Shown here: piece by piece, positions 1 through 64,000 of the stretch
How positions within the stretch are numbered: position 1 is the stretch's first letter
Layout of the letters: every line of letters starts with the position of its first letter
Source of the DNA: a virus
Length of the DNA: 64,000 bases
Virus record (IMG/VR): IMGVR_UViG_3300037840_000227
Coordinates: 1 to 64,000 of that record
Reading direction: 5' to 3' (one strand)
The notes under the pieces: generated by a model
What the model was told of the DNA's origin: nothing
The model's database searches: none
The model's input: only the letters and a program-made list of their open reading frames with translations
Program-made: the position numbers and the translations under genes

Positions 1-156
1 GAAATGGCGTTCATCAGGGGCGGCGAGGCGGCGATGGATCGCATTCGGCTCCAGTTCATGCCGTCGAACAGCGGGAAATATTTGGAATTTCAGCAAAACT
101 GCGGGCTTGTGCCCAAGGACGACGCCATGATCAAGGCGCCGCTGATCATCCAATAG
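1..156 (+). CDS. C-terminal end of a hypothetical protein (runs off the window start)
   Basis: Open frame from base 1 to TAG at 154-156 (EMAFIRGG...PLIIQ*). Confidence 0.5.
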   Translation, partial: EMAFIRGGEAAMDRIRLQFMPSNSGKYLEFQQNCGLVPKDDAMIKAPLIIQ

Positions 157-257
157 CGCCCCCAAGGGCTTCTACACACTACCTATTGATCGCATCTTCC
201 CGATAATCGTTTGTCGTGCTATCCCTGCGGCCAATAATGGCCCAGCGGGGTGGCCCT

Positions 258-1670
258 ATGGACTTTCGTCGGATTTTCCGAACGGCGCTTATAGGCGCTG
301 TCATAGGCTGCCTCGCGCCATTGGGCCTTCCGGAGGCCTATGCCGAACAGGGCGTCAAGGCCTCCGCGGCGTCCCTCTCGGCAGTGGCGCAGTCGAAAAT
401 CAACCTCGTTCTTAATGGTGAAACCGTTGTCGGCTTTTACGTTTCCGGCCTGACCGCCTCCGGCGCGACGATCACCATCGAGGAATCGACTGATTCCCAA
501 GCCATCGTGAGCGCCACCAAGACGTGGGTTGCAGTCAACGGCTATGCCCTGCCGGGCGGATCAACGACAGGATTCACCACCGTCGCCGCCGACGGAGCCT
601 TCCGGGTTGATGTCGCCGGCGCGAGCGATGTTCGCCTGCGCGTCTCCACGGGCGGCACGGGAACCATCACCGTCGGTTATGACGCGGTTCCGGCCGCAAC
701 GATTGTTGGCTCCGGCTCCGGCGGTGGCGGCGGCAGCAGCTCTGTCACGCAGGGCACGTCGCCATGGGTTGTCAGCATTCCGACATGGGCTGGCGGAACA
801 CTCGGCGCGATGGCGAACTACGGCACATCGCCCGGCGCCGTGCTTGTCCCCGGCGTCAATGCATTCATCACCAACACGCCAGCGGTGACGGTGAGCGGCG
901 TTGCAACGGCCGCCAACCAAACCAGTGTTCAGGGTACAGCGGGATCGCCTGCCGCCACTGTTCTTTCTGTTCAAGGTGTTGGCAGCGGAACGCCCGTGCC
1001 GGTCTCCAACGCGTCGCTACCACTCCCGACAGGCGCCGCGACTTCCGCCAATCAAGAAGTAACTGCGGCGGGAGCGTCTGCGACTTCGGCCCAGGGTGTC
1101 CAGGGCGTCACAAGTGGCGTCCCGCTCCCAAGCTACATCATCGACGGTGTCGGCGCTTCGAATAAGGCGAGCGTCGTCGCAGTCTCGACTGCGCCGGTCA
1201 CGGCGACTAACCCGGCGCTTGTTGTCGATCTTCGCCCAGACAGTCCTGGCATCATTACGCTTGGCGCGGCTGCAATCGGCAACTCCGTCCCAACGATCCC
1301 CTCTTCCGATTATCCAGCTAACGCAACCGCCGCCGCCAATCCAATCACCGCCTCGGCGACAGGAACCACGGCAGCAACAACTGCAACTCTGGCTGCAGCC
1401 GCTAGCAAGACGACATTCCTCTGTGGCTTTTCAATCAGAGCTAACGCAACCGCCGCCGCCACTGGCAACGCCACTGTCACTGGAACAGTCACCGGAACGC
1501 TGAACTTCACGCAATTCACCGCAGCCGGGTCATCTGGTGTCGGTGTGACCGAACCGCCAATTACACGCTGCATTCCAGCTTCGGCAGCTAACACCGCAAT
1601 AGCTGTTGTCTCCGCCGCCCCAGGAACCGGCGGAGTGGTTAGCGTCACCGCTTGGGGCTACCAGCTATGA
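258..1670 (+). CDS. Secreted Ala/Thr/Gly-rich virion-appendage-like protein with signal peptide
   Basis: [29 protein letters not shown]|E Sec-type signal; beta-rich low-complexity body with [13 protein letters not shown] motif; ATGA overlap with next gene. Confidence 0.75.
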
Positions 1671-3568
1671 GGCTGTTGTGGGCAGCATTATTCGCAGGGT
1701 TAATGCTGTGCGCTGCAGCGCAAGCCCAATTCCTTTTGCCCGTATCATCACAACAAACGGATTGTTCCACCGCCGAAGCGATGCTCGCTCGGCCCTCATT
1801 CACTGGGCTAACAAAGACGCAGCAGCAGGCCTATAAGAACCTCGTCTGCCCACTCGTAACCTCCGGCACTTGGGCGAAGCTCGATGCATTCTATGCTTTT
1901 GGCCTCGCGCCAACCGCAGCCTTCGCCGAGGCAAATCTCGTTAGCTCCAGCTACACCCTCACCGTCACCGGCACTGAGACGTTTGTCCCTAATGTCTGTG
2001 TCTACGGCGATAATTCAACTGGCTGGCTGAACACCTCATTCACACCGAGCACCGCTGGTGGCCACATGACGGCCAATAGCGGCAATTATAGTGTTTATGT
2101 TCTTAACAATCGCACAGCGGGGGAAAGCGGCTGGGCGGCAATAGGGACTGCAATTGGCTCTGGTTCTGCAACCAGCGTGATCTATCCGTATTATTCAGTC
2201 GGCTCTGGCAGCTTTGGCCGCATCGGCAATATCACAAACGTCGCTTATGCGGGGATCACTTCTGGCCGGGGGCTGCTCAGCATCAGCAGAACGTCAAGTT
2301 CGCAGGTTGATTATTACATCAATGCTGTTGATGTCGCGACTAATGCTTCAGACACGGCGGGCTCGCTTGAGAGTGATACCGTCGTCATTGGAGCTAATCG
2401 CACTGGCGGCGCGGTCTCCAACTTTAGTGGCGACTGTATTGCGGCGGCTTTCTTCGGAGGAGGACTGACTCAAGCAGACGAAACGGCGCTCCAGAGCGCA
2501 ATAAGCGGCGTTCAGCCGCTTACTGTTTCTAATCAAACCCCTGGCGGCGTCCAGTTCTGGGGCTTCACGACAAACAAATTCTACGACAACACTTTTGCAT
2601 CTGTCGATCTGAACCAGACAAATAATCCAGGGTACAACTGGTATCTCACGCCTTGGCGCGGCACATCCGCCTTCCCGTCGACTTGGGTGACGGTGACAGG
2701 CGGCGTCATGACAATCAATCAGCTTGCGCTTGCCACGAATGAGTACGCCGTCGTTTGGAGCGCTGCCGATACAGCCCTTGCCTACTTCACCGGAACAATT
2801 TCCGGCTCTGTCCTGACTGTTTCAGCAGTCTCCTCTGGCACGATCGCCAACGGGATGATCGTCGTCGGCGGAAGCGTCACTCAAGGCACAACCATCACCT
2901 CGCTCGGAACAGGCACGGGTGGAACTGGCACCTACAATCTCTCAGCGTCTTCTACAGTGTCGAGCGGCGAGGCGATGGTGGGCGGTACCGTCATAGGGAC
3001 TCTTTTCCCTCCCGGCGGCTACTACGAGGCATGCTACAACGGCAATCCAACTTCGGCTCCCGCCTCTGGTTCTGGCTCGGATAACCTCGCTTGGTGGATG
3101 GAGGATGTCAGCGTTTTGCTAGGGAAAAATTTCGTCGCTTCAAGTCTGGGCATCGCCTCCACCGGCATCGAAGTCGATCACGAAGAGTCAATCATTGGAA
3201 CAGTCGGCGCTCCGACATATACCTTCAACGAGCATGATTGGACTAACACCAACGGCGGCGGCGGCGGCACTGACAACTACGTGCAAAAAAACGGATCATC
3301 TGCTGCCAACATCCATTGTTGGGGGACACTTTGGATACTGTCGACGCAGAATGGAGGCACCGGCAAGTTCGCCTATTTCCTCGATGGCGTGCCACAAGGC
3401 GCTCTAGGCGTTGTGACCTACACCGCTACAACTGGCTCAACGCCTGCGTCGACGCCAAGCAACCCGAATGGCCAGTTTTTCGCCGGCGAAAGCGATAGCT
3501 TTGTCCTTAGCCTTCAGGGTGGCCTCAACTGGCCGATGAACGTCTCCAGCGTGGGAGTATGGCACTGA
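1667..3568 (+). CDS. Signal-peptide protein with LamG/ConA-like and GH16-like domains
   Basis: [20 protein letters not shown]|Q signal; GGYYEA...WW...IEVDHEE (ExDxxE) motif; fibre-like [20 protein letters not shown]...[10 protein letters not shown] segment. Confidence 0.75.
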
Positions 3569-4848
3569 TGATTGGGATCACACATACCTTGCGCTGCGTT
3601 GCGACTACGCTCATCGCGCTTTCCCTCGCGGCCATCTTCGCCAACCCGGCGCTGGCCGACTTCCCGGGCCCTGTCTATCCATTCCTTCCAAATGGGAATT
3701 ACGGAGCGATTAACTTAATAGGAAGCGTCTCGAGCAATATTCCGATTCCCGGCGGAGCCAACAGCACGATCTTCATCGTCACCAATCTTGGCGCAACGAT
3801 CGCGTATACGACGCTTGGAACCTCGAACGCCGTCACGGCTAACACAACCGTTGATCCAATCCAGCCTGGCGCCAACCGCTGCTTCAGTCGCGGCGCCTAC
3901 ACCTATATCGCGGGATACTCTACCAATAGCGAGACGCTGACGATCGTTGGGGGAACTGGCCAGTGCCAGGATACTTCTGGCGCTCCCGCCACCGGGAGCG
4001 CCACGGCGGCAAATCAGACGAATGGAAGTCAGTTGACAATGATTGTCGACGGGCTTGGTAATGTCATCGGGTCCACCGCGAATGCTCTAAATGTGGACTG
4101 CATCGCCGGATGTAGTGGGGGCGGCGGAGGCGGAGGTGGCGCTGTCACAGCAGCGCTCGGTTCCTACGCTGCGGGCTTCAGCCCGGACATCGGCAACTCC
4201 GCGACGCCGACGGCGGCCTGGATAGGTAGCGGAACACCGACGGTTCTCGGCACCAATCAGGGCATCTACAATCAGCTCGTTGCGCTGAACACTGCCTTCA
4301 ACGCCTCGCTGACGCCGAACGCCGCGCTGACCTCATGGCAGACCTCACCGAATGCCGGCTTCGGTATTCTTTGCCAATATCTCAGCGCCAACCCATCCGC
4401 GCCAGCGAACACCAACACGATCGGCCTTCGTTGCGATCCGAACGGGCTCCTTAAGATTGCGCCGACAGCCTCGACTAATGGCGGCGCGCTGAATAGCGCT
4501 AGCTTCATTATCACCAACAATACGACGGCGGTTGTTGTCCGGAATGCGCCGGCGACACTCTATTCGATCAGCGCCTACACATCGACTGCTGCGACTGAGG
4601 GTGTCTGGCTCAAGCTTTATGACACGGCGACAACCTTCACATGCGGGACGGGGACGCCGGTCAGGCGCGATGCAGTTCCGGCAGCCTCGACGCCGGCGAA
4701 CCTCTCGGGCGCCACGATCGATCTCGGCCCAGCCGGCCGATACTTCACCACCGGCATTACGGCCTGCGTAACAGTCAATGTTGCGGACTCAGACGCTACT
4801 GCCCCGCCGGCGGCAAACTACGGCGCCGCCAACTTTGTGATCCAATAA
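3568..4848 (+). CDS. Signal-peptide virion-appendage-like protein
   Basis: TGATG overlap; hydrophobic leader ending NPALA|D; ATAANQTNGSQ motif; C-terminal jelly-roll-like WLKLYD.AT...GT.TP segment. Confidence 0.72.
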   Translation: MIGITHTLRCVATTLIALSLAAIFANPALADFPGPVYPFLPNGNYGAINLIGSVSSNIPIPGGANSTIFIVTNLGATIAYTTLGTSNAVTANTTVDPIQPGANRCFSRGAYTYIAGYSTNSETLTIVGGTGQCQDTSGAPATGSATAANQTNGSQLTMIVDGLGNVIGSTANALNVDCIAGCSGGGGGGGGAVTAALGSYAAGFSPDIGNSATPTAAWIGSGTPTVLGTNQGIYNQLVALNTAFNASLTPNAALTSWQTSPNAGFGILCQYLSANPSAPANTNTIGLRCDPNGLLKIAPTASTNGGALNSASFIITNNTTAVVVRNAPATLYSISAYTSTAATEGVWLKLYDTATTFTCGTGTPVRRDAVPAASTPANLSGATIDLGPAGRYFTTGITACVTVNVADSDATAPPAANYGAANFVIQ

Positions 4849-4860
4849 GGGCTGACTACA

Positions 4861-7578
4861 ATGAACCTCTCTTGGAAGATTCTCCGGGCGGCCATCGCGG
4901 CGCTTGCGTTTGTAGCTCTCGGATGCGGGATTGAGGCGGCCGGGGCCACCGGCACGCCAATCCTAAGCGGGCCGCCGTTGTCTGGCGTCGCCCTCGGCGC
5001 GGGGACGGACTTCACGTCGGCGACGAGTTCACTCTTCATCCCTAATAGCGTTTCACTTGGCATCGTCTCTCCATGGACGGTGGCATACGTCGTAAAAACG
5101 ACTGCTGCGCTTGCAACAGATCAAGTGTTTATTGCTCACACAGATTCGGCGAATCCGATCCTTACTAATGGAACAGTGGGGTTCTCGAATCATAACAGCC
5201 ATTTTGGTAGAAACACAACTTTCGAGAACGTTATCGAGCAGCCAACACAGTCTGGTTTTTGCGGCTCGCTATCTCTTTCATATCTTTGTACCCGCCTAGC
5301 CTGGATCAATGACGGCGCCAAGCACTCTGTCGTTGTGACATTCGTGGGCGGTTGCCAAACTATGTACATTGACGGGGTCATAAGGGACGCGCAGTGCGGC
5401 CTGACCTATTACCCAGGCGCCAATTATTGGGTTGTCGGGTTCCCCAATACGCCGACAACCATCGCGGACCTTCGCGTCTATAATCGCGCTCTGAGTCAGG
5501 CGGAGGCGACTCGACTCTCATCTCTTATCGCGCAAGGTCTCACAGCCAATAGCGGCTCTCTTCAAACCGGCTTGGCGGAATACTGGCCGATGGGCTCGGC
5601 GTGCCCCTGCACGGGCACGATCAATGCAAATGTTATGCAAACTGAGTCGACGGGCCCGACTGTCGCGATCACAACCCCGCTCAACGGCGGCACGATCACC
5701 GGCGCGGCGGTTACTGTCACCGCGACAGCAACCGATCCGATCGGTGTCAACAGCGTCCAGTTCCAGGTTGACGGGTCCAATGCTGGCGCGCTTCTGACTT
5801 CTGCACCGTATACGATATCATTCGATTCGACGAAGCTCGTCGATGGACCTGGCCACACGATTGTCGCGACCGCCACTAATGCTGGCGGGATCACCAGCAC
5901 ATCCCAGGTCAACGTTACTTCATCGAATGGTGTCAGCGAGCAGAACTGGTACTTCGCCGTCGCCGGCAGCGATTCTAACAACTGCAAGACGACAGGAACC
6001 GCCTGTAAGACCCTTGCCCACGTCGCCACTCTCACCATGCATGAGAGCGATCATGTGCTATTCAACGGCGGCGACACTTTCACCGGGTGCGTATCTCTGA
6101 ACGGCACGAACACTCTATCGAGGCCGCTATTTCCGGTCATCTTCGACAGCTACGGCACTGGCCCCGCGATCCTCACAACGCAAGGTTCAGGATGCACATC
6201 GGCTGATGGGCGTGTCGGTATAATTGACATCACGGCTGGAGCTCAAGGGATTCAGCTTAATGGCGTTCCCGGAACTTCCGGCCTCAAGCTCGTTTGCGAC
6301 AGCACCGGCGCGGCAGGCATCGGTGTCTACATTAGCAGTTACGGCGGGGCGACAAATTGGATCACGCTTAATGGCGTCGAGATCACTGGCCTGTGCCATG
6401 ACGGTATCAGCGCGAATTTTGACGCCGCCATCCTCGTTGATCCGACGAGCGGCAATCGAGTCGATAACGTCGCCCTGATCAACACGGTCATCCACGGTCC
6501 TTCGGGGCCAGCCGATCTTGTCGACAATGGGCTCTTTACATTTGGGCCGCAAACTGCGAACACCTACCGAGCGATACAAGGAAACTACATCTACAACATC
6601 GGCGGTCAGCCATCGAGCGCCAGCAGCGGCAATGGCTTGGCTATTTCCACCAATCAACCTCCGACTGCTCCACCGTTTTCGGGGAATGTCATTCACGATA
6701 CTGGCGCCAACGGAACGACCTGCGGCGGTCCTGTTCTCTTCGGCACGTTCTTCGCCGACAGTATCTACTGGTCACAGAACGAAGGCTATAATAGCATCCC
6801 ATACCCCACCTTTGTGAGCGGGTGTGATCATGATGGGATCGATTTTGACCTCGGCACGACAAACAGCACTGCCAAGTACAACTACATTCACAACACGTTT
6901 GGCGAAGGAATATACGCATTCGTCGAAGATGCGTACGGGCCGATCAACATCGGTTTTAATATCGTCGATGAGTCGGCGCAGACAGCGTCGAACACACAGT
7001 CAAACGCGATTGCTGTGGCTTGGGGCTATCCTGCGACTCCTGCGATAAATGTATTCAACAACTCAGTGACATGCCCCGGCAGTACTGCAGGATTCTGCTT
7101 TTTTCACGGGTTTACCGATACGAGCCTATTCCCTGGCGTGATCGCCAACAACATCTTCAATTCCTTGAATGGCAATTTCGTTTACTTGGAAGGTCTATCC
7201 TATCCAGGTCTCCACATGCTGAGCAATGATTACTACACGACGCACAGCACAAAGCTGTGGCGATTGGGGTATGCAACCTATGCGACGACGTTTGCCGCTT
7301 GGCAGGCAGTCGCTCCCGGCGGCGAGGTCGGCTCCATCACGACAAATCCAGCGTGGGTAGGGCCTACCGGAACGAATGTGACCTGCAACGCCACTGCTGG
7401 AACTACAGGGCCGCAGCCTTGTCCCGCCGGCTATGCTCTTAGCGGCGGCTCGCCTGCTCATAACACTGGAACCGATCTGACCTCCTACCTCGGCGCAGGA
7501 TGGGCGACGCGTGACTACTACGGAACGACGCTGCCGAGCGGCGGCGGGACGGGCTTCCCAATCGGAGCGGCAATATGA
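4861..7578 (+). CDS. Signal-peptide protein: LamG + bacterial Ig-like + right-handed beta-helix (pectin-lyase-like)
   Basis: N-terminal signal; IADLRVYNRALS (LamG); PTVAITTP...VQFQVDG...APY (Ig-like); GSDSN and DHDGIDFD...YNYIHN beta-helix motifs; many paired Cys. Confidence 0.8.
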   Translation: MNLSWKILRAAIAALAFVALGCGIEAAGATGTPILSGPPLSGVALGAGTDFTSATSSLFIPNSVSLGIVSPWTVAYVVKTTAALATDQVFIAHTDSANPILTNGTVGFSNHNSHFGRNTTFENVIEQPTQSGFCGSLSLSYLCTRLAWINDGAKHSVVVTFVGGCQTMYIDGVIRDAQCGLTYYPGANYWVVGFPNTPTTIADLRVYNRALSQAEATRLSSLIAQGLTANSGSLQTGLAEYWPMGSACPCTGTINANVMQTESTGPTVAITTPLNGGTITGAAVTVTATATDPIGVNSVQFQVDGSNAGALLTSAPYTISFDSTKLVDGPGHTIVATATNAGGITSTSQVNVTSSNGVSEQNWYFAVAGSDSNNCKTTGTACKTLAHVATLTMHESDHVLFNGGDTFTGCVSLNGTNTLSRPLFPVIFDSYGTGPAILTTQGSGCTSADGRVGIIDITAGAQGIQLNGVPGTSGLKLVCDSTGAAGIGVYISSYGGATNWITLNGVEITGLCHDGISANFDAAILVDPTSGNRVDNVALINTVIHGPSGPADLVDNGLFTFGPQTANTYRAIQGNYIYNIGGQPSSASSGNGLAISTNQPPTAPPFSGNVIHDTGANGTTCGGPVLFGTFFADSIYWSQNEGYNSIPYPTFVSGCDHDGIDFDLGTTNSTAKYNYIHNTFGEGIYAFVEDAYGPINIGFNIVDESAQTASNTQSNAIAVAWGYPATPAINVFNNSVTCPGSTAGFCFFHGFTDTSLFPGVIANNIFNSLNGNFVYLEGLSYPGLHMLSNDYYTTHSTKLWRLGYATYATTFAAWQAVAPGGEVGSITTNPAWVGPTGTNVTCNATAGTTGPQPCPAGYALSGGSPAHNTGTDLTSYLGAGWATRDYYGTTLPSGGGTGFPIGAAI

Positions 7579-7967
7579 GAACTCTCGTCATTCTCCTTCT
7601 GCTTTCCACCAGCGCCCTCGCGCAATCCGCGCCGGGAGTGATCAGTTCGTCGCCGATGCGTTGGCAGATGGGGCCGAAGGACTTTCCACTCCTCACCAAG
7701 GCTCTCTCAGTCCTAATGGAGGAGCGTACCCGCCTCGGTGACAAGGAAGGTCTTGCCCACTTGGAAGCGATGATTCCGGAGGCTGCTGGGACGCAACGTC
7801 CTAGTGGCATCCAAATCCCAGTCTTCATCCAAGCCCTAAGCCGCATCGCCACGCCCGGTTCGCCCTACTGCGAGCTTCTCCAGCGTCTCCAGCCAGCCGG
7901 TCCTGCAACGCCTACCGAACCGGCCCATGCTGCGGCATTGTGCGAGGGCCGCGCGCCGCCGCCATGA
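7575..7967 (+). CDS. Small secreted hypothetical protein
   Basis: MRTLVILLLLSTSALA|Q signal; ATGA overlaps on both sides. Confidence 0.7.
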   Translation: MRTLVILLLLSTSALAQSAPGVISSSPMRWQMGPKDFPLLTKALSVLMEERTRLGDKEGLAHLEAMIPEAAGTQRPSGIQIPVFIQALSRIATPGSPYCELLQRLQPAGPATPTEPAHAAALCEGRAPPP

Positions 7968-9856
7968 TACCTACGCTCGCGCGGCTTCTTCTCGCCTTCT
8001 GCGTCGCCGTCGCGTCGCCCGCGTTTGCCGATTCCATCACCACGACGGGCGTTGGGTCGATCGAAGCCGCCGCGCAGGTATGCGGTTCCCAAAAGACGGT
8101 TTTCATCACCTCGGGAACGACATGGACCGTTCCGAGCGATTGGTGCAGCACCAACACAGTTGTCGCGATTGGCGGCGGCGGCGGCGGCGGAGCGCCAATC
8201 AATGGGGCTGATACCGGCGGCGGCGGCGGTGCGGGAGCCTTTGCATTCGCAACGAATGTCGCGTTAACGCCTAGTTCGGTGATCCCGGTTCAGATCGGAA
8301 CCGGCGGCGCTGCTGGCGCTCCAGTTGGAGGAAGCGGCGGCAACGGAACCGACACGATATTCAATACCTCAACTATCATCGCTAAGGGCGGTCAGGGCGG
8401 AACGGGCAACCCGCTCACGCCAAATGGCGTAGGCGGCCTGGCCTCCGCCTCAGCGCCGACGACTGGCGCTCAGAACGGCGGCAATGGCGGCGTCAGCGGC
8501 ACTGGCAATGATGGCGGTGGCGGGGGCGGCGGCGCGGGCGGTCCGAATGGCGCAGGCGCCAATGGCGGCGCCACGAGCTCGAGCGGTAATAACGGCGGCT
8601 CTGGCGGCGGCGCTAGCGATGGCGGTTCGGTTGGCGGCAATGCAGCGTCGGGAAGTATTGGGGCCAACGGCGGCGCTGCCTTCGATGCAACGCTGGGGGG
8701 CGTTGGCGGCGGAGCGGGCCTCAACGGCGCGGCGGGTTCGCATGGCTCGGGCGGTGGTGGCGGCGGGGCATCGAATGGCAACGGCGGCAATGGCGGGGCA
8801 GGAATCGATTACATTCAGACTGCCGGCGGCGCTGTAGCGGGGCCGGGCGGCGGCGCGGGCGCGGGCGCGGGCGGACCGGGCAATGGCGGAACCGGCGGCC
8901 TCTATGGTGGCGGCGGCGGTGGCGGAGGCTGGTTCGAAGGCGCGGGCGGCGCTGGGGCCAATGGAATCATCATTGTCACTTACGGGACGCCAAATGCCTG
9001 TGGGGCGCCCATGTCGGCGCCGTCTCAAGCGGCTGGCCTGACAAAGCAGATCGACGATCAGTTCTGCCCGTCGACGACGCTCAACGCCACCAATTGGCTG
9101 CCGTATATGAACAACGCAGCCACCTTTGGACGGTGGACAAACGCCGGCAACCTGCCCAGCCCCTATTCAGCGGTCCAGAATACGGCCAGCCCCGGCTGCG
9201 CTTCGGCTGGATCGCAGCTCAACTGCGAATACGGCGATCCTTATCCTGCCGGCTATGGGACAAACAACGGCGATGGTTCTCACATGGTTATCCCCGGCAC
9301 ATCAACCGGGCTGCGCCTGATCGCCAACAATTCAAGCTCTCAGTACAACTCAGGCGCGAACCTCTATCCCTTCGCTAGCGCCTATATTACATCCGTCTGG
9401 CAATGCCCGTCGTCGGGCACATGCGTCATCCAGGTCAAGCAGAAGTTCTCGGACGTCAGTGGCGGCTTCTGGCCAACCCTCTGGTCCGACAATATGAGTG
9501 CGGAGGTTGATTTCAACGAGGGCGGCTTCCTCAACGGCGGCAGTTCGGCAAACGCCAACTTCGTCTTCGCCACTCACGTTTTTCCCAACGCTCAGTGCCT
9601 CGTCAACACCTCAACGAATATGTCGCTGGGGTATAATGTCTATCTCATCGTGATCATCCCCGGCACGTCAGTCACCACCTACCTCAACGGCGTGCAGATG
9701 TGTACCCAGACCTCCAGCGTGCCGACGGGGAACTTTACGCTGAGCGCCACGGCGACAGTGATGGGCATCAATGGGGCCGGCTACCATACCGATTGGGTCA
9801 GCGGAACTGTAACCATGGAGCAAGACATTGCGGAAGTGCAGGTCTGGCATAATTAG
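7964..9856 (+). CDS. Signal-peptide glycine-rich fibre-like protein with C-terminal GH16-like domain
   Basis: MIPTLARLLLAFCVAVASPAFA|D signal; TSGTTWTVP...IGGGGGG...GANGIIIVTY glycine-rich phage domain; GFWPTLW...EVDFNE GH16 motif. Confidence 0.8.
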   Translation: MIPTLARLLLAFCVAVASPAFADSITTTGVGSIEAAAQVCGSQKTVFITSGTTWTVPSDWCSTNTVVAIGGGGGGGAPINGADTGGGGGAGAFAFATNVALTPSSVIPVQIGTGGAAGAPVGGSGGNGTDTIFNTSTIIAKGGQGGTGNPLTPNGVGGLASASAPTTGAQNGGNGGVSGTGNDGGGGGGGAGGPNGAGANGGATSSSGNNGGSGGGASDGGSVGGNAASGSIGANGGAAFDATLGGVGGGAGLNGAAGSHGSGGGGGGASNGNGGNGGAGIDYIQTAGGAVAGPGGGAGAGAGGPGNGGTGGLYGGGGGGGGWFEGAGGAGANGIIIVTYGTPNACGAPMSAPSQAAGLTKQIDDQFCPSTTLNATNWLPYMNNAATFGRWTNAGNLPSPYSAVQNTASPGCASAGSQLNCEYGDPYPAGYGTNNGDGSHMVIPGTSTGLRLIANNSSSQYNSGANLYPFASAYITSVWQCPSSGTCVIQVKQKFSDVSGGFWPTLWSDNMSAEVDFNEGGFLNGGSSANANFVFATHVFPNAQCLVNTSTNMSLGYNVYLIVIIPGTSVTTYLNGVQMCTQTSSVPTGNFTLSATATVMGINGAGYHTDWVSGTVTMEQDIAEVQVWHN

Positions 9857-10094
9857 CGCGGCGCTCTTGCTGGCTCTCCCGGCGCTAGCCCAGCAGCGCC
9901 CGGACATCCAGCGCTATGCCGTGCTCGACAAGGTCGGCCAAGTCGTCTGGTTCATTGACAGCAACTTCCTGCCGCCATCACCGAAGGCCGGGTGGACCGT
10001 TCGCCTGGCGACGGCTGCCGATCTCGCCATCCCGCCGATCGCGCCCCCGTTCCATTCGCGCCTCGAACAGCAGCAATGGATGGCGGCGCATTGA
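9828..10094 (+). CDS. Small secreted hypothetical protein
   Basis: Hydrophobic leader ending LPALA|Q; start codon uncertain. Confidence 0.55.
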   Translation: MRKCRSGIISAALLLALPALAQQRPDIQRYAVLDKVGQVVWFIDSNFLPPSPKAGWTVRLATAADLAIPPIAPPFHSRLEQQQWMAAH

Positions 10095-10135
10095 TGTGTT
10101 AAACCGGAATTGGGCTATGAGGGTGAGACAGGGCC

Positions 10136-10465
10136 ATGACCGAATATAATGGAGCGATCCCCGCTGGCGGCGCGATGGCGGTGTCTCCGCCAGGCGGCAA
10201 CGGCAGCCGCCGCCGGCTCAAGTATCAGAACAATGGGGTTTCCCTCATGCGGTTCTCGGCGACAACCGGCGTGCCGGCGAGCCTGACAGTTGGCCTCGCT
10301 GTGCCGGGGGGAAGCAACCAGGTCTACGAATGGCCGAGCCACATCGCCGCCGCCATCATTGGCGCAAGGGGCGCCTTGACGAGCCCGGACAATGGCGTGC
10401 CGACGGGACAGATTACGGTCTGGGGCCAGAATCCAGGCGATACCTGGTATGTCGAGGAGGAGTAA
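10136..10465 (+). CDS. Hypothetical beta-rich structural-type protein
   Basis: 109-aa ORF; its TAA stop lies inside the IS target-site duplication. Confidence 0.65.
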   Translation: MTEYNGAIPAGGAMAVSPPGGNGSRRRLKYQNNGVSLMRFSATTGVPASLTVGLAVPGGSNQVYEWPSHIAAAIIGARGALTSPDNGVPTGQITVWGQNPGDTWYVEEE

Positions 10466-10580
10466 TCCGGGTAGTGTCTCAGTTTCCGGAAGCGAACTTT
10501 ATGCTTAACAGCTGTCTCGAATTTAGGAGACAGCCTCCGAGTCGATATGCATACTAATTTGCCAGGGGAAAAATCACGGA

Positions 10581-10904
10581 TTGATCGTGGCAAACGATCC
10601 CGGTCCACAAGGGCATAAAGACGGGGATGCGAAGCCCGTCCGACGCGTTGGCCCCTTTCCCCCGCCGAGGACGCTCCCTGCTTTCCCGAACGCGATAAAA
10701 GTCAAAGGCAAAACCCCGAGGCATAAGGGATCGAGCGGGATGCGCCCCCGTTGGAAGGAGCCTGACGGAACTATCTACGAATGGGATAGTCAACATGGAA
10801 CAGTCGAAAAATATGACGCAGACGGTAACCACTTAGGAGAGTTTGATCAGTTTAATGGGAAACAAACGGGACCTGCAATTTCTACGAGGAGTGTAGAACC
10901 ATGA
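10581..10904 (+). CDS. Colicin E3/CdiA-type cytotoxic ribonuclease domain (stand-alone)
   Basis: KTP...RPRWKEPDGTIYEWDSQHGTVEKYD..GNHLGEFD...G.Q..PA...RSVEP matches the colicin E3 RNase (Cytotoxic) domain pattern; start may be GTG 10587. Confidence 0.85.
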   Translation: MIVANDPGPQGHKDGDAKPVRRVGPFPPPRTLPAFPNAIKVKGKTPRHKGSSGMRPRWKEPDGTIYEWDSQHGTVEKYDADGNHLGEFDQFNGKQTGPAISTRSVEP

Positions 10905-11146
10905 GCTACACACTTGCGCATCAATTAGTCGGGTATGATCCTGAAACTGAGCGTCTTGAGGTCCAATGGGAAATCCCCGAGAGTCTTATGGATAAGGTTC
11001 GAAGGCTGGTCGTAACAGACGAAGACGATCCCGATATTGTCGACGCTTATCCTGTCGACCCCACCGTGGCTCGCGATATCCTAGGAATGCTTCACAGCAA
11101 CGAACGTCGGCAACTCGACTATTTCCTGGAAGGCTTTCAGCGCTAA
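10901..11146 (+). CDS. Putative cognate immunity protein
   Basis: Small acidic 81-aa protein, ATGA-coupled to the toxin gene, ending DYFLE. Confidence 0.7.
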   Translation: MSYTLAHQLVGYDPETERLEVQWEIPESLMDKVRRLVVTDEDDPDIVDAYPVDPTVARDILGMLHSNERRQLDYFLEGFQR

Positions 11147-11149
11147 CTG

Positions 11150-11491
11150 CTATCGAATGCGCTTCGCTTTTTTAGCCTCGCGATAGCGTTCGTCGCGCGC
11201 ATCGAGAAGCGCGACAATATCATCCATGCCCCAAAGCCGATCAGAGACGCCAGCGGCCATCGCGGGCGTGACCCTCAGGCTCTTATGGATGCGGATGAAG
11301 TTGTAATAGAGGAAGTACAGCGCCAGAGAATGACAATGGTTCTCAATCTTCTTTGAGAATGCGTTCGTCAATCGGGTGAAGCGCCGCATGCCCATGCGCA
11401 TATTCAAGTTCTGACGCTCAACATGGCTTGTCGAGATATGCGCTTCATCGGGGTTGCCTTCGATTGGCGTCCTGATCGCGCCCGTGCCCAC
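11150..11491 (-). pseudogene. IS1-family transposase, C-terminal fragment only
   Basis: [34 protein letters not shown]...[18 protein letters not shown]; in-frame stop just upstream, N-terminal part missing. Confidence 0.85.
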
Positions 11492-11580
11492 CGGCGCTCA
11501 GGGCCATAACAGGAAGGCCCGTATCTGACCTTTGCCGTGGGGGCGGGACAGATACGGGCCTTGGTGGGCACGCCTTCTTA

Positions 11581-11693
11581 GGAGGCGTGGCCGAGCGGTT
11601 TAAGGCAGCGGTCTTTAAAACCGCCGGAGCTTGCCCTTCCGAAAGGAAGGGATAGACGGGCTTCCGTAGGTTCGAATCCTACCGCCTCCGCCA
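11581..11693 (+). tRNA. Ser-type tRNA with TTA anticodon (ochre suppressor-like) and 41-nt variable arm
   Basis: Acceptor GGAGGCG/CGCCTCC, G73, CCA; anticodon stem GCGGT/ACCGC, loop CTTTAAA; T arm GTAGG-TTCGAAT-CCTAC. Confidence 0.85.
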
Positions 11694-11699
11694 GTTTCC

Positions 11700-11740
11700 C
11701 GGCGCATCTTTTATTATAAAGGGTGCGCCGTTCTTTTTCT
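11700..11740 (+). terminator. Rho-independent terminator after the suppressor-like tRNA
   Basis: CGGCGCATCTTT...AAAGGGTGCGCCG hairpin followed by TTCTTTTTCT. Confidence 0.6.
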
Positions 11741-11972
11741 ATTTCTTATTCCAACGGCTTGCGGCGGCTTGCTTCGCTATCTCCATCCTTCTTTCCGGCG
11801 TCATCTTCGCGGCCCTCGCGGCGCCGCCTTTCTTGCCGAGCGCCTTAGCGCCGGGGTCTTTCCCGTCATCCGGCGACGTGTCGTCAACCTCTCCCGTCGC
11901 GATCTTGGCGATTAGGACGGCGCGGGCGTTTATGTCAGCGGGGCGGCGCTCGCCTTTAGGACCTCGGGGCAT
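11739..11972 (-). CDS. Small basic IS-associated protein
   Basis: MPRGPKGERRPAD...IATGE...LG.KGG.ARA.KMTPERR.EIA..AA..RW, typical of alphaproteobacterial IS passenger ORFs. Confidence 0.8.
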   Translation of the reverse strand: MPRGPKGERRPADINARAVLIAKIATGEVDDTSPDDGKDPGAKALGKKGGAARAAKMTPERRMEIAKQAAASRWNKK

Positions 11973-12259
11973 TAGATTTTCCGCTTTCCCGGTTTTCTGA
12001 CTGAACTCGGCTCAAGAGAGCCGTTCCGCATGGCCTCCTCGAATGCGCGTCTAAATTTCTCAGAATCTCTGCGGACCGGCAGTGGCTTGCCGTCCGGGCC
12101 TAGCTTGACGATTTCCGTTTGATCGCGACGACCGCAGAGATTTGGCCCGCGCGGACCGCGGCGCCACTCATCACCGATTCGATCGCCGATGGTTTCCGAC
12201 CTAGCGTCCGGCCATCGAAGTTTCCCTGACACATCCGCCTCATGCTTTCCGCCAAGCAT
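11972..12259 (-). CDS. Hypothetical IS passenger protein
   Basis: 95-aa ORF, TAATG-coupled to the downstream small protein. Confidence 0.45.
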   Translation of the reverse strand: MLGGKHEADVSGKLRWPDARSETIGDRIGDEWRRGPRGPNLCGRRDQTEIVKLGPDGKPLPVRRDSEKFRRAFEEAMRNGSLEPSSVRKPGKRKI

Positions 12260-12408
12260 ATAGGCGACGAGCGCCGGAGGCGAGAGCTAGTCAAGCTGGA
12301 TTATTTTTCAAACTGAGACACTACCGTAATCCGCTACCCCTAGCGCGTTTCTGAAATTCGTGATTAAAGAGGGGCGGACTCAGCCTTGCCCGTGGGATGG
12401 GGGAGATT

Positions 12409-12918
12409 ATGTCGCCAGTTGGAACGATTCTCGTCGAAGTTCACCGTCCGCTGCTCGGCATTGACGACAACGGCAATCTCGTCCTCAACACCGACGGCAA
12501 TATGAATGTCGCCAACGCGAACCCGGGCCTTGTCGGCAAGGGCATCGGGAACGCCGTGACGATCACCAACGGTGTCGGCGCTTCCGCCAATATCTGCAAC
12601 GTCACCTTCCAAGCCACCGATTCGCTCGGCAATCCGTTGTCGAAGGTGGCCTCTATGGAGGTTCTTCTCTCCGACGCCGCAACCGGCGCGGGACTTACCG
12701 CTACGACGGCCTCGGGCGGCATTGCCGCGGCGGCGGGCGGTGGAGTGGTTCTGGGCGTTCTGACTGCCGCCAAGGCGCTTCTCGTCCAGACGAACGCCTC
12801 GGGCCAGTTCATTCTCGCCATTACCGATACGGCGAAGACTCTCTTCTATCCAGTCGCCCAGTATGCCGGGGCCACGGTAGTCGGCGCGCAGCTTACGGCG
12901 GCGAGCTATCACGCCTGA
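12409..12918 (+). CDS. Hypothetical phage structural-type protein
   Basis: GGGAG SD; Ala/Gly/Thr-rich beta protein directly upstream of terminase. Confidence 0.7.
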   Translation: MSPVGTILVEVHRPLLGIDDNGNLVLNTDGNMNVANANPGLVGKGIGNAVTITNGVGASANICNVTFQATDSLGNPLSKVASMEVLLSDAATGAGLTATTASGGIAAAAGGGVVLGVLTAAKALLVQTNASGQFILAITDTAKTLFYPVAQYAGATVVGAQLTAASYHA

Positions 12919-12944
12919 TATGACTCGAGCCCGCGTCGAGATGA

Positions 12945-15674
12945 ATGGCCGACGAGCAGCAGACGCTTGCTGATAGTGTGCCCCAGTGGGGCAGCATGTC
13001 CCTTGATGAGATAGCCAAGCATCTCGCTGGGCTCCCCAAACAAAATCGTGATGACATTGTCGAGGCGGCTTACCACGCCACGGCGGAACGTAAATGGATT
13101 CCTAACACCGGCGCTCAACTCGACGCATACTTCAATAAAGCCGATGTATTACTTTATGGCGGCGCGGCAGGTGGCGGTAAACTGCTTGATATCAATGAGT
13201 TACTGCCAACACCGCATGGTTGGGTGCGGATGGGCGATGTTGCGATCGGCGACATTCTCTTTGATCAGGCCGGGTCCCGGTGCAGCGTTACGGCAGTTTC
13301 TCCTGTCAAATCAGCGAAGACATATCGCCTAACCTTTGACGATGGAACGGAAGTAACCTGCTGCGCCGATCATCTCTGGCTTACCTACGACGCTAAAGAG
13401 CTTGGCCAGCTTCTCAAGAAAACCGATGAGTGGCGGAGTCGGCGGCGCGCGGCTCGGCCATCAAGAGCCAAGGGCATCAAAAGCGAAAAATTTCGACTGT
13501 CAATCTCGGCGAGAAACTCCACGTTAGCGAAATCGACGCCAGCTCCAACTGGCTCGATCAGGACTACTCAGCAGATCGTCGATACCCTCATCGTCAAGAG
13601 AGGCCGTCGCAATCACGCCGTTCCGGTTGCTGGTGCGATAGAGCTGCCGGCTGCCGACCTTTCTTTAGATCCATATATCTTAGGCGCATGGCTCGGCGAC
13701 GGGACGGCCATAAGTGGTGGGTTTACTGGCGTGGATGACTTCATTTGGCGGGAGATAGAACGCGCGGGATTTGTCGTTACTCACGCAGCCGGAAAAGCTA
13801 GCGCTCATCACATCAGGGGACTCGTCCCATTCCTTCGTCGTCTTGGCGTCTTGGGCAATAAGCATGTTCCCCCGGCTTATCTCCGAGGTTCTATGGCGCA
13901 GCGCTTGGCCCTTCTACAGGGCCTCATGGATACGGATGGCCACGCCGCACTTGATGGTGGGTGTGAGTTCGACAACACAAATCTTAGTCTCGCTGAGGCC
14001 GTTTATGAGTTGGTGGCTAGCCTCGGCATCAAGGCAACAATCAATGAAGGTGTGGCGACGCTTTATGGCCGTGCTCTTGGGCCGAGATGGCGCGTTAAGT
14101 TCACGACCGATGTCCCGGTTTTCCGGCTTCCGCGTAAACGTGCGAGGCAAAAAGCAAAGGTGCGTCAAGTCGCAAGATTTCGTTACATCCGCGAGGCGAT
14201 CGAGGTGGACCCGGTTCCCATGCGGTGCATCTCTGTAGACAGTCCGACTAGGCTATATTTATGTACGAAATCATTTATCCCGACTCATAACAGCCAGTTA
14301 ATACTTGGGCTTGCTTTCTGCGAACACAAGCGGTCGCTTATCATGCGACAGGAATTCTCTGCATTAACAACGCTCACACAGCAGGCGATCAAGATAAACG
14401 GGACGAAGCAAGGGTATAATGGGTCAAACCCTCCTAGTATAAAGACGTCTGATGGAAGATTTATTCAGTTTAGTGGAGAACAGATTGAAAAGTTCCAAGG
14501 TGCAGATTTCGATTTAAAGGGGTTCGATGAGGCCGTACATCTCTCCGAGGAAACCATTCGTCTTAACCTCGGGTGGCTCCGTACTGCGGAGATCGGGCAG
14601 CGCACGCGAGCCGTTTTGGCCACAAATCCGCCGACGGACTCCAGGGGCGACTGGATAATTCCTATGTTCGGCCCGTGGCTTGACATCAACCATCCAAATC
14701 CGGCCCAGCCAGGCGAATTGCGATGGGTTGCCGTCGACCCGGACGGCCGGGATTTTTGGACCGAGGGGCCAGAACCATACCTATTTCCTGGCGAACGAAT
14801 TCCGGTCATCCCGAAATCAAGAACGTTCATCCCAGCCAAGCTCTCTGAGAATCCTTATTACGTACAGAGCGGCTATCAGAAAGAACTCGACGCTCTTCCA
14901 GAGCCGTATCGCTCTGCCTACCGCGACGGCAACTTCATGGCCGCGAGGAGCGATCAGGATAATCAAGTCATCCCCACTCAGTGGGTGCTCGAGGCACAAA
15001 AGCGCTGGAAGAAATCCGGGGGCGCCGAATTGATGATGAGCGCTATGGGCATTGACGTCGGGCAGGGCGGGATCGATCGCATAGTAATCGCTCGCCGGCA
15101 TGGGGAATGGTATGCGCCACTGATTGTTGTCTCCGGCAAGGATGCGCCGGACGGTTCTAAACAGGCGGCGCTGATTGTCGAAAATCGTCGCGATGGCTGT
15201 AGTGTGATTGTTGATGTCGGCGGCGGCTATGGCGGTGACTGTGTCGGGCGCCTCCAAGATAACAAGATCACGCCGGTTCGCTTCAACGGCTCTAGCGGCT
15301 CAACCAGTCGGGCCAAGGATGGCTCCGGCCGCCTCTTCGAGAATCGGCGCGCTGAGGCATGGTGGCGCTTCCGCGAGGCGCTTAATCCTGATCAGGCCGG
15401 CGGCTCAATCATTGCCCTCCCAGATGATTCAGAACTGCGGTCCGAATTGACCGCACCAACCTTCAAAAGCGAAATGCTGAAGATCCAAATCGAGGATAAG
15501 AAGGACATTAAAAAGAGGTTAGGCCATTCCCCGGACAAAGCCGACGCCGTGGTGATGGCCTGGGCGCCGGGCGAGACTGCGATTCGCCGCCAGCGCTATT
15601 CTGGCTTTGGCGGTCCAGTTGAAATGCCGTCGCGAACAAACTTGGGATATTCCGATATGAAGAAGAGGATTTGA
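12945..15674 (+). CDS. terL: Terminase large subunit with intein
   Basis: Walker A YGGAAGGGK|S split by intein; Walker B GFDEA; ATNPP; RNase H-like GIDVGQGG.D and SPDKADA motifs. Confidence 0.93.
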   Translation: MADEQQTLADSVPQWGSMSLDEIAKHLAGLPKQNRDDIVEAAYHATAERKWIPNTGAQLDAYFNKADVLLYGGAAGGGKLLDINELLPTPHGWVRMGDVAIGDILFDQAGSRCSVTAVSPVKSAKTYRLTFDDGTEVTCCADHLWLTYDAKELGQLLKKTDEWRSRRRAARPSRAKGIKSEKFRLSISARNSTLAKSTPAPTGSIRTTQQIVDTLIVKRGRRNHAVPVAGAIELPAADLSLDPYILGAWLGDGTAISGGFTGVDDFIWREIERAGFVVTHAAGKASAHHIRGLVPFLRRLGVLGNKHVPPAYLRGSMAQRLALLQGLMDTDGHAALDGGCEFDNTNLSLAEAVYELVASLGIKATINEGVATLYGRALGPRWRVKFTTDVPVFRLPRKRARQKAKVRQVARFRYIREAIEVDPVPMRCISVDSPTRLYLCTKSFIPTHNSQLILGLAFCEHKRSLIMRQEFSALTTLTQQAIKINGTKQGYNGSNPPSIKTSDGRFIQFSGEQIEKFQGADFDLKGFDEAVHLSEETIRLNLGWLRTAEIGQRTRAVLATNPPTDSRGDWIIPMFGPWLDINHPNPAQPGELRWVAVDPDGRDFWTEGPEPYLFPGERIPVIPKSRTFIPAKLSENPYYVQSGYQKELDALPEPYRSAYRDGNFMAARSDQDNQVIPTQWVLEAQKRWKKSGGAELMMSAMGIDVGQGGIDRIVIARRHGEWYAPLIVVSGKDAPDGSKQAALIVENRRDGCSVIVDVGGGYGGDCVGRLQDNKITPVRFNGSSGSTSRAKDGSGRLFENRRAEAWWRFREALNPDQAGGSIIALPDDSELRSELTAPTFKSEMLKIQIEDKKDIKKRLGHSPDKADAVVMAWAPGETAIRRQRYSGFGGPVEMPSRTNLGYSDMKKRI
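13182..14291 (+). mobile_element. Class 3-type intein with LAGLIDADG homing endonuclease, in TerL Walker A
   Basis: Starts LLDINELLPTPHGW, ends SFIPTHN|S; blocks LGAWLGDG and LLQGLMDTDG; W (DHLW), C (MRCI), T (PTHN) triplet. Confidence 0.88.
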
Positions 15675-15675
15675 C

Positions 15676-15885
15676 ATGGCCGACGAGCGCTATCCTCACC
15701 AGCGAATGGTTGAACCTGTTCCAGCGCCTAGCCGCAATGAGGCAAAAGATGGTAAGCCATCTTCTGAAATGGAGAAGGAAGTGAACCTCGCGTTGCTCGA
15801 GGCCGACATTGCGGAGAAAGACCGCAAGCATGGCGATCGAACCAATGTGGCGTATCAATGGATCAAATATCCATTTCGGAGATAG
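15676..15885 (+). CDS. Hypothetical protein
   Basis: 69-aa ORF with GAGGA SD immediately after terL. Confidence 0.6.
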   Translation: MADERYPHQRMVEPVPAPSRNEAKDGKPSSEMEKEVNLALLEADIAEKDRKHGDRTNVAYQWIKYPFRR

Positions 15886-15887
15886 TC

Positions 15888-16118
15888 ATGGCCAATCTCT
15901 TCAAGCCGCCGAGCCCGCCGCAGGTTGCCGTTGCGCCGCCGATGCCCGATGCGAACTCGCCATCCGTCCTCGAGGCGCAGAACCAGGCCGCCGCGGCCGC
16001 GATGGCGCGCGCCGGGCGGGCGTCGACAATAATCGGGGCTCAAAGCAAGAATGCGCCCAGCCAAGCGCCGGTGGCGCAGGATGCTTACGCGGCGACTCGC
16101 TTGGGTGCGTCACAATAG
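15888..16118 (+). CDS. Small Pro/Ala-rich virion protein preceding the portal
   Basis: MANLFKPPSPPQ...PMPD...AGRASTI...TRLG; position typical of T7/BPP-1-like head modules. Confidence 0.7.
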   Translation: MANLFKPPSPPQVAVAPPMPDANSPSVLEAQNQAAAAAMARAGRASTIIGAQSKNAPSQAPVAQDAYAATRLGASQ

Positions 16119-16126
16119 GGGTTTCC

Positions 16127-16774
16127 GTGGCTCATCCGCACCTCATTGACATGACGGGGACGAAAGTCGGCCGCCTAACCGTGTTTGGGCGCGCTGGGAA
16201 TCATCCCAGCGGCGGTGCGACTTGGTGGTGCGATTGTGAATGCGGCAAAATGGTTGAAGTGCGCGGCGCAGACCTGAGGAATGAGAACGTGCGCTCTTGC
16301 GGGTGTTTGCATATCGAGCAGGCCACCCAGCATCAGCGCGCGGTTTTGACGCCGAAGGCCATCAAGCACGGGGCCTACCGGACACCGGAATACCAGCTCT
16401 GGGCGAATATGAAGGATCGCTGCAATAATCCTAATAACAAGAATTTCAGCCACTATGGCGGCCGCGGCGTCAGAGTTTGTCCGCAATGGGAAAGTTCCTT
16501 CGAGGTATTTCTTGCGGACATGGGCCCGCGCCCATCCTCCAAGCATTCGGTAGACCGCTACCCGGATAAGAATGGCGATTATCAACCAGGGAATGTCCGG
16601 TGGGCGACTCAGATTGAGCAGGCTAACAATAAGCGCAATACCAGAAAGACAGTATTCAGGGGCAACGAGATGACCTGGGCTGAGGCTTATAGGCTCGCCT
16701 CGCCAGCTTTTTCCTATCAGACATTTTGCTCCCGCATGGTGAGCGGGTGGCCCGTGGAGAAGGCGTTGTCATGA
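16127..16774 (+). CDS. HNH-type homing endonuclease
   Basis: G.KVGRLTV...WWCDCECG...SCGC; W.NMKDRC...YGGRG; SVDR...GDY.PGNVRWAT. Confidence 0.8.
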   Translation: MAHPHLIDMTGTKVGRLTVFGRAGNHPSGGATWWCDCECGKMVEVRGADLRNENVRSCGCLHIEQATQHQRAVLTPKAIKHGAYRTPEYQLWANMKDRCNNPNNKNFSHYGGRGVRVCPQWESSFEVFLADMGPRPSSKHSVDRYPDKNGDYQPGNVRWATQIEQANNKRNTRKTVFRGNEMTWAEAYRLASPAFSYQTFCSRMVSGWPVEKALS

Positions 16775-18498
16775 GGCAGCGCGCGCATGAGTTGATCGCG
16801 ATTGGGGACGATCTATTTAATCGCCGACAGGCCATTAATAGCCTGTGGCAGGCTACTGCTGAACAGTTCTACGCGGAAAGAGCCGACTACACTTATACTC
16901 GCAGTATAGGAATGGAATTTGCAAGTCACCTGATGACCGGCGTGCCAGCTATGGCCTCCCGTGACTTGGCGAACGCCATCTCTGCCATGCTTAGGCCTCC
17001 GGGTCAAACATGGTTTCATGCGAGGACTGATTCCGAACTAATTAATAAGGATACGCAATGCCGCCGCTGGTTGGATTGGGCGACGGAGATGATGCGTCAG
17101 GCCATGTACGACAATATGTCGGGCTGGTCCCGCGCGGCGAAGGAGGGAGATCGGGACTTCGTTACGATCGGCAATGCCTGCATCATGTTGCGGCCGAATG
17201 AAATCCATAACGGCTTGCTCTATCGCTGCATGCACATGCGGGATGTCGCCTGGTCAGAGGATCCGTCGGGCCAGATCGATACCGTCCATGTCAAGCGCAA
17301 GATCGCGCAATTAAATCTGATTAAGCTTTTTCCGAAAACCGTCGATCAGAGGGTGAAGGACGGCGCCAAGAAGGATCCTCACACCGAAGTCCAATGTCGC
17401 CATATCGTCCTTCCGACGCGTGACTATGATAGTGTCACGCCGGCGACAGAGGATAATTCGACGCCGGAAGGCATAATGAGGCGCGGCAGAAAACTGCCCT
17501 TTACCTCGATTTGGATCGATGTCGATCACGAGACGATCCTTGAGGAAATCGGCCAGTGGCAGCTCGGCTACATCTGCCCGCGGTGGGAGACGGTCCCGGG
17601 CTTTGGCTACGGCTACTCGCCGCCGACGGTCATCAACATCGCTGATGCGCGCATGTTGCAGCAAATCACCCTGACGTTGCTCGAGGCTGGCCAGAAGGCC
17701 GTCGATCCGCCGTTGAAGGGCGTCTTCGAGGCGATCCAGGGCGGCGTCAACACATTCGCCGGCGGCATCACTTGGACAGATGCGGAATATGACGAGCGCA
17801 CCGGCGCGGCGCTGGAGCCCTTGCTGGGCACCCATCCGGATCTCGGCTGGGGCGTCGATCGCGAGAAGCGCATTCAGGAAATCATCGCCCAAGGGCACTA
17901 TCTCAATCAGATCAAGCTTCCCGACACGACTCATGCCCGCACGGCGTTCGAGGTGTCGAAATTGTGGGAAGAGTACATCCGCAACACGACGCCGCTCTTC
18001 GAGCCGCTACAAGTCGAGTACAACGGCGCGGTCTGCGATCGCACCTTCGAGCTCATGTTGCGGATGAACGCCTTCGGGGACCTCGGCTACATGCCGAAGA
18101 AGCTCCGGGGCATGAATGTCCGGTTTGTCTTCGAAACTCCGCTCACCATGGCCGCCTCGAGGGCCAATGTGCAGGCTTTCACCCAGGCCTTGCAGATTCT
18201 CCAGGGCGCGGTCGCGGTTGATCCAACGGTCTCGCACGACTTCAATCTCGACAATGCGTTCCGTGACGCGCTCGAGGGCGCCGCGGTGCCGGCAACCTGG
18301 ATTGTGCCGAAGGAGCTGGCGAATCAGATGAAGGCGCAGTCGCGGCAGCAACTTGCCGCCCAGCAGCAAGGCCAGCAGGTTATGCAGGGCGCTAGCCAGG
18401 GCGCGGACGTTGCAGCCAAGATCGGCAATGCGGCGACGATGCTCCAGCAGGGCGGCATCTTACCGCCGCAACAAGCCCAACAGGGGGGAAGTATATGA
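16771..18498 (+). CDS. Portal (head-tail connector) protein
   Basis: ~575 aa; LRPPG..WF, PRWETVPG..YGYSP, KAVDPPL, RTAFEV motifs of Bbp21/T7 gp8-like portals. Confidence 0.9.
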   Translation: MRQRAHELIAIGDDLFNRRQAINSLWQATAEQFYAERADYTYTRSIGMEFASHLMTGVPAMASRDLANAISAMLRPPGQTWFHARTDSELINKDTQCRRWLDWATEMMRQAMYDNMSGWSRAAKEGDRDFVTIGNACIMLRPNEIHNGLLYRCMHMRDVAWSEDPSGQIDTVHVKRKIAQLNLIKLFPKTVDQRVKDGAKKDPHTEVQCRHIVLPTRDYDSVTPATEDNSTPEGIMRRGRKLPFTSIWIDVDHETILEEIGQWQLGYICPRWETVPGFGYGYSPPTVINIADARMLQQITLTLLEAGQKAVDPPLKGVFEAIQGGVNTFAGGITWTDAEYDERTGAALEPLLGTHPDLGWGVDREKRIQEIIAQGHYLNQIKLPDTTHARTAFEVSKLWEEYIRNTTPLFEPLQVEYNGAVCDRTFELMLRMNAFGDLGYMPKKLRGMNVRFVFETPLTMAASRANVQAFTQALQILQGAVAVDPTVSHDFNLDNAFRDALEGAAVPATWIVPKELANQMKAQSRQQLAAQQQGQQVMQGASQGADVAAKIGNAATMLQQGGILPPQQAQQGGSI

Positions 18499-19016
18499 GT
18501 CTGACCCAAGAGAAGATAAGGGAATTCGTCATCTATGACGAAGGGACTGGTGCGCTAGTTTGGCGACGGCGTGAGGAGACAAGTCAGTATTTGAAATCCT
18601 GGAATAAGAGATTTGCTGGTAGAGAAACCGGCAGCCTCGATAGGGAGGGTTATACTCAGACCGAGGTTTGCGGAAAATACTACCGCGTTCACCGGCTTAT
18701 TTGGCTGTACGTCTATGGATCGTGGCCTAACGGACAGATCGATCATATCGACGGAGACCGTGCGAATAATCGCCTCGCCAACCTTCGCGAGGCCACGCCA
18801 TCACACAACCGGCAAAACCTATCGGCTGTGACGACAAAAGAAAGTGGCTTAGTCGGCGTGACAAGAATGTCTCGAGGCGATAGGTGGCAGGCACGCATCG
18901 GCATTGACGGCATTTACCACTATCTCGGTAGCTTCGAGTGTCCAGATGAGGCGCATGCCGCCTACCTCAAGGCGAAAGCGAGATTGCACGTTTTTCAGCC
19001 AGCGCCGCGACAGTAA
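18495..19016 (+). CDS. HNH endonuclease with AP2-like domain
   Basis: HRLIW...IDHIDGDRANNRLANLRE; W.ARI...YLGSF...EAH.AY. Confidence 0.88.
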   Translation: MSLTQEKIREFVIYDEGTGALVWRRREETSQYLKSWNKRFAGRETGSLDREGYTQTEVCGKYYRVHRLIWLYVYGSWPNGQIDHIDGDRANNRLANLREATPSHNRQNLSAVTTKESGLVGVTRMSRGDRWQARIGIDGIYHYLGSFECPDEAHAAYLKAKARLHVFQPAPRQ

Positions 19017-19019
19017 TCA

Positions 19020-19394
19020 ATGGCAATCCGTTCTATCCCTCCCCGCGCGCCGTCTATCGCTCCCTATTTACCGCCAAAGGTCAGCAAGGCTGTCGCTTAT
19101 GCTACAAAGGCTGTCGCCGGCGGCACGGCGGATGCAAACCAGCAGCAGCTCTTCATGACGTGGCTGATCGAAGAGGCGTCGAGGGCGCACGATATGTCTT
19201 ACAGGCCTGCCCACCTCGGCGGCCAAAGCGATACTGACTTTGCCGAGGGCAAGCGCTATGTCGGTTTGAGCGTCATCAGGCTCGTGCGCATGGCTCCGGC
19301 CGATATTGACGAGCTTGAGGCTGAGAAACGCGTCAAGGGAATCCCCACCGCCCCGGCTGGGATGGGCGAGGATGACGAGATCAGGAACACCTGA
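19020..19394 (+). CDS. Bbp19-like hypothetical protein
   Basis: MSYRP...TDFAEGKRYVGL motif; lies between portal and scaffold. Confidence 0.75.
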   Translation: MAIRSIPPRAPSIAPYLPPKVSKAVAYATKAVAGGTADANQQQLFMTWLIEEASRAHDMSYRPAHLGGQSDTDFAEGKRYVGLSVIRLVRMAPADIDELEAEKRVKGIPTAPAGMGEDDEIRNT

Positions 19395-19405
19395 AGGAGA
19401 AGAAA

Positions 19406-20506
19406 ATGGCAGAGGCAATCGAAGGGCGTCCCGGCGAACAGCCGGCTCCCGTTAACCCAATGGATGGAGGCGCGCCGCCGTCGTCGCCGCCGCCGCCTGA
19501 TCCGACACCTCCTGCGCCGCCTGCGACTCCCCCTGCGCCCACTCCGCCTACTGGAGGGCCAACTCCGACGCCCGAGCCGGCTGCCCCGCCAGTAACCGGC
19601 CCAGGGCCGCCGCCACTACCGCCCGAGCCGCCAAAGAAGACGCTCGCCACGACGCCGCCTGATCCGAACGCGCCGCCGCCGGCGGTTCCGGCCGACTGGC
19701 CCGCCGACTGGCGCGAGAAAATGGCCTCCACGATCGGCGGCCCGGACACCAAGACGATCCTCGAGCGCCTCAAGCGCTTCGATTCGCCAGCCGACGTCGT
19801 CAAGTCGTGGCGCGCGCTCGAATCGCGCCTGTCGTCCGGCGATTTGAAGAAGGCCCTCCCCAACAACTACACCCCGGAGGAGCTACAGGAATACCGGAAG
19901 TCTCATGGCATCCCGGACACCCCTGACGGCTATTCGACGGATATCGGCGGCGGCTGGGTTTGGGGCGACAATGACAAGGACACGCTGAAGTCTTTCACGA
20001 CATTCGCGCATGAAAACAACATGCCGCCGAATATCGTGCAGGACGCGCTGCGTTGGTTTGCCCAGGAGCAACAGCAATCCGTCGATCGCCTGGCGAATCA
20101 GGATGTAACCGACACCCAGCGCGGCGAGGCCGATCTGCGCGCCAAGTGGGGTGCGGAATTTCAGAAGCGCTACACCGCGGCGCAGAACTACCTCGCGGGC
20201 TCCGGCCTCTGGAACGAAATCATCGAGGCTCGCGGCCGCGATGGTAAGCTGATCGGCAACCGGACGGATTTCATGGAAATGATCGCCCAGATGGGCCTCG
20301 CGGCCAATCCATGGGGCGCTCTCGTTCTCCCGGACAATGCGGATCCGGCGAAGTCCGTCGATGATCGTGTCGCCGAGCTCGACAAGATGATGCGCGACAA
20401 GGGCAGCGAATACTGGCGCGGCCCCAAGTCTCCCGCCATCCAGCAGGAGTATCGCGATCTCATCGACGCCCAGATTAAAATGGGCAAGAGGCCGGTTGCG
20501 GCTTAA
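19406..20506 (+). CDS. Capsid scaffolding/assembly protein
   Basis: Pro-rich N-terminus; WPADWRE, GIPDTPDGY, LRAKWG motifs; position in head module. Confidence 0.8.
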   Translation: MAEAIEGRPGEQPAPVNPMDGGAPPSSPPPPDPTPPAPPATPPAPTPPTGGPTPTPEPAAPPVTGPGPPPLPPEPPKKTLATTPPDPNAPPPAVPADWPADWREKMASTIGGPDTKTILERLKRFDSPADVVKSWRALESRLSSGDLKKALPNNYTPEELQEYRKSHGIPDTPDGYSTDIGGGWVWGDNDKDTLKSFTTFAHENNMPPNIVQDALRWFAQEQQQSVDRLANQDVTDTQRGEADLRAKWGAEFQKRYTAAQNYLAGSGLWNEIIEARGRDGKLIGNRTDFMEMIAQMGLAANPWGALVLPDNADPAKSVDDRVAELDKMMRDKGSEYWRGPKSPAIQQEYRDLIDAQIKMGKRPVAA

Positions 20507-20525
20507 TGAGGCCAATGCTGTAATT

Positions 20526-20555
20526 GGAGGCGGCGTTCACACGCCGCCTCCTTTC
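20526..20555 (+). terminator. Rho-independent terminator
   Basis: 11-bp stem GGAGGCGGCGT/ACGCCGCCTCC followed by TTTC. Confidence 0.65.
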
Positions 20556-20569
20556 ATTTGGAGAGGAAA

Positions 20570-20767
20570 ATGACACCCAATCAGCTACGCGAAGCCGCCG
20601 TTAAGATTTTCGGGACGCGGTATCGATCATCCCTCCCCCGAGCGATCGGGAAAAGTAGATACCAAACGTGGCGATATTTGAATGGAACCACCGAGATACC
20701 GAAATTAGTGGAGATAGTCGTCAAGAGCTGGCTCGAGCATGGAATCTCCAAAGATATTGCAGCATGA
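20570..20767 (+). CDS. Small HTH-like DNA-binding protein
   Basis: MTPNQLRE...FG......LPRAIG.S......YLNG...IPK.V; GAGGA SD. Confidence 0.7.
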   Translation: MTPNQLREAAVKIFGTRYRSSLPRAIGKSRYQTWRYLNGTTEIPKLVEIVVKSWLEHGISKDIAA

Positions 20768-20791
20768 AACATTTCGCTTGATTTAGTCCAT

Positions 20792-20845
20792 TTGACAGTC
20801 TACAGAGCGCCGCTATCTTGAATGCGCTGTTTGACACCTGTGAAT
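20792..20845 (+). promoter_or_regulatory. Putative sigma70 promoter and boxA-like element upstream of the tRNA array
   Basis: TTGACA-16nt-TATCTT followed by GCTGTTTGACACCTGTGAAT. Confidence 0.5.
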
Positions 20846-20898
20846 CGCTAACGTTAACGCGGCTCGCCCGAAAAGAGGCTGGCCGTGTGTAGAAGCTT

Positions 20899-20973
20899 GC
20901 CGCTTAAACTTTGATGGTGAAGCCCGGTCCTGTAAACCGGCGGAACGGTGTTCGAGTCACCGAAGCGGCCCCA
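20899..20973 (+). tRNA. tRNA-Thr(TGT)
   Basis: GCCGCTT/AAGCGGC, loop CCTGTAA (C33), CCA. Confidence 0.75.
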
Positions 20974-20978
20974 TATTT

Positions 20979-21054
20979 GCTGCCTTAGCTCATCAGGTAG
21001 AGCGCCGCTCTCGTAAGGCGGAGGCGCCCGGATCATGGCCGGGAGGCAGCTCCA
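20979..21054 (+). tRNA. tRNA-Thr(CGT)
   Basis: GCTGCCT/AGGCAGC, loop CTCGTAA, CCA. Confidence 0.8.
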
Positions 21055-21059
21055 GTTTC

Positions 21060-21133
21060 GCCCTTGTCCTTCAACGACAGGAGAGCGCTTTGGTATAGCG
21101 TCAATCGAGGTTTGATTCCTCGCAGGGGCACCA
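21060..21133 (+). tRNA. tRNA-Thr(GGT)
   Basis: GCCCTTG/CAGGGGC, loop TTGGTAT, ACCA. Confidence 0.75.
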
Positions 21134-21138
21134 TCTTT

Positions 21139-21212
21139 GGCGCTGTAGCCCAATTGGTAGAGGCATCTCGCTCAGACCGAGAAGGATCCGAGTTCGAATC
21201 TCGGCAGCGCTA
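21139..21212 (+). tRNA. tRNA-Leu(CAG), short variable loop
   Basis: GGCGCTG/CAGCGCT, loop CTCAGAC, no encoded CCA. Confidence 0.85.
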
Positions 21213-21213
21213 C

Positions 21214-21290
21214 GCGGGTGTAGGCAAATCGGCAAAGCCGCCTGCCTCAAAATCAGGTGTTTCGAGATTCGAGTTCTCGCATCCGCACCA
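21214..21290 (+). tRNA. tRNA-Leu(CAA), short variable loop
   Basis: GCGGGTG/CATCCGC, loop CTCAAAA, ACCA. Confidence 0.8.
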
Positions 21291-21295
21291 AATTC

Positions 21296-21369
21296 GGCCG
21301 CCTAGGCCAACGGTAGAGTCGGGAGATTTAAATCCTCCTTCAGTGCGCGTTCGAATCGCGCGGCGGCTA
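21296..21369 (+). tRNA. tRNA-Leu(TAA), short variable loop
   Basis: GGCCGCC/GGCGGCT, loop TTTAAAT; anticodon register slightly ambiguous. Confidence 0.7.
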
Positions 21370-21370
21370 C

Positions 21371-21445
21371 GGGCGGTTAGCTCAGAGGAAGAGCGGGGGT
21401 CCTACAAACCTCAGGTCGGGATTTCGAAATTCTCACCGCCTACCA
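21371..21445 (+). tRNA. tRNA-Val(TAC)
   Basis: GGGCGGT/ACCGCCT, loop CCTACAA (C33), ACCA. Confidence 0.85.
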
Positions 21446-21450
21446 TTCAC

Positions 21451-21524
21451 GGTCACGTAGCTCAGTGGCAGAGCCGGCGCTCGATAAGCGTCTGACGCGA
21501 GTTCGATTCTCGACGTGACTTCCA
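21451..21524 (+). tRNA. tRNA-Ile(GAT)
   Basis: GGTCACG/CGTGACT, loop TCGATAA (C33), CCA. Confidence 0.8.
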
Positions 21525-21571
21525 ATAAGGGAAGGTTCCAGCCATGTGCGAATATCTCAAACGGGTTCTCT

Positions 21572-21666
21572 GGACCCGTGACCGGAGTAGGCCGATCGGC
21601 CCTGACTTTTAATCAGGTGTGGACTTCGGTCCACCATCGCGAGTTCGAATCTCGCCGGGTTCTCCA
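21572..21666 (+). tRNA. tRNA-Lys(TTT) with long variable arm
   Basis: GGACCCG/CGGGTTC, loop CTTTTAA, V-arm GTGGAC-TTCG-GTCCAC. Confidence 0.8.
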
Positions 21667-21669
21667 CTT

Positions 21670-21755
21670 GGACCGGTAGTCAAGCGGCCAACGACAAGAG
21701 ACTCTTAATCTCTCGACGAAAGTCTTCGGGAGTTCGAATCTCCCCCGGTTCGCCA
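21670..21755 (+). tRNA. tRNA-Lys(CTT) with variable arm
   Basis: GGACCGG/CCGGTTC, G73, loop CTCTTAA, V-arm GAC-GAAA-GTC. Confidence 0.85.
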
Positions 21756-21759
21756 ACAC

Positions 21760-21835
21760 GGCGTCGTACCCCAAAGGCAGAGGGAGAGCGTTGAGAACGC
21801 TTTCAGTGGACGTTCAAGTCGTCCCGACGCCACCA
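21760..21835 (+). tRNA. tRNA-Leu(GAG), short variable loop
   Basis: GGCGTCG/CGACGCC, loop TTGAGAA, ACCA. Confidence 0.85.
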
Positions 21836-21839
21836 GTCG

Positions 21840-21914
21840 GGTCCGTTACGCATCCGGTGAAGCGATCCGCCTGTCGAGCGGATGAGGCGGGATCGTCCCC
21901 CGCACGGACCGCCA
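21840..21914 (+). tRNA. tRNA-Asp(GTC)
   Basis: GGTCCGT/ACGGACC, G73, loop CTGTCGA. Confidence 0.8.
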
Positions 21915-21915
21915 T

Positions 21916-21993
21916 CAGGGAGTAGCTTAGCCAGGCGAAAGCGCATGCCTCGGGCGCATGAGACCGGGAGTTCAAATCTCCCCTCCCTGACCA
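21916..21993 (+). tRNA. tRNA-Pro(CGG)
   Basis: CAGGGAG/CTCCCTG, loop CTCGGGC, ACCA. Confidence 0.88.
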
Positions 21994-22020
21994 GTTAGTC
22001 GCAGCAGCAGGAGAAGCAGA

Positions 22021-22257
22021 ATGTTAACGGTAAAGCATGTGGATATAGGCGGTCACGAAAGCATAACGCTGGCGGAGACCGTCATTTTCGATCCCGCGGT
22101 GGGAAAGGACAATGAGTACCCCGCCGGACAAGTTGTCGCCTTTGGCGTGCCAGCGCCGATATCGGACGGCTGTAACCGCTACTCTAGCGGGCGAGTCTTT
22201 GTCATGAATGATTTTGGCAAGACCGTCGCTGTCTATCGGCTACTCGAAACTCGTTAG
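22021..22257 (+). CDS. Hypothetical protein within the tRNA array
   Basis: AGGAG SD; 78 aa ending GRVFVMNDFGKTVAVY. Confidence 0.75.
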   Translation: MLTVKHVDIGGHESITLAETVIFDPAVGKDNEYPAGQVVAFGVPAPISDGCNRYSSGRVFVMNDFGKTVAVYRLLETR

Positions 22258-22334
22258 CCGCGAGCCCGAAAAGTGGAGGGTACCCGCTCATAACGGGTCG
22301 ATTAGCGGGCTCACCCAGCCCGCCGCGGCCACCA
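22256..22334 (+). tRNA. tRNA-Met-type (CAT), degenerate T loop
   Basis: ACCCG-CTCATAA-CGGGT; acceptor with 1:72 mismatch; ACCA. Confidence 0.6.
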
Positions 22335-22346
22335 GTGAGACGTCCC

Positions 22347-22697
22347 ATGCGCACTATTATCAAGTACGTCGAGCGTGCCGATGATCTGCCGCTCCTCCAA
22401 TTCTATATTCACGGCGCTCCCCATCGTCGGATGCACCATCAGACGATTGAGGCCTATCGGAAGGAGCTAGTCGAAGCGGCGCAGAAGGAAAAGATCGTCA
22501 TCCCGATCAAGCATCCGGTTGCGGTATCGGTCCTCTTCATTGATCCTACTTCCATTGACCTCGATAATCTCTTGACTGCCTTGTGGAGAGCAATGGATGG
22601 CAAGGATCATAGGAAGCCGACGGTACTTGCCGACGATGGCTTAATCCACTGGATCGAGAGGACCGGCAAGTACTACCCGCAAGACAAGAAAAAATAG
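22347..22697 (+). CDS. RusA-like Holliday junction resolvase
   Basis: PV.VSV.F......DLDNL.....D......VLADDGLI motif. Confidence 0.65.
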   Translation: MRTIIKYVERADDLPLLQFYIHGAPHRRMHHQTIEAYRKELVEAAQKEKIVIPIKHPVAVSVLFIDPTSIDLDNLLTALWRAMDGKDHRKPTVLADDGLIHWIERTGKYYPQDKKK

Positions 22698-22773
22698 GTT
22701 CTCCTAGCTCAATGGATAGAGCGCCGCCCTCCGAAGGCGGGAGATGGCAGTTCAAGTCTGCCGGAGAACGCCA
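22698..22773 (+). tRNA. tRNA-Arg(CCG)
   Basis: GTTCTCC/GGAGAAC, loop CTCCGAA, GCCA. Confidence 0.88.
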
Positions 22774-22777
22774 ACAT

Positions 22778-22855
22778 GGATGACTAACCGGCCAGGGGCC
22801 GGCGCCGTTTTGAACACGGAAGGACGGGAAACCGGATCGATACGGCGCCCGCAAC
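22778..22855 (+). pseudogene. Chimeric tRNA remnant: 5' half of tRNA-Ser(TGA) joined to an fMet-like 3' end
   Basis: GGATGAC...GCCGT-TTTGAAC-ACGGA then CCG-GATCGATA-CGG-CGCCCGCAAC; acceptor halves do not pair. Confidence 0.5.
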
Positions 22856-22857
22856 AT

Positions 22858-23007
22858 TTCGCAGAGCCGGGAAACGCGTGACAGTTAACCCTGTTCGCCA
22901 TGAGCCCATCAGGACATGGTGCTGGGAAGGCCGTCGTCGGCCGCTGTCAGACCCAGAGACCCGTGTGCTGAGGTACGCGCTGTAATGCACGGCGCTCTGC
23001 GAAACCA
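22858..23007 (+). ncRNA. manA-like structured ncRNA
   Basis: Terminal stem TTCGCAGAGC/GCTCTGCGAA plus ACCA; GCGTGACAG..AACCCTGT and TGGTGCT segments resemble the manA motif as recalled (not searched). Confidence 0.55.
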
Positions 23008-23011
23008 TTTC

Positions 23012-23103
23012 GGGAGACGCAAATAAGACGGGCCGGTGCCCGTGCCTGACTGTAAATCAGGTCCCTATGCGGCGAGGTGTTCAACTCATCCCGTCTCCCA
23101 CCA
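23012..23103 (+). tRNA. tRNA-Tyr(GTA), atypical D arm
   Basis: GGGAGAC(G)/(C)GTCTCCC, loop CTGTAAA, 6-bp D stem, ACCA. Confidence 0.75.
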
Positions 23104-23107
23104 TTCT

Positions 23108-23181
23108 GCGGGTATAGCTCGAAGGTCGAGCAACAGCATGCCATGCTGAAGGCGGGGCTTCGATTGCCCCTACCCGCTCCA
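23108..23181 (+). tRNA. tRNA-Gly(GCC)
   Basis: GCGGGTA/TACCCGC, U73, loop ATGCCAT. Confidence 0.85.
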
Positions 23182-23301
23182 CAAGTACAACAAGGCTCGC
23201 CGCCTCAACAAGCACTTGGCCCGGTGGCCTCGTGATCTTTGCGCCAAGGAAGCCCTTGCGCGTTGCTATCTCGTCATCCGGCCTCAAGCCGGGTGACTTC
23301 T

Positions 23302-23377
23302 GCGCGATAAGTTGATCTGGTGATAACGCTGCGCTGAAGACGCAGAGAGCGAGGTTCGAAACCTCGATCGCGCACCA
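23302..23377 (+). tRNA. tRNA-Phe(GAA)
   Basis: GCGCGAT/ATCGCGC, loop CTGAAGA, ACCA. Confidence 0.85.
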
Positions 23378-23383
23378 TCAATC

Positions 23384-23454
23384 GGGGGACGTGCAGGGCA
23401 CAGCGAACTCTTGCAAAGTTCGCGAGCCCGGATCGTTACCGGGGTCCTCCACCA
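23384..23454 (+). tRNA. tRNA-Ala(TGC), reduced D arm
   Basis: GGGGGAC/GTCCTCC with G3:U70, loop CTTGCAA. Confidence 0.75.
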
Positions 23455-23457
23455 ATT

Positions 23458-23536
23458 CCTAGTCAAGCCAAGCAAGGTGCAGGGCCGAAGCTGTTAACTT
23501 CTGTTTAGCGAGGTTCGATTCCTCGGACTAGGGCCA
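23458..23536 (+). tRNA. tRNA-Asn(GTT)
   Basis: CCTAGTC/GACTAGG, G73, loop CTGTTAA. Confidence 0.8.
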
Positions 23537-23579
23537 GCTTCTCCTTGCGGATTGTTCGAGTCTTGGCTAAGGTAGCCAA

Positions 23580-24116
23580 ATGGCTATGGACTTATCCTCT
23601 GCTGCCGATGTGAATGATAATGGCCGTCTCCGGCGCAAATGGCTCGACAAAAGGAAGAACGCAAAGAAGAATGGAAACGCCTTTCTCCTCTCATTCGAGG
23701 AATACGCAGACCTTCTTCGGGAAGCTGGAATTGTTTCGTCTACAGTCGGGCCTAGTGGCTATCATCTAGCCCGGTATGGCGATAAAGGACCCTATGCGAT
23801 TGGAAATTGCCGGTTTGTCCCTTACATCGTCAATGCTCGAGAAAGGGTTGTTGATGGTGGCGCCGTATCGCGGGGCCTCATTGCCTATTATGCGACGCAT
23901 CCGGGTTCTTTCACCGGTATATCTCATAAAGATAGTACCAAAGCCCTTATCGGCGCAGCGAATTGTGTCAGTCAAGCGGGCGCTAGAAATTCCCAGTTCG
24001 GACGCGCATGGATCACCGATGGTAAAGTCAATAAAAAGATTGATACATCGGAACTATCGTTTTACCTCGATGCTGGATGGCGTCGGGGCCGTACGCTTCC
24101 ATCGTCTATTGGATAG
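23580..24116 (+). CDS. HNH-like/NUMOD3-type homing endonuclease inside the tRNA array
   Basis: LSFEEY...HLARYGDKGPY..GNC; H....K..IG...G..NSQFG..WITDG...GW.RGR. Confidence 0.75.
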   Translation: MAMDLSSAADVNDNGRLRRKWLDKRKNAKKNGNAFLLSFEEYADLLREAGIVSSTVGPSGYHLARYGDKGPYAIGNCRFVPYIVNARERVVDGGAVSRGLIAYYATHPGSFTGISHKDSTKALIGAANCVSQAGARNSQFGRAWITDGKVNKKIDTSELSFYLDAGWRRGRTLPSSIG

Positions 24117-24169
24117 GACACCGCTCTCTCACAGCGGAAATCTCGGGTCAGTACCGAGTGGAAGCGCCA
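24095..24169 (+). tRNA. tRNA-Glu(CTC)
   Basis: GCTTCCA/TGGAAGC, loop CTCTCAC; overlaps the end of the endonuclease ORF. Confidence 0.8.
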
Positions 24170-24170
24170 T

Positions 24171-24253
24171 CCTCGCTTAGCCGGCCCTGGCTACGAACCA
24201 GTGGAACCGTAATGGAGCTGTAAATGGGAGTTCGACCCTCCCAGCGAGGTCCA
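24171..24253 (+). tRNA. Atypical tRNA-Arg(ACG) lacking a canonical D arm
   Basis: CCTCGCT/AGCGAGG, loop CTACGAA, 8-nt 5' linker, 23-nt variable region, normal T arm, CCA. Confidence 0.65.
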
Positions 24254-24259
24254 TGTCAA

Positions 24260-24334
24260 CTGCGCGTAGCTCAATGGTAGAGCTCCGGCCCTGGAAGCCG
24301 GAGGGTGCAGGTTCGAGTCCTGCTGCGCAGACCA
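24260..24334 (+). tRNA. tRNA-Pro(TGG)
   Basis: CTGCGCG/TGCGCAG, loop CCTGGAA (C33), ACCA. Confidence 0.88.
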
Positions 24335-24348
24335 GTCCTCGTCCTCGC

Positions 24349-24425
24349 TGGGGGGTGGCGCAATTAGGCAGCGCAGCGCACTTTGAATGCGAAGGTTGGT
24401 GGTTCGATCCCACCCCCCCCAACCA
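24349..24425 (+). tRNA. tRNA-Gln(TTG)
   Basis: TGGGGGG/CCCCCCA, loop CTTTGAA. Confidence 0.85.
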
Positions 24426-24434
24426 CGTATATGA

Positions 24435-24508
24435 TCCCGGCTAGTTCAGCGATAGAACGCCGTGCTCTGGACACGGAGACTGAGGTTTGAATCCTCGGCT
24501 GGGAGCCA
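24435..24508 (+). tRNA. tRNA-Gln(CTG)
   Basis: TCCCGGC/GCTGGGA, loop CTCTGGA, GCCA. Confidence 0.85.
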
Positions 24509-24513
24509 GCTAC

Positions 24514-24588
24514 GGCGGCATGCCGAGAGCGTCTATCGGCCCCTCTGCAAAAGGGAGTAGCCGGGTTAAACTCCCGGTGCCGCCTCCA
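24514..24588 (+). tRNA. tRNA-Cys(GCA)
   Basis: GGCGGCA/TGCCGCC, U73, loop CTGCAAA. Confidence 0.8.
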
Positions 24589-24592
24589 CTTC

Positions 24593-24667
24593 GGTCGCAT
24601 CAGCCAACAGGACAGGCCGGCGCCTTCTAAGCGCTGAATCGAAGTTCGAGCCTTCGTGCGATCTCCA
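24593..24667 (+). tRNA. tRNA-Arg(TCT)
   Basis: GGTCGCA/TGCGATC, loop CTTCTAA. Confidence 0.82.
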
Positions 24668-24762
24668 CTACTTCCGCGCACCGTAGGGCATGAGAGCCGT
24701 GGACACGGTGCGCTCTAAGAGCGCCTGATCGTCGTGCTCGAAGAAAGGACGATCGCCACTTC

Positions 24763-24839
24763 GGTCCAGAGGCGCTATTGGATGGCGCGCCCGTTTCCTA
24801 AACGGGAGGATGCGAGTTCGAGTCTCGCCTGGATCACCA
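24763..24839 (+). tRNA. tRNA-Arg(CCT)
   Basis: GGTCCAG/CTGGATC, loop TTCCTAA, ACCA. Confidence 0.85.
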
Positions 24840-24842
24840 TTT

Positions 24843-24932
24843 GGAGATGACAAGCCGGGGGGATCCGGCGGCGGGTTGCTAACCCGAACGGGCCCGCAAG
24901 GGCTTGGGGATCGTATCCCCGTGTCTCCGCCA
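24843..24932 (+). tRNA. tRNA-Ser(GCT)
   Basis: GGAGATG/TGTCTCC, G73, loop TTGCTAA, long V arm. Confidence 0.8.
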
Positions 24933-24936
24933 TCTC

Positions 24937-25011
24937 GCGGGCTTGGGTCATTGGTTGATCGTCAGGCTTCCAACCTGTTCCAAGGGAGTTCGATTCTCCC
25001 AGCTCGCTCCA
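24937..25011 (+). tRNA. tRNA-Gly(TCC)
   Basis: GCGGGCT/AGCTCGC, U73, loop CTTCCAA. Confidence 0.82.
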
Positions 25012-25012
25012 T

Positions 25013-25087
25013 CCCCCCTTCGACTAACGATCAAGTCAACGCCCTTTCACGGCGTTAACGCGGGGTGAGCACCCGCAGGGGGGTCCA
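25013..25087 (+). tRNA. tRNA-Glu(TTC)
   Basis: CCCCCCT/AGGGGGG, loop CTTTCAC, CCA. Confidence 0.75.
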
Positions 25088-25110
25088 AACTATCTTTGGG
25101 AGAGTGACGA

Positions 25111-25290
25111 ATGAACCTCTTTTGGCACCCAACTGGGCCTTCCCTCAGATACGAGAGGGGGGTTCTCTACATCTCTGACCTTAATCCAGAGATTCATACG
25201 AAGTGGCGTATGAGTCGATCGGAGATGTTTTGGCTTGGTATAAAATCACTTCTTTCGGCGATTCGTCCGGCGACGGCCGCGGTCTCATAA
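25111..25290 (+). CDS. Small hypothetical protein (59 aa) in the tRNA array
   Basis: GGAGA SD; MNLFWHPTGPSLRYERG...; 3' end overlaps the next tRNA. Confidence 0.5.
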   Translation: MNLFWHPTGPSLRYERGVLYISDLNPEIHTKWRMSRSEMFWLGIKSLLSAIRPATAAVS

Positions 25291-25327
25291 GCCGCGCAGG
25301 CGCGATCGACACGCGCATTCGCCTCCA
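25257..25327 (+). tRNA. tRNA-Met/Ile2(CAT)
   Basis: GGCGATT/ATTCGCC, GCGGT-CTCATAA-GCCGC, CCA. Confidence 0.65.
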
Positions 25328-25328
25328 T

Positions 25329-25405
25329 GCAAGCGATGCTCGACGGCAATGAGCGGCGCGACTGTGAATCGCGAGGAGCCCGTCCGACTCGGGCCGCTTG
25401 TACCA
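25329..25405 (+). tRNA. tRNA-His(GTG), alphaproteobacterial type (no G-1, G1:U72, A73)
   Basis: GCAAGCG/CGCTTGT-A-CCA, loop CTGTGAA. Confidence 0.78.
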
Positions 25406-25409
25406 ATTT

Positions 25410-25481
25410 AGGGGTGAGCGTAGGACGCGGCCAGGTCTCCAAAACCTTCGTCAGAGGGATCGTTACCCTACACCCCTGCCA
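25410..25481 (+). tRNA. tRNA-Trp(CCA)
   Basis: AGGGGTG/CACCCCT, G73, loop CTCCAAA. Confidence 0.78.
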
Positions 25482-25598
25482 TTTCGACGTTGGCGATTAA
25501 CGGTGAAACTTCCCATCGCCCATGCTATGAATCAAACGGAGCCGCCGGTCGGTTGCACGGCCTGCGGCTCCTAACCCTTGACCCGTAGCACCCGAGCC

Positions 25599-26501
25599 AT
25601 GGCTGACGAGAACGATAGCACACCGCCGCCAGCGCGCCCAAGCGCCGAGCAAGTCCGGCAACTCCTAAATTATGAGCCCGACACTGGGCGCCTCGTCTGG
25701 CGTGTCACGAGCGGGCGCGCGATAGCGGGCCGGGAGGCTGGGGGCATCTCCAAGGATATCGGCTATCGCCGGATCCGGCTCCTGAAGTCGGGAATCTTCC
25801 TCACACATCATCTTGTCTGGCTAATCCTCAAGGGAGAATGGCCTAAGCGGTTGGATCACATTGACGGCGACCGGTTAAACAACCGAATCGAGAACCTGCG
25901 CGAGTGCACGCAGAGCCAGAACTTGGCGAACACCGGGAAGCTCTCAACGAACACGAGCGGGATCAAGGGCGTAAACTGGCACAAGGCAAGTCAGCGCTGG
26001 CTCGCGCAGATCAAAGTTAGGGGCAAGCAGCGGCATCTTGGCGTCTTCAAAACGAAGGAAGAGGCCGGCGTTGTTTATGCTGCCGCAGCGAAGGAGGCAT
26101 TTGGTGATTTCGCCAGGACCGAAGACTTTATCGCGCCAGCGCCCATCGCGGCCACCGATTACGCGAAGCCGAAAGGATACCGGCCGACCGTTGAGGAGCT
26201 TCGGGAGACCTTTGAATATGTTCCAGACACCGGCGAACTTCGATGGAGGATGGCTCTAAGTTTCCGAGGGCCCATCGGAAGTATTGCTGGGCAGATTAAG
26301 GCCGATGGCTACCGCCGATTAGGCCTATTCGGCCGCCAATATTATGCACATGTTGTCATCTGGGCGATGGTCACTGGCTCGTGGCCGGTTCTCGTGATCC
26401 ACCATGTTGATGCGAATCGCTCAAACAACCGTTGGGCCAACCTGCAAGAAATAACCCAAGCAGAGAACGTGCAGGCCGCTTATCGCCGTATGCGACGCTG
26501 A
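25599..26501 (+). CDS. Tandem HNH-AP2-HNH homing endonuclease
   Basis: LDHIDGDRLNNRIENLRE, AP2-like NTSGIKGV.W...HLG.F, second IHHVDANRSNNRWANL. Confidence 0.88.
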   Translation: MADENDSTPPPARPSAEQVRQLLNYEPDTGRLVWRVTSGRAIAGREAGGISKDIGYRRIRLLKSGIFLTHHLVWLILKGEWPKRLDHIDGDRLNNRIENLRECTQSQNLANTGKLSTNTSGIKGVNWHKASQRWLAQIKVRGKQRHLGVFKTKEEAGVVYAAAAKEAFGDFARTEDFIAPAPIAATDYAKPKGYRPTVEELRETFEYVPDTGELRWRMALSFRGPIGSIAGQIKADGYRRLGLFGRQYYAHVVIWAMVTGSWPVLVIHHVDANRSNNRWANLQEITQAENVQAAYRRMRR

Positions 26502-26564
26502 TCCTTTACTTTTTCAGAAAACGGTCTATTAGTGGCGTCGTCAGAGATGACGCTACGCCATATG

Positions 26565-26690
26565 TGCTGGCAACCCTCTTCTGAGGCCCAGAAACAGCCG
26601 ACGCAGCAAGCCGACGTGTAGGCCCTTCAATTACAGTATTCGGCCCCGACGAGGGCAACCCGAATAAGTATAGCGAAGGCAACCCGAAGC
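26565..26690 (+). promoter_or_regulatory. Structured leader of the major capsid gene with three GGCCC/GGCAACC motif pairs
   Basis: GGCAACCC at 26569, 26654, 26678; GGCCC at 26585, 26621, 26642; flanking complementary stems. Confidence 0.45.
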
Positions 26691-26729
26691 AGGCGGACAG
26701 TATAGGTCCTCTAATTCGGGATTAATACT

Positions 26730-27590
26730 ATGTCGGATACTGCATTTCAGATCCAGTACAGACAAGAGTTCATCGCCGGCTTCGAAGTTGGCGTGTCTCT
26801 TCTTCGCAATACTGTGGTGACGGAAGCCGTCATCAAGGGCAACCAGGCGACATTCCTCGTTGCCGACTCCGGCGGCGCTGTCGCTCAGACCCGCGGCGTG
26901 AACGGTCTCATCCCGTCCCGCACCGATGACCTCAACCAGTATACGGCGACCTTGATCGAACAGCATGACCTCGTGCAGCGCACGGGCTTCAACCTGTTCG
27001 CATCGCAGGGCGACGGCAAGCGGATCATGCAAGAGACCTCGATGAAGGTCATCAACCGCACGATCGACTTGGACATCCTCTCGGCGCTTTCCGCCGCCAC
27101 CCAGGCGATTGGCCCTCCCGGCGCCACGGCCAGCCAGTCCATGGTTTCCCGCGCGATGACGAAGCTGGGCAACCAGGCGGTCGCAGTCGACGAAATCGAC
27201 AATATGTTCTTCGTCGTCAGCCCTGGCTTTATGGGCTACCTCTATCAGGTGAAGGAATTCACCAACGTCTTCTACGTTGACGTCAAGCAGTTGACGGAAA
27301 CCCAGCCGAATGTCGGCGCCACCGCGAACCGTCGCGTGATGCGCTGGATGGGCTTCAACTGGATCGTCAGCGCTCTCGTCACCGGCCTCGGCACGAATGC
27401 CGAGCTCTGCTACGCCTATCACCGGAATGCGATCGGCCACGCCGTCAACTCCGGCGAGATCATGGCGATGGCCGACTACCACCGCCGGCAGGATTACTCG
27501 TGGGCTCGCACTTCGGTCTACATGGGCTCCAAGCTCCTGCAGACGAAGGGTGTGGTTCAGGTCTATCACGACGCTTCGGCGATCAGCTAA
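26730..27590 (+). CDS. Major capsid protein
   Basis: AFQIQYRQEFIAGFE...LR..V..E....GNQATFLVA.SG...A.TRGVNGLIP; INR.ID..I motif of this podovirus MCP family. Confidence 0.88.
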   Translation: MSDTAFQIQYRQEFIAGFEVGVSLLRNTVVTEAVIKGNQATFLVADSGGAVAQTRGVNGLIPSRTDDLNQYTATLIEQHDLVQRTGFNLFASQGDGKRIMQETSMKVINRTIDLDILSALSAATQAIGPPGATASQSMVSRAMTKLGNQAVAVDEIDNMFFVVSPGFMGYLYQVKEFTNVFYVDVKQLTETQPNVGATANRRVMRWMGFNWIVSALVTGLGTNAELCYAYHRNAIGHAVNSGEIMAMADYHRRQDYSWARTSVYMGSKLLQTKGVVQVYHDASAIS

Positions 27591-27614
27591 GGCCCGGAAG
27601 AGAGGATCACAGCA

Positions 27615-28250
27615 ATGGCTTACTCCGGCACTGGCCTTTCCAGGATCACCCAGACGATCGAGGGCGGCTTCGGTCTCTATGTGCTCTACACCACCGACTC
27701 AATCGCGGCGGTGCTGGGAGCCAACTACATCACCGACCTCAACCGCGGCTTGGCGGCAGGCGATATCGTGTTTGCCCTCTGCGGCGCAACGAACCCATCC
27801 GGCCAGATTTGGCAGGGCGGCGACATGGTGATTACCTTCGTGTCCGCGGTCAGCGCCACGGGTGTCACGCTCAGCCCGTCGGGCGGCAGCTCGCAGAGAA
27901 CGAAGTATACTACCGCGGCCCTTACGGCTGGCACCCTGACTGCGGCCCAGATTGCTGGAGCGGATACCGTTTATCTCAGCAACAGCGGCGCAACTCCTGG
28001 CGCGCAGACCCTTCCGGCGGCGTCGGTTCTCTTTGCCGCGCAGCCCGGAGCGCAGACCGGCGATTCCTACGTCCTCCGGATTATCAACACCGGCGCCGGC
28101 ACCTTGACGGTGACGGACGACGTCGGCGCGACGATCACGCTCAGCGGCCACGTTGCGATCACGACGAACACCTTTGTCGATTACCTGATCACCTTCACGT
28201 CACCCACCACGGCGACGATGACTTCGATCGGCTCGGGCGTTTCCCCGTAA
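27615..28250 (+). CDS. Capsid decoration/cement-like structural protein
   Basis: Directly after MCP; Y.TTD....V....Y...L..GD motif; beta-rich. Confidence 0.7.
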   Translation: MAYSGTGLSRITQTIEGGFGLYVLYTTDSIAAVLGANYITDLNRGLAAGDIVFALCGATNPSGQIWQGGDMVITFVSAVSATGVTLSPSGGSSQRTKYTTAALTAGTLTAAQIAGADTVYLSNSGATPGAQTLPAASVLFAAQPGAQTGDSYVLRIINTGAGTLTVTDDVGATITLSGHVAITTNTFVDYLITFTSPTTATMTSIGSGVSP

Positions 28251-28294
28251 TAGCGAGACCCCTCCCGCACGGCCTCCAGCGGGCGGGCACACTA

Positions 28295-28328
28295 GGCGGC
28301 GACCTTCGGGTCGCCGCTTTTTGTTTTT
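28295..28328 (+). terminator. Rho-independent terminator after the capsid genes
   Basis: GGCGGCGACC-TTCG-GGTCGCCGCT followed by TTTTGTTTTT. Confidence 0.85.
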
Positions 28329-28376
28329 CCCAACATCTGGTAGGACTCCGGATGGGGCCGCCCATTAGGAGTGATC

Positions 28377-28898
28377 ATGGCTATCGATACATTGGACCGT
28401 CCGCAGCCCGCCACACCTCCAGCGCCCGCCCCTATGCCGCCGCCGGTGGCAAGGAAATTCGAGCCGCTGCCGGAATTCCACTTCCACCTCCGCGAGGTAA
28501 AGCAGAACGAGTGGCTGGCTGTCGTTTTCAAGGAAGTTTCGATCGAGGACGTCCTTCGGCGCGACTTCTGGACGCATGTGGCGCACAAGTTGCGCTTCCC
28601 GGACAAGATCATCGTCGTGCGTGAGGACAAGGGCTTCTATCTCGAGCTCGTCGTCTTCTCATCCTACGGAACCAGTGTTGACGTGCGCCCGCTTTGCGAT
28701 CCGATCACGGTTGGCGATCACATGCCGCTCGTTAAGCCGGAGGAGGACTATTACATCGCCGACGGCGGCGAAATCCGCGGCTGGCAGGTCATCCGCCGGA
28801 AGGACAACAAGGTGATCAAGGGCGACGGCAAGCTGCGCAGCGAGTCAGAGGCCATGAAGTGGATGTCGGATTGGCTCAAGGCCACAGGGAAGAGGTGA
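28377..28898 (+). CDS. Hypothetical phage protein
   Basis: AGGAG SD; FWTHVA.KL...D.I.V..ED motif. Confidence 0.75.
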   Translation: MAIDTLDRPQPATPPAPAPMPPPVARKFEPLPEFHFHLREVKQNEWLAVVFKEVSIEDVLRRDFWTHVAHKLRFPDKIIVVREDKGFYLELVVFSSYGTSVDVRPLCDPITVGDHMPLVKPEEDYYIADGGEIRGWQVIRRKDNKVIKGDGKLRSESEAMKWMSDWLKATGKR

Positions 28899-28904
28899 GG
28901 GTCA

Positions 28905-29534
28905 ATGGGCGCCTCGCAGCTCGGTATCTTTAATGCAGCACTTCGATTCGTCGAAGAACGCAAACTTGCGTCTTTGACGGAGCAGCGCGAACCACTCCGT
29001 TACCTCTTGGACGAATGGCAGAATGCTGTCGATTGGTGCCTCTATCAAGGCTATTGGCGGTTTGCGATTCGCGAACAGCAAGTCAATAACGACGCCAGCC
29101 AGTCGCCGGCCTTCGGCTACGAGTTCTGCTTTACTAAGCCAGCGGACTGGATCCAGACGTACCAGATTGCGGACAACGAGAGTTTCAACCCGCTGATCCG
29201 CAATCTCGAGGATATGAACAACGTCTGGTATACGGACATTTCGCCGATCTATGTGAAATACGTCTCTAGTGATCCAAACTACGGTTGGAATCTTGGCTTG
29301 TGGACGCCCGGTTTCAGCGAATTCGTGGCGGCCTACCTCGCGTGGCTGATCGCCCCACGTATCAAACAGGCCAAGGATAAGGTCGATACCCTTGAGAAGC
29401 TCGTGAAGCGCAAGAAGATTGAGGGGCAGTCGACGGATGCGTTCAGCCTTCCTCCGGGGGAATTTCCGTACGACACATGGGTTACAAGTCGTGCGCCAAG
29501 AGGTTCTATACTTCCGTACGGATTCCGCGACTAG
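28905..29534 (+). CDS. Tail tubular protein A / adaptor (T7 gp11-like)
   Basis: I.N.AL...E....SL.E, W.FA, P.FGY...F..P.D motifs. Confidence 0.82.
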   Translation: MGASQLGIFNAALRFVEERKLASLTEQREPLRYLLDEWQNAVDWCLYQGYWRFAIREQQVNNDASQSPAFGYEFCFTKPADWIQTYQIADNESFNPLIRNLEDMNNVWYTDISPIYVKYVSSDPNYGWNLGLWTPGFSEFVAAYLAWLIAPRIKQAKDKVDTLEKLVKRKKIEGQSTDAFSLPPGEFPYDTWVTSRAPRGSILPYGFRD

Positions 29535-30165
29535 CCTTCCTCATGGGGACAGTAACCGCTCTCTCTATCGGCCAGTTCTTCTTGAACAGCCGGTATTTAA
29601 GCGCTGTGCGGCTAATGCCGGACATGCGAACCAACTCCGCTAGCGTAACTCTCTTGCCATCAATCGTGAGCCGTCGGTTGGATGACATATTGTTCTGTTG
29701 CTCGCGGCGCGTCGCCCATCGACAATTGCCCGGTTCATAGTTGCCCTCGCGATTCGGGTAGCGATCGATTGTGTAGTAATCATCGCTCGGTCGCTCACCC
29801 ATGTCGCGGAGAAAGCATTCGAACCCAGTCTTGCCGTCTTCTCCGTCTTTCCAGCTAGCGCATACCGAAATGCCGACAGCGCCGTATCGTGCGTAATCTG
29901 GATGGTTCGGATAAGTGCAGCGATAAATCATCGCCTGCCACGAAATGCGCGTGGGGGAAGTTTTAGCACCGCGGAAATGTCCATGCGTCATATTCCCATG
30001 CGAACACCCACACGAACGCGCGCGCCCTTTGATGAGCTGATCATGCGACACACTCTTTTCTTTGCCGCACCCGCAACGGCAAATCCAGGAACCCCGCCAT
30101 CCCTCGACTTCTCGACGGATGAGGGTGAAATGATTTACAACTGAGCCGGGTTCAAGCTTGGCCAT
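29506..30165 (-). CDS. HNH-type homing endonuclease (antisense insertion)
   Basis: WICRCGCG...SCGC; SW.AM..RC...YG; TIDR...GNYEPGNCRWAT. Confidence 0.82.
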   Translation of the reverse strand: MAKLEPGSVVNHFTLIRREVEGWRGSWICRCGCGKEKSVSHDQLIKGRARSCGCSHGNMTHGHFRGAKTSPTRISWQAMIYRCTYPNHPDYARYGAVGISVCASWKDGEDGKTGFECFLRDMGERPSDDYYTIDRYPNREGNYEPGNCRWATRREQQNNMSSNRRLTIDGKRVTLAELVRMSGISRTALKYRLFKKNWPIERAVTVPMRKASRGIRTEV

Positions 30166-30248
30166 TAGATCCTCCATGTGATTCGCTAGGACGCTATCGC
30201 TGGAAAGTGTAGGGAGTAAGGCAAATAGCCCGGCAGGATCAATTATTA

Positions 30249-33104
30249 ATGGCCCTAAACAGAGGCGAAGTTTCGCCTCTGGCTCTCGCGCGCACGGACC
30301 TTGAGAAGCTGCGCCTCGCTGCGCAGTCGATGGTTAACTGGATGCCGCGCACTGTTGGGCCGATGACCTTCCGGCCAGGCACGGAGTTCATCGGCGAAGT
30401 TCTCAACGATCTGCCGTGCGAATACATTGAATTCGTCGCCGCCTTCGCCGATACGGCTCTTCTTGAGCTCACCAACAACACGATGCGGGTTTGGATCAAC
30501 GAGGCGCTGATGACGCGCCTTGCTGTCGGAACCATCATCCCGGCCTTCGGCGGATCCTGGGCGCTGACGGCAACCGGCACGGCGACGGCCTCCGTCGGCG
30601 GCGGCAATCTCACCTTCGGCGCCGTCAATGCCGGCGCTCTTGCGACTGCGATTGCAACTGTCTCGGTGGCTGCGCCGGATCGGGCGACGGAACATGCATT
30701 GCGAATCGTGGTGGAGAATGGGCCGGTCAACTTCCAGATCGGGAGCACCTCGGGCGGCGTGGATCTCTTTCCCGTCGAGACACTGGATGCTGGGATCTAC
30801 TCGCTCGCCTTCACGCCGGGCGCCGGCACGGCGACGATTTACATCCAGTTCTCATCGACGTCGTCCGCTGAGAATTACAATACAACCTCGAAGACGCAGC
30901 CAACCGCCCTCCAACAAGTCCAGGTGACTTCGATTGCCCTTGAGGCGCCCGGCGTTTTCAACATCCCGGCGCCATGGCCGCAGAGCGTCCTGGGGTGGGA
31001 TGGCGCCAAGGTGCAGCCGTCCCAGCTTCGCCATACCCAATCAGGCGACGTCATCTATGTCGCCTGCGCCGGCTATCCACAGTACGAGATTGTGCGCCTT
31101 AACGGGCCGCACTCATGGGCGATTGTCAATTACCGGCCGGTCAAGGGGCCAATGGCGCCCTTTGCTGCGCAGCCCGCCATCTCGATCACCCCGAGCTCGC
31201 TCAATGGCAACATCACCCTCACGGCGAGTTCCGCGCTCTTTAAGACGCAGGATGTCGGAACGCTCTGGCGGCTGTTTCAGAACGGCCAGAATGTCGATCA
31301 AACCCTGTCGTCCGTCGACACGTACACCGATACCGTCCAAGTTGAGGGCGTCTCCAGCTATTCGAACATCAATGGCGGCGGCATGGTTGTCGACGCTAAT
31401 TGCACGGACCGCGATCTTTATATCACCACCACCGGGACTTGGGTGGGAACTCTATCTCTCCAGCGATCATTCGAAGGGCCTACCTCTGGCTTCACCGATT
31501 ATCAGAAGTACACATCTAACCAAACCGCAACGCTCGTCCGCGACGGCCTCAATAATGAGATCATCTGGTATCGGCTTGGCTTCGAGTCCGGCAACTATAC
31601 GAGCGGGAGCGTTCTGTGCGGACTCAACTATGCCGGCGGCGGCGGATATGGAGTTGCTCACATCACGGGCTACGTGAGCAACACGGTTGTTAACGCCGAG
31701 GTGCTCGTTCCCTTCTATGATATCTCGGCGACAAACGACTGGCGGCAGTCGGAATGGTCTAACTTTGAAGGCTGGCCCACTGCAACCGAGCTCCACGAAG
31801 GACGGCTCTGGTGGAGTGGCGCGGATCGCTGGTGGGGATCGTCGTCGAACGATTACACCAACTTTGACTGGGATGCGATTGGCGAGGCGGCGCTGATTGA
31901 TCAGTCGATCGGCAAAGGGCCGATTGCCAACATCAATTGGATGCTGTCGCTCGATCACTTGCTCGCTGGGGCTGACACTTCAATCATCGCGGCTCTCTCG
32001 GACGCCATCAACTCGCCCTTGACGCCGACAAACTTCAACTTGAAGCAATCGGTGACGAATGGCGCGTTTCCGATCCAGGCCTACCGCGTCGATCAGCGAG
32101 CGATCTATATCGATCAGTCTGGCGCGCGGCTTTATCAGCTTATCTACGACATCGGGCTCTATAATTATCGGCCGTCCGACTTGACGCGGTTCAACCGAGA
32201 GATTGGCCTGCCCGGCTTTATCGCCATGCGAGTGCAGCGCCAGCCGGATACACGTATCAACATGGTGCGCGCCGATGGCGTCCTTGTCTCGTTCGTCTTC
32301 GACATTGAGGACGAGGTGGAGGCCTTCTGGAAGGTGCAGACGCCGAATGGCGTCATCGAGAAGATCATGGTGTTGCCGGGAGCAATCGAGGATCAGGTCT
32401 ATGTTGTCGTGAATCGCCAAATCGGCGGCGTCACCAAGCGCTATCTCGAGAAGTTCGCCCGTATCGATGAATGCCTCGGCGCGGCGATCAACAAGAATGT
32501 CGACGCCATGCTTGTTTATGGGCCGAACGGTCCGGCGGCGGCGACGAATATTCTCTCCGGCTTTAACCACCTCGTTGGCCAGACGGTCTCGATTTGGGGC
32601 AATACGGGCACGGTGATCGACGATCTTGGTACGGCTGTCGTCAGCAATACGGGCACGGTGACGATTCCGAACAATCAGTTCAACGAGGAAGTGACCGTTG
32701 TGCAGGCGGTTGTGGGCTTGCCGTACTCCAGCGAATTCATCTCCGCCAAGTTGGCCTATGCGGCGCAGATGGGATCGGCAATCAACCAGGTGAAGCGCGT
32801 CGATCACATCGGGTTTGTTCTCGCGTCAACGCACTATCAGGGTATTAAGTACGGCAAATATACGCCAACCGATCCTACTGTCACGGTGAGCGGCCTCTTT
32901 AGCGTGCCAGAAGTGCTGGACGCATTGCCGCAAGTCGAGGACGGCGCCGTCACTCCGCCCGGCACGATTTGGCAGCAGTACGACAAGAAGGCGATGGAGT
33001 TCCCTGGTGACGCCGATACGGATGTCAGGCTCTACATTCAGGCTAGCTCGCCCAAGCCCGCAACGGTGGCGGCGATCAGCTTCCAGCTCGAGACGAGCAA
33101 CTAA
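30249..33104 (+). CDS. Tail tubular protein B / nozzle (T7 gp12-like)
   Basis: LNRGEVSP...RTD; RPGT.F; QSGDV.Y; GWP....HEGRL; YVVV.R....KRYLE motifs. Confidence 0.88.
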   Translation: MALNRGEVSPLALARTDLEKLRLAAQSMVNWMPRTVGPMTFRPGTEFIGEVLNDLPCEYIEFVAAFADTALLELTNNTMRVWINEALMTRLAVGTIIPAFGGSWALTATGTATASVGGGNLTFGAVNAGALATAIATVSVAAPDRATEHALRIVVENGPVNFQIGSTSGGVDLFPVETLDAGIYSLAFTPGAGTATIYIQFSSTSSAENYNTTSKTQPTALQQVQVTSIALEAPGVFNIPAPWPQSVLGWDGAKVQPSQLRHTQSGDVIYVACAGYPQYEIVRLNGPHSWAIVNYRPVKGPMAPFAAQPAISITPSSLNGNITLTASSALFKTQDVGTLWRLFQNGQNVDQTLSSVDTYTDTVQVEGVSSYSNINGGGMVVDANCTDRDLYITTTGTWVGTLSLQRSFEGPTSGFTDYQKYTSNQTATLVRDGLNNEIIWYRLGFESGNYTSGSVLCGLNYAGGGGYGVAHITGYVSNTVVNAEVLVPFYDISATNDWRQSEWSNFEGWPTATELHEGRLWWSGADRWWGSSSNDYTNFDWDAIGEAALIDQSIGKGPIANINWMLSLDHLLAGADTSIIAALSDAINSPLTPTNFNLKQSVTNGAFPIQAYRVDQRAIYIDQSGARLYQLIYDIGLYNYRPSDLTRFNREIGLPGFIAMRVQRQPDTRINMVRADGVLVSFVFDIEDEVEAFWKVQTPNGVIEKIMVLPGAIEDQVYVVVNRQIGGVTKRYLEKFARIDECLGAAINKNVDAMLVYGPNGPAAATNILSGFNHLVGQTVSIWGNTGTVIDDLGTAVVSNTGTVTIPNNQFNEEVTVVQAVVGLPYSSEFISAKLAYAAQMGSAINQVKRVDHIGFVLASTHYQGIKYGKYTPTDPTVTVSGLFSVPEVLDALPQVEDGAVTPPGTIWQQYDKKAMEFPGDADTDVRLYIQASSPKPATVAAISFQLETSN

Positions 33105-33115
33105 GGGAGGATACA

Positions 33116-33313
33116 ATGACTCGGCCGAAGCCTCATGTGTTTTACATCTTTCAGTGCTGGTTCAGAACCAAATGGGATGGCCGGCTCGAAGCCTGCGGGC
33201 CGACACTACGCGCCGCCGAATGGCTCCCTGTACCGCCACTGAATACCGATGTGATCGTAGGAGTCTTGAAAGGTATGACTGTATCGCCGCTTCGCTTAGC
33301 GAAGCGCCCTTAG
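33116..33313 (+). CDS. Hypothetical protein
   Basis: GGAGG SD; 65 aa. Confidence 0.4.
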   Translation: MTRPKPHVFYIFQCWFRTKWDGRLEACGPTLRAAEWLPVPPLNTDVIVGVLKGMTVSPLRLAKRP

Positions 33314-33372
33314 GGTGGAGGGTCCCTGGAAGGTCGTCGAACACATGCCGCCTCGACTCATTAGGTGGCTAA

Positions 33373-33744
33373 GTGGGAAAGGTCCAATTCACTCCAGCTA
33401 CGCCGAGTGATTTCTTCGAATTCACTGGCGAGCTGCCACCAGCGCGTGTGCGCGCCTTCACGGCGCGTGTCGACGGGCGCATCATCGGCATTGGCGGCAT
33501 CGGCCTCATGCCGGATGGAACCCGCGTCGCCTTCACCAATCTGAGCGAAGAGGCCCATAACTACCCTATTGCGCTGCACAAAGCGGCGCTTTTCACGCTG
33601 AAGACAGCGCGGGAAATGGGAGTGAAGCGCCTGGTGGCGACGACGGTCACGAATCACCCGGCAGCGGAGCGCTGGCTATTACGGCTGGGATTTGCGAAAA
33701 GAGTTATCAACGGGATAGGAGTTTTCATCCGTGACGACCGCTGA
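33373..33744 (+). CDS. GNAT-fold internal virion protein A-like (T7 gp13-like)
   Basis: IIGIGGI...AERWLLRLGF; position after tail tube B. Confidence 0.7.
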   Translation: MGKVQFTPATPSDFFEFTGELPPARVRAFTARVDGRIIGIGGIGLMPDGTRVAFTNLSEEAHNYPIALHKAALFTLKTAREMGVKRLVATTVTNHPAAERWLLRLGFAKRVINGIGVFIRDDR

Positions 33745-34006
33745 AACGCTTCGGACTTATATCGAATGGGCGCCGTCTCAAACGGCGCCGAAAGACGGCA
33801 GAAGGGTGCTCCTGTTCATCCCTGATTACAAGGAGCCCATTCAAATAGGCTATTATCAAAAGAGCGAAACGTTCGCGCATGGCAAGCTAACGCACAGCTT
33901 GGAATGCTGGCGTGCAGGGCCTTCGCTCTATTGGAACGATTTTCCGGAGCCGACTCATTGGGCGCCGCTGCCTTTTCCACCTAAAAAGAAGAAGAGGGCG
34001 CCATGA
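33731..34006 (+). CDS. DUF551-like protein
   Basis: W.P..TAPKDGRRVLL...PTHWAPLP.PP. Confidence 0.75.
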   Translation: MTTAETLRTYIEWAPSQTAPKDGRRVLLFIPDYKEPIQIGYYQKSETFAHGKLTHSLECWRAGPSLYWNDFPEPTHWAPLPFPPKKKKRAP

Positions 34007-34626
34007 GCTTCCTTGAGCGCCTGCCGAGGCCCTGTTTCGATCCGCTGACGATTGGCTCTCTTGCGGTTTCGGCGATAGGCGCGGGTGTCGGCGCAATGGG
34101 CACGATGGCGGCGGGCCAATCAGCCAAGCAGCTCGGCCAATTCCAGCAAAAGGAATTCCTCCAGCAGGGCGAGGAAGCCGAGTCCGTCGGACAGCGCAAG
34201 ATGCTCGAACAACAGCGCCAGGGCAATCTCGTCCAGTCGCAGTTGATCGCGCGCGCGGCAGGCTCCGGGGCGTCGGCTGATTCGCCGACGGTCATGAGTC
34301 TCTCGCGTCAGATCGCGGGCCGGAGCGAATACAGCTCCTTGATGGATCTCTGGGCTGGCCAGAACCAGCAGGCCGGATTGCTCAACCAGGGGAGCGGCGC
34401 GGCCTATTCCGGCGAGCTCACCGATTTCTCAAGCAAGTTCGGCGCGGCAGGCACGCTAGCCGGCGGATTGGGCTCAATGTTCCGCACCCTGTCATTCAAG
34501 GGTGGCGGCGTTGGGCTTCCGTTCTCCGGCGGCGGCACAGGGTTCGGTGGTGTTGGGCCAGGTGTCCAGCTTCCTGGCGGCGGCATTGGCTCAGATTACG
34601 CCGCAATCGGCGGCGGTTATTACTGA
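34003..34626 (+). CDS. Internal virion (ejection) protein B-like
   Basis: CFDP.T..hydrophobic Gly/Ala N-terminus; A.A.SG motif; position. Confidence 0.72.
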   Translation: MSFLERLPRPCFDPLTIGSLAVSAIGAGVGAMGTMAAGQSAKQLGQFQQKEFLQQGEEAESVGQRKMLEQQRQGNLVQSQLIARAAGSGASADSPTVMSLSRQIAGRSEYSSLMDLWAGQNQQAGLLNQGSGAAYSGELTDFSSKFGAAGTLAGGLGSMFRTLSFKGGGVGLPFSGGGTGFGGVGPGVQLPGGGIGSDYAAIGGGYY

Positions 34627-34636
34627 GGCTTGAAAC

Positions 34637-37600
34637 GTGGTTCAGCTTCCTGGCCAAGATGCGATCGCCCCGCTTCCCGACAATCTTCCACGCCGTATTG
34701 GCGTCGGCGGGTGGCGGCCCGAGGTGCTCGAGCAAAATGCGCAGCAATTTGCGCACGGCTTCGAAACCTTGGGGATGGACATCGGGCTTTACGACGCCTC
34801 GCAGCAGCGGGCGCAGGACGCGCTTAGTCAGGCCAAGGCGAGGAGCGCGGCCGAGGTCAGCAATATCCAGACTCAGAATGACCTCGCCAATGAGACGGAT
34901 CCAGCCAAGGCCGCTGGCTACATCCAGAAATTCCAGGGCAATGTAAACAGCGCCGCCTCCATGATCCCGGAGGGTCCGCAACGCGACAACTTCCTGACTG
35001 AACAGGCGCCGACTCTGGCGCGCTCAACCGTCGGCGTCTTCAACCATATCAATAACCTCAATAATAACCAGGACTTAGCGGACTTCACCAATAACGAGAC
35101 GACGGCGATCAACGCGGCGCTCTCTACCCCGGATGACGCTCAGCGCGGCAGGGTGCTTGCGAACCTCCAGGCGCAAGGGCAGGCGCTTGTCGATAAGGGC
35201 GTGATGACGCCGGAGCAGTGGGCTCTCCGGCAGCAGAATGTTGCGAAAACCTACGGCATCACCTGGACTAAGAACGAAGCGCTCACCGCTGATCAAACCG
35301 GCGACACCTCGCGCATTCGCGCGATGCTGCCTAATTTCCTAACCTCGCCCGATGGGGCCGGCGGCGCAACGCCAGTGCCCAACGACTTGAATTGGGCCAA
35401 GGGCTCCGGATCATTCCAGGCCTATGGAGCGCAGAACGATCTGCCCCAGAAGGCCAATTTCCTGATGGGCGCCGCGGTATCGCGGCTCGGCGCGAGCCAG
35501 ACAGGCGCCGCAGCGATTGTCGGCAATGCCGTCTCAGAGAGCGGCCTTTCAACGACAGTCGGCAATTGGAAGAACGAGGATTCGCACGGGCTCTTCCAAT
35601 GGAATGACGCGGCAGGCGTACGGCGATGGAGTAAATTCCAGGAGTGGGCGACCTCCATCGATGCTGATCCCGGCAACCCAATGACGCAGTTGGCCTACGC
35701 CAAGGTTGAGGCAAGCCAAATGCGCGGCCCCAATGGCATGAGCGTTTGGCAGGCCGTCAATAGCGCGCCAACTGTCAAGGAAGCATCCGATATTTGGATG
35801 CGCTACTTCGAAGCGCCGAAAGATCAGGGCGCGGGCGCCAGCGCGGCAAGAGCGCGAGAGGCGATGGGCGCCTACCGCACTTACTCGACTGGACAGCCGA
35901 ATGCCTTCGTCGGACTGCCGCCGCCGGCGCAGGTCGCCTCGCCGGACAGCGCAGCGGTGACGCAAGTCGACTTCAGCCCAACGAATCCACAGCCCATCCC
36001 GCCGCGCGCGCAATGGCCGGATGGCGCGGCCAGTGCGGCGCACACTTCCACCGGCGAGCTCGTCTATGTCGGCCATGACGGAACGCCGCTAGGCGGCCAG
36101 ACCGGCGGCGGGACGCCAGCGAATGAGGGCGGCGCGGCCCCTCTCTCACCACCGAGAAGTCAGTGGCCGGATGGTGCAAAGGCCATCGTTCACCAGGGGG
36201 ATGGATCGCTCGCCTATGTCATGTCGGATGGGACGCTCGAGCCTGTGCCTGGCTCCCGCGCGACGGGCTCGCCGGGCGCGATGGCGCCAACTAAGACAGG
36301 AACCATCCTCGATCACATACCCCCGCAAGAAAGAGCGGAACTCGGCATTTATCTCGCCAACGAGGCGACGCGGATCGAACGTCGCAATTACGAAGCCTCC
36401 AAGCAGCAGGTTACGCTAGCCAAGGAGTCAATGAAGGGAATCCAAAGCGATCTGGTGAATGGCCAGCCTGTTCCGGATCAGACGATAAACACTATCGTCG
36501 CGCCTCTCTTGCACCACCCCAATCCAGAGGTGAAGCAGATGGCGGCGAACATCATGAACATCCGCGATAACCTCGCGCACTTCAAAGGGCAAACCCCCGC
36601 CCAGGTCGAGGATGGCATTATCAATCAGCAAGCCGAATACAACCAGGCGGTCAAGGCCAACCCTGGCGATCCACTCAATGAGATGCGATTCCAGACCTTG
36701 CAGGCATCGAAGGCCTATCTGAAGGCATATCAGACGGACATCAGCAAGAATACGCTCGAGCGCGCGGTGCGCGAGGATGTGCTGCCGAACGGCCTCACGC
36801 CACTCAATCCGACTGATCCAAGTATCGTGCAGGAGTTCACCCAGCGCGCCGCGGAAGCGCAGAAGGTGGCTGATTTCTATCACCTGCCGGAGCCGGTCTA
36901 TCTCACCCAGCAAGATCGCGTGCAGTTCAAGCGCATGGCGGCGGCAGGCGGCCAGCCGATGGCCGAACTTGCCGCCAACGCGGTGGCGGGTCTTGGCAGC
37001 CGGGCCGGGACGATGTTCAAGCAGATCGGCGGCGACGCGCCGGCCTTTGTCAGCCTGGGCCAGCTCATGCTCCAAGGCACGTCCAAGCAGAATATCGACG
37101 ACATCGCTCACTATACGGCGGCGGCGAACGATAAAGAGGCCAAGCGCGATTTGCCGCGGATCACCGATTCCGTCCTCGCCCGCTCGAAGGCGGACGATCC
37201 GCTCGGCACGACGGGGAACACCAACAATCCATTGGAGGGATTCGGGCCGGACTATCAGGGCCGCATTCGTCAGACTGCCAACATTCTCGGTGGCGCCTGG
37301 TCCGCGCGGGACGGCAAGGATCCCAAGATTGATCTCGATACGAATTATTACACCACGGAGTGGTTCAACCGCGCCTACACCGCCGCGCTCGGCGGTGAGA
37401 TGGTGAACGGCAAGCAGTACGGCGGCGTCGCGAATTATGGCGGCGGCAATTTCTTCTCGCCATCGACATGGAATAACCACCCTATGACGCAGAAAATCCT
37501 CGTGCCGCCAAACGTGAAGGCCGAGGATATGGGCTCGCTCGTCGCCCGCATTACCGACGACGACTTGAGCAAAATGCCGCGGCCGCCTGTCGATCCCGCC

Positions 37601-37924
37601 GGCCATCCTATCTCCGCCGCCCAAATCAGGAATGGCTATCTTACGGCCATTCCTGATCAGGACGACGGGATATTTCATGGCCGCTATGGCGTTATTCTTG
37701 GCGATCCGCATGACGAAGGCCACCGTCCAGTGCTCAGCAAGGATGGGAAGCCCTTCGAGCTCAACCTCAGCGCAGGAACGCTTGCCGAGGCGCTCAAGAA
37801 GCGCTCGCCGGAATCCTATCGTGACGCGCCGCCGCCGCTCCGCGGGCCAGGCGCTCCTTTGCGGAACCTGCCGGGAATGTTAGAGGCGGGTGAGGAGCCT
37901 GCTACCGCAACTGCGACGGAGTAA
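34637..37924 (+). CDS. Large internal virion/ejection protein with phage-tail lysozyme domain
   Basis: AAAIVGN...ESGL...GLFQW....R...QL.Y...E...A....F.RYFEAP; two PPR.QWPDGA repeats. Confidence 0.78.
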   Translation: MVQLPGQDAIAPLPDNLPRRIGVGGWRPEVLEQNAQQFAHGFETLGMDIGLYDASQQRAQDALSQAKARSAAEVSNIQTQNDLANETDPAKAAGYIQKFQGNVNSAASMIPEGPQRDNFLTEQAPTLARSTVGVFNHINNLNNNQDLADFTNNETTAINAALSTPDDAQRGRVLANLQAQGQALVDKGVMTPEQWALRQQNVAKTYGITWTKNEALTADQTGDTSRIRAMLPNFLTSPDGAGGATPVPNDLNWAKGSGSFQAYGAQNDLPQKANFLMGAAVSRLGASQTGAAAIVGNAVSESGLSTTVGNWKNEDSHGLFQWNDAAGVRRWSKFQEWATSIDADPGNPMTQLAYAKVEASQMRGPNGMSVWQAVNSAPTVKEASDIWMRYFEAPKDQGAGASAARAREAMGAYRTYSTGQPNAFVGLPPPAQVASPDSAAVTQVDFSPTNPQPIPPRAQWPDGAASAAHTSTGELVYVGHDGTPLGGQTGGGTPANEGGAAPLSPPRSQWPDGAKAIVHQGDGSLAYVMSDGTLEPVPGSRATGSPGAMAPTKTGTILDHIPPQERAELGIYLANEATRIERRNYEASKQQVTLAKESMKGIQSDLVNGQPVPDQTINTIVAPLLHHPNPEVKQMAANIMNIRDNLAHFKGQTPAQVEDGIINQQAEYNQAVKANPGDPLNEMRFQTLQASKAYLKAYQTDISKNTLERAVREDVLPNGLTPLNPTDPSIVQEFTQRAAEAQKVADFYHLPEPVYLTQQDRVQFKRMAAAGGQPMAELAANAVAGLGSRAGTMFKQIGGDAPAFVSLGQLMLQGTSKQNIDDIAHYTAAANDKEAKRDLPRITDSVLARSKADDPLGTTGNTNNPLEGFGPDYQGRIRQTANILGGAWSARDGKDPKIDLDTNYYTTEWFNRAYTAALGGEMVNGKQYGGVANYGGGNFFSPSTWNNHPMTQKILVPPNVKAEDMGSLVARITDDDLSKMPRPPVDPAGHPISAAQIRNGYLTAIPDQDDGIFHGRYGVILGDPHDEGHRPVLSKDGKPFELNLSAGTLAEALKKRSPESYRDAPPPLRGPGAPLRNLPGMLEAGEEPATATATE

Positions 37925-37926
37925 AA

Positions 37927-40900
37927 GTGGCCCTCGATCCAGACGCCGCTGGCGGGGATTTCTCCAACTCCCCGGCCTTCTCAAACCACTACTCGCCGGC
38001 AACCGCCGACGCCGAGGCGCCACCGTTTTCGGATCACTTCAAGAATTTCAGCGAGTCGATGGCGGACCTTGCGGGACGCATTGGCGGCGCTGGGGTAGGC
38101 CTCGCCAAGCAGATCGGCGAGACAGAAGCCGAAGCGCCCGGCGCGCCGGATCAGAAATTCTTTGGAACGCGCGATCCTGATTTGCTCGGCCGCGTCGCCT
38201 CAACTGCGGCTTCGAGCGCCCAATATAGCGGGCCTCTCGGGTTTGGCATCGCCATGGGCGACGCTGTCGAACAGCGCAACGACGCCATTAAGGATGCGGC
38301 CGGCGTCGAGATGAAAAACCCCTTCAGCGGGGATTATCGCGATCAGGCCGAAGCGCAGATGATCAAGGAGGCGCTGCAATTGCCCCCGGATCAGAGGCCA
38401 ATCTTCGGCTCGGAGGAATGGCAGCAGCGCCAGCGTGATCTTGAGTTCTCGCTCTATCAGCAGGATCTTCACAATCTTGCAGAGAAGTATTCCGGCAATT
38501 CGGATCGCGAGCGCGACATTCTCGCCGCCATCGGCGCGGATCGCGATGTTCGCCAGGATGCATCTTCGCTCGCCAACCAGCAGGCCTCGATCGCGAACCT
38601 TGCTTATGAAAAGTCCGGCGGGGGGTTCTTCCCACTGGCCGCAGCGGCGGGTGGCGAGTTTGGCGGCGGCTTCCGCGATCCAGTTACTCTCCTTTCCTTG
38701 CTTGCCTCTGGGCCGGAACGGCAGATTGCGATGCCAGCCATCAGGCGCATTGCGACAACGATGACGGAACAGGGCGCCTTTACTGGCCTAACGACAGCTC
38801 TCTTCGAACCAGAGGTGCAGGCCTTCAACAAGCAGCGCGGCGAGGACAATGGCCTCTGGCCGGCGCTGAAGGATATCGGCGGCTCGGCGCTCTTCGGCGG
38901 CGTTGCCGGCGGACTTATCGAGGGCGTCAAGCAGATCGGCCATGCCTTCGCCGGCTCGCAGCAACAGGCGGCGATAGAGGAATTCATTCGGCAGGCGCAA
39001 TCGCATGGGCCGATGTCGCCTGGGGCTAGGAAGTTTTGGGATGACGTGCAGGCGTGGGAGAATCGCCCGCAAGCGCCGGCTGGACTCCTCGAAGCGCCGC
39101 GGCCGCCGGGCGAGCCGCCGCCCAAGCCAACGAAGGGCGCCGCCAAGCCGCCGATCGAGGTTCCGCCTGGGGCGGAGAATCTCCCCGCCACGACAGCGAT
39201 CACGCCGGGCCGGATCGAAAACGCGGAGCTCGATCACCTCGCCTCGCCGCCGGCTATCCCCGGCGTTCCGCCCTCGGAAGCGCTGCGTGTCTATGAAGGC
39301 CTCGTCCAGCACGGCGAGAACCCGGATACTGTCGCCCCGCCGGCGCCGCCAATGCACGCGCCGCCCTCTGGGCCAATCATCGTCACGCCTGATCATCAGG
39401 GAATGCCGGAACGCTCCGCTGGCTACACTGGCACGATCGATGGCAAGCCAGTCACCTATCAGTCCTTCGATCCCCGGACGCTTGGAACCGACGCCCAGGC
39501 CTTTCAGTATAAGGGCGGCGCCGATCAGGCCGGCGTGACGCACAGGCTTGCGAGCGTGCAGCGCTGGGCTCCTCTCGCAGCGGGGCATGTGGTTGTCTTC
39601 GAGCGTGATAACGGCCAGCAATTCATTGTCGACGGCCACCAGCGGCTCGGGCTGGCCAGGAGGCTCGCTGGCGCCCAAACGGACGGGCAAATGCCCATCC
39701 GTTTCGATGGCGCGCTTCTCAAGGAATCCGATGGCTGGACGCCGGCTGATGCGCGTGCGATCGCGGCGAAGAAGAATATCCAGGAAGGCTCCGGCGAGCC
39801 GCTCGACACCGCGCGGGTTTTCCGCGACCGGCCGGATATGTGGGATGACAGCCTTCCTATCACCTCAGGACGTCTCAAGCAGGCCAAGGGCCTCGCAGAA
39901 CTGTCCGAGCCGGCCTGGGAGATGGCGGTCAACGGCCTCGTTCCGCACAATTACGCCTCGCTCGTTGGCCGCATGATGCCGCAGAAGGAGAATCATGCGG
40001 CGGTGATGGCGGAGCTGGCCAAATTCAGCCCGCAGAGCGAGAACGAAGCCCGGATGATGATCGCCGACGCCAATAGCGCCGGCTTCGCGCGCGATGTGCA
40101 AGAGACGCTTTTTGGAAAAGAGGAAGCCACCCGCTCGCTGATGCGGGAGCGCGCGCAGGTCTATTCCTCGGTTATTTCATTGCTCAACGAGGACAAGCAT
40201 GTCTTCCAGACTCTCGACCGGGAGGCGCAGCGAATCGAGGCGGCGGGGAATGTCCTAGTCGATACTAACGCCAGCCGGGCGGAGCGCGCCGGGCAGCTCA
40301 GTCAACTGATCGGGAAGCTTGCCGTTCGGCAGGGCCCCATCTCTGCGGCATTGAACCGCGCAGCCGCGCGCGTCGCTGCAGGGGATGAAAAGCCAAAAGA
40401 TGCAGCGCGTGCGTTCCTCAGTGACATCACCGACCTTGTTGGCAAAGATGGGATTCGGCTCGACAGGTTCACCCAGGACGGCTCGCAGGGCTCCGAGGTC
40501 GCCGAAACACCGCAGGAGATCAAGGCTCAGTCGGATGCGATGGAGCGCGAGCTCTTAGCCACGCTGCCGGCGCGGGCGCCTGTCGCTACGCCAGCGCCGC
40601 CGCCTGCTGCGCCATCCGGCCTCATGTCCACTCTCGGGACCGGACTCCCCGGCGTCGATCGCATCCTGGCCGATCCTTATGTGTCCGAGGCCATCGGCAA
40701 CCCGATCATCAACCGGAAGAACGACGTCCCCTACGGCGCGGGCCCCAACAACAAGGACGATCGCATCACCAACGTTGACCGCCATGTGCCCAAGACGGAT
40801 ACCGTCAATGGCGTGGCGTACGATCCGGCTAAGCCTGTCGTCATCCACGAGCAAGTCGAGAAGCACGTTCTCAACCGCCTCATTGCCGCAGGCGTGTCGG

Positions 40901-41625
40901 CGGAGAAGGCTTACCCGATGGCGCATTTCGGATTTGCCGAACCTGCCGAAGAGGCATGGGTGCAAACCAACCTCGGCCAGGATGCATGGCCTGAATATCA
41001 GGCTCATTGGGCCAAGTGGCTCAAGCCGATCGATCACGAGAACCCGAAGAACCCGCCGAAGGACTTGTTCCAGAAGCCCTATCCGCACGACGACGATCAT
41101 CTCGCGCCGCAGGACAAGGGCAGCTTCGAGGCCTCTGAAAAGGCAGGCGAGCCAGAGTCAGCGCAGATGCGCGCCGAGGCGGAGCGCATTCTCGGCCTTG
41201 AGGGCATGAGCCCGGCGGAGAGTCTCGCCCGCCATGCGGTTCATGAGGCCGTCACCGCCGCCGCGCAATCGCCAAGTCCGCTCGATCGTCAGATTGGCGA
41301 GATTATCGGCAAGGAAGCCCCTGAGGTTCTCGGAGCGGCGTTCCCGTCCGAGGCTGGCCCCGAGGGGACGCAGCAGACCCTCGTGCCGGGCGTCAAGCCG
41401 GTAACGGACGCCGATCGCCTACGCGCCGCCGCTGGCCAGCCCATGCGCGGCGGCAACGCGCCACCGGCAGAGGGGGGATTGTTCGATGAGGTGGGCCGCG
41501 CGCAGCCAGACATTTTTGATATGGTAGTCGATGATAAGGGCAACCTGCGTGAGAAGGGAGACGTTCTACAAAGCGTTTCCCGTGAAACATATCTCGCCAA
41601 ACTGATCGGGGAGTGTGAGGTCTAG
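37927..41625 (+). CDS. Large internal virion/ejection protein with ParB-like domain
   Basis: FQYK...G...VVFE..NG..FIVDGHQRL.LA...A..KNI.EGSG ParB-like segment; HEQVE...AH segment. Confidence 0.75.
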   Translation: MALDPDAAGGDFSNSPAFSNHYSPATADAEAPPFSDHFKNFSESMADLAGRIGGAGVGLAKQIGETEAEAPGAPDQKFFGTRDPDLLGRVASTAASSAQYSGPLGFGIAMGDAVEQRNDAIKDAAGVEMKNPFSGDYRDQAEAQMIKEALQLPPDQRPIFGSEEWQQRQRDLEFSLYQQDLHNLAEKYSGNSDRERDILAAIGADRDVRQDASSLANQQASIANLAYEKSGGGFFPLAAAAGGEFGGGFRDPVTLLSLLASGPERQIAMPAIRRIATTMTEQGAFTGLTTALFEPEVQAFNKQRGEDNGLWPALKDIGGSALFGGVAGGLIEGVKQIGHAFAGSQQQAAIEEFIRQAQSHGPMSPGARKFWDDVQAWENRPQAPAGLLEAPRPPGEPPPKPTKGAAKPPIEVPPGAENLPATTAITPGRIENAELDHLASPPAIPGVPPSEALRVYEGLVQHGENPDTVAPPAPPMHAPPSGPIIVTPDHQGMPERSAGYTGTIDGKPVTYQSFDPRTLGTDAQAFQYKGGADQAGVTHRLASVQRWAPLAAGHVVVFERDNGQQFIVDGHQRLGLARRLAGAQTDGQMPIRFDGALLKESDGWTPADARAIAAKKNIQEGSGEPLDTARVFRDRPDMWDDSLPITSGRLKQAKGLAELSEPAWEMAVNGLVPHNYASLVGRMMPQKENHAAVMAELAKFSPQSENEARMMIADANSAGFARDVQETLFGKEEATRSLMRERAQVYSSVISLLNEDKHVFQTLDREAQRIEAAGNVLVDTNASRAERAGQLSQLIGKLAVRQGPISAALNRAAARVAAGDEKPKDAARAFLSDITDLVGKDGIRLDRFTQDGSQGSEVAETPQEIKAQSDAMERELLATLPARAPVATPAPPPAAPSGLMSTLGTGLPGVDRILADPYVSEAIGNPIINRKNDVPYGAGPNNKDDRITNVDRHVPKTDTVNGVAYDPAKPVVIHEQVEKHVLNRLIAAGVSAEKAYPMAHFGFAEPAEEAWVQTNLGQDAWPEYQAHWAKWLKPIDHENPKNPPKDLFQKPYPHDDDHLAPQDKGSFEASEKAGEPESAQMRAEAERILGLEGMSPAESLARHAVHEAVTAAAQSPSPLDRQIGEIIGKEAPEVLGAAFPSEAGPEGTQQTLVPGVKPVTDADRLRAAAGQPMRGGNAPPAEGGLFDEVGRAQPDIFDMVVDDKGNLREKGDVLQSVSRETYLAKLIGECEV

Positions 41626-44375
41626 TGTCTTTCGAATCTTGCATCGACGGCATGATTGCTCGCGCTGAAATCTCCCGCGACGAGGGCGAGGAGATGAAGC
41701 GTCGCTATCGTGACGCCCTGCGCAGCGGGAGGGCGCCCCCGCTTGCCCGCGACGAAGCGCAGCGGCAAATGGACATTGCCGGCGTTCGCTCGCGCTGGCG
41801 CGAGAATGCATCGATCCAAGCGCTCGATCAGATCAAGAAAGACCTCATCTCCTTCCGGGATCCGTGGGGACGCCAGAATATCGTTGAAGCCGGCTACAAC
41901 CTCTTCGAAAACTTCGGCTATGCTGGCTACCCGGCGGTGAAGCAACTCGGCGAAGCCTACATCGGCCTGATGCACAGCCGCCTCACCGATTATCTCCAGG
42001 CCTATGAGCGCAAAGCCATCACCGGGCGCCGTCGCGGCGGTAGGGCGCTCGACAAGGACATCAAGCGCGCGCTCTTCGGCGAGCGCGCCCCGCCGCGCGC
42101 AACGGCCTTGGCGAAATTGCTCAATCAAGAGTTTGAGTTCGCCCGGCAGACGTTCAATCGCTTTGCCGGTCCGGGCAGCATCCCTAAGATGGAGAATTGG
42201 GGCGGTCCGCAGGGGCATGACGACGCCGCCCTCTTGCGCTTCGGCCAGAGCAAGATTCCGGCGGGCTGGGATCGCGATTACATCAAAGGCCTCGAGAAGC
42301 AGTTCCCCAACAATCCCCAAGCCTTCTCCAAGGAGGCCTGGGTGCGCTGGACGCATCCAAAACTCAATTGGACGAAGATGTGGGACCCGCTCACCGGCGA
42401 GCATTACCCCGCCTCCATGCCGCAGGAGAAGTCCTTCGCCATTCTCCACCATGTCTGGGAGACCGTGGCGACGGACGGCAAGATCAATATGCCCCCAAGC
42501 CGCCAGGCCGTGGGGCGCGGCTCCGTCGCCACATCTCGTTCCGATCATCGCTTTCTGATTTTCAAGGATGCCGACTCGGCGGAAGAGTACAATCGTGAAT
42601 GCGGCTCTGGCTCCGGCTTCAACCAGACGATGAATCACCTGCACGGGATGTGGCGGGACATCGCTCTGATGCACCGCTTCGGGCCCAACCCGAATGGCAC
42701 AGTCATGTGGCTCAAGCAGGCGATCGAGGAGCAATCGAACTTCCTGAAGACCGGCCACCCCAACATGTTGCCGACGCGGGCGAAGGGCTTTATTGGCCGC
42801 GCCCATGCGCCAATAGCCCACACGCCGCGCAACACCGCCGTCAAGACCGCCCATGCTCTGCGGACGATTGATGGCTTCTGGGAACAGCTCAATGGCTACA
42901 ATGCCGCGCAGAATAACCTCGCGCTCGCCGGCACGATCATGCGTAACTGGACGCTCGGCTCATTGCTGGGCTCTTCGGTGATCCCGCATGCCGTCGCCAA
43001 CCCAGCCATTCAAATGTATGCCCATTACGAGGGCGGCCTGCCAGTCGCGCGGGTGATCCCAGACTTCCTCCGTGCGCTCTATAACCGCTCGAGGCCAGAG
43101 GAGATGCTCCGGGCCGGCGTTGATACGGAGAATGCGCTCTTCCAGATCGGCTCGCTTGCCCGGCAGCAGTCGGCATTCGCCAAGGTCGCCAACTGGACGC
43201 GGTGGCTCCCTGACCGGACAACCCACTGGTCACAGCTCATCCCCTTCCTTGACGCCTTCAAGGCCGCTCACTTCCGCGGCTCGATGGCCTATCTTTCTGA
43301 TTTGCGGAAAATGTCGTGGGACAAATTGCCATCCCGCCTCAAGGGCAAGCTGCAGGGCTACGGCATCCGCGAGCCGGATTGGAAGGTGATGCAGCTCGCG
43401 CCGGAGTATCAGCCAGTCGACATGTCAGCCAATTGGATGCGCGCGACTGACATCGCCAATATGCCGGCGGAGACGCCAGAGCAGATCAAGGCGATTCTCA
43501 CCGCGGCGGGGCGGCAATCGCTCGATCCGACGAACGATCAGCCGATCGCCCGGCAGGTTGCATTCGATACGGCGGTGAAATTCGTGACTTGGATGGTGGG
43601 CGAGCGCGAGGTTGCGGTTCCGCAATCCTCCATGCGGATGCGCGCCGAGTTCCTCGGCACCGCCAAGAAGGGAAGCTACTGGGGCGAACTCGCGCGTAAC
43701 GCCTTCCAGTTCAAGGGTTTCGTCGGCGCGTTCATGGTGACGCAATCCCAGGCGATCAAGCGCGAGCTGGGCGGCAGCAAGCTGGGCGGCATCGGCTTAG
43801 CTAGCACCATGTTTATCGTGCTCTCCTTGCTCGGCATGGTGAGCCTCCAACTCAAACAGGCGCGCAGCGGCAAGGATTTCTTGCCGATGAACCCCGATTC
43901 CACCTCAGGCATTGCCACATGGGCGCGCGCCATCCTGACGAGCCTATCCTTTGGCTTCGCCGGCGATTTCCTCGCCGCCGATCACACCAGCTATGGCCAG
44001 GGTCCATTCGAGACGCTTTTGGGGCCCGCGACGGCCCTCCCGGTCAGTGCCTATGAAATGGCCAAGGGGGCAGTCGAGAACCTCGGCGGCGGCTCGCGGT
44101 CCCGCAAGCCGTTCTCCGAGACGGCGGCGGATGCAGCCATAAAGCTCCTGCGGATGCAAACACCGTTCCTGTCAACGGCGTGGCCGTTCGCCGCCGCCTA
44201 CAACCGCTTGGTGCTCGACAAACTGCATTACATGATGAACCCCGAGGCGCACCGAGAGGACAGGCTTGGCGAAGAGCGCCTGCGCAAACAGACGGGAGGC
44301 CAAAGTTTCTTCTGGCGTCCCGGCGAGAGCGCGCCGAGCCGCCTGCCGCAGTTCACCACCGCGCCGCCGCGCTAG
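41625..44375 (+). CDS. Large internal virion/ejection protein (gp16-like)
   Basis: ENWG.PQ.HD, R.L.FKDA, FGPNP, GEL.R...QFK.F, G..GDFL motifs and hydrophobic C-terminal helices. Confidence 0.78.
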   Translation: MSFESCIDGMIARAEISRDEGEEMKRRYRDALRSGRAPPLARDEAQRQMDIAGVRSRWRENASIQALDQIKKDLISFRDPWGRQNIVEAGYNLFENFGYAGYPAVKQLGEAYIGLMHSRLTDYLQAYERKAITGRRRGGRALDKDIKRALFGERAPPRATALAKLLNQEFEFARQTFNRFAGPGSIPKMENWGGPQGHDDAALLRFGQSKIPAGWDRDYIKGLEKQFPNNPQAFSKEAWVRWTHPKLNWTKMWDPLTGEHYPASMPQEKSFAILHHVWETVATDGKINMPPSRQAVGRGSVATSRSDHRFLIFKDADSAEEYNRECGSGSGFNQTMNHLHGMWRDIALMHRFGPNPNGTVMWLKQAIEEQSNFLKTGHPNMLPTRAKGFIGRAHAPIAHTPRNTAVKTAHALRTIDGFWEQLNGYNAAQNNLALAGTIMRNWTLGSLLGSSVIPHAVANPAIQMYAHYEGGLPVARVIPDFLRALYNRSRPEEMLRAGVDTENALFQIGSLARQQSAFAKVANWTRWLPDRTTHWSQLIPFLDAFKAAHFRGSMAYLSDLRKMSWDKLPSRLKGKLQGYGIREPDWKVMQLAPEYQPVDMSANWMRATDIANMPAETPEQIKAILTAAGRQSLDPTNDQPIARQVAFDTAVKFVTWMVGEREVAVPQSSMRMRAEFLGTAKKGSYWGELARNAFQFKGFVGAFMVTQSQAIKRELGGSKLGGIGLASTMFIVLSLLGMVSLQLKQARSGKDFLPMNPDSTSGIATWARAILTSLSFGFAGDFLAADHTSYGQGPFETLLGPATALPVSAYEMAKGAVENLGGGSRSRKPFSETAADAAIKLLRMQTPFLSTAWPFAAAYNRLVLDKLHYMMNPEAHREDRLGEERLRKQTGGQSFFWRPGESAPSRLPQFTTAPPR

Positions 44376-44437
44376 CCGACTCTCGTCTAAATGTGGTAGC
44401 TATCCCCTCAAGCGCCACAATGGGCAGGGATTAGCCG

Positions 44438-45058
44438 GTGTCGACCTCACTGGACATCATCGACGGAATTCCAGATCAAATCGCGTATAAAGCGCCATGC
44501 GCTTGCGCTACTACAGGAGATTTAACTAATTCTATGATTGGGCTGATAACCGTGGATGGTTATCAGCTACTTCCGAACGACAGAGTATTGGTTTGGCAGA
44601 ATAGTGATGAACGTACCAATGGAGTCTACAACGCCTCTACTGGAGCATGGGTACGGGCGGTCGATTTCACCTCAACATCTGCTATAGGAGCGGGCACGCA
44701 GGTCTACGTCTACAACGGCGTTACTTACGCCGGCTCTGTCTTTGTTTGCCAAGCCCAAATGCCAGTCGTCGGCACATCGCCGATCACCTTCAATCGCCTT
44801 TCCATGTCGACCGCGCCAAATGTGGCGCAGCTCCCGATTACGCCCGGCCAGGCCAAGCGGGCGCTGGCGACGCTCGGCTACAATGTCGAGACACTCGAGA
44901 TGGCCATCCCGGCAGATAGCCAAAACTCGATCAACATCGCCATGAATGACGCCTTCTGGCCGATCGGCGGCGCGGCGTGGGCTTTCGTGCAGTCAACCTA
45001 CGGCATTACTGGCGCGCAGGTGACGGCGATCCAAAACACGGCGACGACAAATCGATGA
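44438..45058 (+). CDS. Tail fibre proximal/anchor-like protein
   Basis: K.PC..ATT...L.G..TVDG.....DRVLV..Q.....NGVY....GAW.RA.D motif common at phage fibre N-termini. Confidence 0.75.
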   Translation: MSTSLDIIDGIPDQIAYKAPCACATTGDLTNSMIGLITVDGYQLLPNDRVLVWQNSDERTNGVYNASTGAWVRAVDFTSTSAIGAGTQVYVYNGVTYAGSVFVCQAQMPVVGTSPITFNRLSMSTAPNVAQLPITPGQAKRALATLGYNVETLEMAIPADSQNSINIAMNDAFWPIGGAAWAFVQSTYGITGAQVTAIQNTATTNR

Positions 45059-46794
45059 AGCGGATCCTCCTCGCCCTTCTCCTGTCTGTCGCCGCCGTGC
45101 CGGCGAGCGCGCAGGATGTCATCAATCGGCTCTTTTCGGTGACGCCCGGCCTTGGCGTCAGCACGGGCATTGATGTCGGCGGCCAGCAGCATGTCGTCAC
45201 CACGCTTCCCTCCGGCCTCACCTATCCATCCCCCCTCGTCACCGGGCAGGGGCTTGATATCGATCCGACGGCGGGGACGCTCAATCAGGGCATCAACATC
45301 CTGCAGGCTCCGGCAGGAACGGCATCCGGGCCGGTTGACCTCAATGTCATCAACATCTCGCCTGATACAACCGTGGCGGGAGCGAACTTTGTCGACGGGC
45401 TGGCGATCATCCTCGGCTTTGGCGGCTCGAGCGTCACCGGCGGCCGGCAGGCGTTGCAGGTCATCACCAGCCTCAATGCGGCGACTGCGCTTGGCAACCC
45501 CAATCAGAACTATGTTGGCCTCGTGGCGGAGGCGCAGTCTCAGGTCAATGACAATGGCACCAACAGCGTCGCGCAAGGGCGTCTCTACGGGTTCAACCCC
45601 ATCTGTCGCATGGCTGCGGCGGCGACGTTCTTCTATATCTGCAATTCGATGGAGGCCGACGTCCAGGTTGAGGCTGGCGCTTCCGTTCTTAATAAATACG
45701 GCTTTACCGTCGCCCAAACCGCTCTTGATGCGGTGCATGGCTCGACAAGCGAGGCGGCGATCTTCATTGGCGATCAGATCGGGGCGGCGGCGCCCTGGAA
45801 CGTCGGGTTCCTCATCGGCGATGGCGTCAATCAGAACCCCATCTCGGCGACAGGCACACTGCTTCTCTTCAAGGGCGCCCCGACGATCGCCAATGTCTTT
45901 GATCTTTCCAATGCGACGATCTCGACTTGCGCGCTGAAACTCGCGGCTGACTGCGCCGTCGGCGGCAATGGCAATCTCCTTGCGCCAACGATCACGGCGA
46001 CAACCCTCATCACCACGCCGGCCCTGACGATCAGCGGCATCACCGGCTCGACGCAGTGCCTCCAGGTGAGCACGCTCGGCGTAGTCTCCGGCACTGGGAC
46101 GGGATGCGGGGGCGGCGGCGGCGGTGGCGGCAACGTCTCTAACTCGGGCACGCCATCGGCGGGTCAGATTGCTCTCTGGGTTACTTCGACGACGATCCAG
46201 GGCGTCGCCAACCTCCCGGTCGCCAATCTCAATGGCGGCACAGGCGCGTCGAACGCCACCTACTGGCGTGGGGATGGAACATGGGCGACGCCGCCAGGCG
46301 GCACGGGCCGCGTTCTCCTCAATACGTTGACAGCTTCGAGCTCGGCGTCCCTCCAGGATACAACAAGCATTACGGGCACATACGCCCATTATGAATTTGA
46401 TTTCCAGAATGTCATTCCGGCTTCGAGCATCAACCAGTTCGAGATGCTCGTTTGCACCTCGACTTGCGGCTCGTTCCAGACATCTGGCTATGCGGGCATT
46501 TTTGGCGATTATGGCAATGGAGGGGCTTCGAGCGGCACCTCGGGCTCGTCTCAGCCGCTCTCCAGCGCCGGCATTACAACCGCATCCAACCTTAGCGGCT
46601 TTGTCCGACTCGATTACCCAGCCACGGCCAACTCACCAATCAGCGGCCAGATCACCGGCGCGATCGTCAGCGGCAATTACTTCTCCACAGCCCCGCAGGG
46701 CTGGTGGAACGGCACAGGAATTACGGGAGTGCAGTTTAAGTTCTCGACAGGCAATATTGCGTCGGGCACAATCAAAATCTATGGATTCAACTAA
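45055..46794 (+). CDS. Tail fibre/spike-like protein with N-terminal signal peptide
   Basis: MKRILLALLLSVAAVPASA|Q; NL.VANLNGGTGAS..TYWRGDGTWATP; C-terminal LL.T.TASSSA...GNIASGTIKIYG. Confidence 0.78.
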   Translation: MKRILLALLLSVAAVPASAQDVINRLFSVTPGLGVSTGIDVGGQQHVVTTLPSGLTYPSPLVTGQGLDIDPTAGTLNQGINILQAPAGTASGPVDLNVINISPDTTVAGANFVDGLAIILGFGGSSVTGGRQALQVITSLNAATALGNPNQNYVGLVAEAQSQVNDNGTNSVAQGRLYGFNPICRMAAAATFFYICNSMEADVQVEAGASVLNKYGFTVAQTALDAVHGSTSEAAIFIGDQIGAAAPWNVGFLIGDGVNQNPISATGTLLLFKGAPTIANVFDLSNATISTCALKLAADCAVGGNGNLLAPTITATTLITTPALTISGITGSTQCLQVSTLGVVSGTGTGCGGGGGGGGNVSNSGTPSAGQIALWVTSTTIQGVANLPVANLNGGTGASNATYWRGDGTWATPPGGTGRVLLNTLTASSSASLQDTTSITGTYAHYEFDFQNVIPASSINQFEMLVCTSTCGSFQTSGYAGIFGDYGNGGASSGTSGSSQPLSSAGITTASNLSGFVRLDYPATANSPISGQITGAIVSGNYFSTAPQGWWNGTGITGVQFKFSTGNIASGTIKIYGFN

Positions 46795-46809
46795 CCACGG
46801 AGGCGAATC

Positions 46810-47214
46810 ATGAAGCATGTCTTGGCGCTGACCTTTTTCCTGTCGCCCGTCGCGGCGCTGGCCCAGCCGGTCGGCAAACCTACCGAGGGGCTCCCGCCAG
46901 CGCCGATCACGCTGAGCGCCCAAGAACTCAATGACATCGTTACGACTCTTCGCCAGAGCGGCCTCTTCGTCCAGCAGGCGGATGGTTCGATGCAGCCCTA
47001 TGTCGGCAACGGCGCGGCGAAGGTGATCCAGTTGCTCGCAACGAAGGAAGCGGCAGCCGCTCATGACCTCGCCGAGGCGACGGCGGCGAAGGCCAAGGAA
47101 GAAGAGAAGAAGGCCGACGGCGAGAAGCCGCCACGGCCGCCCCATCGGCCCGACGGCGCCGAACGCACCGAGCCGCTCCGCGACGGGGAACATCACACTG
47201 AGCCGGCTAAATGA
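46810..47214 (+). CDS. Secreted hypothetical protein (possible fibre chaperone)
   Basis: GGAGG SD; MKHVLALTFFLSPVAALA|Q. Confidence 0.7.
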   Translation: MKHVLALTFFLSPVAALAQPVGKPTEGLPPAPITLSAQELNDIVTTLRQSGLFVQQADGSMQPYVGNGAAKVIQLLATKEAAAAHDLAEATAAKAKEEEKKADGEKPPRPPHRPDGAERTEPLRDGEHHTEPAK

Positions 47215-47537
47215 AGCCGGCGGGGATTGCCGCGGCTTTCCTTATCGCTTCCTACGGGTTCCTTGGCCCGGCCAGCGGGCACGATCGTTGGGATAACGGC
47301 GATCCAGTTCCGAGTTGGGTGAAGACCCGCTGCTGCGGAAAGTCCGATGTCCACCACATTCCGAATGAGGCCATCCGTATCATGGCGGACGGCTATCACA
47401 TCGAAGGCATCAACACTGTCGTTCCGTTTTCCCAAGCGCTTCCGTCGCCAGACGCGACTTACTGGGGTTTCTGGGCGCCCCTCGGAGAACCGAACCCTGC
47501 CATTTTTTGCTTTTTTGCACCTCCTAATGGGATGTAG
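47211..47537 (+). CDS. Secreted Cys-containing hypothetical protein
   Basis: Signal ending ASG|HD; CCGKSD...SPD...FCFF.P. Confidence 0.72.
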   Translation: MKPAGIAAAFLIASYGFLGPASGHDRWDNGDPVPSWVKTRCCGKSDVHHIPNEAIRIMADGYHIEGINTVVPFSQALPSPDATYWGFWAPLGEPNPAIFCFFAPPNGM

Positions 47538-47608
47538 TCGTAGGATCCTTCGATGAAATGGTTTATGCTTCTCGTCATCATTCTTAGCGACGGCCGATAT
47601 CAGTCGGC

Positions 47609-48148
47609 ATGGTTCCGGCCAGCCGCGCTTTTGACGTGAAGGCTGTCGACGCATTCTTGGACGAAAAGGGAAAGCTTCTCCAAGGCGCGCCGCCGACCTG
47701 GATTCCCGGCCGCGATGGCATTGAGTTGATGGCCATTTGGAATATCGAAGACAGCTTAGGCATTGTTCGAGCGCATCTGAGATTTAGGGTTGATCCGCAG
47801 AGCCGGAGCTACCCGAGCGTTTCGCTGATTTTTCGCAACAATCAAGTATGGCGCATTGATCTTGCGGAGCTGACCCTCTGCAAGCCAAATCCGGTATGGG
47901 CAAGGTCTGTCGGCGCGCCAAGCACGGTTTGCGGGTCCCACAGTCACGGGTGGCCCGATAATCGCGAACACATCCTAAGCCAGGAAATGTGGGAGTTGCC
48001 GTGCCGCCAACCGATAGCTCCGCAGATTAGGCGTCTTCCGCATGCCGTTCCCTGGCTGGCCGAACGGATTAACTTGACGTTGAGTCCTGATCAGCGAGAC
48101 TTCGACGTGCCTCCGCAGGCGAGTTTGTTTTGGAACGACCGGTCATGA
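47609..48148 (+). CDS. Hypothetical accessory protein (His-containing, partner of DUF1828-like gene)
   Basis: S.SLI....VWRID...NP...GSH.H.W; ATGA-coupled to next gene. Confidence 0.65.
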   Translation: MVPASRAFDVKAVDAFLDEKGKLLQGAPPTWIPGRDGIELMAIWNIEDSLGIVRAHLRFRVDPQSRSYPSVSLIFRNNQVWRIDLAELTLCKPNPVWARSVGAPSTVCGSHSHGWPDNREHILSQEMWELPCRQPIAPQIRRLPHAVPWLAERINLTLSPDQRDFDVPPQASLFWNDRS

Positions 48149-48648
48149 TCTGTGAGGCTGTCCAGGGCGCGTTAAGCAACTTCGGCTCGTGTGAGGAGTC
48201 GGAGAGCGGAGCCCGCATTCCCACGCATTGCCTTTATCCGTCTTTTGAGACGGTACATGTTCATATCGTGAGGTACGGGGATGGCTTTAAAGTTCACGAT
48301 GGTTCCGGAGCCTTTCGATGTGCGTGGGATCACGGCCGTGACGCACCGATGATTACTCGCTGCCTAAGTCGGGAGGCGTCACGCTACCACATTAGCGTTC
48401 GCGAAGGCTCCCTTGTTGCTGACGCCCCCACTATTGACTGGCTGGGGAGCGCCATCCTATCGGTGTGCAATGCGTCGGCCGCCGCCGCAAATGCGGCCGT
48501 TGCGCATTTCGCGGCCGCGGCCGAATCGGACCTTGCAGACAGAATTAATGAATCGCTCGTGCGAGAATTCACCAAGAAGCGCGTCGCGAGAGAATTTCTG
48601 TCGCGATTGTTCGGTGCGTTCAAGGCAGTGTGGGGATGGGGTTTCTAA
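48145..48648 (+). CDS. DUF1828-like protein, possibly C-terminally truncated
   Basis: I.THCLYPSFE.V.V.I......F.V.DG.GA motif. Confidence 0.55.
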   Translation: MICEAVQGALSNFGSCEESESGARIPTHCLYPSFETVHVHIVRYGDGFKVHDGSGAFRCAWDHGRDAPMITRCLSREASRYHISVREGSLVADAPTIDWLGSAILSVCNASAAAANAAVAHFAAAAESDLADRINESLVREFTKKRVAREFLSRLFGAFKAVWGWGF

Positions 48649-48692
48649 CGACTCCTTGATTTCAGCCGCCTGGCATGGGAAATGTGGCTAAA

Positions 48693-48938
48693 ATGCTACT
48701 GCCAAGGCCCAAAAGGCGCCCTCCAGTTGCAGAATCGTCGTATTTAGTGGAAAAGCTACGCCAGTTGGCTCGGGGACGACCGGCGATGACCCAAGGGCAG
48801 ATTGCAGCGGAACTCGGTGTAGGCATCACCAGTGTTCACCGCTGGGCTAAAAAGCACCACATTCCGACATTGAGCCGGTCTGAGGGACGACTCGTCGCCA
48901 TGGCGCAACGCGCTGGCCGTGTCGGGCGGGGCCCCTAA
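48693..48938 (+). CDS. Small HTH DNA-binding protein
   Basis: MTQGQIAAELGVGITSVHRWAKKH. Confidence 0.7.
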   Translation: MLLPRPKRRPPVAESSYLVEKLRQLARGRPAMTQGQIAAELGVGITSVHRWAKKHHIPTLSRSEGRLVAMAQRAGRVGRGP

Positions 48939-50194
48939 TGGGCGCCGCGCCTCTCACGCCGCAGCAAATGGCTGCGACGCGCGAGGCCATTTCCAAAAGT
49001 TTGCGTCCGGACGGCTCCGTTAACGCAACGGAGGCCTCCAGGCTCCTCGGAATCACGCGCTCTGCGCTGCATCTTAGAATGCAGCGTCTCGACGAATACG
49101 ATGAGCGCTTGCGGAAGGCCGAGCATGGCGAGCTAGGCTTCGACGCGGTGCTGCCCGGCTACACGATCAAGTCGACATCCAGCGATGGCGAGAAGACTTG
49201 GGTTAAGCAGGTCAAGGAGCACGGCGGCCAGTTCGCCACTCCAACCGAGCATACCGTCAAGGGCGTCTCGGCATTGATCGACGCACAGGGCCGCGTCATT
49301 CAGCAATGGGTCAAGACGCGGCAGGGGGCGGTTGACCCGGCTGAATTAGCCCGCGGCTTAGAGGCGTCATTTGCTGACTTCGAGCCTAGCGCTGCGCCCA
49401 AACCGCCGCCGGAGGGGGACCTAGCGGATCAGCTTGCAGTCTTTCCTTGGGCAGACCCGCACCTCGGGCTCCTGGTGTGGGGGGAAGAGGCGGCGATCGA
49501 CTGGGACCTGAATACAGCCGTGAAGGTGATGAACGATGCTTTCTCGAAGGTGATTGCGCGGACGCCCGCGACAGCCAAGGCAATATTGCTCGTGGGCGGC
49601 GATACGATGCATGCCGACTCAAACGAAAATCGCACGCCTCAGAGCGGACATGCCCTTCAGGTTGACGGCCGGTTCCCCAAGGTCATGCAAATCACCTGTG
49701 AGACGATCGTCCGGAATGCTGATTTGCTTCTCTCGCACCACGGCGAGGTCGAGATTATCGTTGTCCCCGGCAACCATGACGAAATGAGCGCCTATGCGAT
49801 CGCCTACTTCCTCAACGCCTGGTATCGCAATGAGCCTCGCATGCGGGTGGACACCTCGCCCTCTCTCTTCCGGTTCAGGGAATTTGGGCGTGTGATGATC
49901 GCCACTACGCATGGGCACGCCGCGAAGATAAAGAACATGCCGGCGATCATGGCGGCGCGCGAGCCAGAGATGTGGGGACGCACCCAGCACCGCTATTGCC
50001 TCGGATTCCACATCCACCACCAGCAGAAGACAGTCTCCGAAGGCGGCGGCTGCATCACTGAGACGTTCCAGATCATCGCGCCCCAGGATGCTTGGCACTT
50101 TAACCAGGGCTACCTCTCCGGGCGCTCGCTTCAATCCATCGTCTATGACAGAGAACACGGAGAGGTCGGCCGCACCCGAGTCGCAGTCCTATAG
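48938..50194 (+). CDS. HTH + calcineurin-like metallophosphoesterase
   Basis: D.HLG, GGD.MH.D, GNHD, THGH, FHIHH motifs. Confidence 0.85.
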   Translation: MGAAPLTPQQMAATREAISKSLRPDGSVNATEASRLLGITRSALHLRMQRLDEYDERLRKAEHGELGFDAVLPGYTIKSTSSDGEKTWVKQVKEHGGQFATPTEHTVKGVSALIDAQGRVIQQWVKTRQGAVDPAELARGLEASFADFEPSAAPKPPPEGDLADQLAVFPWADPHLGLLVWGEEAAIDWDLNTAVKVMNDAFSKVIARTPATAKAILLVGGDTMHADSNENRTPQSGHALQVDGRFPKVMQITCETIVRNADLLLSHHGEVEIIVVPGNHDEMSAYAIAYFLNAWYRNEPRMRVDTSPSLFRFREFGRVMIATTHGHAAKIKNMPAIMAAREPEMWGRTQHRYCLGFHIHHQQKTVSEGGGCITETFQIIAPQDAWHFNQGYLSGRSLQSIVYDREHGEVGRTRVAVL

Positions 50195-50202
50195 GAGCAA
50201 CC

Positions 50203-50733
50203 ATGGCGCGAGTTGGAGATTGGATTCAAACCTTCACAGGCAAGCAGTTTTGGCCGCTCGATCCCCGGCCGGATGAAATCTGCATTGAGGATATTGCCCA
50301 CGCCTTATCAATGCAGTGTCGATATTCGGGGCACTCGAAAAAGTTCTACTCGGTGTGCGAGCACAGCGTCCACGTAAGTTTCACCTGCGATCCGGCGGAC
50401 GCCTTCTGGGGGCTCCTTCACGACGCCTCCGAGGCTTATATCGTCGACATTCCCCGGCCGATAAAGCCCTACCTGACGAATTACGAAAAGCTTGAGGCCT
50501 TGGTGATGGCGGCCGTATGCGAGAAGTTTGATTTGCCGAAGGAAATGCCCGCTAGTGTGAAGACGGCGGACTTCGGGATGCTCACCTCGGAAATGGAGCA
50601 ACTCATGGCGCCGCCGGCAGCCGACTGGCATATTGACCTCAATGCGCCGCGCGTGAGGCTATTCTGCTGGGATCCTGACACGGCTCGGCGCATGTTCTTG
50701 CACCGCTTCAATCAACTGGCCTTTGGGGGATGA
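50203..50733 (+). CDS. HD-domain 5'-deoxynucleotidase (YfbR-like)
   Basis: DIAHALS..CRY.GH...FYSV.EHS...LLHDASEAY..DIP.P.K. Confidence 0.88.
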   Translation: MARVGDWIQTFTGKQFWPLDPRPDEICIEDIAHALSMQCRYSGHSKKFYSVCEHSVHVSFTCDPADAFWGLLHDASEAYIVDIPRPIKPYLTNYEKLEALVMAAVCEKFDLPKEMPASVKTADFGMLTSEMEQLMAPPAADWHIDLNAPRVRLFCWDPDTARRMFLHRFNQLAFGG

Positions 50734-51038
50734 CGATGGCCAAGCGCCTCAACCGACGCGAGCTGGCCGAGCACGTCGGTCAGCTTATCGCCTCGGAGCG
50801 GAATGCGACGCATGGCGATCCGCATATCCAGTTCGCCTGCCAGCGGGCGCTTATGGAGGTTCTCGAGCGCCATCCCTCCTTCGCCGAGCTGGGCCCCACC
50901 GAGCGCCACGCAATGGAGATGATCACGACGAAGATCTCGAGGATCGCGTGCGGAGCCAATATCCAGGACACATGGGTTGATATCAGCGGCTATGCCCTGA
51001 TCGCGGCCGAAGTTGCGGAGAAGCCGCTCACCAAATGA
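50730..51038 (+). CDS. DUF6378-like protein
   Basis: ER..THG.P...K.SRI......D.W.DI.GY. Confidence 0.75.
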   Translation: MTMAKRLNRRELAEHVGQLIASERNATHGDPHIQFACQRALMEVLERHPSFAELGPTERHAMEMITTKISRIACGANIQDTWVDISGYALIAAEVAEKPLTK

Positions 51039-51050
51039 GGGGATACGGAC

Positions 51051-51626
51051 TTGACGCATCTCAACTATGTGCGAAACACCTCCGGGTTGCCCGCAACGAT
51101 TGAGCAGGCGAAATTGATGGGAACTACCCAGTATTTCACGGGTATCCCATGCGCCCGAGGGCACATAGCGCCCAGAACATTAAGTAGCCGTGGATGTGTG
51201 GAGTGTGTTCGTCTCCACCGCTTAAAATATTTGTCTGTTCCTGAGAACAGGGAGAAGCTTAGAGCCACTCGCAATAGGAAATGCGAACGGGAGACATTCG
51301 CCAAACGGAAACGAAATCTTAAGACGTGGGCATGGACTATAATTACTAATCTGCGCTCGCGCGCGAAACAAAAGGGTCTTGAGTGCTCTATCCTTCCGAG
51401 CGACATCTTCGTTCCGACTGTGTGTCCTGTCCTTGGCATTCCTCTTATGGCGGGTGCAGAATCTCCTAAGGCCAACTGGCCTTCAGTAGACCGCGTAGAT
51501 AATGCCTGCGGCTATGTGAAGGGGAATATCCGGGTGATCAGCGCACGCGCAAACCACTTAAAAAGCGACGCAACTGTCGAAGAGATAAGGAGCCTTCTTG
51601 CCTATATGGAGGGAAGGCTATTTTGA
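51051..51626 (+). CDS. HNH-type homing endonuclease
   Basis: YFTG.PC.RGH...R.....C..C; CPVLG..L...SVDR.DN..GY.KGNI.VIS.RAN..K. Confidence 0.8.
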   Translation: MTHLNYVRNTSGLPATIEQAKLMGTTQYFTGIPCARGHIAPRTLSSRGCVECVRLHRLKYLSVPENREKLRATRNRKCERETFAKRKRNLKTWAWTIITNLRSRAKQKGLECSILPSDIFVPTVCPVLGIPLMAGAESPKANWPSVDRVDNACGYVKGNIRVISARANHLKSDATVEEIRSLLAYMEGRLF

Positions 51627-52090
51627 CTACAATTGCCGTCAGAAAAGGAGCGCTTGCCACCGACAGCCGAGTCACGTCCGAGGACGGCCTTTCGCCTGAG
51701 ACGACGAAGAAGGCCTGGATCAGCCAGAAGCATAAGGCGATCTTCGCCTGTGCGGGAGATCTGGCGAACGTCAACGCCGCCGCGAAAATGGTTGAGGCTA
51801 AAAGGAAATTGCCATGGGACGCGCCGACTGCTTGGGCGCACCGCGACATGCCGGACCTCGATGATTCGATCATCATTGTCCTGCGCAAGGATGGCCGCAT
51901 GTTCGTCATAGAGGCGCAAGGCTGGTATGAGTCGGAGAGTCCGTTCTATGCCGTCGGCTCCGGCGCGATGGCGGCGCTAGCGGCGATGAAAATGGGCGCT
52001 AGCGCGCAGCGGGCGGTCAAGATCGCGATCGAGCTCGATCATATGTCGGGGCCTCCCGTGGTAGTCTTCAAAACCTCGGATATTCGCTAA
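51623..52090 (+). CDS. Ntn-hydrolase (proteasome/HslV-like) protein
   Basis: MTTIA....LATDS; GSG...ALAAM..GA.A..AV.IA..LD..SG. Confidence 0.8.
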   Translation: MTTIAVRKGALATDSRVTSEDGLSPETTKKAWISQKHKAIFACAGDLANVNAAAKMVEAKRKLPWDAPTAWAHRDMPDLDDSIIIVLRKDGRMFVIEAQGWYESESPFYAVGSGAMAALAAMKMGASAQRAVKIAIELDHMSGPPVVVFKTSDIR

Positions 52091-52155
52091 TCGACAATTC
52101 GCCGTGCGCAAGCCCCTGATTGGGACTATGCTGGGGGAGACAAAGCGGGGATCTC

Positions 52156-52521
52156 ATGAGAGCGCTTATCGCTTCCCTCCTTCTCTTCGCCGCCCCGACA
52201 GTGGCCGGCGCCGTCTCTTGCGAGCAGGACGCGGCGCCTATCAAGGCTGCGATTACGGACAAGGGCGGACGCTGGATCGAACTCAATCACGATCAGCGGA
52301 TGTTTGTCGCCGCCTATTATATCCTCTCGCCCGCCACACCCTCCAACGCGCCGCTGGGGGACAAGACTGTCCTTGCCAAGTTGCCGGGCGATAAGGGAGG
52401 CCTTTTAATTTGGCTGGACGGCGACAAGGCCTGCGTGGCGCTCCCGATCCCAGACGAGCTCCTTACCCTCATGGACGATGTGACAAGCGGCGAGGTCCAT
52501 CACGTAGGAAGCGGTTCGTGA
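52156..52521 (+). CDS. Secreted hypothetical protein
   Basis: MRALIASLLLFAAPTVAG signal; two Cys. Confidence 0.7.
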   Translation: MRALIASLLLFAAPTVAGAVSCEQDAAPIKAAITDKGGRWIELNHDQRMFVAAYYILSPATPSNAPLGDKTVLAKLPGDKGGLLIWLDGDKACVALPIPDELLTLMDDVTSGEVHHVGSGS

Positions 52522-52530
52522 GGGCTCCCG

Positions 52531-53595
52531 ATGGGCGACTGGCTCGGGTTTGATCCAACTCCCTACACACCAGATGAATGGATCGCGCATGTCGCGTCGC
52601 TTGATCTATCGAAGATGCTATGGAAGCCGAGCAAAATTGTTCTTCACGCCACCGGGCTACCGACATTATCGCAATGGGTTGAGCTGGGGCCGGCTCATGA
52701 CGCGCGGCTACGCAACCTCGAAGCGCTTTATCAAGGCATGGGCTGGAAACATGGCCCCCATGCGTTTGTTTCACGCTCGCATATCAACGGGTTCTCGACT
52801 CTCTATGATCGCGGTACGCACGATTCCTGCGAAAACGCCGTCGCCTTCGGGATAGAGCAGGCTGGCAACTACAATATCGGCTACGACGCCTACCTGACCG
52901 GCGACGGCGCGCTTGTCCGCACAAACGCGATCTTGTGCGTATCGACTTTGGCGTTGAGATTCCATGTCGCAGAAGTCGATATCATCCCCCACTCGGCTTG
53001 CCGGGCCGACGGTCATTTCAATTGTCCGGGCAATGAAAACGACATGGGCCTCTTCGTGCGTGACGTGCGCGCCAAGATGGTTGATCTGCTGAACCACCCG
53101 GCGACCGGATCCTCCTTTTCCCTGCCGCCATGGCCGGCGCCCGGCGATCCCTTCTTCGCCCTCGGCGCGCGGGTGTGGAACAAGTGGCTATCGCTTGCCT
53201 ATGACGTCCCAGCGGTTGCCGCCCTGACCGGGCGCGGCGAAGGTGAATGCTCGTTGAATGTCAAACTCCGCGGCGACAGCGGAACGGCTGGAGGGCTCTA
53301 TCAGTGGCATAAGCCGCGCCGCGACTTGATTCTCGCCGGTTGCGGGATCGATGTCTGGGCGGAACCGGACATAGAGAAGCATGTCGCGGCCGCGCACTGG
53401 GAATTGCATAATAGCGAGCGTGTCGCGCTCGAAAAGATCGAGGCGGCGACAACGATTGCCGATGCGGGCGCGGCCGTCGCGGTCTTCTATTGCCGCGCCG
53501 GCGCGCCGCTGGCTGCCCAAAAGACAGGCGCCTATGCCCAGCGGTGGGCGACACTGTTTCAAAATGATCCAAGCCTTCTTCAGGTTTCGCCCTAA
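52531..53595 (+). CDS. Endolysin: N-acetylmuramoyl-L-alanine amidase + lysozyme-like domain
   Basis: IVLH.T..P...GPHAF...GIE...H.....H..CPG (amidase_2); GD.G.A.GL.QWH..R (tail-lysozyme-like). Confidence 0.82.
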   Translation: MGDWLGFDPTPYTPDEWIAHVASLDLSKMLWKPSKIVLHATGLPTLSQWVELGPAHDARLRNLEALYQGMGWKHGPHAFVSRSHINGFSTLYDRGTHDSCENAVAFGIEQAGNYNIGYDAYLTGDGALVRTNAILCVSTLALRFHVAEVDIIPHSACRADGHFNCPGNENDMGLFVRDVRAKMVDLLNHPATGSSFSLPPWPAPGDPFFALGARVWNKWLSLAYDVPAVAALTGRGEGECSLNVKLRGDSGTAGGLYQWHKPRRDLILAGCGIDVWAEPDIEKHVAAAHWELHNSERVALEKIEAATTIADAGAAVAVFYCRAGAPLAAQKTGAYAQRWATLFQNDPSLLQVSP

Positions 53596-53708
53596 TGGAC
53601 AGCGGCGACTGCGCCTTTTGGGCCGGCGTCGTTTTGTGTATAGCCGTTGGATGGATTGTCATCGGCTTAGCCTTCGAATCAGTTATGAGATGGAGAGGAA
53701 GGGAATAG
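53595..53708 (+). CDS. Small single-TM protein
   Basis: TAATG-coupled to endolysin; 37 aa with one hydrophobic helix. Confidence 0.45.
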   Translation: MDSGDCAFWAGVVLCIAVGWIVIGLAFESVMRWRGRE

Positions 53709-53712
53709 GCGC

Positions 53713-54057
53713 ATGAAATTCGAGCTCGATCCGAAGACTGTCCAGTATATCTGCGCTACATTTGCCCTGATCGGGCTTCTCGCGACTGCGTCGCCCTCCA
53801 TGTTTCCGTCCTATCTGCCGGCCGGTGTCGTCGCCGATGTCATCCAGACCGCCGGCTTCTTGACTTTCCTGTGGAACGGCTTCAACGCGATCACTCATGG
53901 GTTCTCGTCCTCGAGGCCTGGCCCGTGGGCGCCGCAGGATCCCCCTGTCGTCGTCGAGGCGCAGAAAGTCGCCGATCTTCCCCCGACAGCCGGCCCGGTG
54001 CTGATCGCCGACACCAAGGCCGCGGCGACACAGGCCGTCCTTAACCACCAACCCTGA
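53713..54057 (+). CDS. Putative holin (two TM segments)
   Basis: Two hydrophobic segments, SS.PGP motif, adjacent to endolysin. Confidence 0.55.
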   Translation: MKFELDPKTVQYICATFALIGLLATASPSMFPSYLPAGVVADVIQTAGFLTFLWNGFNAITHGFSSSRPGPWAPQDPPVVVEAQKVADLPPTAGPVLIADTKAAATQAVLNHQP

Positions 54058-54068
54058 AGGAGAAGCAA

Positions 54069-54413
54069 ATGAGAAAGATCGCCATCTTCGCCCTCGCGGC
54101 GTCGCTGTTCACCTCGGCTTGCGCGAGTTCGCAGATTTCGCAGACCGAGCAGGCCATTATCACCGATGTCCAGGCCATCACGGTTCCTCTGTGCGGGTTC
54201 CTGCCGGCCGCTGCGTCGATCGGCTCCATCTTCCTCGCCGGGGACCCGGCGCTTGCGACGGCCGAGCAGATCGCCAATGCCGTCTGCGCCGCAGTGAACG
54301 GGACAGCGCCTCCGGCGGCGGCCCGAGCAATGCGCAAGCGCGGCAATGGCCTCCCGGCGATCATCGTGAATGGGCGCCCAGTGGTGGTTAACGGCTCCTA
54401 CGTCACGCACTAA
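54069..54413 (+). CDS. Lipoprotein (possible spanin component)
   Basis: MRKIAIFALAASLFTSA|C lipobox-like; lysis region. Confidence 0.6.
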   Translation: MRKIAIFALAASLFTSACASSQISQTEQAIITDVQAITVPLCGFLPAAASIGSIFLAGDPALATAEQIANAVCAAVNGTAPPAAARAMRKRGNGLPAIIVNGRPVVVNGSYVTH

Positions 54414-54426
54414 GGGAGCGGCGCCC

Positions 54427-54624
54427 ATGTTCATCCTTTACTTTCTGATGGACCTGGGCGCCATCATCCTTGGCGTCATCGTGACGGTTGCTCTCTTCGG
54501 CGCCGACGTTATGTGGGCTGGCGATTCGCCGGGTACGGCGCCGTGGTGGATATGGGCCGTCACCGCCATAGGGCCGCTCATGACGATTGCCGGTATCGTG
54601 GGACTTGTGAGGCTTTTCCTCTAG
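54427..54624 (+). CDS. Small two-TM membrane protein
   Basis: GGGAG SD; two hydrophobic helices. Confidence 0.6.
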   Translation: MFILYFLMDLGAIILGVIVTVALFGADVMWAGDSPGTAPWWIWAVTAIGPLMTIAGIVGLVRLFL

Positions 54625-54633
54625 GAGATTCGG

Positions 54634-55041
54634 ATGACTTCTCCTGTAACCATCGTGGCTATGTTCAATCAGGCGCTCAGTAAAGTCACGCTGAGCCAAT
54701 CCGGGCCGAGCGCCGCGACTGTCCAGACGCGTGTCTGGAACCCAGGCAGTGATCCGAACGGCAATCCGGACAAGGATGTCACCATCGCCCTGACGAATTG
54801 CGTCGCGAGCGCGGATGGCTCCCTTTTTGATTCCCTTGGCCCGCATGTCCTGTGGTTCCAGCCGAAGGTGATGATCACCTTGGCAGCCCCCAAGACAACG
54901 CCGCCGACGTGGACAGTCGAGGTGAATGTTGGGGATGCTGGGCCGGAGAGCGGTGATACCGTCGCGCGGATCAGCCAAGCCGACTTTACCTCCGCGATCG
55001 CCTGGGTGCGCGGATGCGGATTCCCCCTTTTAGTAGACTGA
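54634..55041 (+). CDS. Hypothetical protein
   Basis: AGGAG SD; 135 aa. Confidence 0.65.
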   Translation: MTSPVTIVAMFNQALSKVTLSQSGPSAATVQTRVWNPGSDPNGNPDKDVTIALTNCVASADGSLFDSLGPHVLWFQPKVMITLAAPKTTPPTWTVEVNVGDAGPESGDTVARISQADFTSAIAWVRGCGFPLLVD

Positions 55042-55216
55042 GCATCGGTGTGCGGCCCTGGCGCGTTCTGGCCCTGGCTCGTCACCACGTCGTTGTGGGC
55101 ATTCCTCGGCGGCGTATTCGTTAGTTACCGCTATCATCGGTTTCTCGGCGAGTTTCGCGATGAACAGCTTGAGCAAATAAAGGCCGCGTTTCTCGCGATT
55201 GGAAAGGATATTGAGG

Positions 55217-55930
55217 ATGACGCCGGAGGCGCGCAAGAAACGGAACGAAGCAGTGCGGCGATGGATAGCCAAGAATCCGGAGAAGATCGCGGCGTACCGT
55301 AGACGGTACTACGACGTCAACTATGAGAGAATAAGAGAGCGCGCCAAGGAGGCGGCCCGTAAACGACGGCAGGAGCGGCCGGAATATGATGCAGATGTCG
55401 CTCGTCGTTATCGAGAGCGCCATCCTGATAGATCTGCTGAGAGCGCTAAACGCTATCGCCAGAAACACCGCGAAGAGCGCGCCGTTCAAAATAAGGCATG
55501 GCGAGACGCTCACCCTGAATATACAAAAGAGCAAGCTAAGAAACGATTGGAGCGCAACCCGACGATACATGCTGAGAGGTATGCGCATAACAAAGATCGC
55601 ATGCAGATAGCCGCGCTCCAGTGGCGAAAAGACAATCCAGACAAAGCACGGGACATCAACAGCCGTAGTGCCCATAGGCGTCGTGCTGAGCGCAACAACT
55701 CTGACGAGCACTATACGCTTACTCAACTACGCGCGCTCAGGGAAAAATCAGGCGGTCGGTGCGCCTATTGTGATACTAAGGGACGCATGACGATTGATCA
55801 CATCGTCTCCTTGCGGCAGGGAGGCTCAAATAGCATACGCAATATCCAGTTCTTGTGTAAGCCATGTAACTCAGCCAAGCAGGACAAGAACCCGATAGTC
55901 TTTGCTCAAGAAAAAGGACTACTCCTATGA
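55217..55930 (+). CDS. HNH endonuclease with long basic helical N-terminus
   Basis: CAYC....TIDHIV....GGSN...NIQ.LC..CN..K. Confidence 0.85.
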   Translation: MTPEARKKRNEAVRRWIAKNPEKIAAYRRRYYDVNYERIRERAKEAARKRRQERPEYDADVARRYRERHPDRSAESAKRYRQKHREERAVQNKAWRDAHPEYTKEQAKKRLERNPTIHAERYAHNKDRMQIAALQWRKDNPDKARDINSRSAHRRRAERNNSDEHYTLTQLRALREKSGGRCAYCDTKGRMTIDHIVSLRQGGSNSIRNIQFLCKPCNSAKQDKNPIVFAQEKGLLL

Positions 55931-56700
55931 AGTTCGGCAGAAATCGTCCTATCGCTCGCGGACCTCGTTTCGCAGTCAAGAACTATTTAATGGCGAGCCT
56001 TCCTGATCCGCCTTCGACAATCAATTACGCGCCAAAGGCGCAACCATTTCTAGCGAACCCGCTTGGTAATACAGACTTAGGGGATTGCACATGTGCCGGG
56101 ATCTTCCATCTTGGGGGCCTCTGGCTCGGCAATGCCGGCGCGTCTATTCTACTTACGCAAGACCAGTGCATCGACCTTTACTGCAATGCCTGCGGTTATG
56201 TGCGGGGTAATCCGGATACGGATCAAGGCGGAGATGAGCAGACGGTGCTTAATTATGTCCAGCAGAACGGTCTCGTGCGCGGCTCCCACAAGATCACGGC
56301 ATGGATGGCCGTCAATGGATTGTCGCGCAAGGAAGTCGCGACAGCTATGTGGCTCTTCGAATCACTCTATTTCGGCATTGAGTTGCCCGATGCGTGGACC
56401 GCCGACATGGCGAGCATCCAAAACGGTTTTGTGTGGGACGTAGCTGGCGATCCAGACCCGAGTCAGGGACATTGCGTCGCAGGAGTCGGGTTTAACAATA
56501 AGGGCGTCCAGATTGATTCCTGGGGTCTCATCGGAACCATTACTTGGGCGGCGATCGCCAAGTACGCGACAACTGCGGGCAGCGGAGAACTTTATACGAT
56601 TCTCGGCCCTGACGCGATTGACAGGGCGACTGGAAAGTCCCCCGTCGGGTTCGATTCCAAGCAGCTCCTTGTTGACCTGGAATCGATGGGAATTGCTTAG
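55927..56700 (+). CDS. Papain-like (C1/C39-type) cysteine peptidase
   Basis: GN...GDCT.AG; GHCV; SWG motifs. Confidence 0.72.
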   Translation: MKFGRNRPIARGPRFAVKNYLMASLPDPPSTINYAPKAQPFLANPLGNTDLGDCTCAGIFHLGGLWLGNAGASILLTQDQCIDLYCNACGYVRGNPDTDQGGDEQTVLNYVQQNGLVRGSHKITAWMAVNGLSRKEVATAMWLFESLYFGIELPDAWTADMASIQNGFVWDVAGDPDPSQGHCVAGVGFNNKGVQIDSWGLIGTITWAAIAKYATTAGSGELYTILGPDAIDRATGKSPVGFDSKQLLVDLESMGIA

Positions 56701-56714
56701 GCAGCCGGTGCCGC

Positions 56715-56924
56715 ATGACAAACACCTTCACCCCTGAATACTGCATCGCGCACGCTCGCTATGCCGCTGAGCAAGAGAGAGTGGCTGCGCCCTATCGGCG
56801 CGAATGGCGCACCCTCTCGCCCTATGAACAGAACAACCTCATGAAAGAGATAAGGGCTGTCCTCGATGCGCTCGAGGCGGCCGGCTATGAGAGGCCGACT
56901 GAAAAGCGGAGGGTGTTTGCGTGA
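56715..56924 (+). CDS. Hypothetical protein
   Basis: 69-aa ORF, GTGA-coupled to next gene. Confidence 0.6.
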   Translation: MTNTFTPEYCIAHARYAAEQERVAAPYRREWRTLSPYEQNNLMKEIRAVLDALEAAGYERPTEKRRVFA

Positions 56925-57121
56925 GCTGGCTGCTGATCTGGCTACTCATCGGCTGGATCGGCGTAGGGCTGGCCTTCGTCAAGCTGTTGTGGGGAGAGGC
57001 CAATTCTAAGAACGACTATCTGTTTGCGGTGTTCTTCACGATCGTTTACGGCGGCTTGCTCGGGCCGATCGGCGCTGCGACGGCATGGTATCTCTTCGTC
57101 TGGGAGAATAGAAAAGGCTGA
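56921..57121 (+). CDS. Small membrane protein
   Basis: Two hydrophobic segments. Confidence 0.55.
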   Translation: MSWLLIWLLIGWIGVGLAFVKLLWGEANSKNDYLFAVFFTIVYGGLLGPIGAATAWYLFVWENRKG

Positions 57122-57268
57122 TTTCATCGCGCCAGCCCGTGGGAGCTTTATTTAGCCGTCGGGTGGAGATGATCGCAGGAGCGATCATCTCCAACGCGCT
57201 GGTTGCCGCGCTCCCGACTGACACCAATATAGCAGAAAACTTGATTGTGTTCTAATTCCCTAGTCGCC

Positions 57269-57967
57269 ATGCCACCTTCCCTCGCCATTGCATGCGGGTT
57301 CCAGCTCGAAGCCAACCTGATCGGGGAGAAGCCTGGCGTCGCAGTTGTTCAGAGCGAGGGGAGCGCGGATAAGCTCGAGGCGGGGCTCGAGGCCGCCGTC
57401 GCTGCCGGCGCCAAGCGCATTCTCAGTTTCGGAACCTGCGGTGGCCTCAACCCAGGCCTCCGCGCTGGCGACTTGGTGATCGGCGTTCTGGTGGCGGTCA
57501 ACTCAACAACGAAGCTCACTTTCGATCTGCGCTGGGGCGCGCATATCAAATTCCTGCTGGACACCGATATCGCCGCGGCGCGGCTGCGCTCGAGCTTCGG
57601 CGTCATGGGCGCCTCGTTTGGCACGTTGGCGACGCCTGCCCAGAAGGCGGCCCTCAGGGCCTCCATAGGGGCCGATGTGGATGACCTGGAGTCCTATACG
57701 GCTTGCCAAGTCGCAGGCCGCCATGGGCTTCCCCTGGCCATCCTCAGGGGAATCACGGACGCGGCGGACTTCGCTTTGCCTCCCGCGGCGCTCGCCGCGC
57801 TGACCGCAAGTGGCCAGATCGACATTTGGGCGGCGCTACAATCGCTCGGCGGCGACATTGGCCAGCTCCCCGAGCTCATTGAGCTATCCAATAATGTGGA
57901 TGCCTGCTTTGCGAATCTTTCTGACGCGCTTGGCATTCTCGGGGAAGATTTCGGCTACGGCGCCTGA
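57269..57967 (+). CDS. HpnG-like nucleoside phosphorylase (PNP/UDP family)
   Basis: G...EA; ILSFG.CGGL.P.L..GDLVI; K.AL....GA...D.ES; R.I.D.A...LPPAAL. Confidence 0.75.
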   Translation: MPPSLAIACGFQLEANLIGEKPGVAVVQSEGSADKLEAGLEAAVAAGAKRILSFGTCGGLNPGLRAGDLVIGVLVAVNSTTKLTFDLRWGAHIKFLLDTDIAAARLRSSFGVMGASFGTLATPAQKAALRASIGADVDDLESYTACQVAGRHGLPLAILRGITDAADFALPPAALAALTASGQIDIWAALQSLGGDIGQLPELIELSNNVDACFANLSDALGILGEDFGYGA

Positions 57968-58045
57968 GGCGCTAATTACATCGAACCCGTGGAATTAAAA
58001 TCTGTGTTATGACACCCGGCAACGGTCCGAAGAAGGACAGCGGGG

Positions 58046-58756
58046 ATGACAGACGATAACAGCATCGAGCGGGAGCGTCGGGCTGGCCACGGCATTGATC
58101 CTGAGGGCGGGAGGGTTATTGACCCGACGAAGAACGTGTTGGATCTCGTCAAGGCGGAGAGCAAATACCAAGACGGTATGCGCGATCAGCTCAAGGAGAT
58201 GCACAAGTTCGCGATAGATTCCTCCACCGTCTTTCAGAACTACGCGCGCGATACGGAATCGCGGATGCAGTCTTGGATGAGGGATTCCGAGACGAAGCGC
58301 GTCGATCAACTCACAACGCAAAGGGCGGATTACGAGAAGCGTATCGCCGACATGCTCGCCGAATCGGTGAAGTCGACGCAAGCGCTCGTGTCGACGCAGC
58401 TTCTACAGATTCAGGGCGCCTTCGGCGAGCGACTGAATAAACTTGAGGAATTCCGGCTCGTGAGCCAAGGCCGAAGCAGCGTGGCGGATCCGGCCCTGGC
58501 GACGTCACTAGCAGCGCTCAGCTCCGGCATTGGCGACATACAGAGCGCCTTTGCAAAGGCGCTCGCCGAATCGACGAAGGCCAGTTCAGCCGCAATAGCG
58601 GAAATGGCCGCTAGCATCACGGCCTTGAAGGAATCTCGCGATATGACGGCCGGCCGCTTCCGCGGAATTGGCGAGAGCTGGGGAATCCTCGTCGGGGCGG
58701 CGGGAGTCATCATTGCCATTGCCGCCCTGTTTTACCACGCCGGGGCTCACCCCTAA
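58046..58756 (+). CDS. Coiled-coil protein with C-terminal TM helix
   Basis: IDPTKNVLDLV; long helical body; hydrophobic C-terminus. Confidence 0.72.
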   Translation: MTDDNSIERERRAGHGIDPEGGRVIDPTKNVLDLVKAESKYQDGMRDQLKEMHKFAIDSSTVFQNYARDTESRMQSWMRDSETKRVDQLTTQRADYEKRIADMLAESVKSTQALVSTQLLQIQGAFGERLNKLEEFRLVSQGRSSVADPALATSLAALSSGIGDIQSAFAKALAESTKASSAAIAEMAASITALKESRDMTAGRFRGIGESWGILVGAAGVIIAIAALFYHAGAHP

Positions 58757-58828
58757 CTTCCAGGTTTTTCTCCCGCTAAGAATTGTGTATAATCCGCTGC
58801 TAGGAGCGCCGTATCTTGGGGGATACAG

Positions 58829-59032
58829 GTGAAAGAGCCGAGCGAACGTCTCCGCTAGCTTGTCAAGGCCGCCCGCAAGGCGCGGCTTGAAGTGCTCGGG
58901 CTCAATTGGAGAACCGATCTGACGGCAGAGGACATCGCACGCAAGAACCCGGATCATGAGATAGTCAAGGCGTGGCGAAAAGCCGAGGAGGAGCTTGAGG
59001 AATTCACTGCAAGGCATAGGAGACTAACGTGA
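58829..59032 (+). pseudogene. Small ORF interrupted by an in-frame TAG at codon 10
   Basis: GGGGGA SD, GTG start, TAG at 58856-58858, frame continues to a TGA overlapping the next start (GTGA). Confidence 0.5.
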
Positions 59033-59256
59033 TCGAAGCATTTTTCAGGTTCCTGATTATCCTCGTCGTCCTCGCGCTCATGTTCTTCCTGGCGCTCTGG
59101 GTGATGGGCGAGATGGGGATCGTGCTGCCGGCGATGGTTCTGGTTTGCATCAAAGTGCTGGCGGTGCTCATAATTCTGCTGATCGCTTGGCGGATGTTCG
59201 GTGGCTATCTCGGAGGGTTCAATATCTGGGGACCGCCGCCGCCCCCGCGTCCGTGA
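59029..59256 (+). CDS. Small two-TM membrane protein
   Basis: AGGAG SD; highly hydrophobic. Confidence 0.7.
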   Translation: MIEAFFRFLIILVVLALMFFLALWVMGEMGIVLPAMVLVCIKVLAVLIILLIAWRMFGGYLGGFNIWGPPPPPRP

Positions 59257-59341
59257 GAAATGGACGAGCGCGCCTTCATCGGTTTTGTGATAGCCTTCAT
59301 TATCGGCTGGGTGTTCAGCGCCCTAGTCTAGGAGGTTCCTT

Positions 59342-59611
59342 ATGAGAAAGATCGCGCTTCGCTGGCTCACCCCGCTCATGCTCTTGGGCATGACGACGTC
59401 GGCCTACGCCCAGGCCGGCTGCGACATCTTCCCATGGCCATGGTGCCCGAACGCAGAGCCTTCGATTGTCTGCGAGGGGCTTGGCTGCGGCGCGGCTCTT
59501 GGCAGTTTCGTATCGCCTACACCGCCGCCGGCTCCCCCTGCGCCAGCCCCGCACAACCACTGCGATCACAACACGGCAGCGGTATCGCATGGCGCGCACG
59601 GGCATAAGTGA
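59342..59611 (+). CDS. Small secreted Cys/Pro-rich protein
   Basis: GGAGG SD; signal ending SAYA|Q. Confidence 0.65.
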   Translation: MRKIALRWLTPLMLLGMTTSAYAQAGCDIFPWPWCPNAEPSIVCEGLGCGAALGSFVSPTPPPAPPAPAPHNHCDHNTAAVSHGAHGHK

Positions 59612-59623
59612 GGCGGACAGGCC

Positions 59624-59812
59624 ATGAAAGATGTTGTGATGCAATATTTCATCGTCCTGATGATCCACGGCACCGGCTGTCCTAACTGCCCGGATAAACA
59701 GGCTTATCCGGTGTATATTCAAGTCCCGTCCCTGGAGATTTGCATGCAGGTCAAGGAACGCAATCCCGATATGCCCGCTGAGTGTTGGGCGAAGCCCACT
59801 GGAGAGAAGTAG
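59624..59812 (+). CDS. Small Cys-containing hypothetical protein
   Basis: 62 aa; CPNC and paired Cys. Confidence 0.55.
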   Translation: MKDVVMQYFIVLMIHGTGCPNCPDKQAYPVYIQVPSLEICMQVKERNPDMPAECWAKPTGEK

Positions 59813-59815
59813 ATT

Positions 59816-60403
59816 TCAAATGCTCTTCCATTTTTTCCTGGCGAGAATCGCGTGGACAGTTGTTTCCGACACTCCGTAATTTCTTGCGATCTGACGATTG
59901 CTGATAGTCCGGGGCGTTGCACGTATGGCTAAAACCTGCGGCTTGGTTAGTTTAGCGCCGCCATTTCTTTCACCATAGTTGCGCGTTCCATGCGCGATCA
60001 TATCTTCTCTGTTTTCGACACGGGTTGCCCAACGAAGATGCTTTGGCGTTACGCAACCAAGACGCCCCTGCCCGCAAGAATGCGCAACCTCATGTTTCAG
60101 GGTGGGTGGAGGCCCATTAATTTCCTCGCAAATAATGCGGTGCACTGATTCCATCTTACCCCCCCCTATATGGACGACTCCGTATCCAACCCTCCTCGCG
60201 TATGGCCAAAACAAGCACTCGTTGCCACCATATGACTTCACAATTTCATTCATAAATCTCAATGGCTCCCCATAAGGAGTGCCTGATTTGGGTTTAAGGG
60301 GATCACCAACGCGCTTCCATTTTGCGTAATGGAAAGCGCACCATCCGAGCGCCTTATGTTTCTTGCCGCATCCTTCAATAGAACATATTCTTTGGCCGGC
60401 CAT
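59816..60403 (-). CDS. HNH homing endonuclease with C-terminal HTH
   Basis: CSIEGC...G.C..HY; VHR.IC...GPPP...AHSCG...CV.PKHL.W.T..EN. Confidence 0.85.
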   Translation of the reverse strand: MAGQRICSIEGCGKKHKALGWCAFHYAKWKRVGDPLKPKSGTPYGEPLRFMNEIVKSYGGNECLFWPYARRVGYGVVHIGGGKMESVHRIICEEINGPPPTLKHEVAHSCGQGRLGCVTPKHLRWATRVENREDMIAHGTRNYGERNGGAKLTKPQVLAIRATPRTISNRQIARNYGVSETTVHAILARKKWKSI

Positions 60404-60508
60404 TTGAGAGCCCCTACGCTCGCGGTGGTTAGAAGCCGTAAGGTGTTGACACGCCTTACGGCTTCGATATTGCTACCACCTTGATACTAACTTACAAGAG
60501 CAACCACC

Positions 60509-60676
60509 ATGCTCGGACTTCTCTTAATCATCTTCCTCGTTGTGGTTCTCTTGGGTGGGATTGGCGGCGGTAGCCTTGGCGTTCCCTACGGCTACGGATT
60601 CGGACATTCCGGTATAGGGATCGTCGGTATCATCCTGATCGTTCTCGTCATTCTGTTGCTGACGGGACGCCTATAG
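60509..60676 (+). CDS. DUF3309-like small membrane protein
   Basis: MLGLLLIIFLVVVLLGG...GYG.GH.G.G..G.ILIVLVILLLTGRL. Confidence 0.75.
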   Translation: MLGLLLIIFLVVVLLGGIGGGSLGVPYGYGFGHSGIGIVGIILIVLVILLLTGRL

Positions 60677-60680
60677 GCGC

Positions 60681-61211
60681 TCACGTCGCCCCTTGAGGCA
60701 GCGGCGAGCCAATCCTTAGCCACGCGAAGACATCCTTCGGCCGCCGTGGGCGATCGGCGCAAGCGTCGAAATAGAGCGTCGACACAAAGGCGACATGCTC
60801 GAGGCAGAACGCGCCGTAGAAAATCCTCTTCAGCATTTCCGTGGAGACAATCGCTTGGTGTGCATCCACCGGCGACGCCAGGATGGCGAACACCAGGAAA
60901 ATGCTGCGCATCACCAAGAAGTGCGAGCGCTCCATCGGGAGAACCCCATGGGTTCCCTTCGGGCGCCCCCGCCACCCCCAATACATGCACACCCAGGCCG
61001 GCGCAGTGAAGGCGCAGAGGGTATCCATGCCGTCCCAATTCGGCGTTGTCGTCAGCCGCGCTACGAGGATAACGCCCGTTATGGCCGCGCTAACGAAGGT
61101 CACATAGGATGCGCGCCAGTCGAACAGATCGCGCGCCAGCCCCGCCACCGGCTGGTAAACCGAATCGATCAGCCAATCGTCGATTGCACGGAAGGCGCCC
61201 ACCTGAATCAA
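60681..61211 (-). CDS. Hypothetical multi-TM membrane protein
   Basis: GGAGG SD; coupled to upstream DHH gene; several hydrophobic segments. Confidence 0.65.
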   Translation of the reverse strand: MIQVGAFRAIDDWLIDSVYQPVAGLARDLFDWRASYVTFVSAAITGVILVARLTTTPNWDGMDTLCAFTAPAWVCMYWGWRGRPKGTHGVLPMERSHFLVMRSIFLVFAILASPVDAHQAIVSTEMLKRIFYGAFCLEHVAFVSTLYFDACADRPRRPKDVFAWLRIGSPLPQGAT

Positions 61212-62125
61212 TCCTCCAAGAACGGCTTGCCATGCTCCGGCAGATGCACCGGCGTCGCCGCTGAGAAGCCCGCGGCGCTCTTGTGGCCGCCGCCGCCATA
61301 GGCGCGCGCGATCGGCGTCACATCATAGTCGCCGCGCGAGCGCAGGGAATACTGGAACCGTCCTGCCTCGGCCTCGAAATAGCAGGCGCCGAAGTCGGCT
61401 CCGGGCTTCTCGCAGAGCTCACCGGCGACTTCGCTGGCGGCAAAGTAAGGCGCATTGGCGATCCAGCATGCCTCCCCATGGATTGTCGCCGGATAGGCGG
61501 ATGCTTTCAATTCCTCAACCCGGCGCCGGTAATAGCGCTGGATGTCATGGCCAGAAGCGATGAGTGATTCGACGCCCTCCATCATGAGATTCTCCCAGAC
61601 GCCAAAGTCCTGCGGATAGGAGCGCAGCGCAATGGTGAACTCATCTCCGAAGGGGCGCTTCTTGCGCCATAGATCGCGGTCTTCGATGTAGTTGATAAAG
61701 GCCGGGCGCTGCCCTCCGAGGAAGAAATCCCAGGCCAACCCGGCGCCGGAGCGCTCCATGTCGAACAACGCGGCGATGGAATGTTCCTTGATGCCAGGAT
61801 CGAAGCGGCCCGGAATATGGCCGCGCGTCGGCCTCTGCCAGAGGCGATATTCCGGCGGCTTGGGAAGATCGGCGAGATCCTCTGAGGCGCTAAAATGATG
61901 ATCTAAAATAACGATCGACGCTGCTTCCTTCGCCATCTCCTCGAGGACCGGCCGCTTGTAGGAGAAGTCGACGAAAAGGACGTGGCGCCCCTTCGCCGCC
62001 GGCGGCGGCTTCTGATAGACGCCTGGATAGAACTCCCAGGTGTTGTCCGGGAACGTCGACTTGACGATAAGCGCGGCGGCGACGCCATCGTCGCACCCTC
62101 CGTGGTATATGCAAAGCGGTTTCAT
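61208..62125 (-). CDS. DHH/DHHA1 phosphoesterase
   Basis: YH..C.DG; VDFS; LDHH; SGA.LAW; SLRS; GGGGH..AAGF. Confidence 0.88.
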   Translation of the reverse strand: MKPLCIYHGGCDDGVAAALIVKSTFPDNTWEFYPGVYQKPPPAAKGRHVLFVDFSYKRPVLEEMAKEAASIVILDHHFSASEDLADLPKPPEYRLWQRPTRGHIPGRFDPGIKEHSIAALFDMERSGAGLAWDFFLGGQRPAFINYIEDRDLWRKKRPFGDEFTIALRSYPQDFGVWENLMMEGVESLIASGHDIQRYYRRRVEELKASAYPATIHGEACWIANAPYFAASEVAGELCEKPGADFGACYFEAEAGRFQYSLRSRGDYDVTPIARAYGGGGHKSAAGFSAATPVHLPEHGKPFLED

Positions 62126-62271
62126 ATGCCGATTTCCTCCGAGTTCTCAGGCTTAGGGGCATAGCGGACGGCTTCCATCTCGAGCTTCTCGACACGCTTG
62201 CTGAGTTCCCTAAGCCATACAATGCACCAGAACACGAGCACGATCGTTAGAATGAAGAGTCCCATATCCAT
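62122..62271 (-). CDS. Small single-TM protein
   Basis: AGGAGG SD; ATGA overlap with DHH gene. Confidence 0.55.
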   Translation of the reverse strand: MDMGLFILTIVLVFWCIVWLRELSKRVEKLEMEAVRYAPKPENSEEIGI

Positions 62272-62280
62272 AGCGTCCTC

Positions 62281-62511
62281 TTAGTGCTTGTCGAGCTCGC
62301 CCTCGAGTTCCGCGATACGCCCACCGAGGCGGTGGATTTCGCCGCGGAGTAGAACGTGCTCTTCGTGCTTCGACATATAGCGCAGCCCGACAAGGAACCC
62401 CGTCCCGATCGCCCAGCAGAACAAGCCGTGGAATGTCGGTAGCGTCCCGACGGCGAAGGCGATGACAGCGAAGATCGCCAGCCAGAATGAGATAGAGCGG
62501 GTGTGGTGCAT
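62281..62511 (-). CDS. Small membrane protein
   Basis: Two hydrophobic segments and a coiled-coil tail. Confidence 0.6.
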   Translation of the reverse strand: MHHTRSISFWLAIFAVIAFAVGTLPTFHGLFCWAIGTGFLVGLRYMSKHEEHVLLRGEIHRLGGRIAELEGELDKH

Positions 62512-62512
62512 G

Positions 62513-62911
62513 TCAGACCCCTAGCTTCACTTTGTCCATTGATCGGAGAACCGCCGTACGCCACGCGGCTCTCGCCACGGCGCTCACGGCGACTATCTCA
62601 CGCCCCCTGAAATTTACAGTTGTATCGCCGGTAAACATGGTGCTGCCGTCAATATTTACCGTGAACGGCCCCTTCATATGCTGGAGCCGGCACCCGGAGA
62701 CGGTCCAATCGTCCGGGGCTTCTCTCAGGGATTTGAGAATGCGTTGTGTAATTTCGTCCGTGATTAGCGCGGGATCGTTGCTGAGCCACTGGAGCAATTT
62801 CTTTATGCGGTCTTCGCACCAGTACGGTCCCAACAGCAGCGTCACCATGAACGCGAGGAAGAAGACTCCAAGGACAAGGACGCCGAAGAAAAAGAGATCG
62901 ACGATGCTCAT
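62513..62911 (-). CDS. Hypothetical protein with N-terminal TM
   Basis: GAGG SD; 132 aa. Confidence 0.65.
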   Translation of the reverse strand: MSIVDLFFFGVLVLGVFFLAFMVTLLLGPYWCEDRIKKLLQWLSNDPALITDEITQRILKSLREAPDDWTVSGCRLQHMKGPFTVNIDGSTMFTGDTTVNFRGREIVAVSAVARAAWRTAVLRSMDKVKLGV

Positions 62912-62959
62912 TTCGCCTCGTCCTCTTCAAGCCCGTATGTCGCGCCCATCGTGTGTCCT

Positions 62960-63526
62960 CTAATGGCTATCGTCGCAGCGGAGCCAAACGGCTATTACGG
63001 AGCCGCTACCGTTGTAGAGGCATAGCGTATCGTCAGCCGTCGTCCATGCCGTAAGGCCGTTGGTGATGTTGCCTAGAAGTGGCGATGACGCGCCATAGAC
63101 TGTGTTTTCTTTGATATTAACGGTGGAGTCCGGCGCCCTCGCGACGTGTCCGCCGCCGCCGATTCCTCCGAAGCTAACCGGAGGGACAACAGGCTGCTCC
63201 AGCTCGCTATGTGGCGAGAGAGGCTCAAACTGGTTCATGCTATTCGGAGCGACATTCAACGTACTGCCGCTGCCCCCGTTGCCGTACCAAATCTGTGTCT
63301 GATTGACCGGCGGGGCAGGCGGTGGGAACGGTATCGTTGACGCCCAGATGAATAGCCGCAGGATGAGTCCCACCGCGACTACAGCGAAGAACGCCATCGG
63401 CGGCGTCGCCATGCCGAGGAGCCATGACGGAATGTGGACCTCTTCGGCGAACTTTGCGAATGTCCGCGGACACGCTTCAACGGACTTGGTTTCTATCTTC
63501 GGCTTAGCTTGCTTACGTACTGCCAT
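62960..63526 (-). CDS. Hypothetical membrane-anchored protein
   Basis: AGGAGG SD; one TM helix then a Pro/Gly-rich domain. Confidence 0.62.
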   Translation of the reverse strand: MAVRKQAKPKIETKSVEACPRTFAKFAEEVHIPSWLLGMATPPMAFFAVVAVGLILRLFIWASTIPFPPPAPPVNQTQIWYGNGGSGSTLNVAPNSMNQFEPLSPHSELEQPVVPPVSFGGIGGGGHVARAPDSTVNIKENTVYGASSPLLGNITNGLTAWTTADDTLCLYNGSGSVIAVWLRCDDSH

Positions 63527-63535
63527 CAAGGCCTC

Positions 63536-63973
63536 CTATTCGAATGGCTTGGCGCTCCAGTGGAGAGCCCAGTAGAGGGGCCACACGGCGCCGGCGATGA
63601 ACGGGCCAAGAACTTCCGGGCCCCACCAGCATTCTGCGAAATCGGGGCTCGAAGCCTTAGCGTTCTTCACGCAAGCATCGTGTTCCTTAACCATCGGGCC
63701 CATGATGCTGCCATAAGTGGCGAGCCCAGCGATGATGTAGGCAATGGCAAAGAAGCCGCCCCAAAACTCGCTGGTGCTGAACGAAGCCTCGTTGCGCTTC
63801 ACTCTCATTGTCCACTCCCATGGCCATTCTCCTGAAAAGCCGCTGATGATCGCGAGAACCCCAATGAGCGCCATGGCCGTGCGCCCTATCACCGTAGGGA
63901 TGACGAGGTATGCTGGTTGCGGCCCCTGCGCGGCGGGCGGCGGCGATGAATTCGAGCAGCGAGAGGATGACAA
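63536..63973 (-). CDS. Hypothetical membrane protein (start uncertain)
   Basis: Hydrophobic segments; WPLYW motif; true start may be internal. Confidence 0.45.
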   Translation of the reverse strand: MSSSRCSNSSPPPAAQGPQPAYLVIPTVIGRTAMALIGVLAIISGFSGEWPWEWTMRVKRNEASFSTSEFWGGFFAIAYIIAGLATYGSIMGPMVKEHDACVKNAKASSPDFAECWWGPEVLGPFIAGAVWPLYWALHWSAKPFE

Positions 63974-64000
63974 GCAGAGCTCCGACGAAGCCGCAAAGTC

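Follow-up and report, generated by a model that had tools for sequence, protein, structure and literature searches.

What does a short insertion-sequence-like element in a phage genome do when it carries, side by side, a predicted ribosome-targeting toxin, an antidote gene and a nonsense-suppressor tRNA? The locus lies in a 99-kb phage genome (98,782 bp; IMG/VR record IMGVR_UViG_3300037840_000227), of which the first 64,000 nucleotides form the window analysed here. A sequence-only reading had proposed that these parts make up a single system acting on translation, so we asked how the element is built, where each part comes from, and whether toxin and tRNA belong together.

The 1.86-kb element, which with both copies of its target-site duplication (TSD) occupies 10462-12333, is bounded by perfect 16-bp terminal inverted repeats (TIRs): GGTAGTGTCTCAGTTT at 10470-10485 on the plus strand, and its exact reverse complement at 12310-12325 on the minus strand. 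The 8-bp TSD GTAATCCG reads directly on either side, at 10462-10469 and 12326-12333. Both TIRs and TSD are as previously described, and the perfection of both agrees with the clean insertion claimed from them. With up to three mismatches allowed, the TIR matches only these two places in the window (0.14 matches expected) and the same two across the 98,782-bp genome, where no second copy of the element is found. The right TIR continues inward with GAAAAAT and so fits the family consensus GGTAGTGTCTCAGTTTGAAAT, and the subterminal ~90 bp beside it are 73-76% identical to other copies. IS1-family elements are recognised in ISfinder by TIRs starting GGnnnTG and a TSD of 8-9 bp; the TIR here starts GGTAGTG. 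The left TSD includes the TAA stop (10463-10465) of an upstream 109-aa phage ORF (10136-10465), placing the element directly after a phage gene stop, with the terminase region downstream and no gene disrupted, in flanks of 63% GC. The search for an empty site in related phages came back empty-handed: megablast of positions 9800-13000 against GenBank phages returned neither, the exact empty-site junction was not found in IMG/VR, and the 173-aa protein encoded downstream has no relatives among viral or metagenome contigs. We thus infer the insertion only from the TIRs and the TSD.

Within these ends, tblastn with full-length relatives delineates a transposase 3' remnant on the minus strand at 11150-11497 (ORF 11150-11491). 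It corresponds to residues ~177-291 of the ~290-aa relatives, with 56-76% identity over ~90-105 aa, and scores 22.4 bits (E=1.7e-4) on PF03400. The N-terminal ~175 aa are gone, and with them the HTH and the greater part of the DDE domain, in agreement with the 5' deletion noted earlier. There is no intact transposase gene that could make the element autonomous and no other transposase copy in the genome; since only the last ~115 codons are kept, movement would need the transposase of a full-length relative in trans. The element is a non-autonomous IS1-family derivative carrying cargo, and on this point the sequence-only reading was right.

The two small ORFs reported near the right end fared differently. 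The first, orf77 (11739-11972, minus strand), encodes a conserved, basic, helical protein of 77 aa; its frame is intact, and identity to the closest homologues is 83%. Without exception it is read from one TIR towards the interior, on the strand of the transposase. Among the matches listed, ~55 viral and 32 bacterial loci have a homologue adjoining a TIR; database homologues number more than 1000, share 70-84% identity and mostly carry the label 'hypothetical'. Its model (pLDDT 72) has no PDB match in Foldseek. Judged by this conservation, orf77 is a core accessory gene of the IS group and not cargo. The second, orf95 (11972-12259, minus strand), is an open frame between the right TIR and orf77, with a TAATG overlap with the latter. 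It has no match in Pfam, NCBIfam, PHROG or PADLOC and none by tblastn across the 240 related loci listed, and its position is occupied in other copies by a spacer of 100-360 bp; it is probably no gene.

The family to which these ends belong is widespread. Its end, GGTAGTGTCTCAGTTT(GAA) with an 8-bp TSD, occurs as the 16-mer in more than 118 viral contigs and as the 19-mer in at least 120 bacterial contigs; members are found in phages, plasmids and bacterial genomes, and the end is identical across many phyla. Besides the present copy, exact 8-bp TSDs flank 58 TIR pairs, with spans of 183-4224 bp. Complete members read TIR, orf77, cargo slot A, a ~290-aa DDE transposase, cargo slot B, TIR. Their transposase is a single ORF of 288-305 aa; on PF03400 (cut-off 24.1) full-length relatives reach 26.4 and 37.2 bits, and they match NCBIfam IS1 at E=3e-19, below the equivalog cut-off, while plasmid homologues are annotated as 'IS1 family transposase'. 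The group therefore resembles the IS1 family in a DDE transposase that fits the Pfam and NCBIfam IS1 models, in its GGnnnTG ends and 8-bp TSD, and in carrying passenger genes between the ends, as some IS1 members do; the closest known members are the single-ORF ones and those that carry passengers ('transporter IS'; the ISMhu11 subgroup in ISfinder). It differs in that the insA-insB' layout of classical IS1, with its programmed -1 frameshift, is absent and the transposase is one ORF, in its conserved 77-aa partner gene, which is separate and set apart from the transposase by a cargo slot, in a TIR identical across many phyla, and in its mostly defence or toxin-antitoxin cargo; the present copy differs further in having lost two-thirds of the transposase. 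No paper describing an IS1-family group with an orf77 partner was found in the literature searched.

We took a census of this cargo, which comprised 74 ORFs from 56 other bounded elements. It contained PD-Lambda-2_B (six cases), P63C (five), RmrA (four), SocA/Panacea (three) and nSTAND1 (three), together with single cases of HEC-04, HEC-09, PDC-S13, SoFic, MazF, Fic and NYN. By their sequence matches, the passengers of other copies thus appear to be mostly defence or toxin-antitoxin genes rather than a random assortment. A RES-Xre pair beside an Acidiphilium copy was rejected as cargo, as it sits outside that element's TSD; a relic TIR beside the transposase stop, considered as a route by which slot B is filled, was likewise rejected, no such relic being present.

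In the present copy slot B holds two genes. The first (10581-10904, plus strand) encodes a stand-alone colicin-E3-type RNase of 107 aa, whose start is weak and uncertain (TTG at 10581 or GTG at 10587) and which ends in TGA with no in-frame TAA. It covers positions 2-80 of the 80 in PF09000 (Cytotoxic; E=6.7e-28), 44 relatives all conserve its D69, H72 and E76, and it matches colicin E3 chain 1E44_B in the PDB (E=2.3e-10) with the YEWDSQHG motif aligned, so the E3-like RNase first recognised from sequence alone is indeed present. It has no delivery domain, only 26 residues preceding the RNase domain; in its relatives the domain is C-terminal in proteins of 80-2906 aa, the viral full-length ones having 540-730 aa. 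The second gene (10901-11146, plus strand) encodes an acidic 81-aa protein of family DUF7683 (PF24731, E=2.3e-9) and is coupled to the toxin gene by an ATGA overlap, with GAGGAG 9 nt upstream. It ends in TAA, beyond which 69 open codons continue in frame, antisense through the transposase remnant. In a bacterial locus (L280) a toxin gene overlaps a DUF7683 gene in the same way. The protein itself has no match to PF03513 (Cloacin_immun); one DUF7683 relative matches that family at E=0.002, and a four-sequence profile aligns faintly with Im3 chains over their full length, at an E of ~0.1. These matches suggest that DUF7683 is remotely related to Im3.

A predicted complex of toxin and immunity protein scored 0.87 against 0.01 for the best of three controls, the runs sharing at least 97% of contacts with a partner pLDDT of at least 92. 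Solved complexes attained that mark in 58 of 80 cases and mismatched pairs in 2 of 110; these counts are only rough because our own alignment was used. The structure of the colicin E3-Im3 complex is solved; the prediction supports binding of the two proteins, and the pass may reflect likeness to that complex. A single-sequence AlphaFold model of the immunity protein (pLDDT 53) was too poor for a structure search. Together with the overlap, the PF24731 match and the L280 pair, the predicted complex bears out the proposed role of the small acidic ORF as the putative immunity gene. The toxin-immunity block has a GC content of 48-51% against 63% in the flanks. A word-index search with the immunity protein returned only itself, the cassette has no blastn match among plasmids, and none of the cargo genes has a recognisable sigma-70-like promoter.

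Compared with colicin E3 or cloacin DF13 and Im3, the pair shares the cytotoxic domain with its D/H/E residues, an immunity gene directly downstream and a faint full-length likeness to Im3; in contrast, it has no receptor-binding or translocation domain and no lysis gene, and its immunity protein is DUF7683, not PF03513. A 107-aa toxin with its immunity gene is rather reminiscent of the orphan toxin-immunity cassettes of polymorphic toxin loci. Toxin-antitoxin pairs are also carried by Tn3-family transposons (PMC7157771), where toxin and antidote likewise lie within a transposon and presumably stabilise the element or its replicon; here, however, the transposon family is another, the host replicon is a phage, and the toxin is a predicted bacteriocin-type rRNase, not a classical type II toxin. 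No tyrosine integrase was found in the phage, which makes an addiction role inside this phage doubtful.

Slot A carries an RNA unit on the plus strand. Its 5' part is a stem-loop at 11484-11571 (core arms 11514-11530 and 11546-11562), which confirms the structured RNA suspected earlier: it folds with -60.2 kcal/mol (z=-4.8) and is homologous to the hairpin before a suppressor tRNA at another phage locus (L283), with one compensatory A:T to C:G change. It belongs to no Rfam family, and assignment to a known RNA family was rejected, the only match being a spurious one to mir-600 (23.7 bits against a cut-off of 80). Its origin as a scar of transposase rearrangement was rejected as well, since transposase homology ends at ~11497 and the stem-loop is homologous to a phage tRNA leader. 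On this homology, it appears to be the conserved leader of a captured tRNA unit.

The tRNA, at 11581-11693, has the anticodon UUA and matches Rfam RF00005 with 57.9 bits; it was missed by ARAGORN, and in our own scanner its stems of 7, 5 and 5 bp are all perfect. The anticodon loop CUUUAAA has 7 nt with U33, UUA and a purine at 37. In E. coli, serine identity depends on a long variable arm, G73 and the pairs G1-C72, G2-C71 and A3-U70. Direct reading finds all of these in the phage tRNA, along with an encoded CCA; its D and anticodon arms equal those of the tRNA-Ser(UGA) of L121/L122 except for G35 to U, and it matches annotated tRNA-Ser genes in phages. By its sequence it would read UAA, and probably UAG too. 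SerRS ignores the anticodon, so a tRNA derived from tRNA-Ser(UGA) should insert serine at UAA; the variable arm of ~41 nt (6 bp, 7 bp and a GAAA loop) is far outside the known tRNA-Ser range, which makes charging by SerRS only putative. An intrinsic terminator (11700-11739; a 14-pair stem followed by a T run) lies 3' of the tRNA. The UUA-anticodon suppressor with its terminator thus survives scrutiny, as a predicted serine-type ochre suppressor. The hairpin and tRNA are homologous to L283, a phage tRNA gene without an IS, and on the left this homology starts at ~11500, just where the transposase breaks off (~11497), pointing to replacement of the 5' two-thirds of the transposase by the hairpin, tRNA and terminator as one unit. 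Exact patterns for this tRNA have no match elsewhere in viral or metagenome contigs.

Serine-inserting suppressors are reportedly also known from E. coli (supD) and phage T4 (psu1+), both said to derive from tRNA-Ser and the latter to be phage-encoded. The tRNA described here is like them in a single anticodon change on a tRNA-Ser scaffold and in a synthetase blind to the anticodon; it differs in being natural, not laboratory-selected, in being ochre (UUA), not amber, and in its ~41-nt variable arm, its conserved leader hairpin and its carriage by an insertion sequence. With the suppressor tRNAs of TAG- or TGA-recoded phages it shares a predicted stop-reading role and being encoded by a phage, but here about one in four long ORFs uses TAA as a normal stop, with no sign of recoding. 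The long ORFs of the phage end 67 times in TGA, 28 times in TAA and 24 times in TAG; their coverage is 0.852 under the standard code, 0.874 without the TAA stop and 0.880 without the TAG stop, the gain for TAA being no larger than that for TAG. A long in-frame continuation follows 8 of 28 TAA genes, 16 of 67 TGA genes and 3 of 24 TAG genes; the eight after TAA are of at least 60 codons, as at 3559-4848, where 909 codons follow. The phage does not recode TAA. Nor is the suppressor needed for the IS's own genes, a possibility we rejected: no conserved in-frame TAA exists in 55 full-length transposase copies, and TAG is the stop of both orf77 and the remnant.

These results bear on whether toxin and tRNA are linked. 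The prediction that they co-occur in other copies failed: among the matches listed, neither toxin nor immunity gene is present in ~240 other IS loci, a sample that rare co-occurrence could escape, and neither TIR, transposase nor suppressor tRNA is present in 33 viral E3-toxin loci. The companion expectation for a chance association, random cargo, was not borne out either, the cargo being mostly defence or toxin-antitoxin genes. The explanation we consider probable as a whole is that of independently acquired passengers, not functionally coupled, in a non-autonomous transporter IS. A member of the widespread IS1-family group would have landed after the phage gene stop, keeping both ends and orf77 and able to transpose only with a full-length transposase supplied by a host. 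Slot B would have received a low-GC cassette of a colicin-E3-type 16S-rRNA RNase and its coupled immunity protein, of the same cargo class (toxin/antidote, defence) as in other copies; most likely it would act in bacterial hosts as a selfish module, of a stabilising or an abortive-infection type, and be largely baggage in this phage, which apparently does not integrate. Slot A would have gained a complete phage tRNA unit, of separate origin, whose tRNA-Ser(UGA) derivative would insert serine at UAA.

The single translation-targeting module of the sequence-only reading, be it for addiction, abortive infection or a readthrough-controlled switch, finds some appeal in three parts that all bear on translation inside one 1.86-kb element, and in the TAA stop and 69 open codons at the end of the immunity gene. 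We nevertheless consider it highly improbable. The parts occupy separate slots and differ in composition and origin (48-51% GC for one, L283 homology for the other), toxin and tRNA do not co-occur in the other IS loci and viral toxin loci listed, and a suppressor-bearing copy (L029) has no toxin. No in-frame TAA links the parts: the toxin ends in TGA, the continuation past the immunity stop is antisense to the transposase remnant, and the phage is not TAA-recoded. Scarcely more credit is due to the view of the element as a decaying wreck, a dead-end insertion during an infection with cargo neither functional nor expressed. The truncated transposase, a phage that offers no transposase source, a toxin with neither clear start codon nor delivery domain, the abnormal variable arm and the lack of a sigma-70-like promoter would all fit. 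Yet the element has perfect TIRs and TSD, unbroken toxin and immunity frames, invariant catalytic residues in the toxin, a good Shine-Dalgarno sequence ahead of the immunity gene, flawless tRNA stems followed by a terminator, and an intact orf77. Moreover, database records place the immunity protein on 4 contigs and orf77 on 2, which implies that the element persists in this lineage.

A third alternative, unlikely but better placed than these two, is an accessory island of benefit to the phage, in which an IS family trades useful genes and the two passengers are selected separately and not as one machine. The suppressor would extend TAA-ended phage or host proteins, or counter host defences directed at tRNAs or translation, and the toxin-immunity pair would exclude competitors or aid host takeover. 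Among the matches listed, tRNAs lie inside the elements in 6 of ~118 viral loci but in none of 120 bacterial ones. Suppressors make up 2 of these 6 tRNAs against 0 of ~34 outside the elements at the same loci, which hints, counter to the explanation we prefer, that tRNA cargo may be selected and not accidental. The second suppressor, in L029, is an independent Leu-type UUA tRNA, like ours class II and in slot A, and UUA suppressors with leader hairpins are also ordinary phage genes (L283, L284). The compensatory hairpin change, the perfectly paired tRNA stems, the intact catalytic residues of the toxin and the eight TAA genes with in-frame continuations speak on the same side, as do phage tRNAs known to act in counter-defence (PMC10264068, PMC11555353). 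Against it, such continuations are not enriched after TAA relative to TGA, the genome is not recoded, and each of the two suppressors is a singleton in IMG/VR. The change at position 35 alters decoding, so that the tRNA cannot replace a cleaved cognate tRNA, and the immunity protein would shield a co-infecting phage too, as the two phages share one cytoplasm.

On our preferred explanation of uncoupled passengers, the pairing of toxin and tRNA is an ordinary outcome, and the vehicle, the IS1-type family itself, is of more interest. We put forward, as a tentative and still rather doubtful proposal when taken with all its parts, that this cross-phylum group (end GGTAGTGTCTCAGTTTGAA, 8-bp TSD, 77-aa partner) may be a general conflict-gene shuttle, which may move defence and toxin-antidote modules among bacterial chromosomes, plasmids and phages and in phages may repeatedly have acquired whole tRNA units, two of them independent class-II ochre suppressors. 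Were this so, UAA readthrough in GC-rich phages would be a trait under selection and traded horizontally, and no accident. If the cargo pattern holds in a full census, the TIR together with orf77 would offer a sequence handle for mining defence and counter-defence genes and mark a route by which such genes pass between bacteria and their phages, and the natural class-II ochre-suppressor tRNAs, with their unusual architecture, would be a source of interest to genetic-code engineering.

The insertion at 10462-12333 is a real, cleanly bounded and non-autonomous IS1-family transporter carrying two independently acquired passengers. Its terminal inverted repeat (TIR) is a perfect 16-bp inverted pair (GGTAGTGTCTCAGTTT at 10470-10485, right copy at 12310-12325), with just two matches at up to 3 mismatches in the window and just two in the whole genome. 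Outside it the octamer GTAATCCG is duplicated on both flanks, read directly (10462-10469 and 12326-12333), as the target-site duplication (TSD). The left TSD copy includes the TAA stop of an upstream 109-aa ORF, and therefore no gene was broken by the insertion. Inward of the left TIR and ahead of the toxin start is a perfect 8-bp hairpin without a T run (GCTGTCTC ... GAGACAGC, 10511-10534). The sequence-only reading had listed these ends and the contents that follow, and nearly all of it holds: a colicin E3-type RNase toxin (10581-10904, plus strand; PF09000 'Cytotoxic', E=6.7e-28), an overlapping immunity ORF (10901-11146, plus strand; DUF7683, E=2.3e-9), a 5'-deleted transposase with its breakpoint at ~11497 (IS1 transposase model, E=1.7e-4), a stem-loop of -60 kcal/mol (z=-4.8) between this fragment and the tRNA, a UUA-anticodon tRNA (11581-11693, plus strand; Rfam 57.9 bits, missed by ARAGORN) and an intrinsic terminator. 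After the terminator both proposed small ORFs are open on the minus strand (orf77, 11739-11972, 77 aa; orf95, 11972-12259, 95 aa), of which orf77 is a core gene of the IS; orf95 has no homologue in any database or related locus searched, occupies what is spacer in other IS copies, and is not counted as a gene. Because the transposase keeps residues ~177-291 alone and the phage has no second copy elsewhere, the element is non-autonomous, as had been proposed.

Members of the IS group whose end is GGTAGTGTCTCAGTTT(GAA), with an 8-bp TSD, are spread over many bacterial phyla and also occur in plasmids and phages. More than 118 IMG/VR contigs contain the 16-mer TIR without mismatch; among the matches listed, ~30 contigs hold inverted TIR pairs 277-4324 bp apart, mostly with exact 8-bp TSDs. 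At least 120 bacterial contigs contain the 19-mer GGTAGTGTCTCAGTTTGAA, and those among the matches listed belong to Acidobacteriota, Bacteroidota, Alpha-, Beta-, Gamma- and Deltaproteobacteria, Binatia, Planctomycetota, Verrucomicrobiota and Chloroflexota; the end is also found on alphaproteobacterial plasmids. Exact 8-bp TSDs bound at least 58 elements when up to 3 mismatches are allowed in the partner TIR, and MITE-like derivatives of 183-460 bp exist. Transposase and orf77 are the core genes of the family, since both give tblastn matches across IS loci (transposase fragment, at least 36 viral and at least 37 bacterial loci; orf77, at least ~55 viral and at least 32 bacterial loci). Full-length transposases of relatives (288-305 aa) score above the Pfam IS1 cut-off and match the NCBIfam IS1 model at E=3e-19, and 'IS1 family transposase' is NCBI's name for the plasmid copies. 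The element ends also agree with the ISfinder pattern for IS1, GGnnnTG with an 8-9-bp TSD. For the orf77 product, databases contain more than 1000 homologues, which are 70-84% identical to it and with few exceptions named 'hypothetical'; it is predicted to be helical, and no solved structural relative was found. In the family layout orf77 points into the element from one TIR, and the transposase stop lies just within the other, a few bases from it. Passengers occupy either the gap between these two genes (slot A) or the one that separates the transposase stop from the TIR (slot B), and are often encoded on the opposite strand.

In the window slot A holds the tRNA. Its acceptor (7 bp), anticodon (5 bp) and T (5 bp) stems are perfect, the anticodon loop reads CUUUAAA, and the sequence has both G73 and an encoded CCA. 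The D and anticodon arms are the same as those of tRNA-Ser(UGA) from two viral contigs, bar G35 to U, and annotated phage tRNA-Ser genes match the tRNA. The tRNA's variable region is ~41 nt long and forms two stems, one of 6 bp and one of 7 bp with a GAAA loop. A close relative, also Ser-type with a UUA anticodon, lies on viral contig L283 (223-310, minus strand) with no IS nearby; the two have the anticodon arm, T arm and 3' acceptor strand in common, and the variable arm of the L283 tRNA is normal, at ~17 nt. The alignment of window and L283 spans both the tRNA and the hairpin ahead of it, whose stem shows one compensatory change from A:T to C:G, so the 'structured RNA' of the sequence-only reading is a conserved leader of a phage tRNA gene. 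This homology begins at ~11500, exactly where transposase homology ends, and from the alignment the entire unit of leader, tRNA and terminator was probably captured, taking the place of the 5' part of the transposase. On L283 a TerS-like ORF lies ~2.8 kb from the tRNA. Another viral contig, L284, has a Leu-type UUA-anticodon tRNA outside any IS (1623-1709, minus strand), preceded, as in L283, by a hairpin.

Among the IS copies listed, six tRNA genes lie inside elements, in viral loci only (Gly-CCC, Thr-AGU, Tyr-GUA, Thr-CGU and two UUA suppressors, one of them that of the window); none was seen inside elements in the 120 bacterial loci listed. A hairpin precedes most of these six tRNAs and is strong in three. 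The other suppressor, in viral locus L029 (10304-10386; Rfam 59 bits), is a class-II, Leu-type tRNA whose best matches are annotated tRNA-Leu genes. It occupies slot A, flanked by a truncated orf77 and the transposase, in a 1323-bp copy that is intact in other respects (10046-11368; TSD AATCTCCC), and is a further putative ochre suppressor at this position, independent of the window's. Suppressors make up two of the six internal tRNAs and none of the ~34 external tRNAs of the same loci, a suggestive excess from a small sample. Elements often lie less than 150 bp from tRNA genes (L099:8263-8334, L107:6300-6376, L056:3737-4877, L091:7195-7269, L022:1038-1113 and L061:175-270), which could offer a capture route for tRNA units. 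In L056 a 277-bp MITE-like copy stands within a phage tRNA array. ARAGORN also calls two tRNAs with unusual anticodons: one, Thr-AGU, lies within an element and immediately upstream of its transposase (L063:2237-2311, minus strand), the other, Phe-AAA, outside an element (L174:4701-4777).

The toxin-immunity pair occupies slot B. The toxin, 107 aa without a delivery part, holds the entire E3 RNase domain, aligns to colicin E3 structures and retains D69, H72 and E76, which are unchanged across 44 relatives; in all 961 database relatives (80-2906 aa) the domain is C-terminal. The immunity start overlaps the toxin stop (ATGA), with GAGGAG upstream of the immunity gene, and an alphaproteobacterial genome has a 95-aa Cytotoxic ORF overlapped likewise by a DUF7683 ORF. 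One DUF7683 member matches Cloacin_immun (E=0.002) and a four-sequence profile matches Im3 chains full-length but weakly (E~0.1); by these profile matches DUF7683 seems distantly related to Im3. A predicted toxin-immunity complex scored 0.87, compared with 0.01 for the best of three controls, with at least 97% of contacts common to runs and a partner pLDDT of at least 92. Of 80 solved complexes 58 reach that mark, as do 2 of 110 mismatched pairs; these counts hold only roughly because our own alignment was fed to the model, and the pass may reflect likeness to E3-Im3, a complex already solved. The model thus supports binding but does not show it. The cassette is poorer in GC (48-51%) than its flanks (63%), which suggests that it came from elsewhere.

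The sequence-only reading further joined toxin, immunity protein and suppressor into one translation-acting system, and such an integrated function is not supported. Neither toxin nor immunity protein was found in any of the ~240 other IS loci listed, and the three do not recur together in these copies; nor did any of 33 viral loci with E3-type toxins have the TIR, transposase, DUF7683 or a suppressor tRNA. The toxin itself stops at TGA, and no in-frame TAA is conserved across 55 full-length transposases. Long ORFs of the phage end in TGA (67), TAA (28) and TAG (24), and dropping TAA as a stop raises coding density no more than dropping TAG. An in-frame continuation of at least 60 codons follows TAA in 8 of 28 genes, TGA in 16 of 67 and TAG in 3 of 24. 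Four long TAA-ending ORFs have 139-909 open in-frame codons beyond the stop (3559-4848, 44977-46794 and, in genome coordinates outside the window, 72580-73272 and 85545-86618). If the suppressor works, fusion products would arise from these. Continuations are no more frequent after TAA than after TGA.

The carrier genome (98,782 bp, of which the window is the first 64 kb) has direct terminal repeats, a completeness rating of 100% and a GC content of 59%; a search for a tyrosine integrase found none. Large terminases of known phages reach at most ~40% identity to its own, with Caulobacter and Bordetella as the nearest named hosts. The terminase ORF (12945-15674, 909 aa) matches other terminases mainly over residues ~449-875, and on reading the translation the ~350 residues before ~449 look like an intein or homing-endonuclease insertion. 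ARAGORN places at least 28 tRNA genes in an array at 20.9-25.4 kb and none for Ser, Tyr or Trp. Within 21139-21835, the four array tRNAs with Leu anticodons measure just 75-77 nt and so have no long variable arm, and the two with Lys anticodons (21572-21666 and 21670-21755) have variable regions of 21 and 14 nt.

Transporter IS, IS1-family elements with passengers, orphan E3-type cassettes and tRNA-Ser-derived suppressors belong to kinds already known, as do toxin-antitoxin pairs inside transposons (PMC7157771). Our literature search turned up no description of this IS group or its 77-aa partner gene, and none of its defence-rich cargo or of suppressor tRNAs carried by an IS.

PADLOC and Pfam were applied to 74 passenger ORFs from 56 bounded elements. 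These included PD-Lambda-2_B (6), P63C (5), RmrA (Rosmer; 4), SocA/Panacea antitoxin (3) and nSTAND1 NTPases (3), with single cases of HEC-04, HEC-09, PDC-S13, SoFic, a type I R-M specificity subunit, MazF/PemK, Fic, NYN, Clp and an AbiEii-like ATPase. A RES-domain toxin with an Xre-family antitoxin on an Acidiphilium plasmid (L124:4383-5221) was rejected as cargo, being merely adjacent, just outside the IS right end. By this census the cargo is not random: known or candidate defence and toxin-antidote genes make up most of it, and this family-level pattern is the part worth following.

Follow-up and report, generated by a model that had tools for sequence, protein, structure and literature searches.

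The first 64 kb of a phage genome (hereafter the window) contain, at positions 11581-11693, a tRNA gene with the anticodon UUA, which raises the question of whether a phage can harbour an intact tRNA able to read a stop codon and, if so, to whom such a gene would be of use. Anticodons of this type read UAA, plus UAG by wobble, and natural nonsense suppressors are usually met as laboratory mutants or as decoders in recoded phages. The phage record is complete (98,782 bp, with a 127-bp direct terminal repeat and 59% G+C). The explanation favoured here, with a probability of about 55%, is that the gene encodes an intact serine-type stop-reading tRNA carried as cargo by an IS1-family transposon inserted in the phage. 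The elements of the gene and of its 3′ flank are:

11581-11693, plus strand: class II tRNA of serine type, anticodon UUA, with the variable region at 11626-11665, G73 at 11690 and CCA at 11691-11693
11634-11651, plus strand: inner 7-bp, GAAA-capped hairpin of the variable arm, missing in relatives with variable arms of 16–17 nt
11700-11740, plus strand: intrinsic-terminator-like hairpin (11700-11730) and T run, 3′ of the tRNA

The segment 11581-11690 (plus strand) gave a full-length match to Rfam RF00005 (model positions 1-71, 57.9 bits, gathering score 29), and together with the sequence itself this match confirmed the canonical 7/5 cloverleaf with anticodon UUA, G73 and CCA that an earlier reading of the DNA, based on the letters alone (the sequence-only reading), had described. 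The acceptor stem GGAGGCG/CGCCTCC comprises 7 bp and is followed by U8 and G9, the D stem GCC/GGC comprises 3 bp including C11-G24, the anticodon stem GCGGU/ACCGC of 5 bp closes a 7-nt loop, CUUUAAA, and the T arm GUAGG-UUCGAAU-CCUAC presents a 5-bp stem, all as read from the sequence. The anticodon occupies 11615-11617, with U33 before it and a purine after it (position 37); i6A37 modification, whose context is A36-A37-A38, favours codons that begin with U. A selenocysteine tRNA was considered and rejected, since the hallmarks of tRNA-Sec are a UCA anticodon and a 13-bp (8/5) acceptor/T branch, and the gene has UUA and a 7/5 branch. ARAGORN, one of the checks proposed beforehand, gave a divided result: run on the window, it did not call the tRNA at 11581-11693, presumably owing to the great length of its variable region, and it did label a viral homologue (G001, a contig of 60.9 kb) with a normal variable arm of 17 nt as 'tRNA-Stop (tta)'.

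Recognition by SerRS depends on the long variable arm, G73 and pairs of the acceptor and D stems, and not on the anticodon. The phage tRNA presents these serine identity elements, namely a long paired variable arm, G73, G1-C72, G2-C71, A3-U70 and C11-G24, and annotated tRNA-Ser genes of many phages are 87–91% identical to its 5′ half. Compared with a typical phage or prophage tRNA-Ser(UGA) having the same anticodon stem, the difference is essentially G35U. These observations support in silico a serine-type body, as had been proposed.

The variable region (11626-11665) is 40 nt long, or 41 nt if the preceding C is counted, and folds into an outer stem of 8 bp, three of them G-U pairs, a 5-nt bulge on the 3′ side and a perfect inner stem of 7 bp capped by GAAA. 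The predicted energy of this fold, –21.1 kcal/mol (z = –3.6), was equalled by 0 of 200 shuffles, so the structure described earlier for this region held, as did the hairpin and T run of the terminator behind it. A second copy of the inner hairpin, which might have indicated its origin, was found neither within the 64-kb window nor in IMG/VR. Across the family, variable regions are mostly of 16–17 nt, with longer ones in L174 (22 nt), L165 (24 nt), L261 (26 nt), L191 (31 nt) and the phage (40 nt), besides a damaged copy, L200, with about 50 nt. Judged by flanking genes, L165 and L191 are the nearest relatives of the phage copy, and their variable arms are enlarged too and have a CCCT..GAAAG core in common with it. 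Since most relatives possess an arm of 16–17 nt and the near relatives are enlarged, the comparison of sequences identifies the giant arm as an extension specific to one lineage, at a site tolerant of such growth, and not as a trait of the whole family. A variable arm of 15 bp is without tested precedent and could impair the fit of the phage copy to SerRS, EF-Tu or the ribosome.

Exact-pattern scans revealed serine-type tRNA(UUA) genes in two other, unrelated viral contigs, G001 and G002, and in about 15 bacterial assemblies (MAGs), mostly of Alphaproteobacteria such as Parvibaculum, Hyphomicrobium and Stellaceae. In G002 (24.9 kb) the 3′ part of the tRNA is gone from within the T arm onward, and a search for this remainder found none; loss of the gene is therefore tolerated. 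In an alignment of 15 serine-type tRNA(UUA) sequences from the three viral contigs and the alphaproteobacterial MAGs, 98.6% of the cloverleaf cells held standard pairs, all pairs of the 7-bp acceptor stem and of the 5-bp T stem were standard across the family, and G73 was kept in 14 of 15. Changes on both sides were observed at 11 pairs (four in the acceptor stem, one in the D stem, three in the T stem and three of the five at the base of the variable arm), a result matched by 0 of 500 shuffles, and every stem free to vary presented such compensatory changes. The intactness of the stems, already taken as an argument against simple decay, is thus borne out among relatives, and the homologue search that had been suggested returned both a UUA anticodon recurring in independent assemblies and covariation at three of the five pairs at the variable-arm base.

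The conservation extends upstream of the tRNA, where the following element was identified:

11476-11580, plus strand: structured tRNA leader with helices P0 (11477-11482/11493-11498), P1 (11484-11492/11563-11571) and P2 (11514-11530/11546-11562)

The architecture of this leader of about 100 nt is conserved across the tRNA(UUA) family. In an alignment of nine leader sequences (A2), both sides had changed at 5 pairs of P0 (6 bp), 3 of P1 (9 bp) and 9 of P2 (17 bp), a total of 17 of 32; the paired cells amounted to 81.8%, versus 33–43% with the partners slid, and 0 of 500 shuffles reached the observed score. The G-U pairs occur on the tRNA strand, which indicates that the conserved RNA is the plus-strand transcript, that is, the leader of a pre-tRNA. 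Moreover, the loop of P0 doubles as the 5′ strand of P1, so that the two helices would be either alternatives or parts of a pseudoknot. A search of the leader against Rfam returned nothing above noise, neither a ribozyme nor any other family. A second type of leader (L147, L152, L166 and L191) has another sequence and, by eye, a similar layout of an outer helix and a long hairpin.

The 3′ tail of the leader (approximately 11569-11577) is complementary to the 5′ acceptor strand of the tRNA. In the minimum free energy structure predicted for leader plus tRNA (–117 kcal/mol, z = –5.1), this tail forms an 8-bp hairpin that displaces the acceptor stem. The complementarity had a median of –9.2 kcal/mol in 15 members of the family versus –3.9 kcal/mol in 31 phage tRNA-Ser(UGA) genes (Mann-Whitney p = 6e-6), a stronger value than that of the controls which is only suggestive, since the members are related and GC-rich. 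The leader leads to a directly testable hypothesis, that of a regulated maturation of the suppressor.

The leader also provided a means of assessing the anticodon. All bacterial homologues had been retrieved with a pattern requiring UUA, so the invariance of the anticodon rests on smaller tests that were blind to it. In a viral scan with the anticodon left free (NNN), the leader was present in 0 of 38 tRNA-Ser(UGA) genes, and the sole leader-bearing gene was one with UUA. Similarly, in a metagenome scan using the leader only, the CTTTAAA loop occurred in 3 of 3 genuine matches (one serine-type, one decayed and one leucine-type), the remaining 117 of the 120 matches being due to chance in GC-rich coding DNA. 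On the strength of these anticodon-blind tests and of the independent assemblies, and within their small samples, the UUA anticodon appears real and conserved and is not a one-off mutation or a sequencing error.

The type of the body, conversely, is exchangeable. In the elements L187/L212, L205 and L310, a leader common with that of the serine-type genes precedes a tRNA whose anticodon arm and T arm, and in L187 and L205 the acceptor stem too, match the serine type, and whose body carries a leucine-type D arm, a leucine-type variable arm and A73; in L187/L212 the inverted repeats also match those of the serine-type elements. About 40 further leucine-type tRNA(UUA) genes were found in Acidobacteriota and other phyla, often adjoining a transposase that is a zinc-finger variant of the IS1-like family described below. 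The change of discriminator along with the body, from serine to leucine, argues that the synthetase matters. Because serine and leucine bodies are swapped on the same chassis, with the discriminator following, these comparisons point to the reading of UAA, and not to a particular amino acid, as the property under selection.

The tRNA and its leader lie within an insertion of 1,856 bp (10470-12325) placed directly 3′ of the phage gene 10136-10465, in which the following elements were recognised:

10462-10469, no strand: left target-site duplication GTAATCCG, 8 bp, holding the TAA stop of gene 10136-10465
10470-10485, plus strand: left terminal inverted repeat GGTAGTGTCTCAGTTT, 16 nt, 100% complementary to the right one and also bounding the L144 and L165 elements, two bacterial loci with tRNA(UUA)
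10581-10904, plus strand: protein of 107 aa with a colicin-E3-type rRNase domain (PF09000, E 6.7e-28, 97.3 bits)
10901-11146, plus strand: putative immunity protein of 81 aa, DUF7683 (PF24731, E 2.3e-9, 37.9 bits)
11150-11491, minus strand: 5′-truncated IS1-like transposase, of which the C-terminal ~98 of ~274 residues are left
11739-11972, minus strand: small basic 'KGG' protein of 77 aa, a core gene of the IS family that adjoins the repeat distal to the transposase
11972-12259, minus strand: ORF of 95 aa with no family match
12310-12325, minus strand: right terminal inverted repeat AAACTGAGACACTACC, pairing at 16 of 16 positions with the left one
12326-12333, no strand: right target-site duplication GTAATCCG, the same 8 bases as the left copy

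The transposase fragment shares 52–78% identity with the 3′ part of full-length transposases located near tRNA(UUA) at 24 bacterial loci (tblastn). The full-length transposase of L144 scored 33.7 bits on Pfam DDE_Tnp_IS1 (cut-off 24.1) and 63.6 on NCBIfam transpos_IS1 (cut-off 100), and the fragment of the window scored 22.4 bits on DDE_Tnp_IS1, under the cut-off of 24.1. Being truncated in its transposase, the phage element is non-autonomous. In the bacterial loci the same repeats, with 0–3 mismatches, bracket elements of 2.4–3.2 kb arranged as repeat, KGG gene, tRNA(UUA) with leader on the opposite strand, an ORF of 262 aa, a full-length transposase of 274 aa and repeat; the 262-aa ORF had no match in Pfam or NCBIfam and fell only into 'hypothetical' clusters in Atlas. 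In the genome scan, 24 of about 59 tRNA-like matches had a transposase homologue inside the fetched 8 kb. Searching IMG/VR for the empty insertion site gave no match.

The possibility that every copy of this IS bears the tRNA was rejected. Among 25 viral copies retrieved from IMG/VR via the transposase, nearly all of which have the repeats and a KGG gene, in most cases beside a repeat, tRNA(UUA) was present in G002 only, and one other copy (L372) has an unrelated, odd class I tRNA; the tRNA is therefore optional cargo. Judging from these arrangements, the IS is a carrier with a variable cargo bay, in which the leader and tRNA(UUA) together make up one kind of cargo. The toxin and immunity segment of the phage element is a gain, and at the DNA level it is not homologous to the tRNA elements of bacteria. 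It was also considered whether the transposase itself needs UAA read-through, as several bacterial elements have an in-frame TAA just 5′ of the transposase ATG. This was rejected: the apparent 'conserved peptide' 5′ of that ATG reads as a TTGACG-17-TATATT promoter and a Shine-Dalgarno sequence, a TGA intervenes in one element, and the acidobacterial copies are without TAA codons.

Taken further, these data raise the tentative possibility that leader and tRNA constitute a self-contained module for regulated UAA read-through which IS1-type transposons carry between bacteria and phages, its amino acid identity being interchangeable. In such a module, the mutually exclusive helices and the anti-acceptor tail would gate the maturation of the suppressor and make read-through conditional, serine or leucine bodies would serve alike, and UAA suppression itself would be selected. 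Suppression might then give the element or its carrier an advantage over AT-richer competitors, or might unlock genes interrupted by UAA.

As to the phage, the tRNA would be recent and accessory. The phage has an array of 28 tRNAs of its own, and tRNA(UUA) is located outside it. The nearest phage relative (G003, 87 kb, complete, with a portal protein 77% identical) has no tRNAs at all, neither tRNA(UUA) nor the 28-tRNA array, which makes both accessory. Because this nearest phage is without the tRNA and the insertion looks clean, the selective value is most readily assigned to the mobile cassette of leader and UAA-reading tRNA, or to its bacterial carriers, and not to an essential phage function. 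Since the mobile family also occurs in bacteria, stop-codon read-through looks like a travelling trait.

The same accessory status would suit a disabled or neutral passenger, that is, a chance landing in which the 24-nt extension of the variable arm makes the tRNA a poor substrate with no effect on the phage. Besides the nearest relative without the tRNA, the truncated transposase, the truncated copy in G002, a giant arm unique to the phage copy and the failure to find a read-through target all agree with this explanation. It is nevertheless considered unlikely, as the stems, G73, CCA, the U33/A37 context, the leader and the terminator are all intact, and the extension is a perfect coaxial hairpin of –21 kcal/mol, unlike random damage. 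Furthermore, the variable arms of 24–31 nt in L165, L191 and L261 indicate that the lineage tolerates extension.

Decidedly unlikely, too, is a role outside decoding, with leader and tRNA acting as a regulatory RNA, as a tRNA-like handle or decoy directed at a nuclease or toxin, or as a switch that depends on processing. The conservation and covariation of the leader equal those of the tRNA, in the predicted fold the leader ties up the 5′ acceptor strand, and some irregular tRNAs near toxin-antitoxin or transposon genes have been argued to be non-translational (Mukai et al. 2017, PMC5389517). The features needed for charging and decoding are, however, conserved (the 7/5 branch, G73 or A73 according to body type, CCA and the T-loop), and the switch of discriminator from serine to leucine bodies is sensible only if a synthetase matters.

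The neighbouring toxin offers this role no help either. Its rRNase domain aligned with colicin E3 (PDB chain 1e44_B, E 2.3e-10) over the YEWDSQHG..E core, and the substrate of colicin-E3-type rRNases is 16S rRNA, not tRNA. The start of the following ORF overlaps the toxin stop, and this position suggests that it encodes the immunity protein of the toxin, although it belongs to DUF7683 and not to the E3 immunity family. In the phage element no functional tie between the tRNA and the rRNase toxin was found. The decoy or antitoxin-like RNA envisaged in the sequence-only reading is consequently unsupported, because toxins of this type cut 16S rRNA and this one is paired with a putative protein immunity gene, and because the tRNA family occurs in many elements without such a toxin.

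A stop-reading tRNA might also be the dedicated decoder of a phage in which TAA (or TAG) has been reassigned to serine, given that recoding in other phages goes together with phage-encoded suppressor tRNAs (Borges et al., bioRxiv 10.1101/2021.08.26.457843). The genetic code was evaluated with a codon-usage gene caller under four codes in four genomes (the phage, G001, G002 and G003), and the standard code (table 11) was best in both density and score for all of them. For the phage, coding density was 0.834 under the standard code versus 0.818 with TAA as a sense codon, and the total coding score dropped too. Genes ending in TAA numbered 23 of 136 (17%), large structural genes included, compared with 24 of 123 (20%) in G003, and alignments of orthologues between the two phages end at TAA. 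In this phage TAA is a genuine stop and the code is standard, with no reassignment, and a dedicated decoder is accordingly highly improbable.

Nor do individual phage genes suggest programmed read-through. The next gene lies in frame after 5 of the 23 genes ending in TAA, versus 2 of 113 for other stops, an excess that could have reflected read-through fusions. For the pair 26730-27590 / 27615-28250, a base-by-base comparison revealed that G003, which has no tRNAs, has TAA, spacer and in-frame ATG in common with the phage; in three other pairs the halves match G003 only separately, and the rest is without a comparable match there. Because the same arrangement exists where the tRNA is missing, programmed TAA read-through fusions were rejected and the excess was not counted as evidence, and no read-through target was found among the phage genes. 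Finally, the chance that the gene is an ordinary tRNA-Ser(UGA) misread in sequencing or assembly, TTA and TGA differing by one base, is negligible, since the same UUA loop is conserved in independent assemblies (two IMG/VR contigs and about 15 MAGs and metagenome contigs) alongside compensatory stems and a shared leader that is missing from ordinary tRNA-Ser(UGA) genes, and the TGA-to-TTA one-off against which the sequence-only reading had cautioned is excluded with it.

The favoured reading, an intact serine-type suppressor travelling on a transposon, would operate as follows. The gene would be transcribed with its structured leader of about 100 nt, which possibly controls maturation, and RNase P would cut at +1. 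The tRNA would then be charged by SerRS, because the long variable arm, G73 and the acceptor and D-stem pairs are what this enzyme reads and the anticodon is ignored. UUA would pair with UAA and, probably more weakly, with UAG through U34 wobble, and some of the ribosomes would, against the competition of release factors, insert serine and read through. Since the code of the phage is standard and TAA genuinely terminates its genes, read-through at a low level, and not a new code, is the effect to be expected.

If the tRNA is active, UAA read-through would be a horizontally mobile trait, with a bearing on how stop-codon reassignment starts and on how mobile elements manipulate host translation. 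An active phage copy would also bear on how much lengthening, here to about 15 bp, a class II variable arm tolerates without loss of function, and would offer synthetic biology a ready-made natural ochre suppressor. A limited search of the literature turned up no account of suppressor tRNAs borne by transposons, nor any of a canonical one preceded by a structured leader.

Known systems resemble this one in part. Laboratory suppressors that insert serine have been obtained from tRNA-Ser, as in the amber suppressor supD/serU of E. coli and psu of phage T4, the latter from T4 tRNA-Ser. They likewise rest on one change in the anticodon of a tRNA-Ser body, exploit a SerRS blind to the anticodon and place serine at stops. 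Whereas these are selected mutants, the phage tRNA belongs to a natural, conserved family with its own leader, is transposon-borne and has a variable arm more than twice the normal length.

Among phages, gut phages recoded at TAG or TGA carry suppressor tRNAs (Borges et al., bioRxiv 10.1101/2021.08.26.457843), and phage G has an orphan Sup:UUA tRNA whose role is unexplained (PMC12484599). As in those cases, the tRNA described here is phage-encoded and has a stop-reading anticodon; unlike them, it is accompanied by no recoding, lies outside the array of 28 tRNAs, is borne by an IS1-type transposon and has bacterial homologues. Suppressor tRNAs of gut phages have also been connected with theta (HDV-like) ribozymes (PMC10879173), and the resemblance lies in a structured RNA attached to a phage suppressor tRNA gene; the present leader differs from these ribozymes in being 5′ of the tRNA, in lacking an Rfam ribozyme match and in that no catalytic role is proposed for it.

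The allo-tRNAs of Acidobacteria have serine identity and non-serine anticodons, UUA included, often occur near toxin-antitoxin or transposon-related genes (PMC5389517), and several of them insert serine in E. coli (Mukai et al. 2017, NAR, PMC5389517). Their acceptor/T branches are of 8/4 or 9/3, whereas the phage tRNA is canonical (7/5) and is therefore not an allo-tRNA. The carrier, for its part, shares with the IS1 family short terminal inverted repeats initiated by GGT, a duplication of 8 bp at the target and a DDE transposase similar to that of IS1, and departs from it in a divergent, single-ORF transposase under the NCBIfam IS1 cut-off, a separate 'KGG' gene and a variable cargo bay. What distinguishes the present case is the combination of a canonical serine tRNA with an ochre anticodon, its compensatory conservation, a covarying leader, the swap to a leucine body and a position as transposon cargo in a phage of standard code.

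Where the structured leader runs into the serine-type class II tRNA(UUA) carried by the transposon, its last nucleotides and the opening 9 nt of the tRNA together read as a near-perfect palindrome, CACGCCTTC-TTA-GGAGGCGTG, which spans positions 11569-11589 of the window. In the unprocessed precursor, pairing within this palindrome would sequester the 5′ acceptor strand of tRNA(UUA), and a similar leader-tRNA complementarity was present in its relatives.

Other copies and relatives of these elements presented diverse arrangements. In the viral contig G002, tRNA(UUA) ended abruptly within the T arm (L080:3248-3310), and no 3′ remainder was found nearby; the viral contig G001 carried, between tRNA(UUA) and the small KGG gene, a 115-aa ORF (22268-22615) whose C-terminus was weakly GIY-YIG-like. 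A class-I-sized tRNA with an apparent ACU anticodon and an imperfect anticodon stem was found in another viral contig (L372:3814-3886); it is a different, irregular tRNA placed in the same cargo bay of another copy of the transposon's IS family. At six loci from Acidobacteriota MAGs (L145, L161, L171, L141, L150, and L199), a GC-rich hairpin and a conserved GGACCACCA motif lay ahead of the Leu-type tRNA(UUA), a gene with a leucine-type body; the motif looks like the 3′ terminus of a further tRNA-like unit. On the strand of the tRNA, these same loci encoded an IS1-like transposase that bears a zinc finger at its N-terminus.

In the phage itself, the transposon was surrounded by the following genes:

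237-10094, plus strand: run of large ORFs with Big_7, ConA-like lectin, and glycine-rich domains, upstream of the transposon
12945-15674: large terminase subunit, 909 aa, with a LAGLIDADG homing-endonuclease domain
about 15809-16774: HNH endonuclease gene, following the large terminase subunit gene

The upstream ORFs look like tail-fibre or adhesin genes and had no DNA similarity to the nearest related phage, G003, and the LAGLIDADG domain within the terminase is probably an intein.

Stop-codon usage in the whole phage genome was also skewed by region (about 80-98.7 kb versus 26-60 kb), as judged from crude gene calls. By these same crude calls, TGA terminated almost every small gene of the final ~18 kb, whereas TAA, TAG, and TGA were mixed in the structural module.

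The phage also carried a tRNA array, which constitutes an insertion relative to G003, a phage devoid of any tRNA:

20899-25405: array of 28 tRNA genes (ARAGORN; 20 confirmed by Rfam)
21572-21666: class II tRNA with a long variable arm, lysine anticodon UUU, and U73
21670-21755: class II tRNA with a long variable arm, lysine anticodon CUU, and G73

No Ser, Tyr, or Trp tRNA was detected among the 28 genes. The long arms of the adjacent UUU and CUU tRNAs were confirmed in the structures drawn by ARAGORN, and these irregular class II tRNAs could mis-decode Lys codons. All five 'Leu' tRNAs of the array measured only 75-77 nt, being class-I-sized and lacking the long variable arm that is expected of a bacterial tRNA-Leu.

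Follow-up and report, generated by a model that had tools for sequence, protein, structure and literature searches.

The locus described here lies in the window, defined as the whole 64,000-nucleotide stretch of DNA that was analyzed. The source is an uncultured, short-tailed phage with a genome of 99 kb. The locus is made up of the following features.

44438..45058, + strand: gene A, 206 aa, GTG start, leaderless and anchor-like (from the ORF list, homologue alignment, and leader heuristic)
45055..45058, + strand: ATGA overlap of the A stop and the B start
45055..46794, + strand: gene B, 579 aa, ATG start at 45055, leader-bearing spike/fibre protein
46810..47214, + strand: gene C, 134-aa ORF with a leader (..VAALA↓QP, the arrow marking the predicted cut) and a charged tail
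47211..47537, + strand: gene D, 108 aa, leader-like N-terminus, 3 Cys, joined to C by an ATGA overlap

The preliminary description of this region had reported a 206-aa ORF without a leader that is ATGA-coupled to a 579-aa ORF with one, followed by two further signal-peptide ORFs. The coupled pair is present as A and B, and the two downstream ORFs are C and D, both with leader-like N-termini. Neither C nor D has a family match in PHROGs, Pfam, or NCBIfam. A role for C and D as lysis genes was considered and rejected; the likely lysis genes are located at about 52-54.5 kb.

The A-B locus comes after the genes for tail tubular proteins A and B and four internal/virion proteins, and it is the sole fibre candidate in the stretch that runs from the terminase gene to the DNA-metabolism genes. 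A distant syntenic relative carries a leaderless fibre gene at the same place. No close relatives of the 916-aa virion protein were found, and the only matches were to epsilon15-/phiV10-like phages at about 25% identity. A promoter and terminator scan of the locus was uninformative. In all, the phage encodes about a dozen proteins with a leader, which include the leader-bearing fibre- and glycanase-like products of a six-gene operon located outside the structural module. Four of the six operon proteins have no PHROG match, and the four that were tested against NCBIfam have no match there. Genome positions 74714-76075 encode a coiled-coil protein that has a GH16-like motif and no leader and could be another virion glycanase.

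Protein A has a hydrophilic, acidic N-terminus with no leader detected by the heuristic described below. The nozzle protein of this phage is likewise leaderless. The GTG start of A is correct, since alignments with homologues such as P0127 begin at residue 1. The database gene call for another homologue, P0110, starts at residue 33 and is too short. The protein can be divided into two parts.

44471..44812, + strand: A N-domain (about residues 12-125), a beta-rich module of phage fibre, spike, and decoration proteins
44822..45055, + strand: A C-terminal module (residues 129-206), LPIT.GQ..RAL...DAFWPIGG..W...T.R, the proposed docking site

The N-domain is widespread. It has ten PHROG matches and 11,374 HMMER matches, many of them N-terminal in proteins of 350-900 aa, and it lies within the first 20 residues in about 45 of the best 150 HMMER matches. 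The domain is modeled by AF2 with a pLDDT of 94-98, and 92 BFVD matches were obtained at E ≤ 0.001, many of which are named tail fibre or Mtd-N. The sole PDB match by sequence is a capsid decoration protein (9nx3, E 2.6e-5). The domain is also found in the decoration proteins of phrog_2647 and as tandem repeats inside giant proteins. Protein A has no Pfam match at E ≤ 0.01, including to the T7 gp17 anchor family (Phage_T7_tail), and a Foldseek comparison with solved structures returned none at E ≤ 0.001. The best solved structure by VIA-align is a siphophage baseplate chain (Z 4.2), with no clear anchor match.

The C-terminal module is rare. It turned up in only two viral contigs, in a single metagenome contig of the same sample, and in 0 bacterial genomes. 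It shows 40-47% identity to the A-like ORFs of loci L004 and L005, and it is also present in P0127, which was not found in viral contigs, and in the fused protein P0154. The AF2 confidence for this module is low, and it has no PDB match. The C-terminus of A aligns to its very end with standalone homologues that stop at the same place (..T.R stop). Taken from its domains, A looks like the anchor-like piece of a receptor-binding appendage.

Protein B begins with a leader.

45055..45111, + strand: B signal peptide (residues 1-19), read from the sequence and the leader heuristic

The leader is composed of M-K-R, which puts a net +2 charge ahead of the core, then ILLALLLSVAAV, then P-A-S-A↓Q-D. The core is an uncharged run of 12 hydrophobic residues of cleavable length and is followed by Pro16. 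The predicted cleavage site (A-S-A↓Q-D, residues 17-21) has small residues at positions -3 and -1. Judged from the sequence, this is a canonical Sec-type leader of the signal peptidase I kind. Protein B was also considered as a lipoprotein, and this was rejected; there is no lipobox, and no Cys occurs before residue 184. Leader calls were made with a heuristic applied to the sequence. One of 150 control fibre proteins, which are fibre-type proteins with the A domain, was flagged, compared with 40 of 108 database relatives of B. These rates make a chance leader on B unlikely.

The start of B could be placed elsewhere, as the open frame runs 26 codons upstream of its ATG. A GTG start at 44977 would give a protein of 605 aa with the leader buried inside it. 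This start was rejected; it would overlap A by 82 nucleotides, and the homologues begin at the leader, right at the upstream stop. A related artefact would be a single gene broken into A and B by a sequencing error, a version that draws on the existence of fused relatives. Protein A ends exactly where its standalone homologues stop, and the fused relatives are without a leader at the junction. An artefact of either sort is regarded as very improbable.

An in-frame GTG is also present at codon 29 of B, just past the leader. It allows for a reading in which any B in the virion has not been exported by the leader. The leader may remain uncut and act as a docking helix into A, or a leaderless isoform from an internal start, such as the GTG at codon 29, may supply the particle while full-length B is secreted free. 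Alternative starts are known to give phage depolymerases in both free and virion-bound form, and the conserved adjacency to A would also agree with such an arrangement. An A-x-A↓Q site, a core of cleavable length, and even Cys counts are not expected of a docking helix, however, and no purine-rich ribosome-binding site precedes the internal GTG. A further point against this reading is that leaders of like anatomy are carried by the small non-fibre ORFs C and D. The reading is considered improbable.

The mature part of B contains four segments.

45112..45252, + strand: B mature N-terminal segment (residues 20-66), a candidate docking segment
45253..45906, + strand: B tailspike-type domain (residues 67-284)
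46108..46299, + strand: Gly run, then fibre repeat (GNVSNSGTP.AGQ...; NLPVANLNGGTGAS..YWRGDGTW)
46312..46791, + strand: B C-terminal knob (residues 420-579), LLNTLTASSSA...GNI.SG.IKIYG

The N-terminal segment shows a weak, non-significant likeness (E 0.56) to the start of the mature leader-bearing proteins of L004 and L005, which is conserved between those two. Residues 67-284 share 28% identity with interior regions of two leaderless tailspikes, from Stappia phage SI01 and Escherichia phage EcoPhCCP1. The fibre repeat motif is found in many matches and is present in many copies in P0002 and P0003. The knob matches phrog_14820 (E 3e-11) and was identified at 60 viral loci and five bacterial-genome loci at 31-42% identity. 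For the knob, the structural neighbours in the ESM Atlas are 88-100% viral. The ESM Atlas model of B is weak (pTM 0.34), and single-sequence AF2 of B gave a pLDDT of 33, which is too low for a usable model. From these sequence likenesses, B looks like a receptor-binding protein composed of a tailspike-type domain, a fibre repeat, and a knob.

This knob also occurs as the C-terminal domain of leaderless tail fibres in Rhizobiales and Acidobacteriota prophages. Leaderless knob fibres sit just before the lysis genes in assemblies of Xanthobacteraceae, Rhodopseudomonas, and Terracidiphilus, and at prophage loci L072 and L075 the leaderless knob fibre is followed by holin, endolysin, and spanin-like genes. 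Of 47 viral loci with a knob-type fibre, only 4 have a leader on it, so the leader is not required for a fibre of this type. In the knob tree the nearest relatives of B are leaderless fibres. Leader-bearing and leaderless proteins are intermixed across this tree, with seven state changes, at least two of which are forced by well-supported branches.

Protein B contains eight Cys residues, which lie in four close pairs (184/196, 292/300, 335/351, and 467/471). The paired Cys motifs listed in the preliminary description agree with these residue positions. The leaderless SI01 and EcoPhCCP1 tailspikes have no Cys pair matching 184/196. Among the leader-bearing relatives of B (n = 40) the median is 8 Cys (1.18%), and the count is even in 30 and odd in 9; among the leaderless relatives (n = 68) the median is 3 (0.59%), and the count is even in 31 and odd in 26. 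The difference in Cys content between the two groups gives a Mann-Whitney p of 4e-7. In this phage, the number of Cys after the leader is even in every one of the seven fibre-like proteins with a leader (2, 6, 8, 18, 2, 10, and 8), and the leader-bearing proteins in five other viral contigs have 7, 4, 8, 8, and 10. The Cys content and parity of the leader-bearing fibres would fit an oxidising compartment. Together, the leader and the four Cys pairs of B suggest that its host-binding tip is probably folded outside the cytoplasm.

Five other viral contigs also have a leaderless ORF in tight coupling with a leader-bearing fibre, and two of them share the C-terminal module of A. Across all six viral cases the leaderless ORF lies -32 to +4 nucleotides from the start of the leader-bearing fibre, and the -4 (ATGA-type) coupling is also present at L016 and L043. 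The C-terminal module of A is followed by a leader-bearing ORF in three of three known cases (the window, L004, and L005), and at L004 and L005 this ORF is within 4 nucleotides of the A-like ORF. The module is known from only three loci, P0127, and P0154, and the association therefore rests on very few cases. The leader-bearing proteins of L004 and L005 are alike in the leader and about 35 mature residues (65% identity, E 3e-15) and fully divergent in the rest. Such a pattern, in which an N-terminal part for attachment is kept and the tip is exchanged, is what virion receptor-binding proteins usually show.

The upstream leaderless ORFs of L016, L025, and L043 are unrelated to A. Along with the general-purpose character of the A N-domain, which occurs in tandem repeats in giant proteins and in a solved decoration protein, this leaves some room for B being exported and present in the virion with A not serving as its anchor. 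Protein A would then be an independent short fibre or decoration protein, and B would be bound otherwise. The rare C-terminal module preceding a leader-bearing ORF in every known case argues against such independence, as does P0154, in which the whole A-like unit is covalently joined to a spike. This arrangement is rather improbable, and A is kept here as the putative anchor of B.

P0154 is a leaderless single chain in which the A-like unit is followed by a right-handed beta-helix (Beta_helix PF13229, 27.4 bits against a cut-off of 25.9). The L017/L072 fibre, from a Xanthobacteraceae prophage, is a second single-chain form, with an A-type domain and a B-type knob in one leaderless chain of 564 aa. 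The preliminary description had named a frameshift or sequencing error fusing the two ORFs in relatives as grounds against a split fibre. Fused relatives do exist, but they are leaderless and are not frameshifted copies, and they favor a split over an artefact. The proposed split stands in that the arrangement looks like a fibre divided between an anchor-like piece with no leader and a distal piece that has one, with the known single-chain relatives being leaderless.

A different reading of the same locus is that B is exported and is not in the virion. Protein B would be a free, spike-like envelope factor of the infected cell, which could mask or trim the receptor glycan (a superinfection block) or stop progeny from sticking to debris, and A alone would be a short fibre or decoration protein. 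The dozen or so leader-bearing proteins of this phage, including those of the six-gene operon, look more like a secreted toolkit than tail parts, and the domain of A occurs in decoration proteins as well. Leader-bearing phage genes have also been interpreted as envelope modifiers (PMC10367356). Several observations point the other way. Gene B lies at the place of a fibre gene and shares an ATGA overlap with an anchor-like gene, and ordinary prophage tail fibres have the knob of B as their tip. The kept N-terminus and swapped tips of L004 and L005 are typical of particle-attached receptor-binding proteins. With B left out, the only candidate fibre in the structural module would be one of 206 aa, and a periplasmic protein would need a further transport step to reach a receptor on the outer surface. 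A free role for B is considered unlikely, although it is a reading to be taken seriously.

The preferred reading is that A and B together make up a two-piece receptor-binding appendage, with each piece produced in a different compartment and the two joined at lysis. It is offered tentatively, as a good possibility that falls short of probable. Protein A, being leaderless, would stay in the cytoplasm with its N-domain seated on the finished tail. The ATGA overlap would couple the translation of B to that of A, and B would be taken across the inner membrane by Sec and cut by signal peptidase I after A-S-A. It would then fold in the periplasm with four local disulfides. Once the holin breaches the inner membrane, B would come into contact with the particles inside a still intact outer membrane, and its first mature residues would dock on the C-terminal module of A. 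We infer the export of B, the cleavage of its leader, the disulfides, the A-B contact, and the time of joining. Somewhat more tentatively, the same scheme may extend to scattered uncultured phages of soil Alphaproteobacteria and Acidobacteriota, with an adaptor in the cytoplasm, a Sec-exported tip, and lysis as the last assembly step.

To our knowledge, tailed-phage particles are held to be assembled wholly in the cytoplasm. A literature search for a tail fibre or tailspike with a signal peptide found no described case for tailed phages. If the tip does mature in the periplasm and join at lysis, this would be a new assembly step tied to the timing of the holin, and it would account for disulfide-stabilised fibres in soil phages. 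Such fibres may also need oxidative folding for expression in other hosts. For annotation, leader-bearing fibre genes are now easily dismissed as non-structural. The locus is a clean test case, with a leaderless anchor, a leader-bearing tip, and single-chain leaderless relatives for direct comparison. The predicted mature N-terminus of B, Gln20, is a simple mass spectrometry target.

Phage proteins that use host export include Sec-exported and SAR endolysins and spanins. In a study of Porphyromonas phages, leaders were described on capsid, spanin, and unknown genes, and the term "tail fiber" is absent (PMC10367356). Protein B shares a signal peptide with the endolysins, the spanins, and these Porphyromonas phage genes, which have lysis or presumed envelope-modifying roles, and differs from them in being fibre-like. 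Signal peptides and tail fibres go unmentioned in the Tunturi phage paper. P0154, the L017/L072 fibre, and the SI01 and EcoPhCCP1 tailspikes have domains like those of A or B but are single, leaderless polypeptides.

Two-piece receptor-binding systems are known in podoviruses, where an adaptor or anchor carries exchangeable tailspikes (the SP6/K1-5 adaptor and the Klebsiella KP32-type anchor-branch). As in those systems, a small, putatively particle-binding piece is followed here by a distal spike or fibre, with the genes at the end of the structural module. The distal piece in SP6/K1-5 and KP32 has a kept N-terminal part and a swappable receptor-binding tip, a pattern that is clear here for L004 compared with L005. 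Protein A has no sequence match to the SP6/K1-5 or KP32 adaptors or to the T7 gp17 N-domain. Both pieces of those systems are leaderless and are assembled in the cytoplasm, whereas B has a Sec-type leader and paired Cys.

Late, separable attachment is known for P22 gp9, which is added to heads, and for the T4 long tail fibres, and it works in vitro as well. Protein B would likewise be the last addition to an otherwise finished particle, and these precedents make joining after the compartments merge physically plausible. The proposed route of B differs in that P22 gp9 and the T4 fibres fold in the cytoplasm and have no export step.

The window covers the first 64 kb of the source record, which is complete (98,782 bp, with direct terminal repeats). 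Its structural module, the layout of which was taken from PHROG searches, is of the T7- and epsilon15-like podovirus type.

Structural genes and the four ORFs considered here (positions in the window)
12945-15674, large terminase
16726-18498, portal
26730-27590, major head protein
28905-29534, tail tubular protein A
30249-33104, tail tubular protein B
34003-41625, three internal virion proteins
41625-44375, 916-aa virion protein (phrog_684)
44438-45058, A, 206 aa, GTG start, hydrophilic N-terminus
45055-46794, B, 579 aa, ATG start inside the stop of A (ATGA overlap)
46810-47214, C, leader-like N-terminus
47211-47537, D, leader-like N-terminus

ORFs A to D directly follow the gene of the 916-aa virion protein, after which DNA-metabolism genes start. 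The preliminary description placed A and B at the usual fibre position. This is borne out, since the matching slot of a distant syntenic relative, recorded as Dunaliella viridis virus SI2, holds a leaderless 491-aa fibre-like gene.

At 909 aa, the large terminase is unusually long, and its matches lie in disjoint segments. The head module has several HNH endonuclease genes (15809-16774, 18495-19016, and 25578-26501) scattered around a 28-gene tRNA array at 20899-25405. The likely lysis region (52156-54413) contains an ORF of 121 aa with a leader and a 354-aa protein that matches the tape-measure-type family phrog_9570 in its C-terminal part; we take this protein, as a guess, to have a wall-hydrolase domain. 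Two 114-aa ORFs come after it and may be a spanin pair, as the N-terminus of the second resembles that of a lipoprotein (..LFTSAC). We infer that the host is a soil alphaproteobacterium or acidobacterium.

The GTG start of A is correct because homologues, for example P0127, align from residue 1. Residues 12-125 of A form a beta-rich domain (pLDDT 94-98, AF2) with 11,374 relatives identified by HMMER, where it is placed in tandem repeats of giant proteins and at the extreme N-terminus of many proteins of 350-900 aa. In BFVD, most of its matches go by the names tail fibre, Mtd N-terminal domain, pectate lyase, or capsid decoration protein. A Pfam search of A gave no match, and a PDB structure search gave a weak best match (Z 4.2, VIA-align) and none at E ≤ 0.001 (Foldseek). 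Residues 129-206 (the C-module) are a rare module common to the standalone P0127, the fused P0154, and A-like ORFs of viral contigs L004 and L005. P0154 (751 aa) is composed of a whole A-like unit and then a right-handed beta-helix (PF13229, above cut-off), without any leader. Taken together, the domain relatives, the sharing of the C-module, and the P0154 fusion indicate that an A-like unit can serve as the N-terminal part of a spike.

The N-terminus of B is built like a cleavable Sec leader: M-K-R is followed by an uncharged core of 12 residues, Pro, and A-S-A before Q-D. Its eight cysteines form four close pairs (184/196, 292/300, 335/351, and 467/471). The reading of ORFs, leader anatomy, and pairs agrees with the earlier account of a leaderless ORF ATGA-coupled to a leader-bearing, cysteine-paired one, and C and D are the two further signal-peptide ORFs that it reported. 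Residues 67-284 of B share 28% identity with the interior of two tailspikes that have no leader, those of Stappia phage SI01 and Escherichia phage EcoPhCCP1. Next come a run of Gly and a fibre repeat that also fills other proteins, for example P0002 and P0003. Residues 420-579 are a knob (phrog_14820) present in 60 viral loci and five bacterial assemblies (an Alphaproteobacteria MAG, Xanthobacteraceae, Rhodopseudomonas, Terracidiphilus, and Bryobacteraceae); prophages in these assemblies have leaderless knob fibres directly before holin, endolysin, and spanin-like genes. Given its tailspike-type domain, fibre repeat, and prophage-fibre knob, B is probably a receptor-binding protein by ancestry. 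In a 564-aa fibre (L017/L072), one leaderless chain combines a domain of the A type with a B-type knob, and the A-B pair matches single-chain fibres elsewhere in domain content. The sole solved sequence relative of A is a capsid decoration protein (9nx3, E 2.6e-5).

Leaders were called by a heuristic. It was positive in 1 of 150 fibre-type proteins bearing the domain of A, and in none of the head, tail-tube, and internal proteins of this phage at their real starts. Leader-like N-termini are present in 40 of the 108 database relatives of B. These have a median of 8 cysteines (1.18%; 30 even and 9 odd counts), versus 3 (0.59%; 31 even and 26 odd) for the other 68 (Mann-Whitney p = 4e-7 for the difference in cysteines). 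Each of the seven fibre-like proteins of this phage that carry a leader has an even post-leader count (8 in B; 2, 6, 8, 18, 2, and 10 in the six ORFs of an operon), and leader-bearing proteins of five other viral contigs have 7, 4, 8, 8, and 10. Leaderless tailspike homologues have no pair matching 184/196. Such enrichment and parity would be expected of proteins folding in an oxidising compartment. They are indirect evidence that the leader is used. B is probably exported. That virion-borne B escapes export by the leader, with the hydrophobic N-terminus serving as a docking helix or with translation of a leaderless form from the GTG at codon 29, is improbable.

Among the viral knob loci checked, 4 of 47 are leader-positive (L016, L025, L027, and L043; L027 is the same contig as L005). 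The knob tree is poorly resolved and intermixes leader-bearing and leaderless proteins with seven changes of state, at least two of them forced by well-supported branches; the knobs nearest to B are leaderless. A leaderless ORF ends at -32 to +4 nt of the leader-bearing start in six of six viral cases, with the 4-nt overlap seen between A and B in three. In all three loci with the C-module (the window, L004, and L005), a leader-bearing ORF comes next, even though the A-like proteins there differ in their N-terminal halves and L004 and L005 have the look of contractile-tail phages. An artefact is a very improbable explanation of the finding. On L025, a 25-kb viral contig, a 122-aa leader-bearing ORF (269-637) precedes the portal gene, and after the portal come a 227-aa protein and then a 692-aa leader-bearing knob fibre (3366-5444). 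The module is thus very compact, and its fibre looks exported.

Between the leader-bearing proteins of L004 and L005, similarity is confined to the leader and about 35 residues of the mature chain (65% identity, E 3e-15), beyond which they are unrelated; one ends in a B-type knob. The mature N-terminus of B has a weak likeness to this segment (E 0.56). Attachment of B to the virion by a route other than A is improbable. The main rival, in which B is secreted to act in the envelope and does not belong to the virion, is possible but rather unlikely. It fits the roughly one dozen leader-bearing proteins of this phage, including the six-gene operon outside the structural module; against it, the constant N-terminus with swapped tips in L004 and L005 is what one usually sees in receptor-binding proteins attached to the particle. 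The best reading, a tentative one, is that of the preliminary description. A would be mounted on the tail in the cytoplasm, while B would be exported to the periplasm, where its leader would be cut and its cysteines oxidised. The holin would then merge the compartments, and B would dock on the C-module of A.

The operon (216-9856) immediately precedes the terminase gene, and its six consecutive ORFs, each with a Sec-type leader, have fibre-, beta-helix-, or glycanase-like bodies. L004 encodes a second leader-bearing protein (10559-12121; MRKVFFAALAIFSFSSPVFA followed by D), the body of which looks by eye like a pectate-lyase-type beta-helix; therefore, leader-bearing spikes come in sets there too. 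A 140-aa ORF at genome positions 95168-95590, with a leader (MIRSLLIAAAMLVAGEAWA followed by T) and eight cysteines, is probably another small secreted cysteine-rich phage protein. A leaderless 453-aa protein (genome 74714-76075; L068:10714-12075) lies among recombination genes. It contains an Ala/Ser-rich coiled coil, a poly-Pro linker, and a GH16-like ExDxxE motif, with a weak Pfam SKN1/KRE6 match below cut-off, and could act as a glycanase of the virion or in lysis. This weakens the two-compartment reading, since a leader is not present on every candidate host-recognition protein of the phage.

A literature search found no paper describing a natural signal peptide on the fibre or tailspike of a tailed phage. 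The closest is a study of Porphyromonas phages, in which leaders are reported for capsid, spanin, and unknown genes (PMC10367356). The present locus contributes a clean division between an anchor that lacks a leader and a tip that has one, leaderless relatives in a single chain with which to compare it, and a rare module of the anchor that goes with leader-bearing partners.
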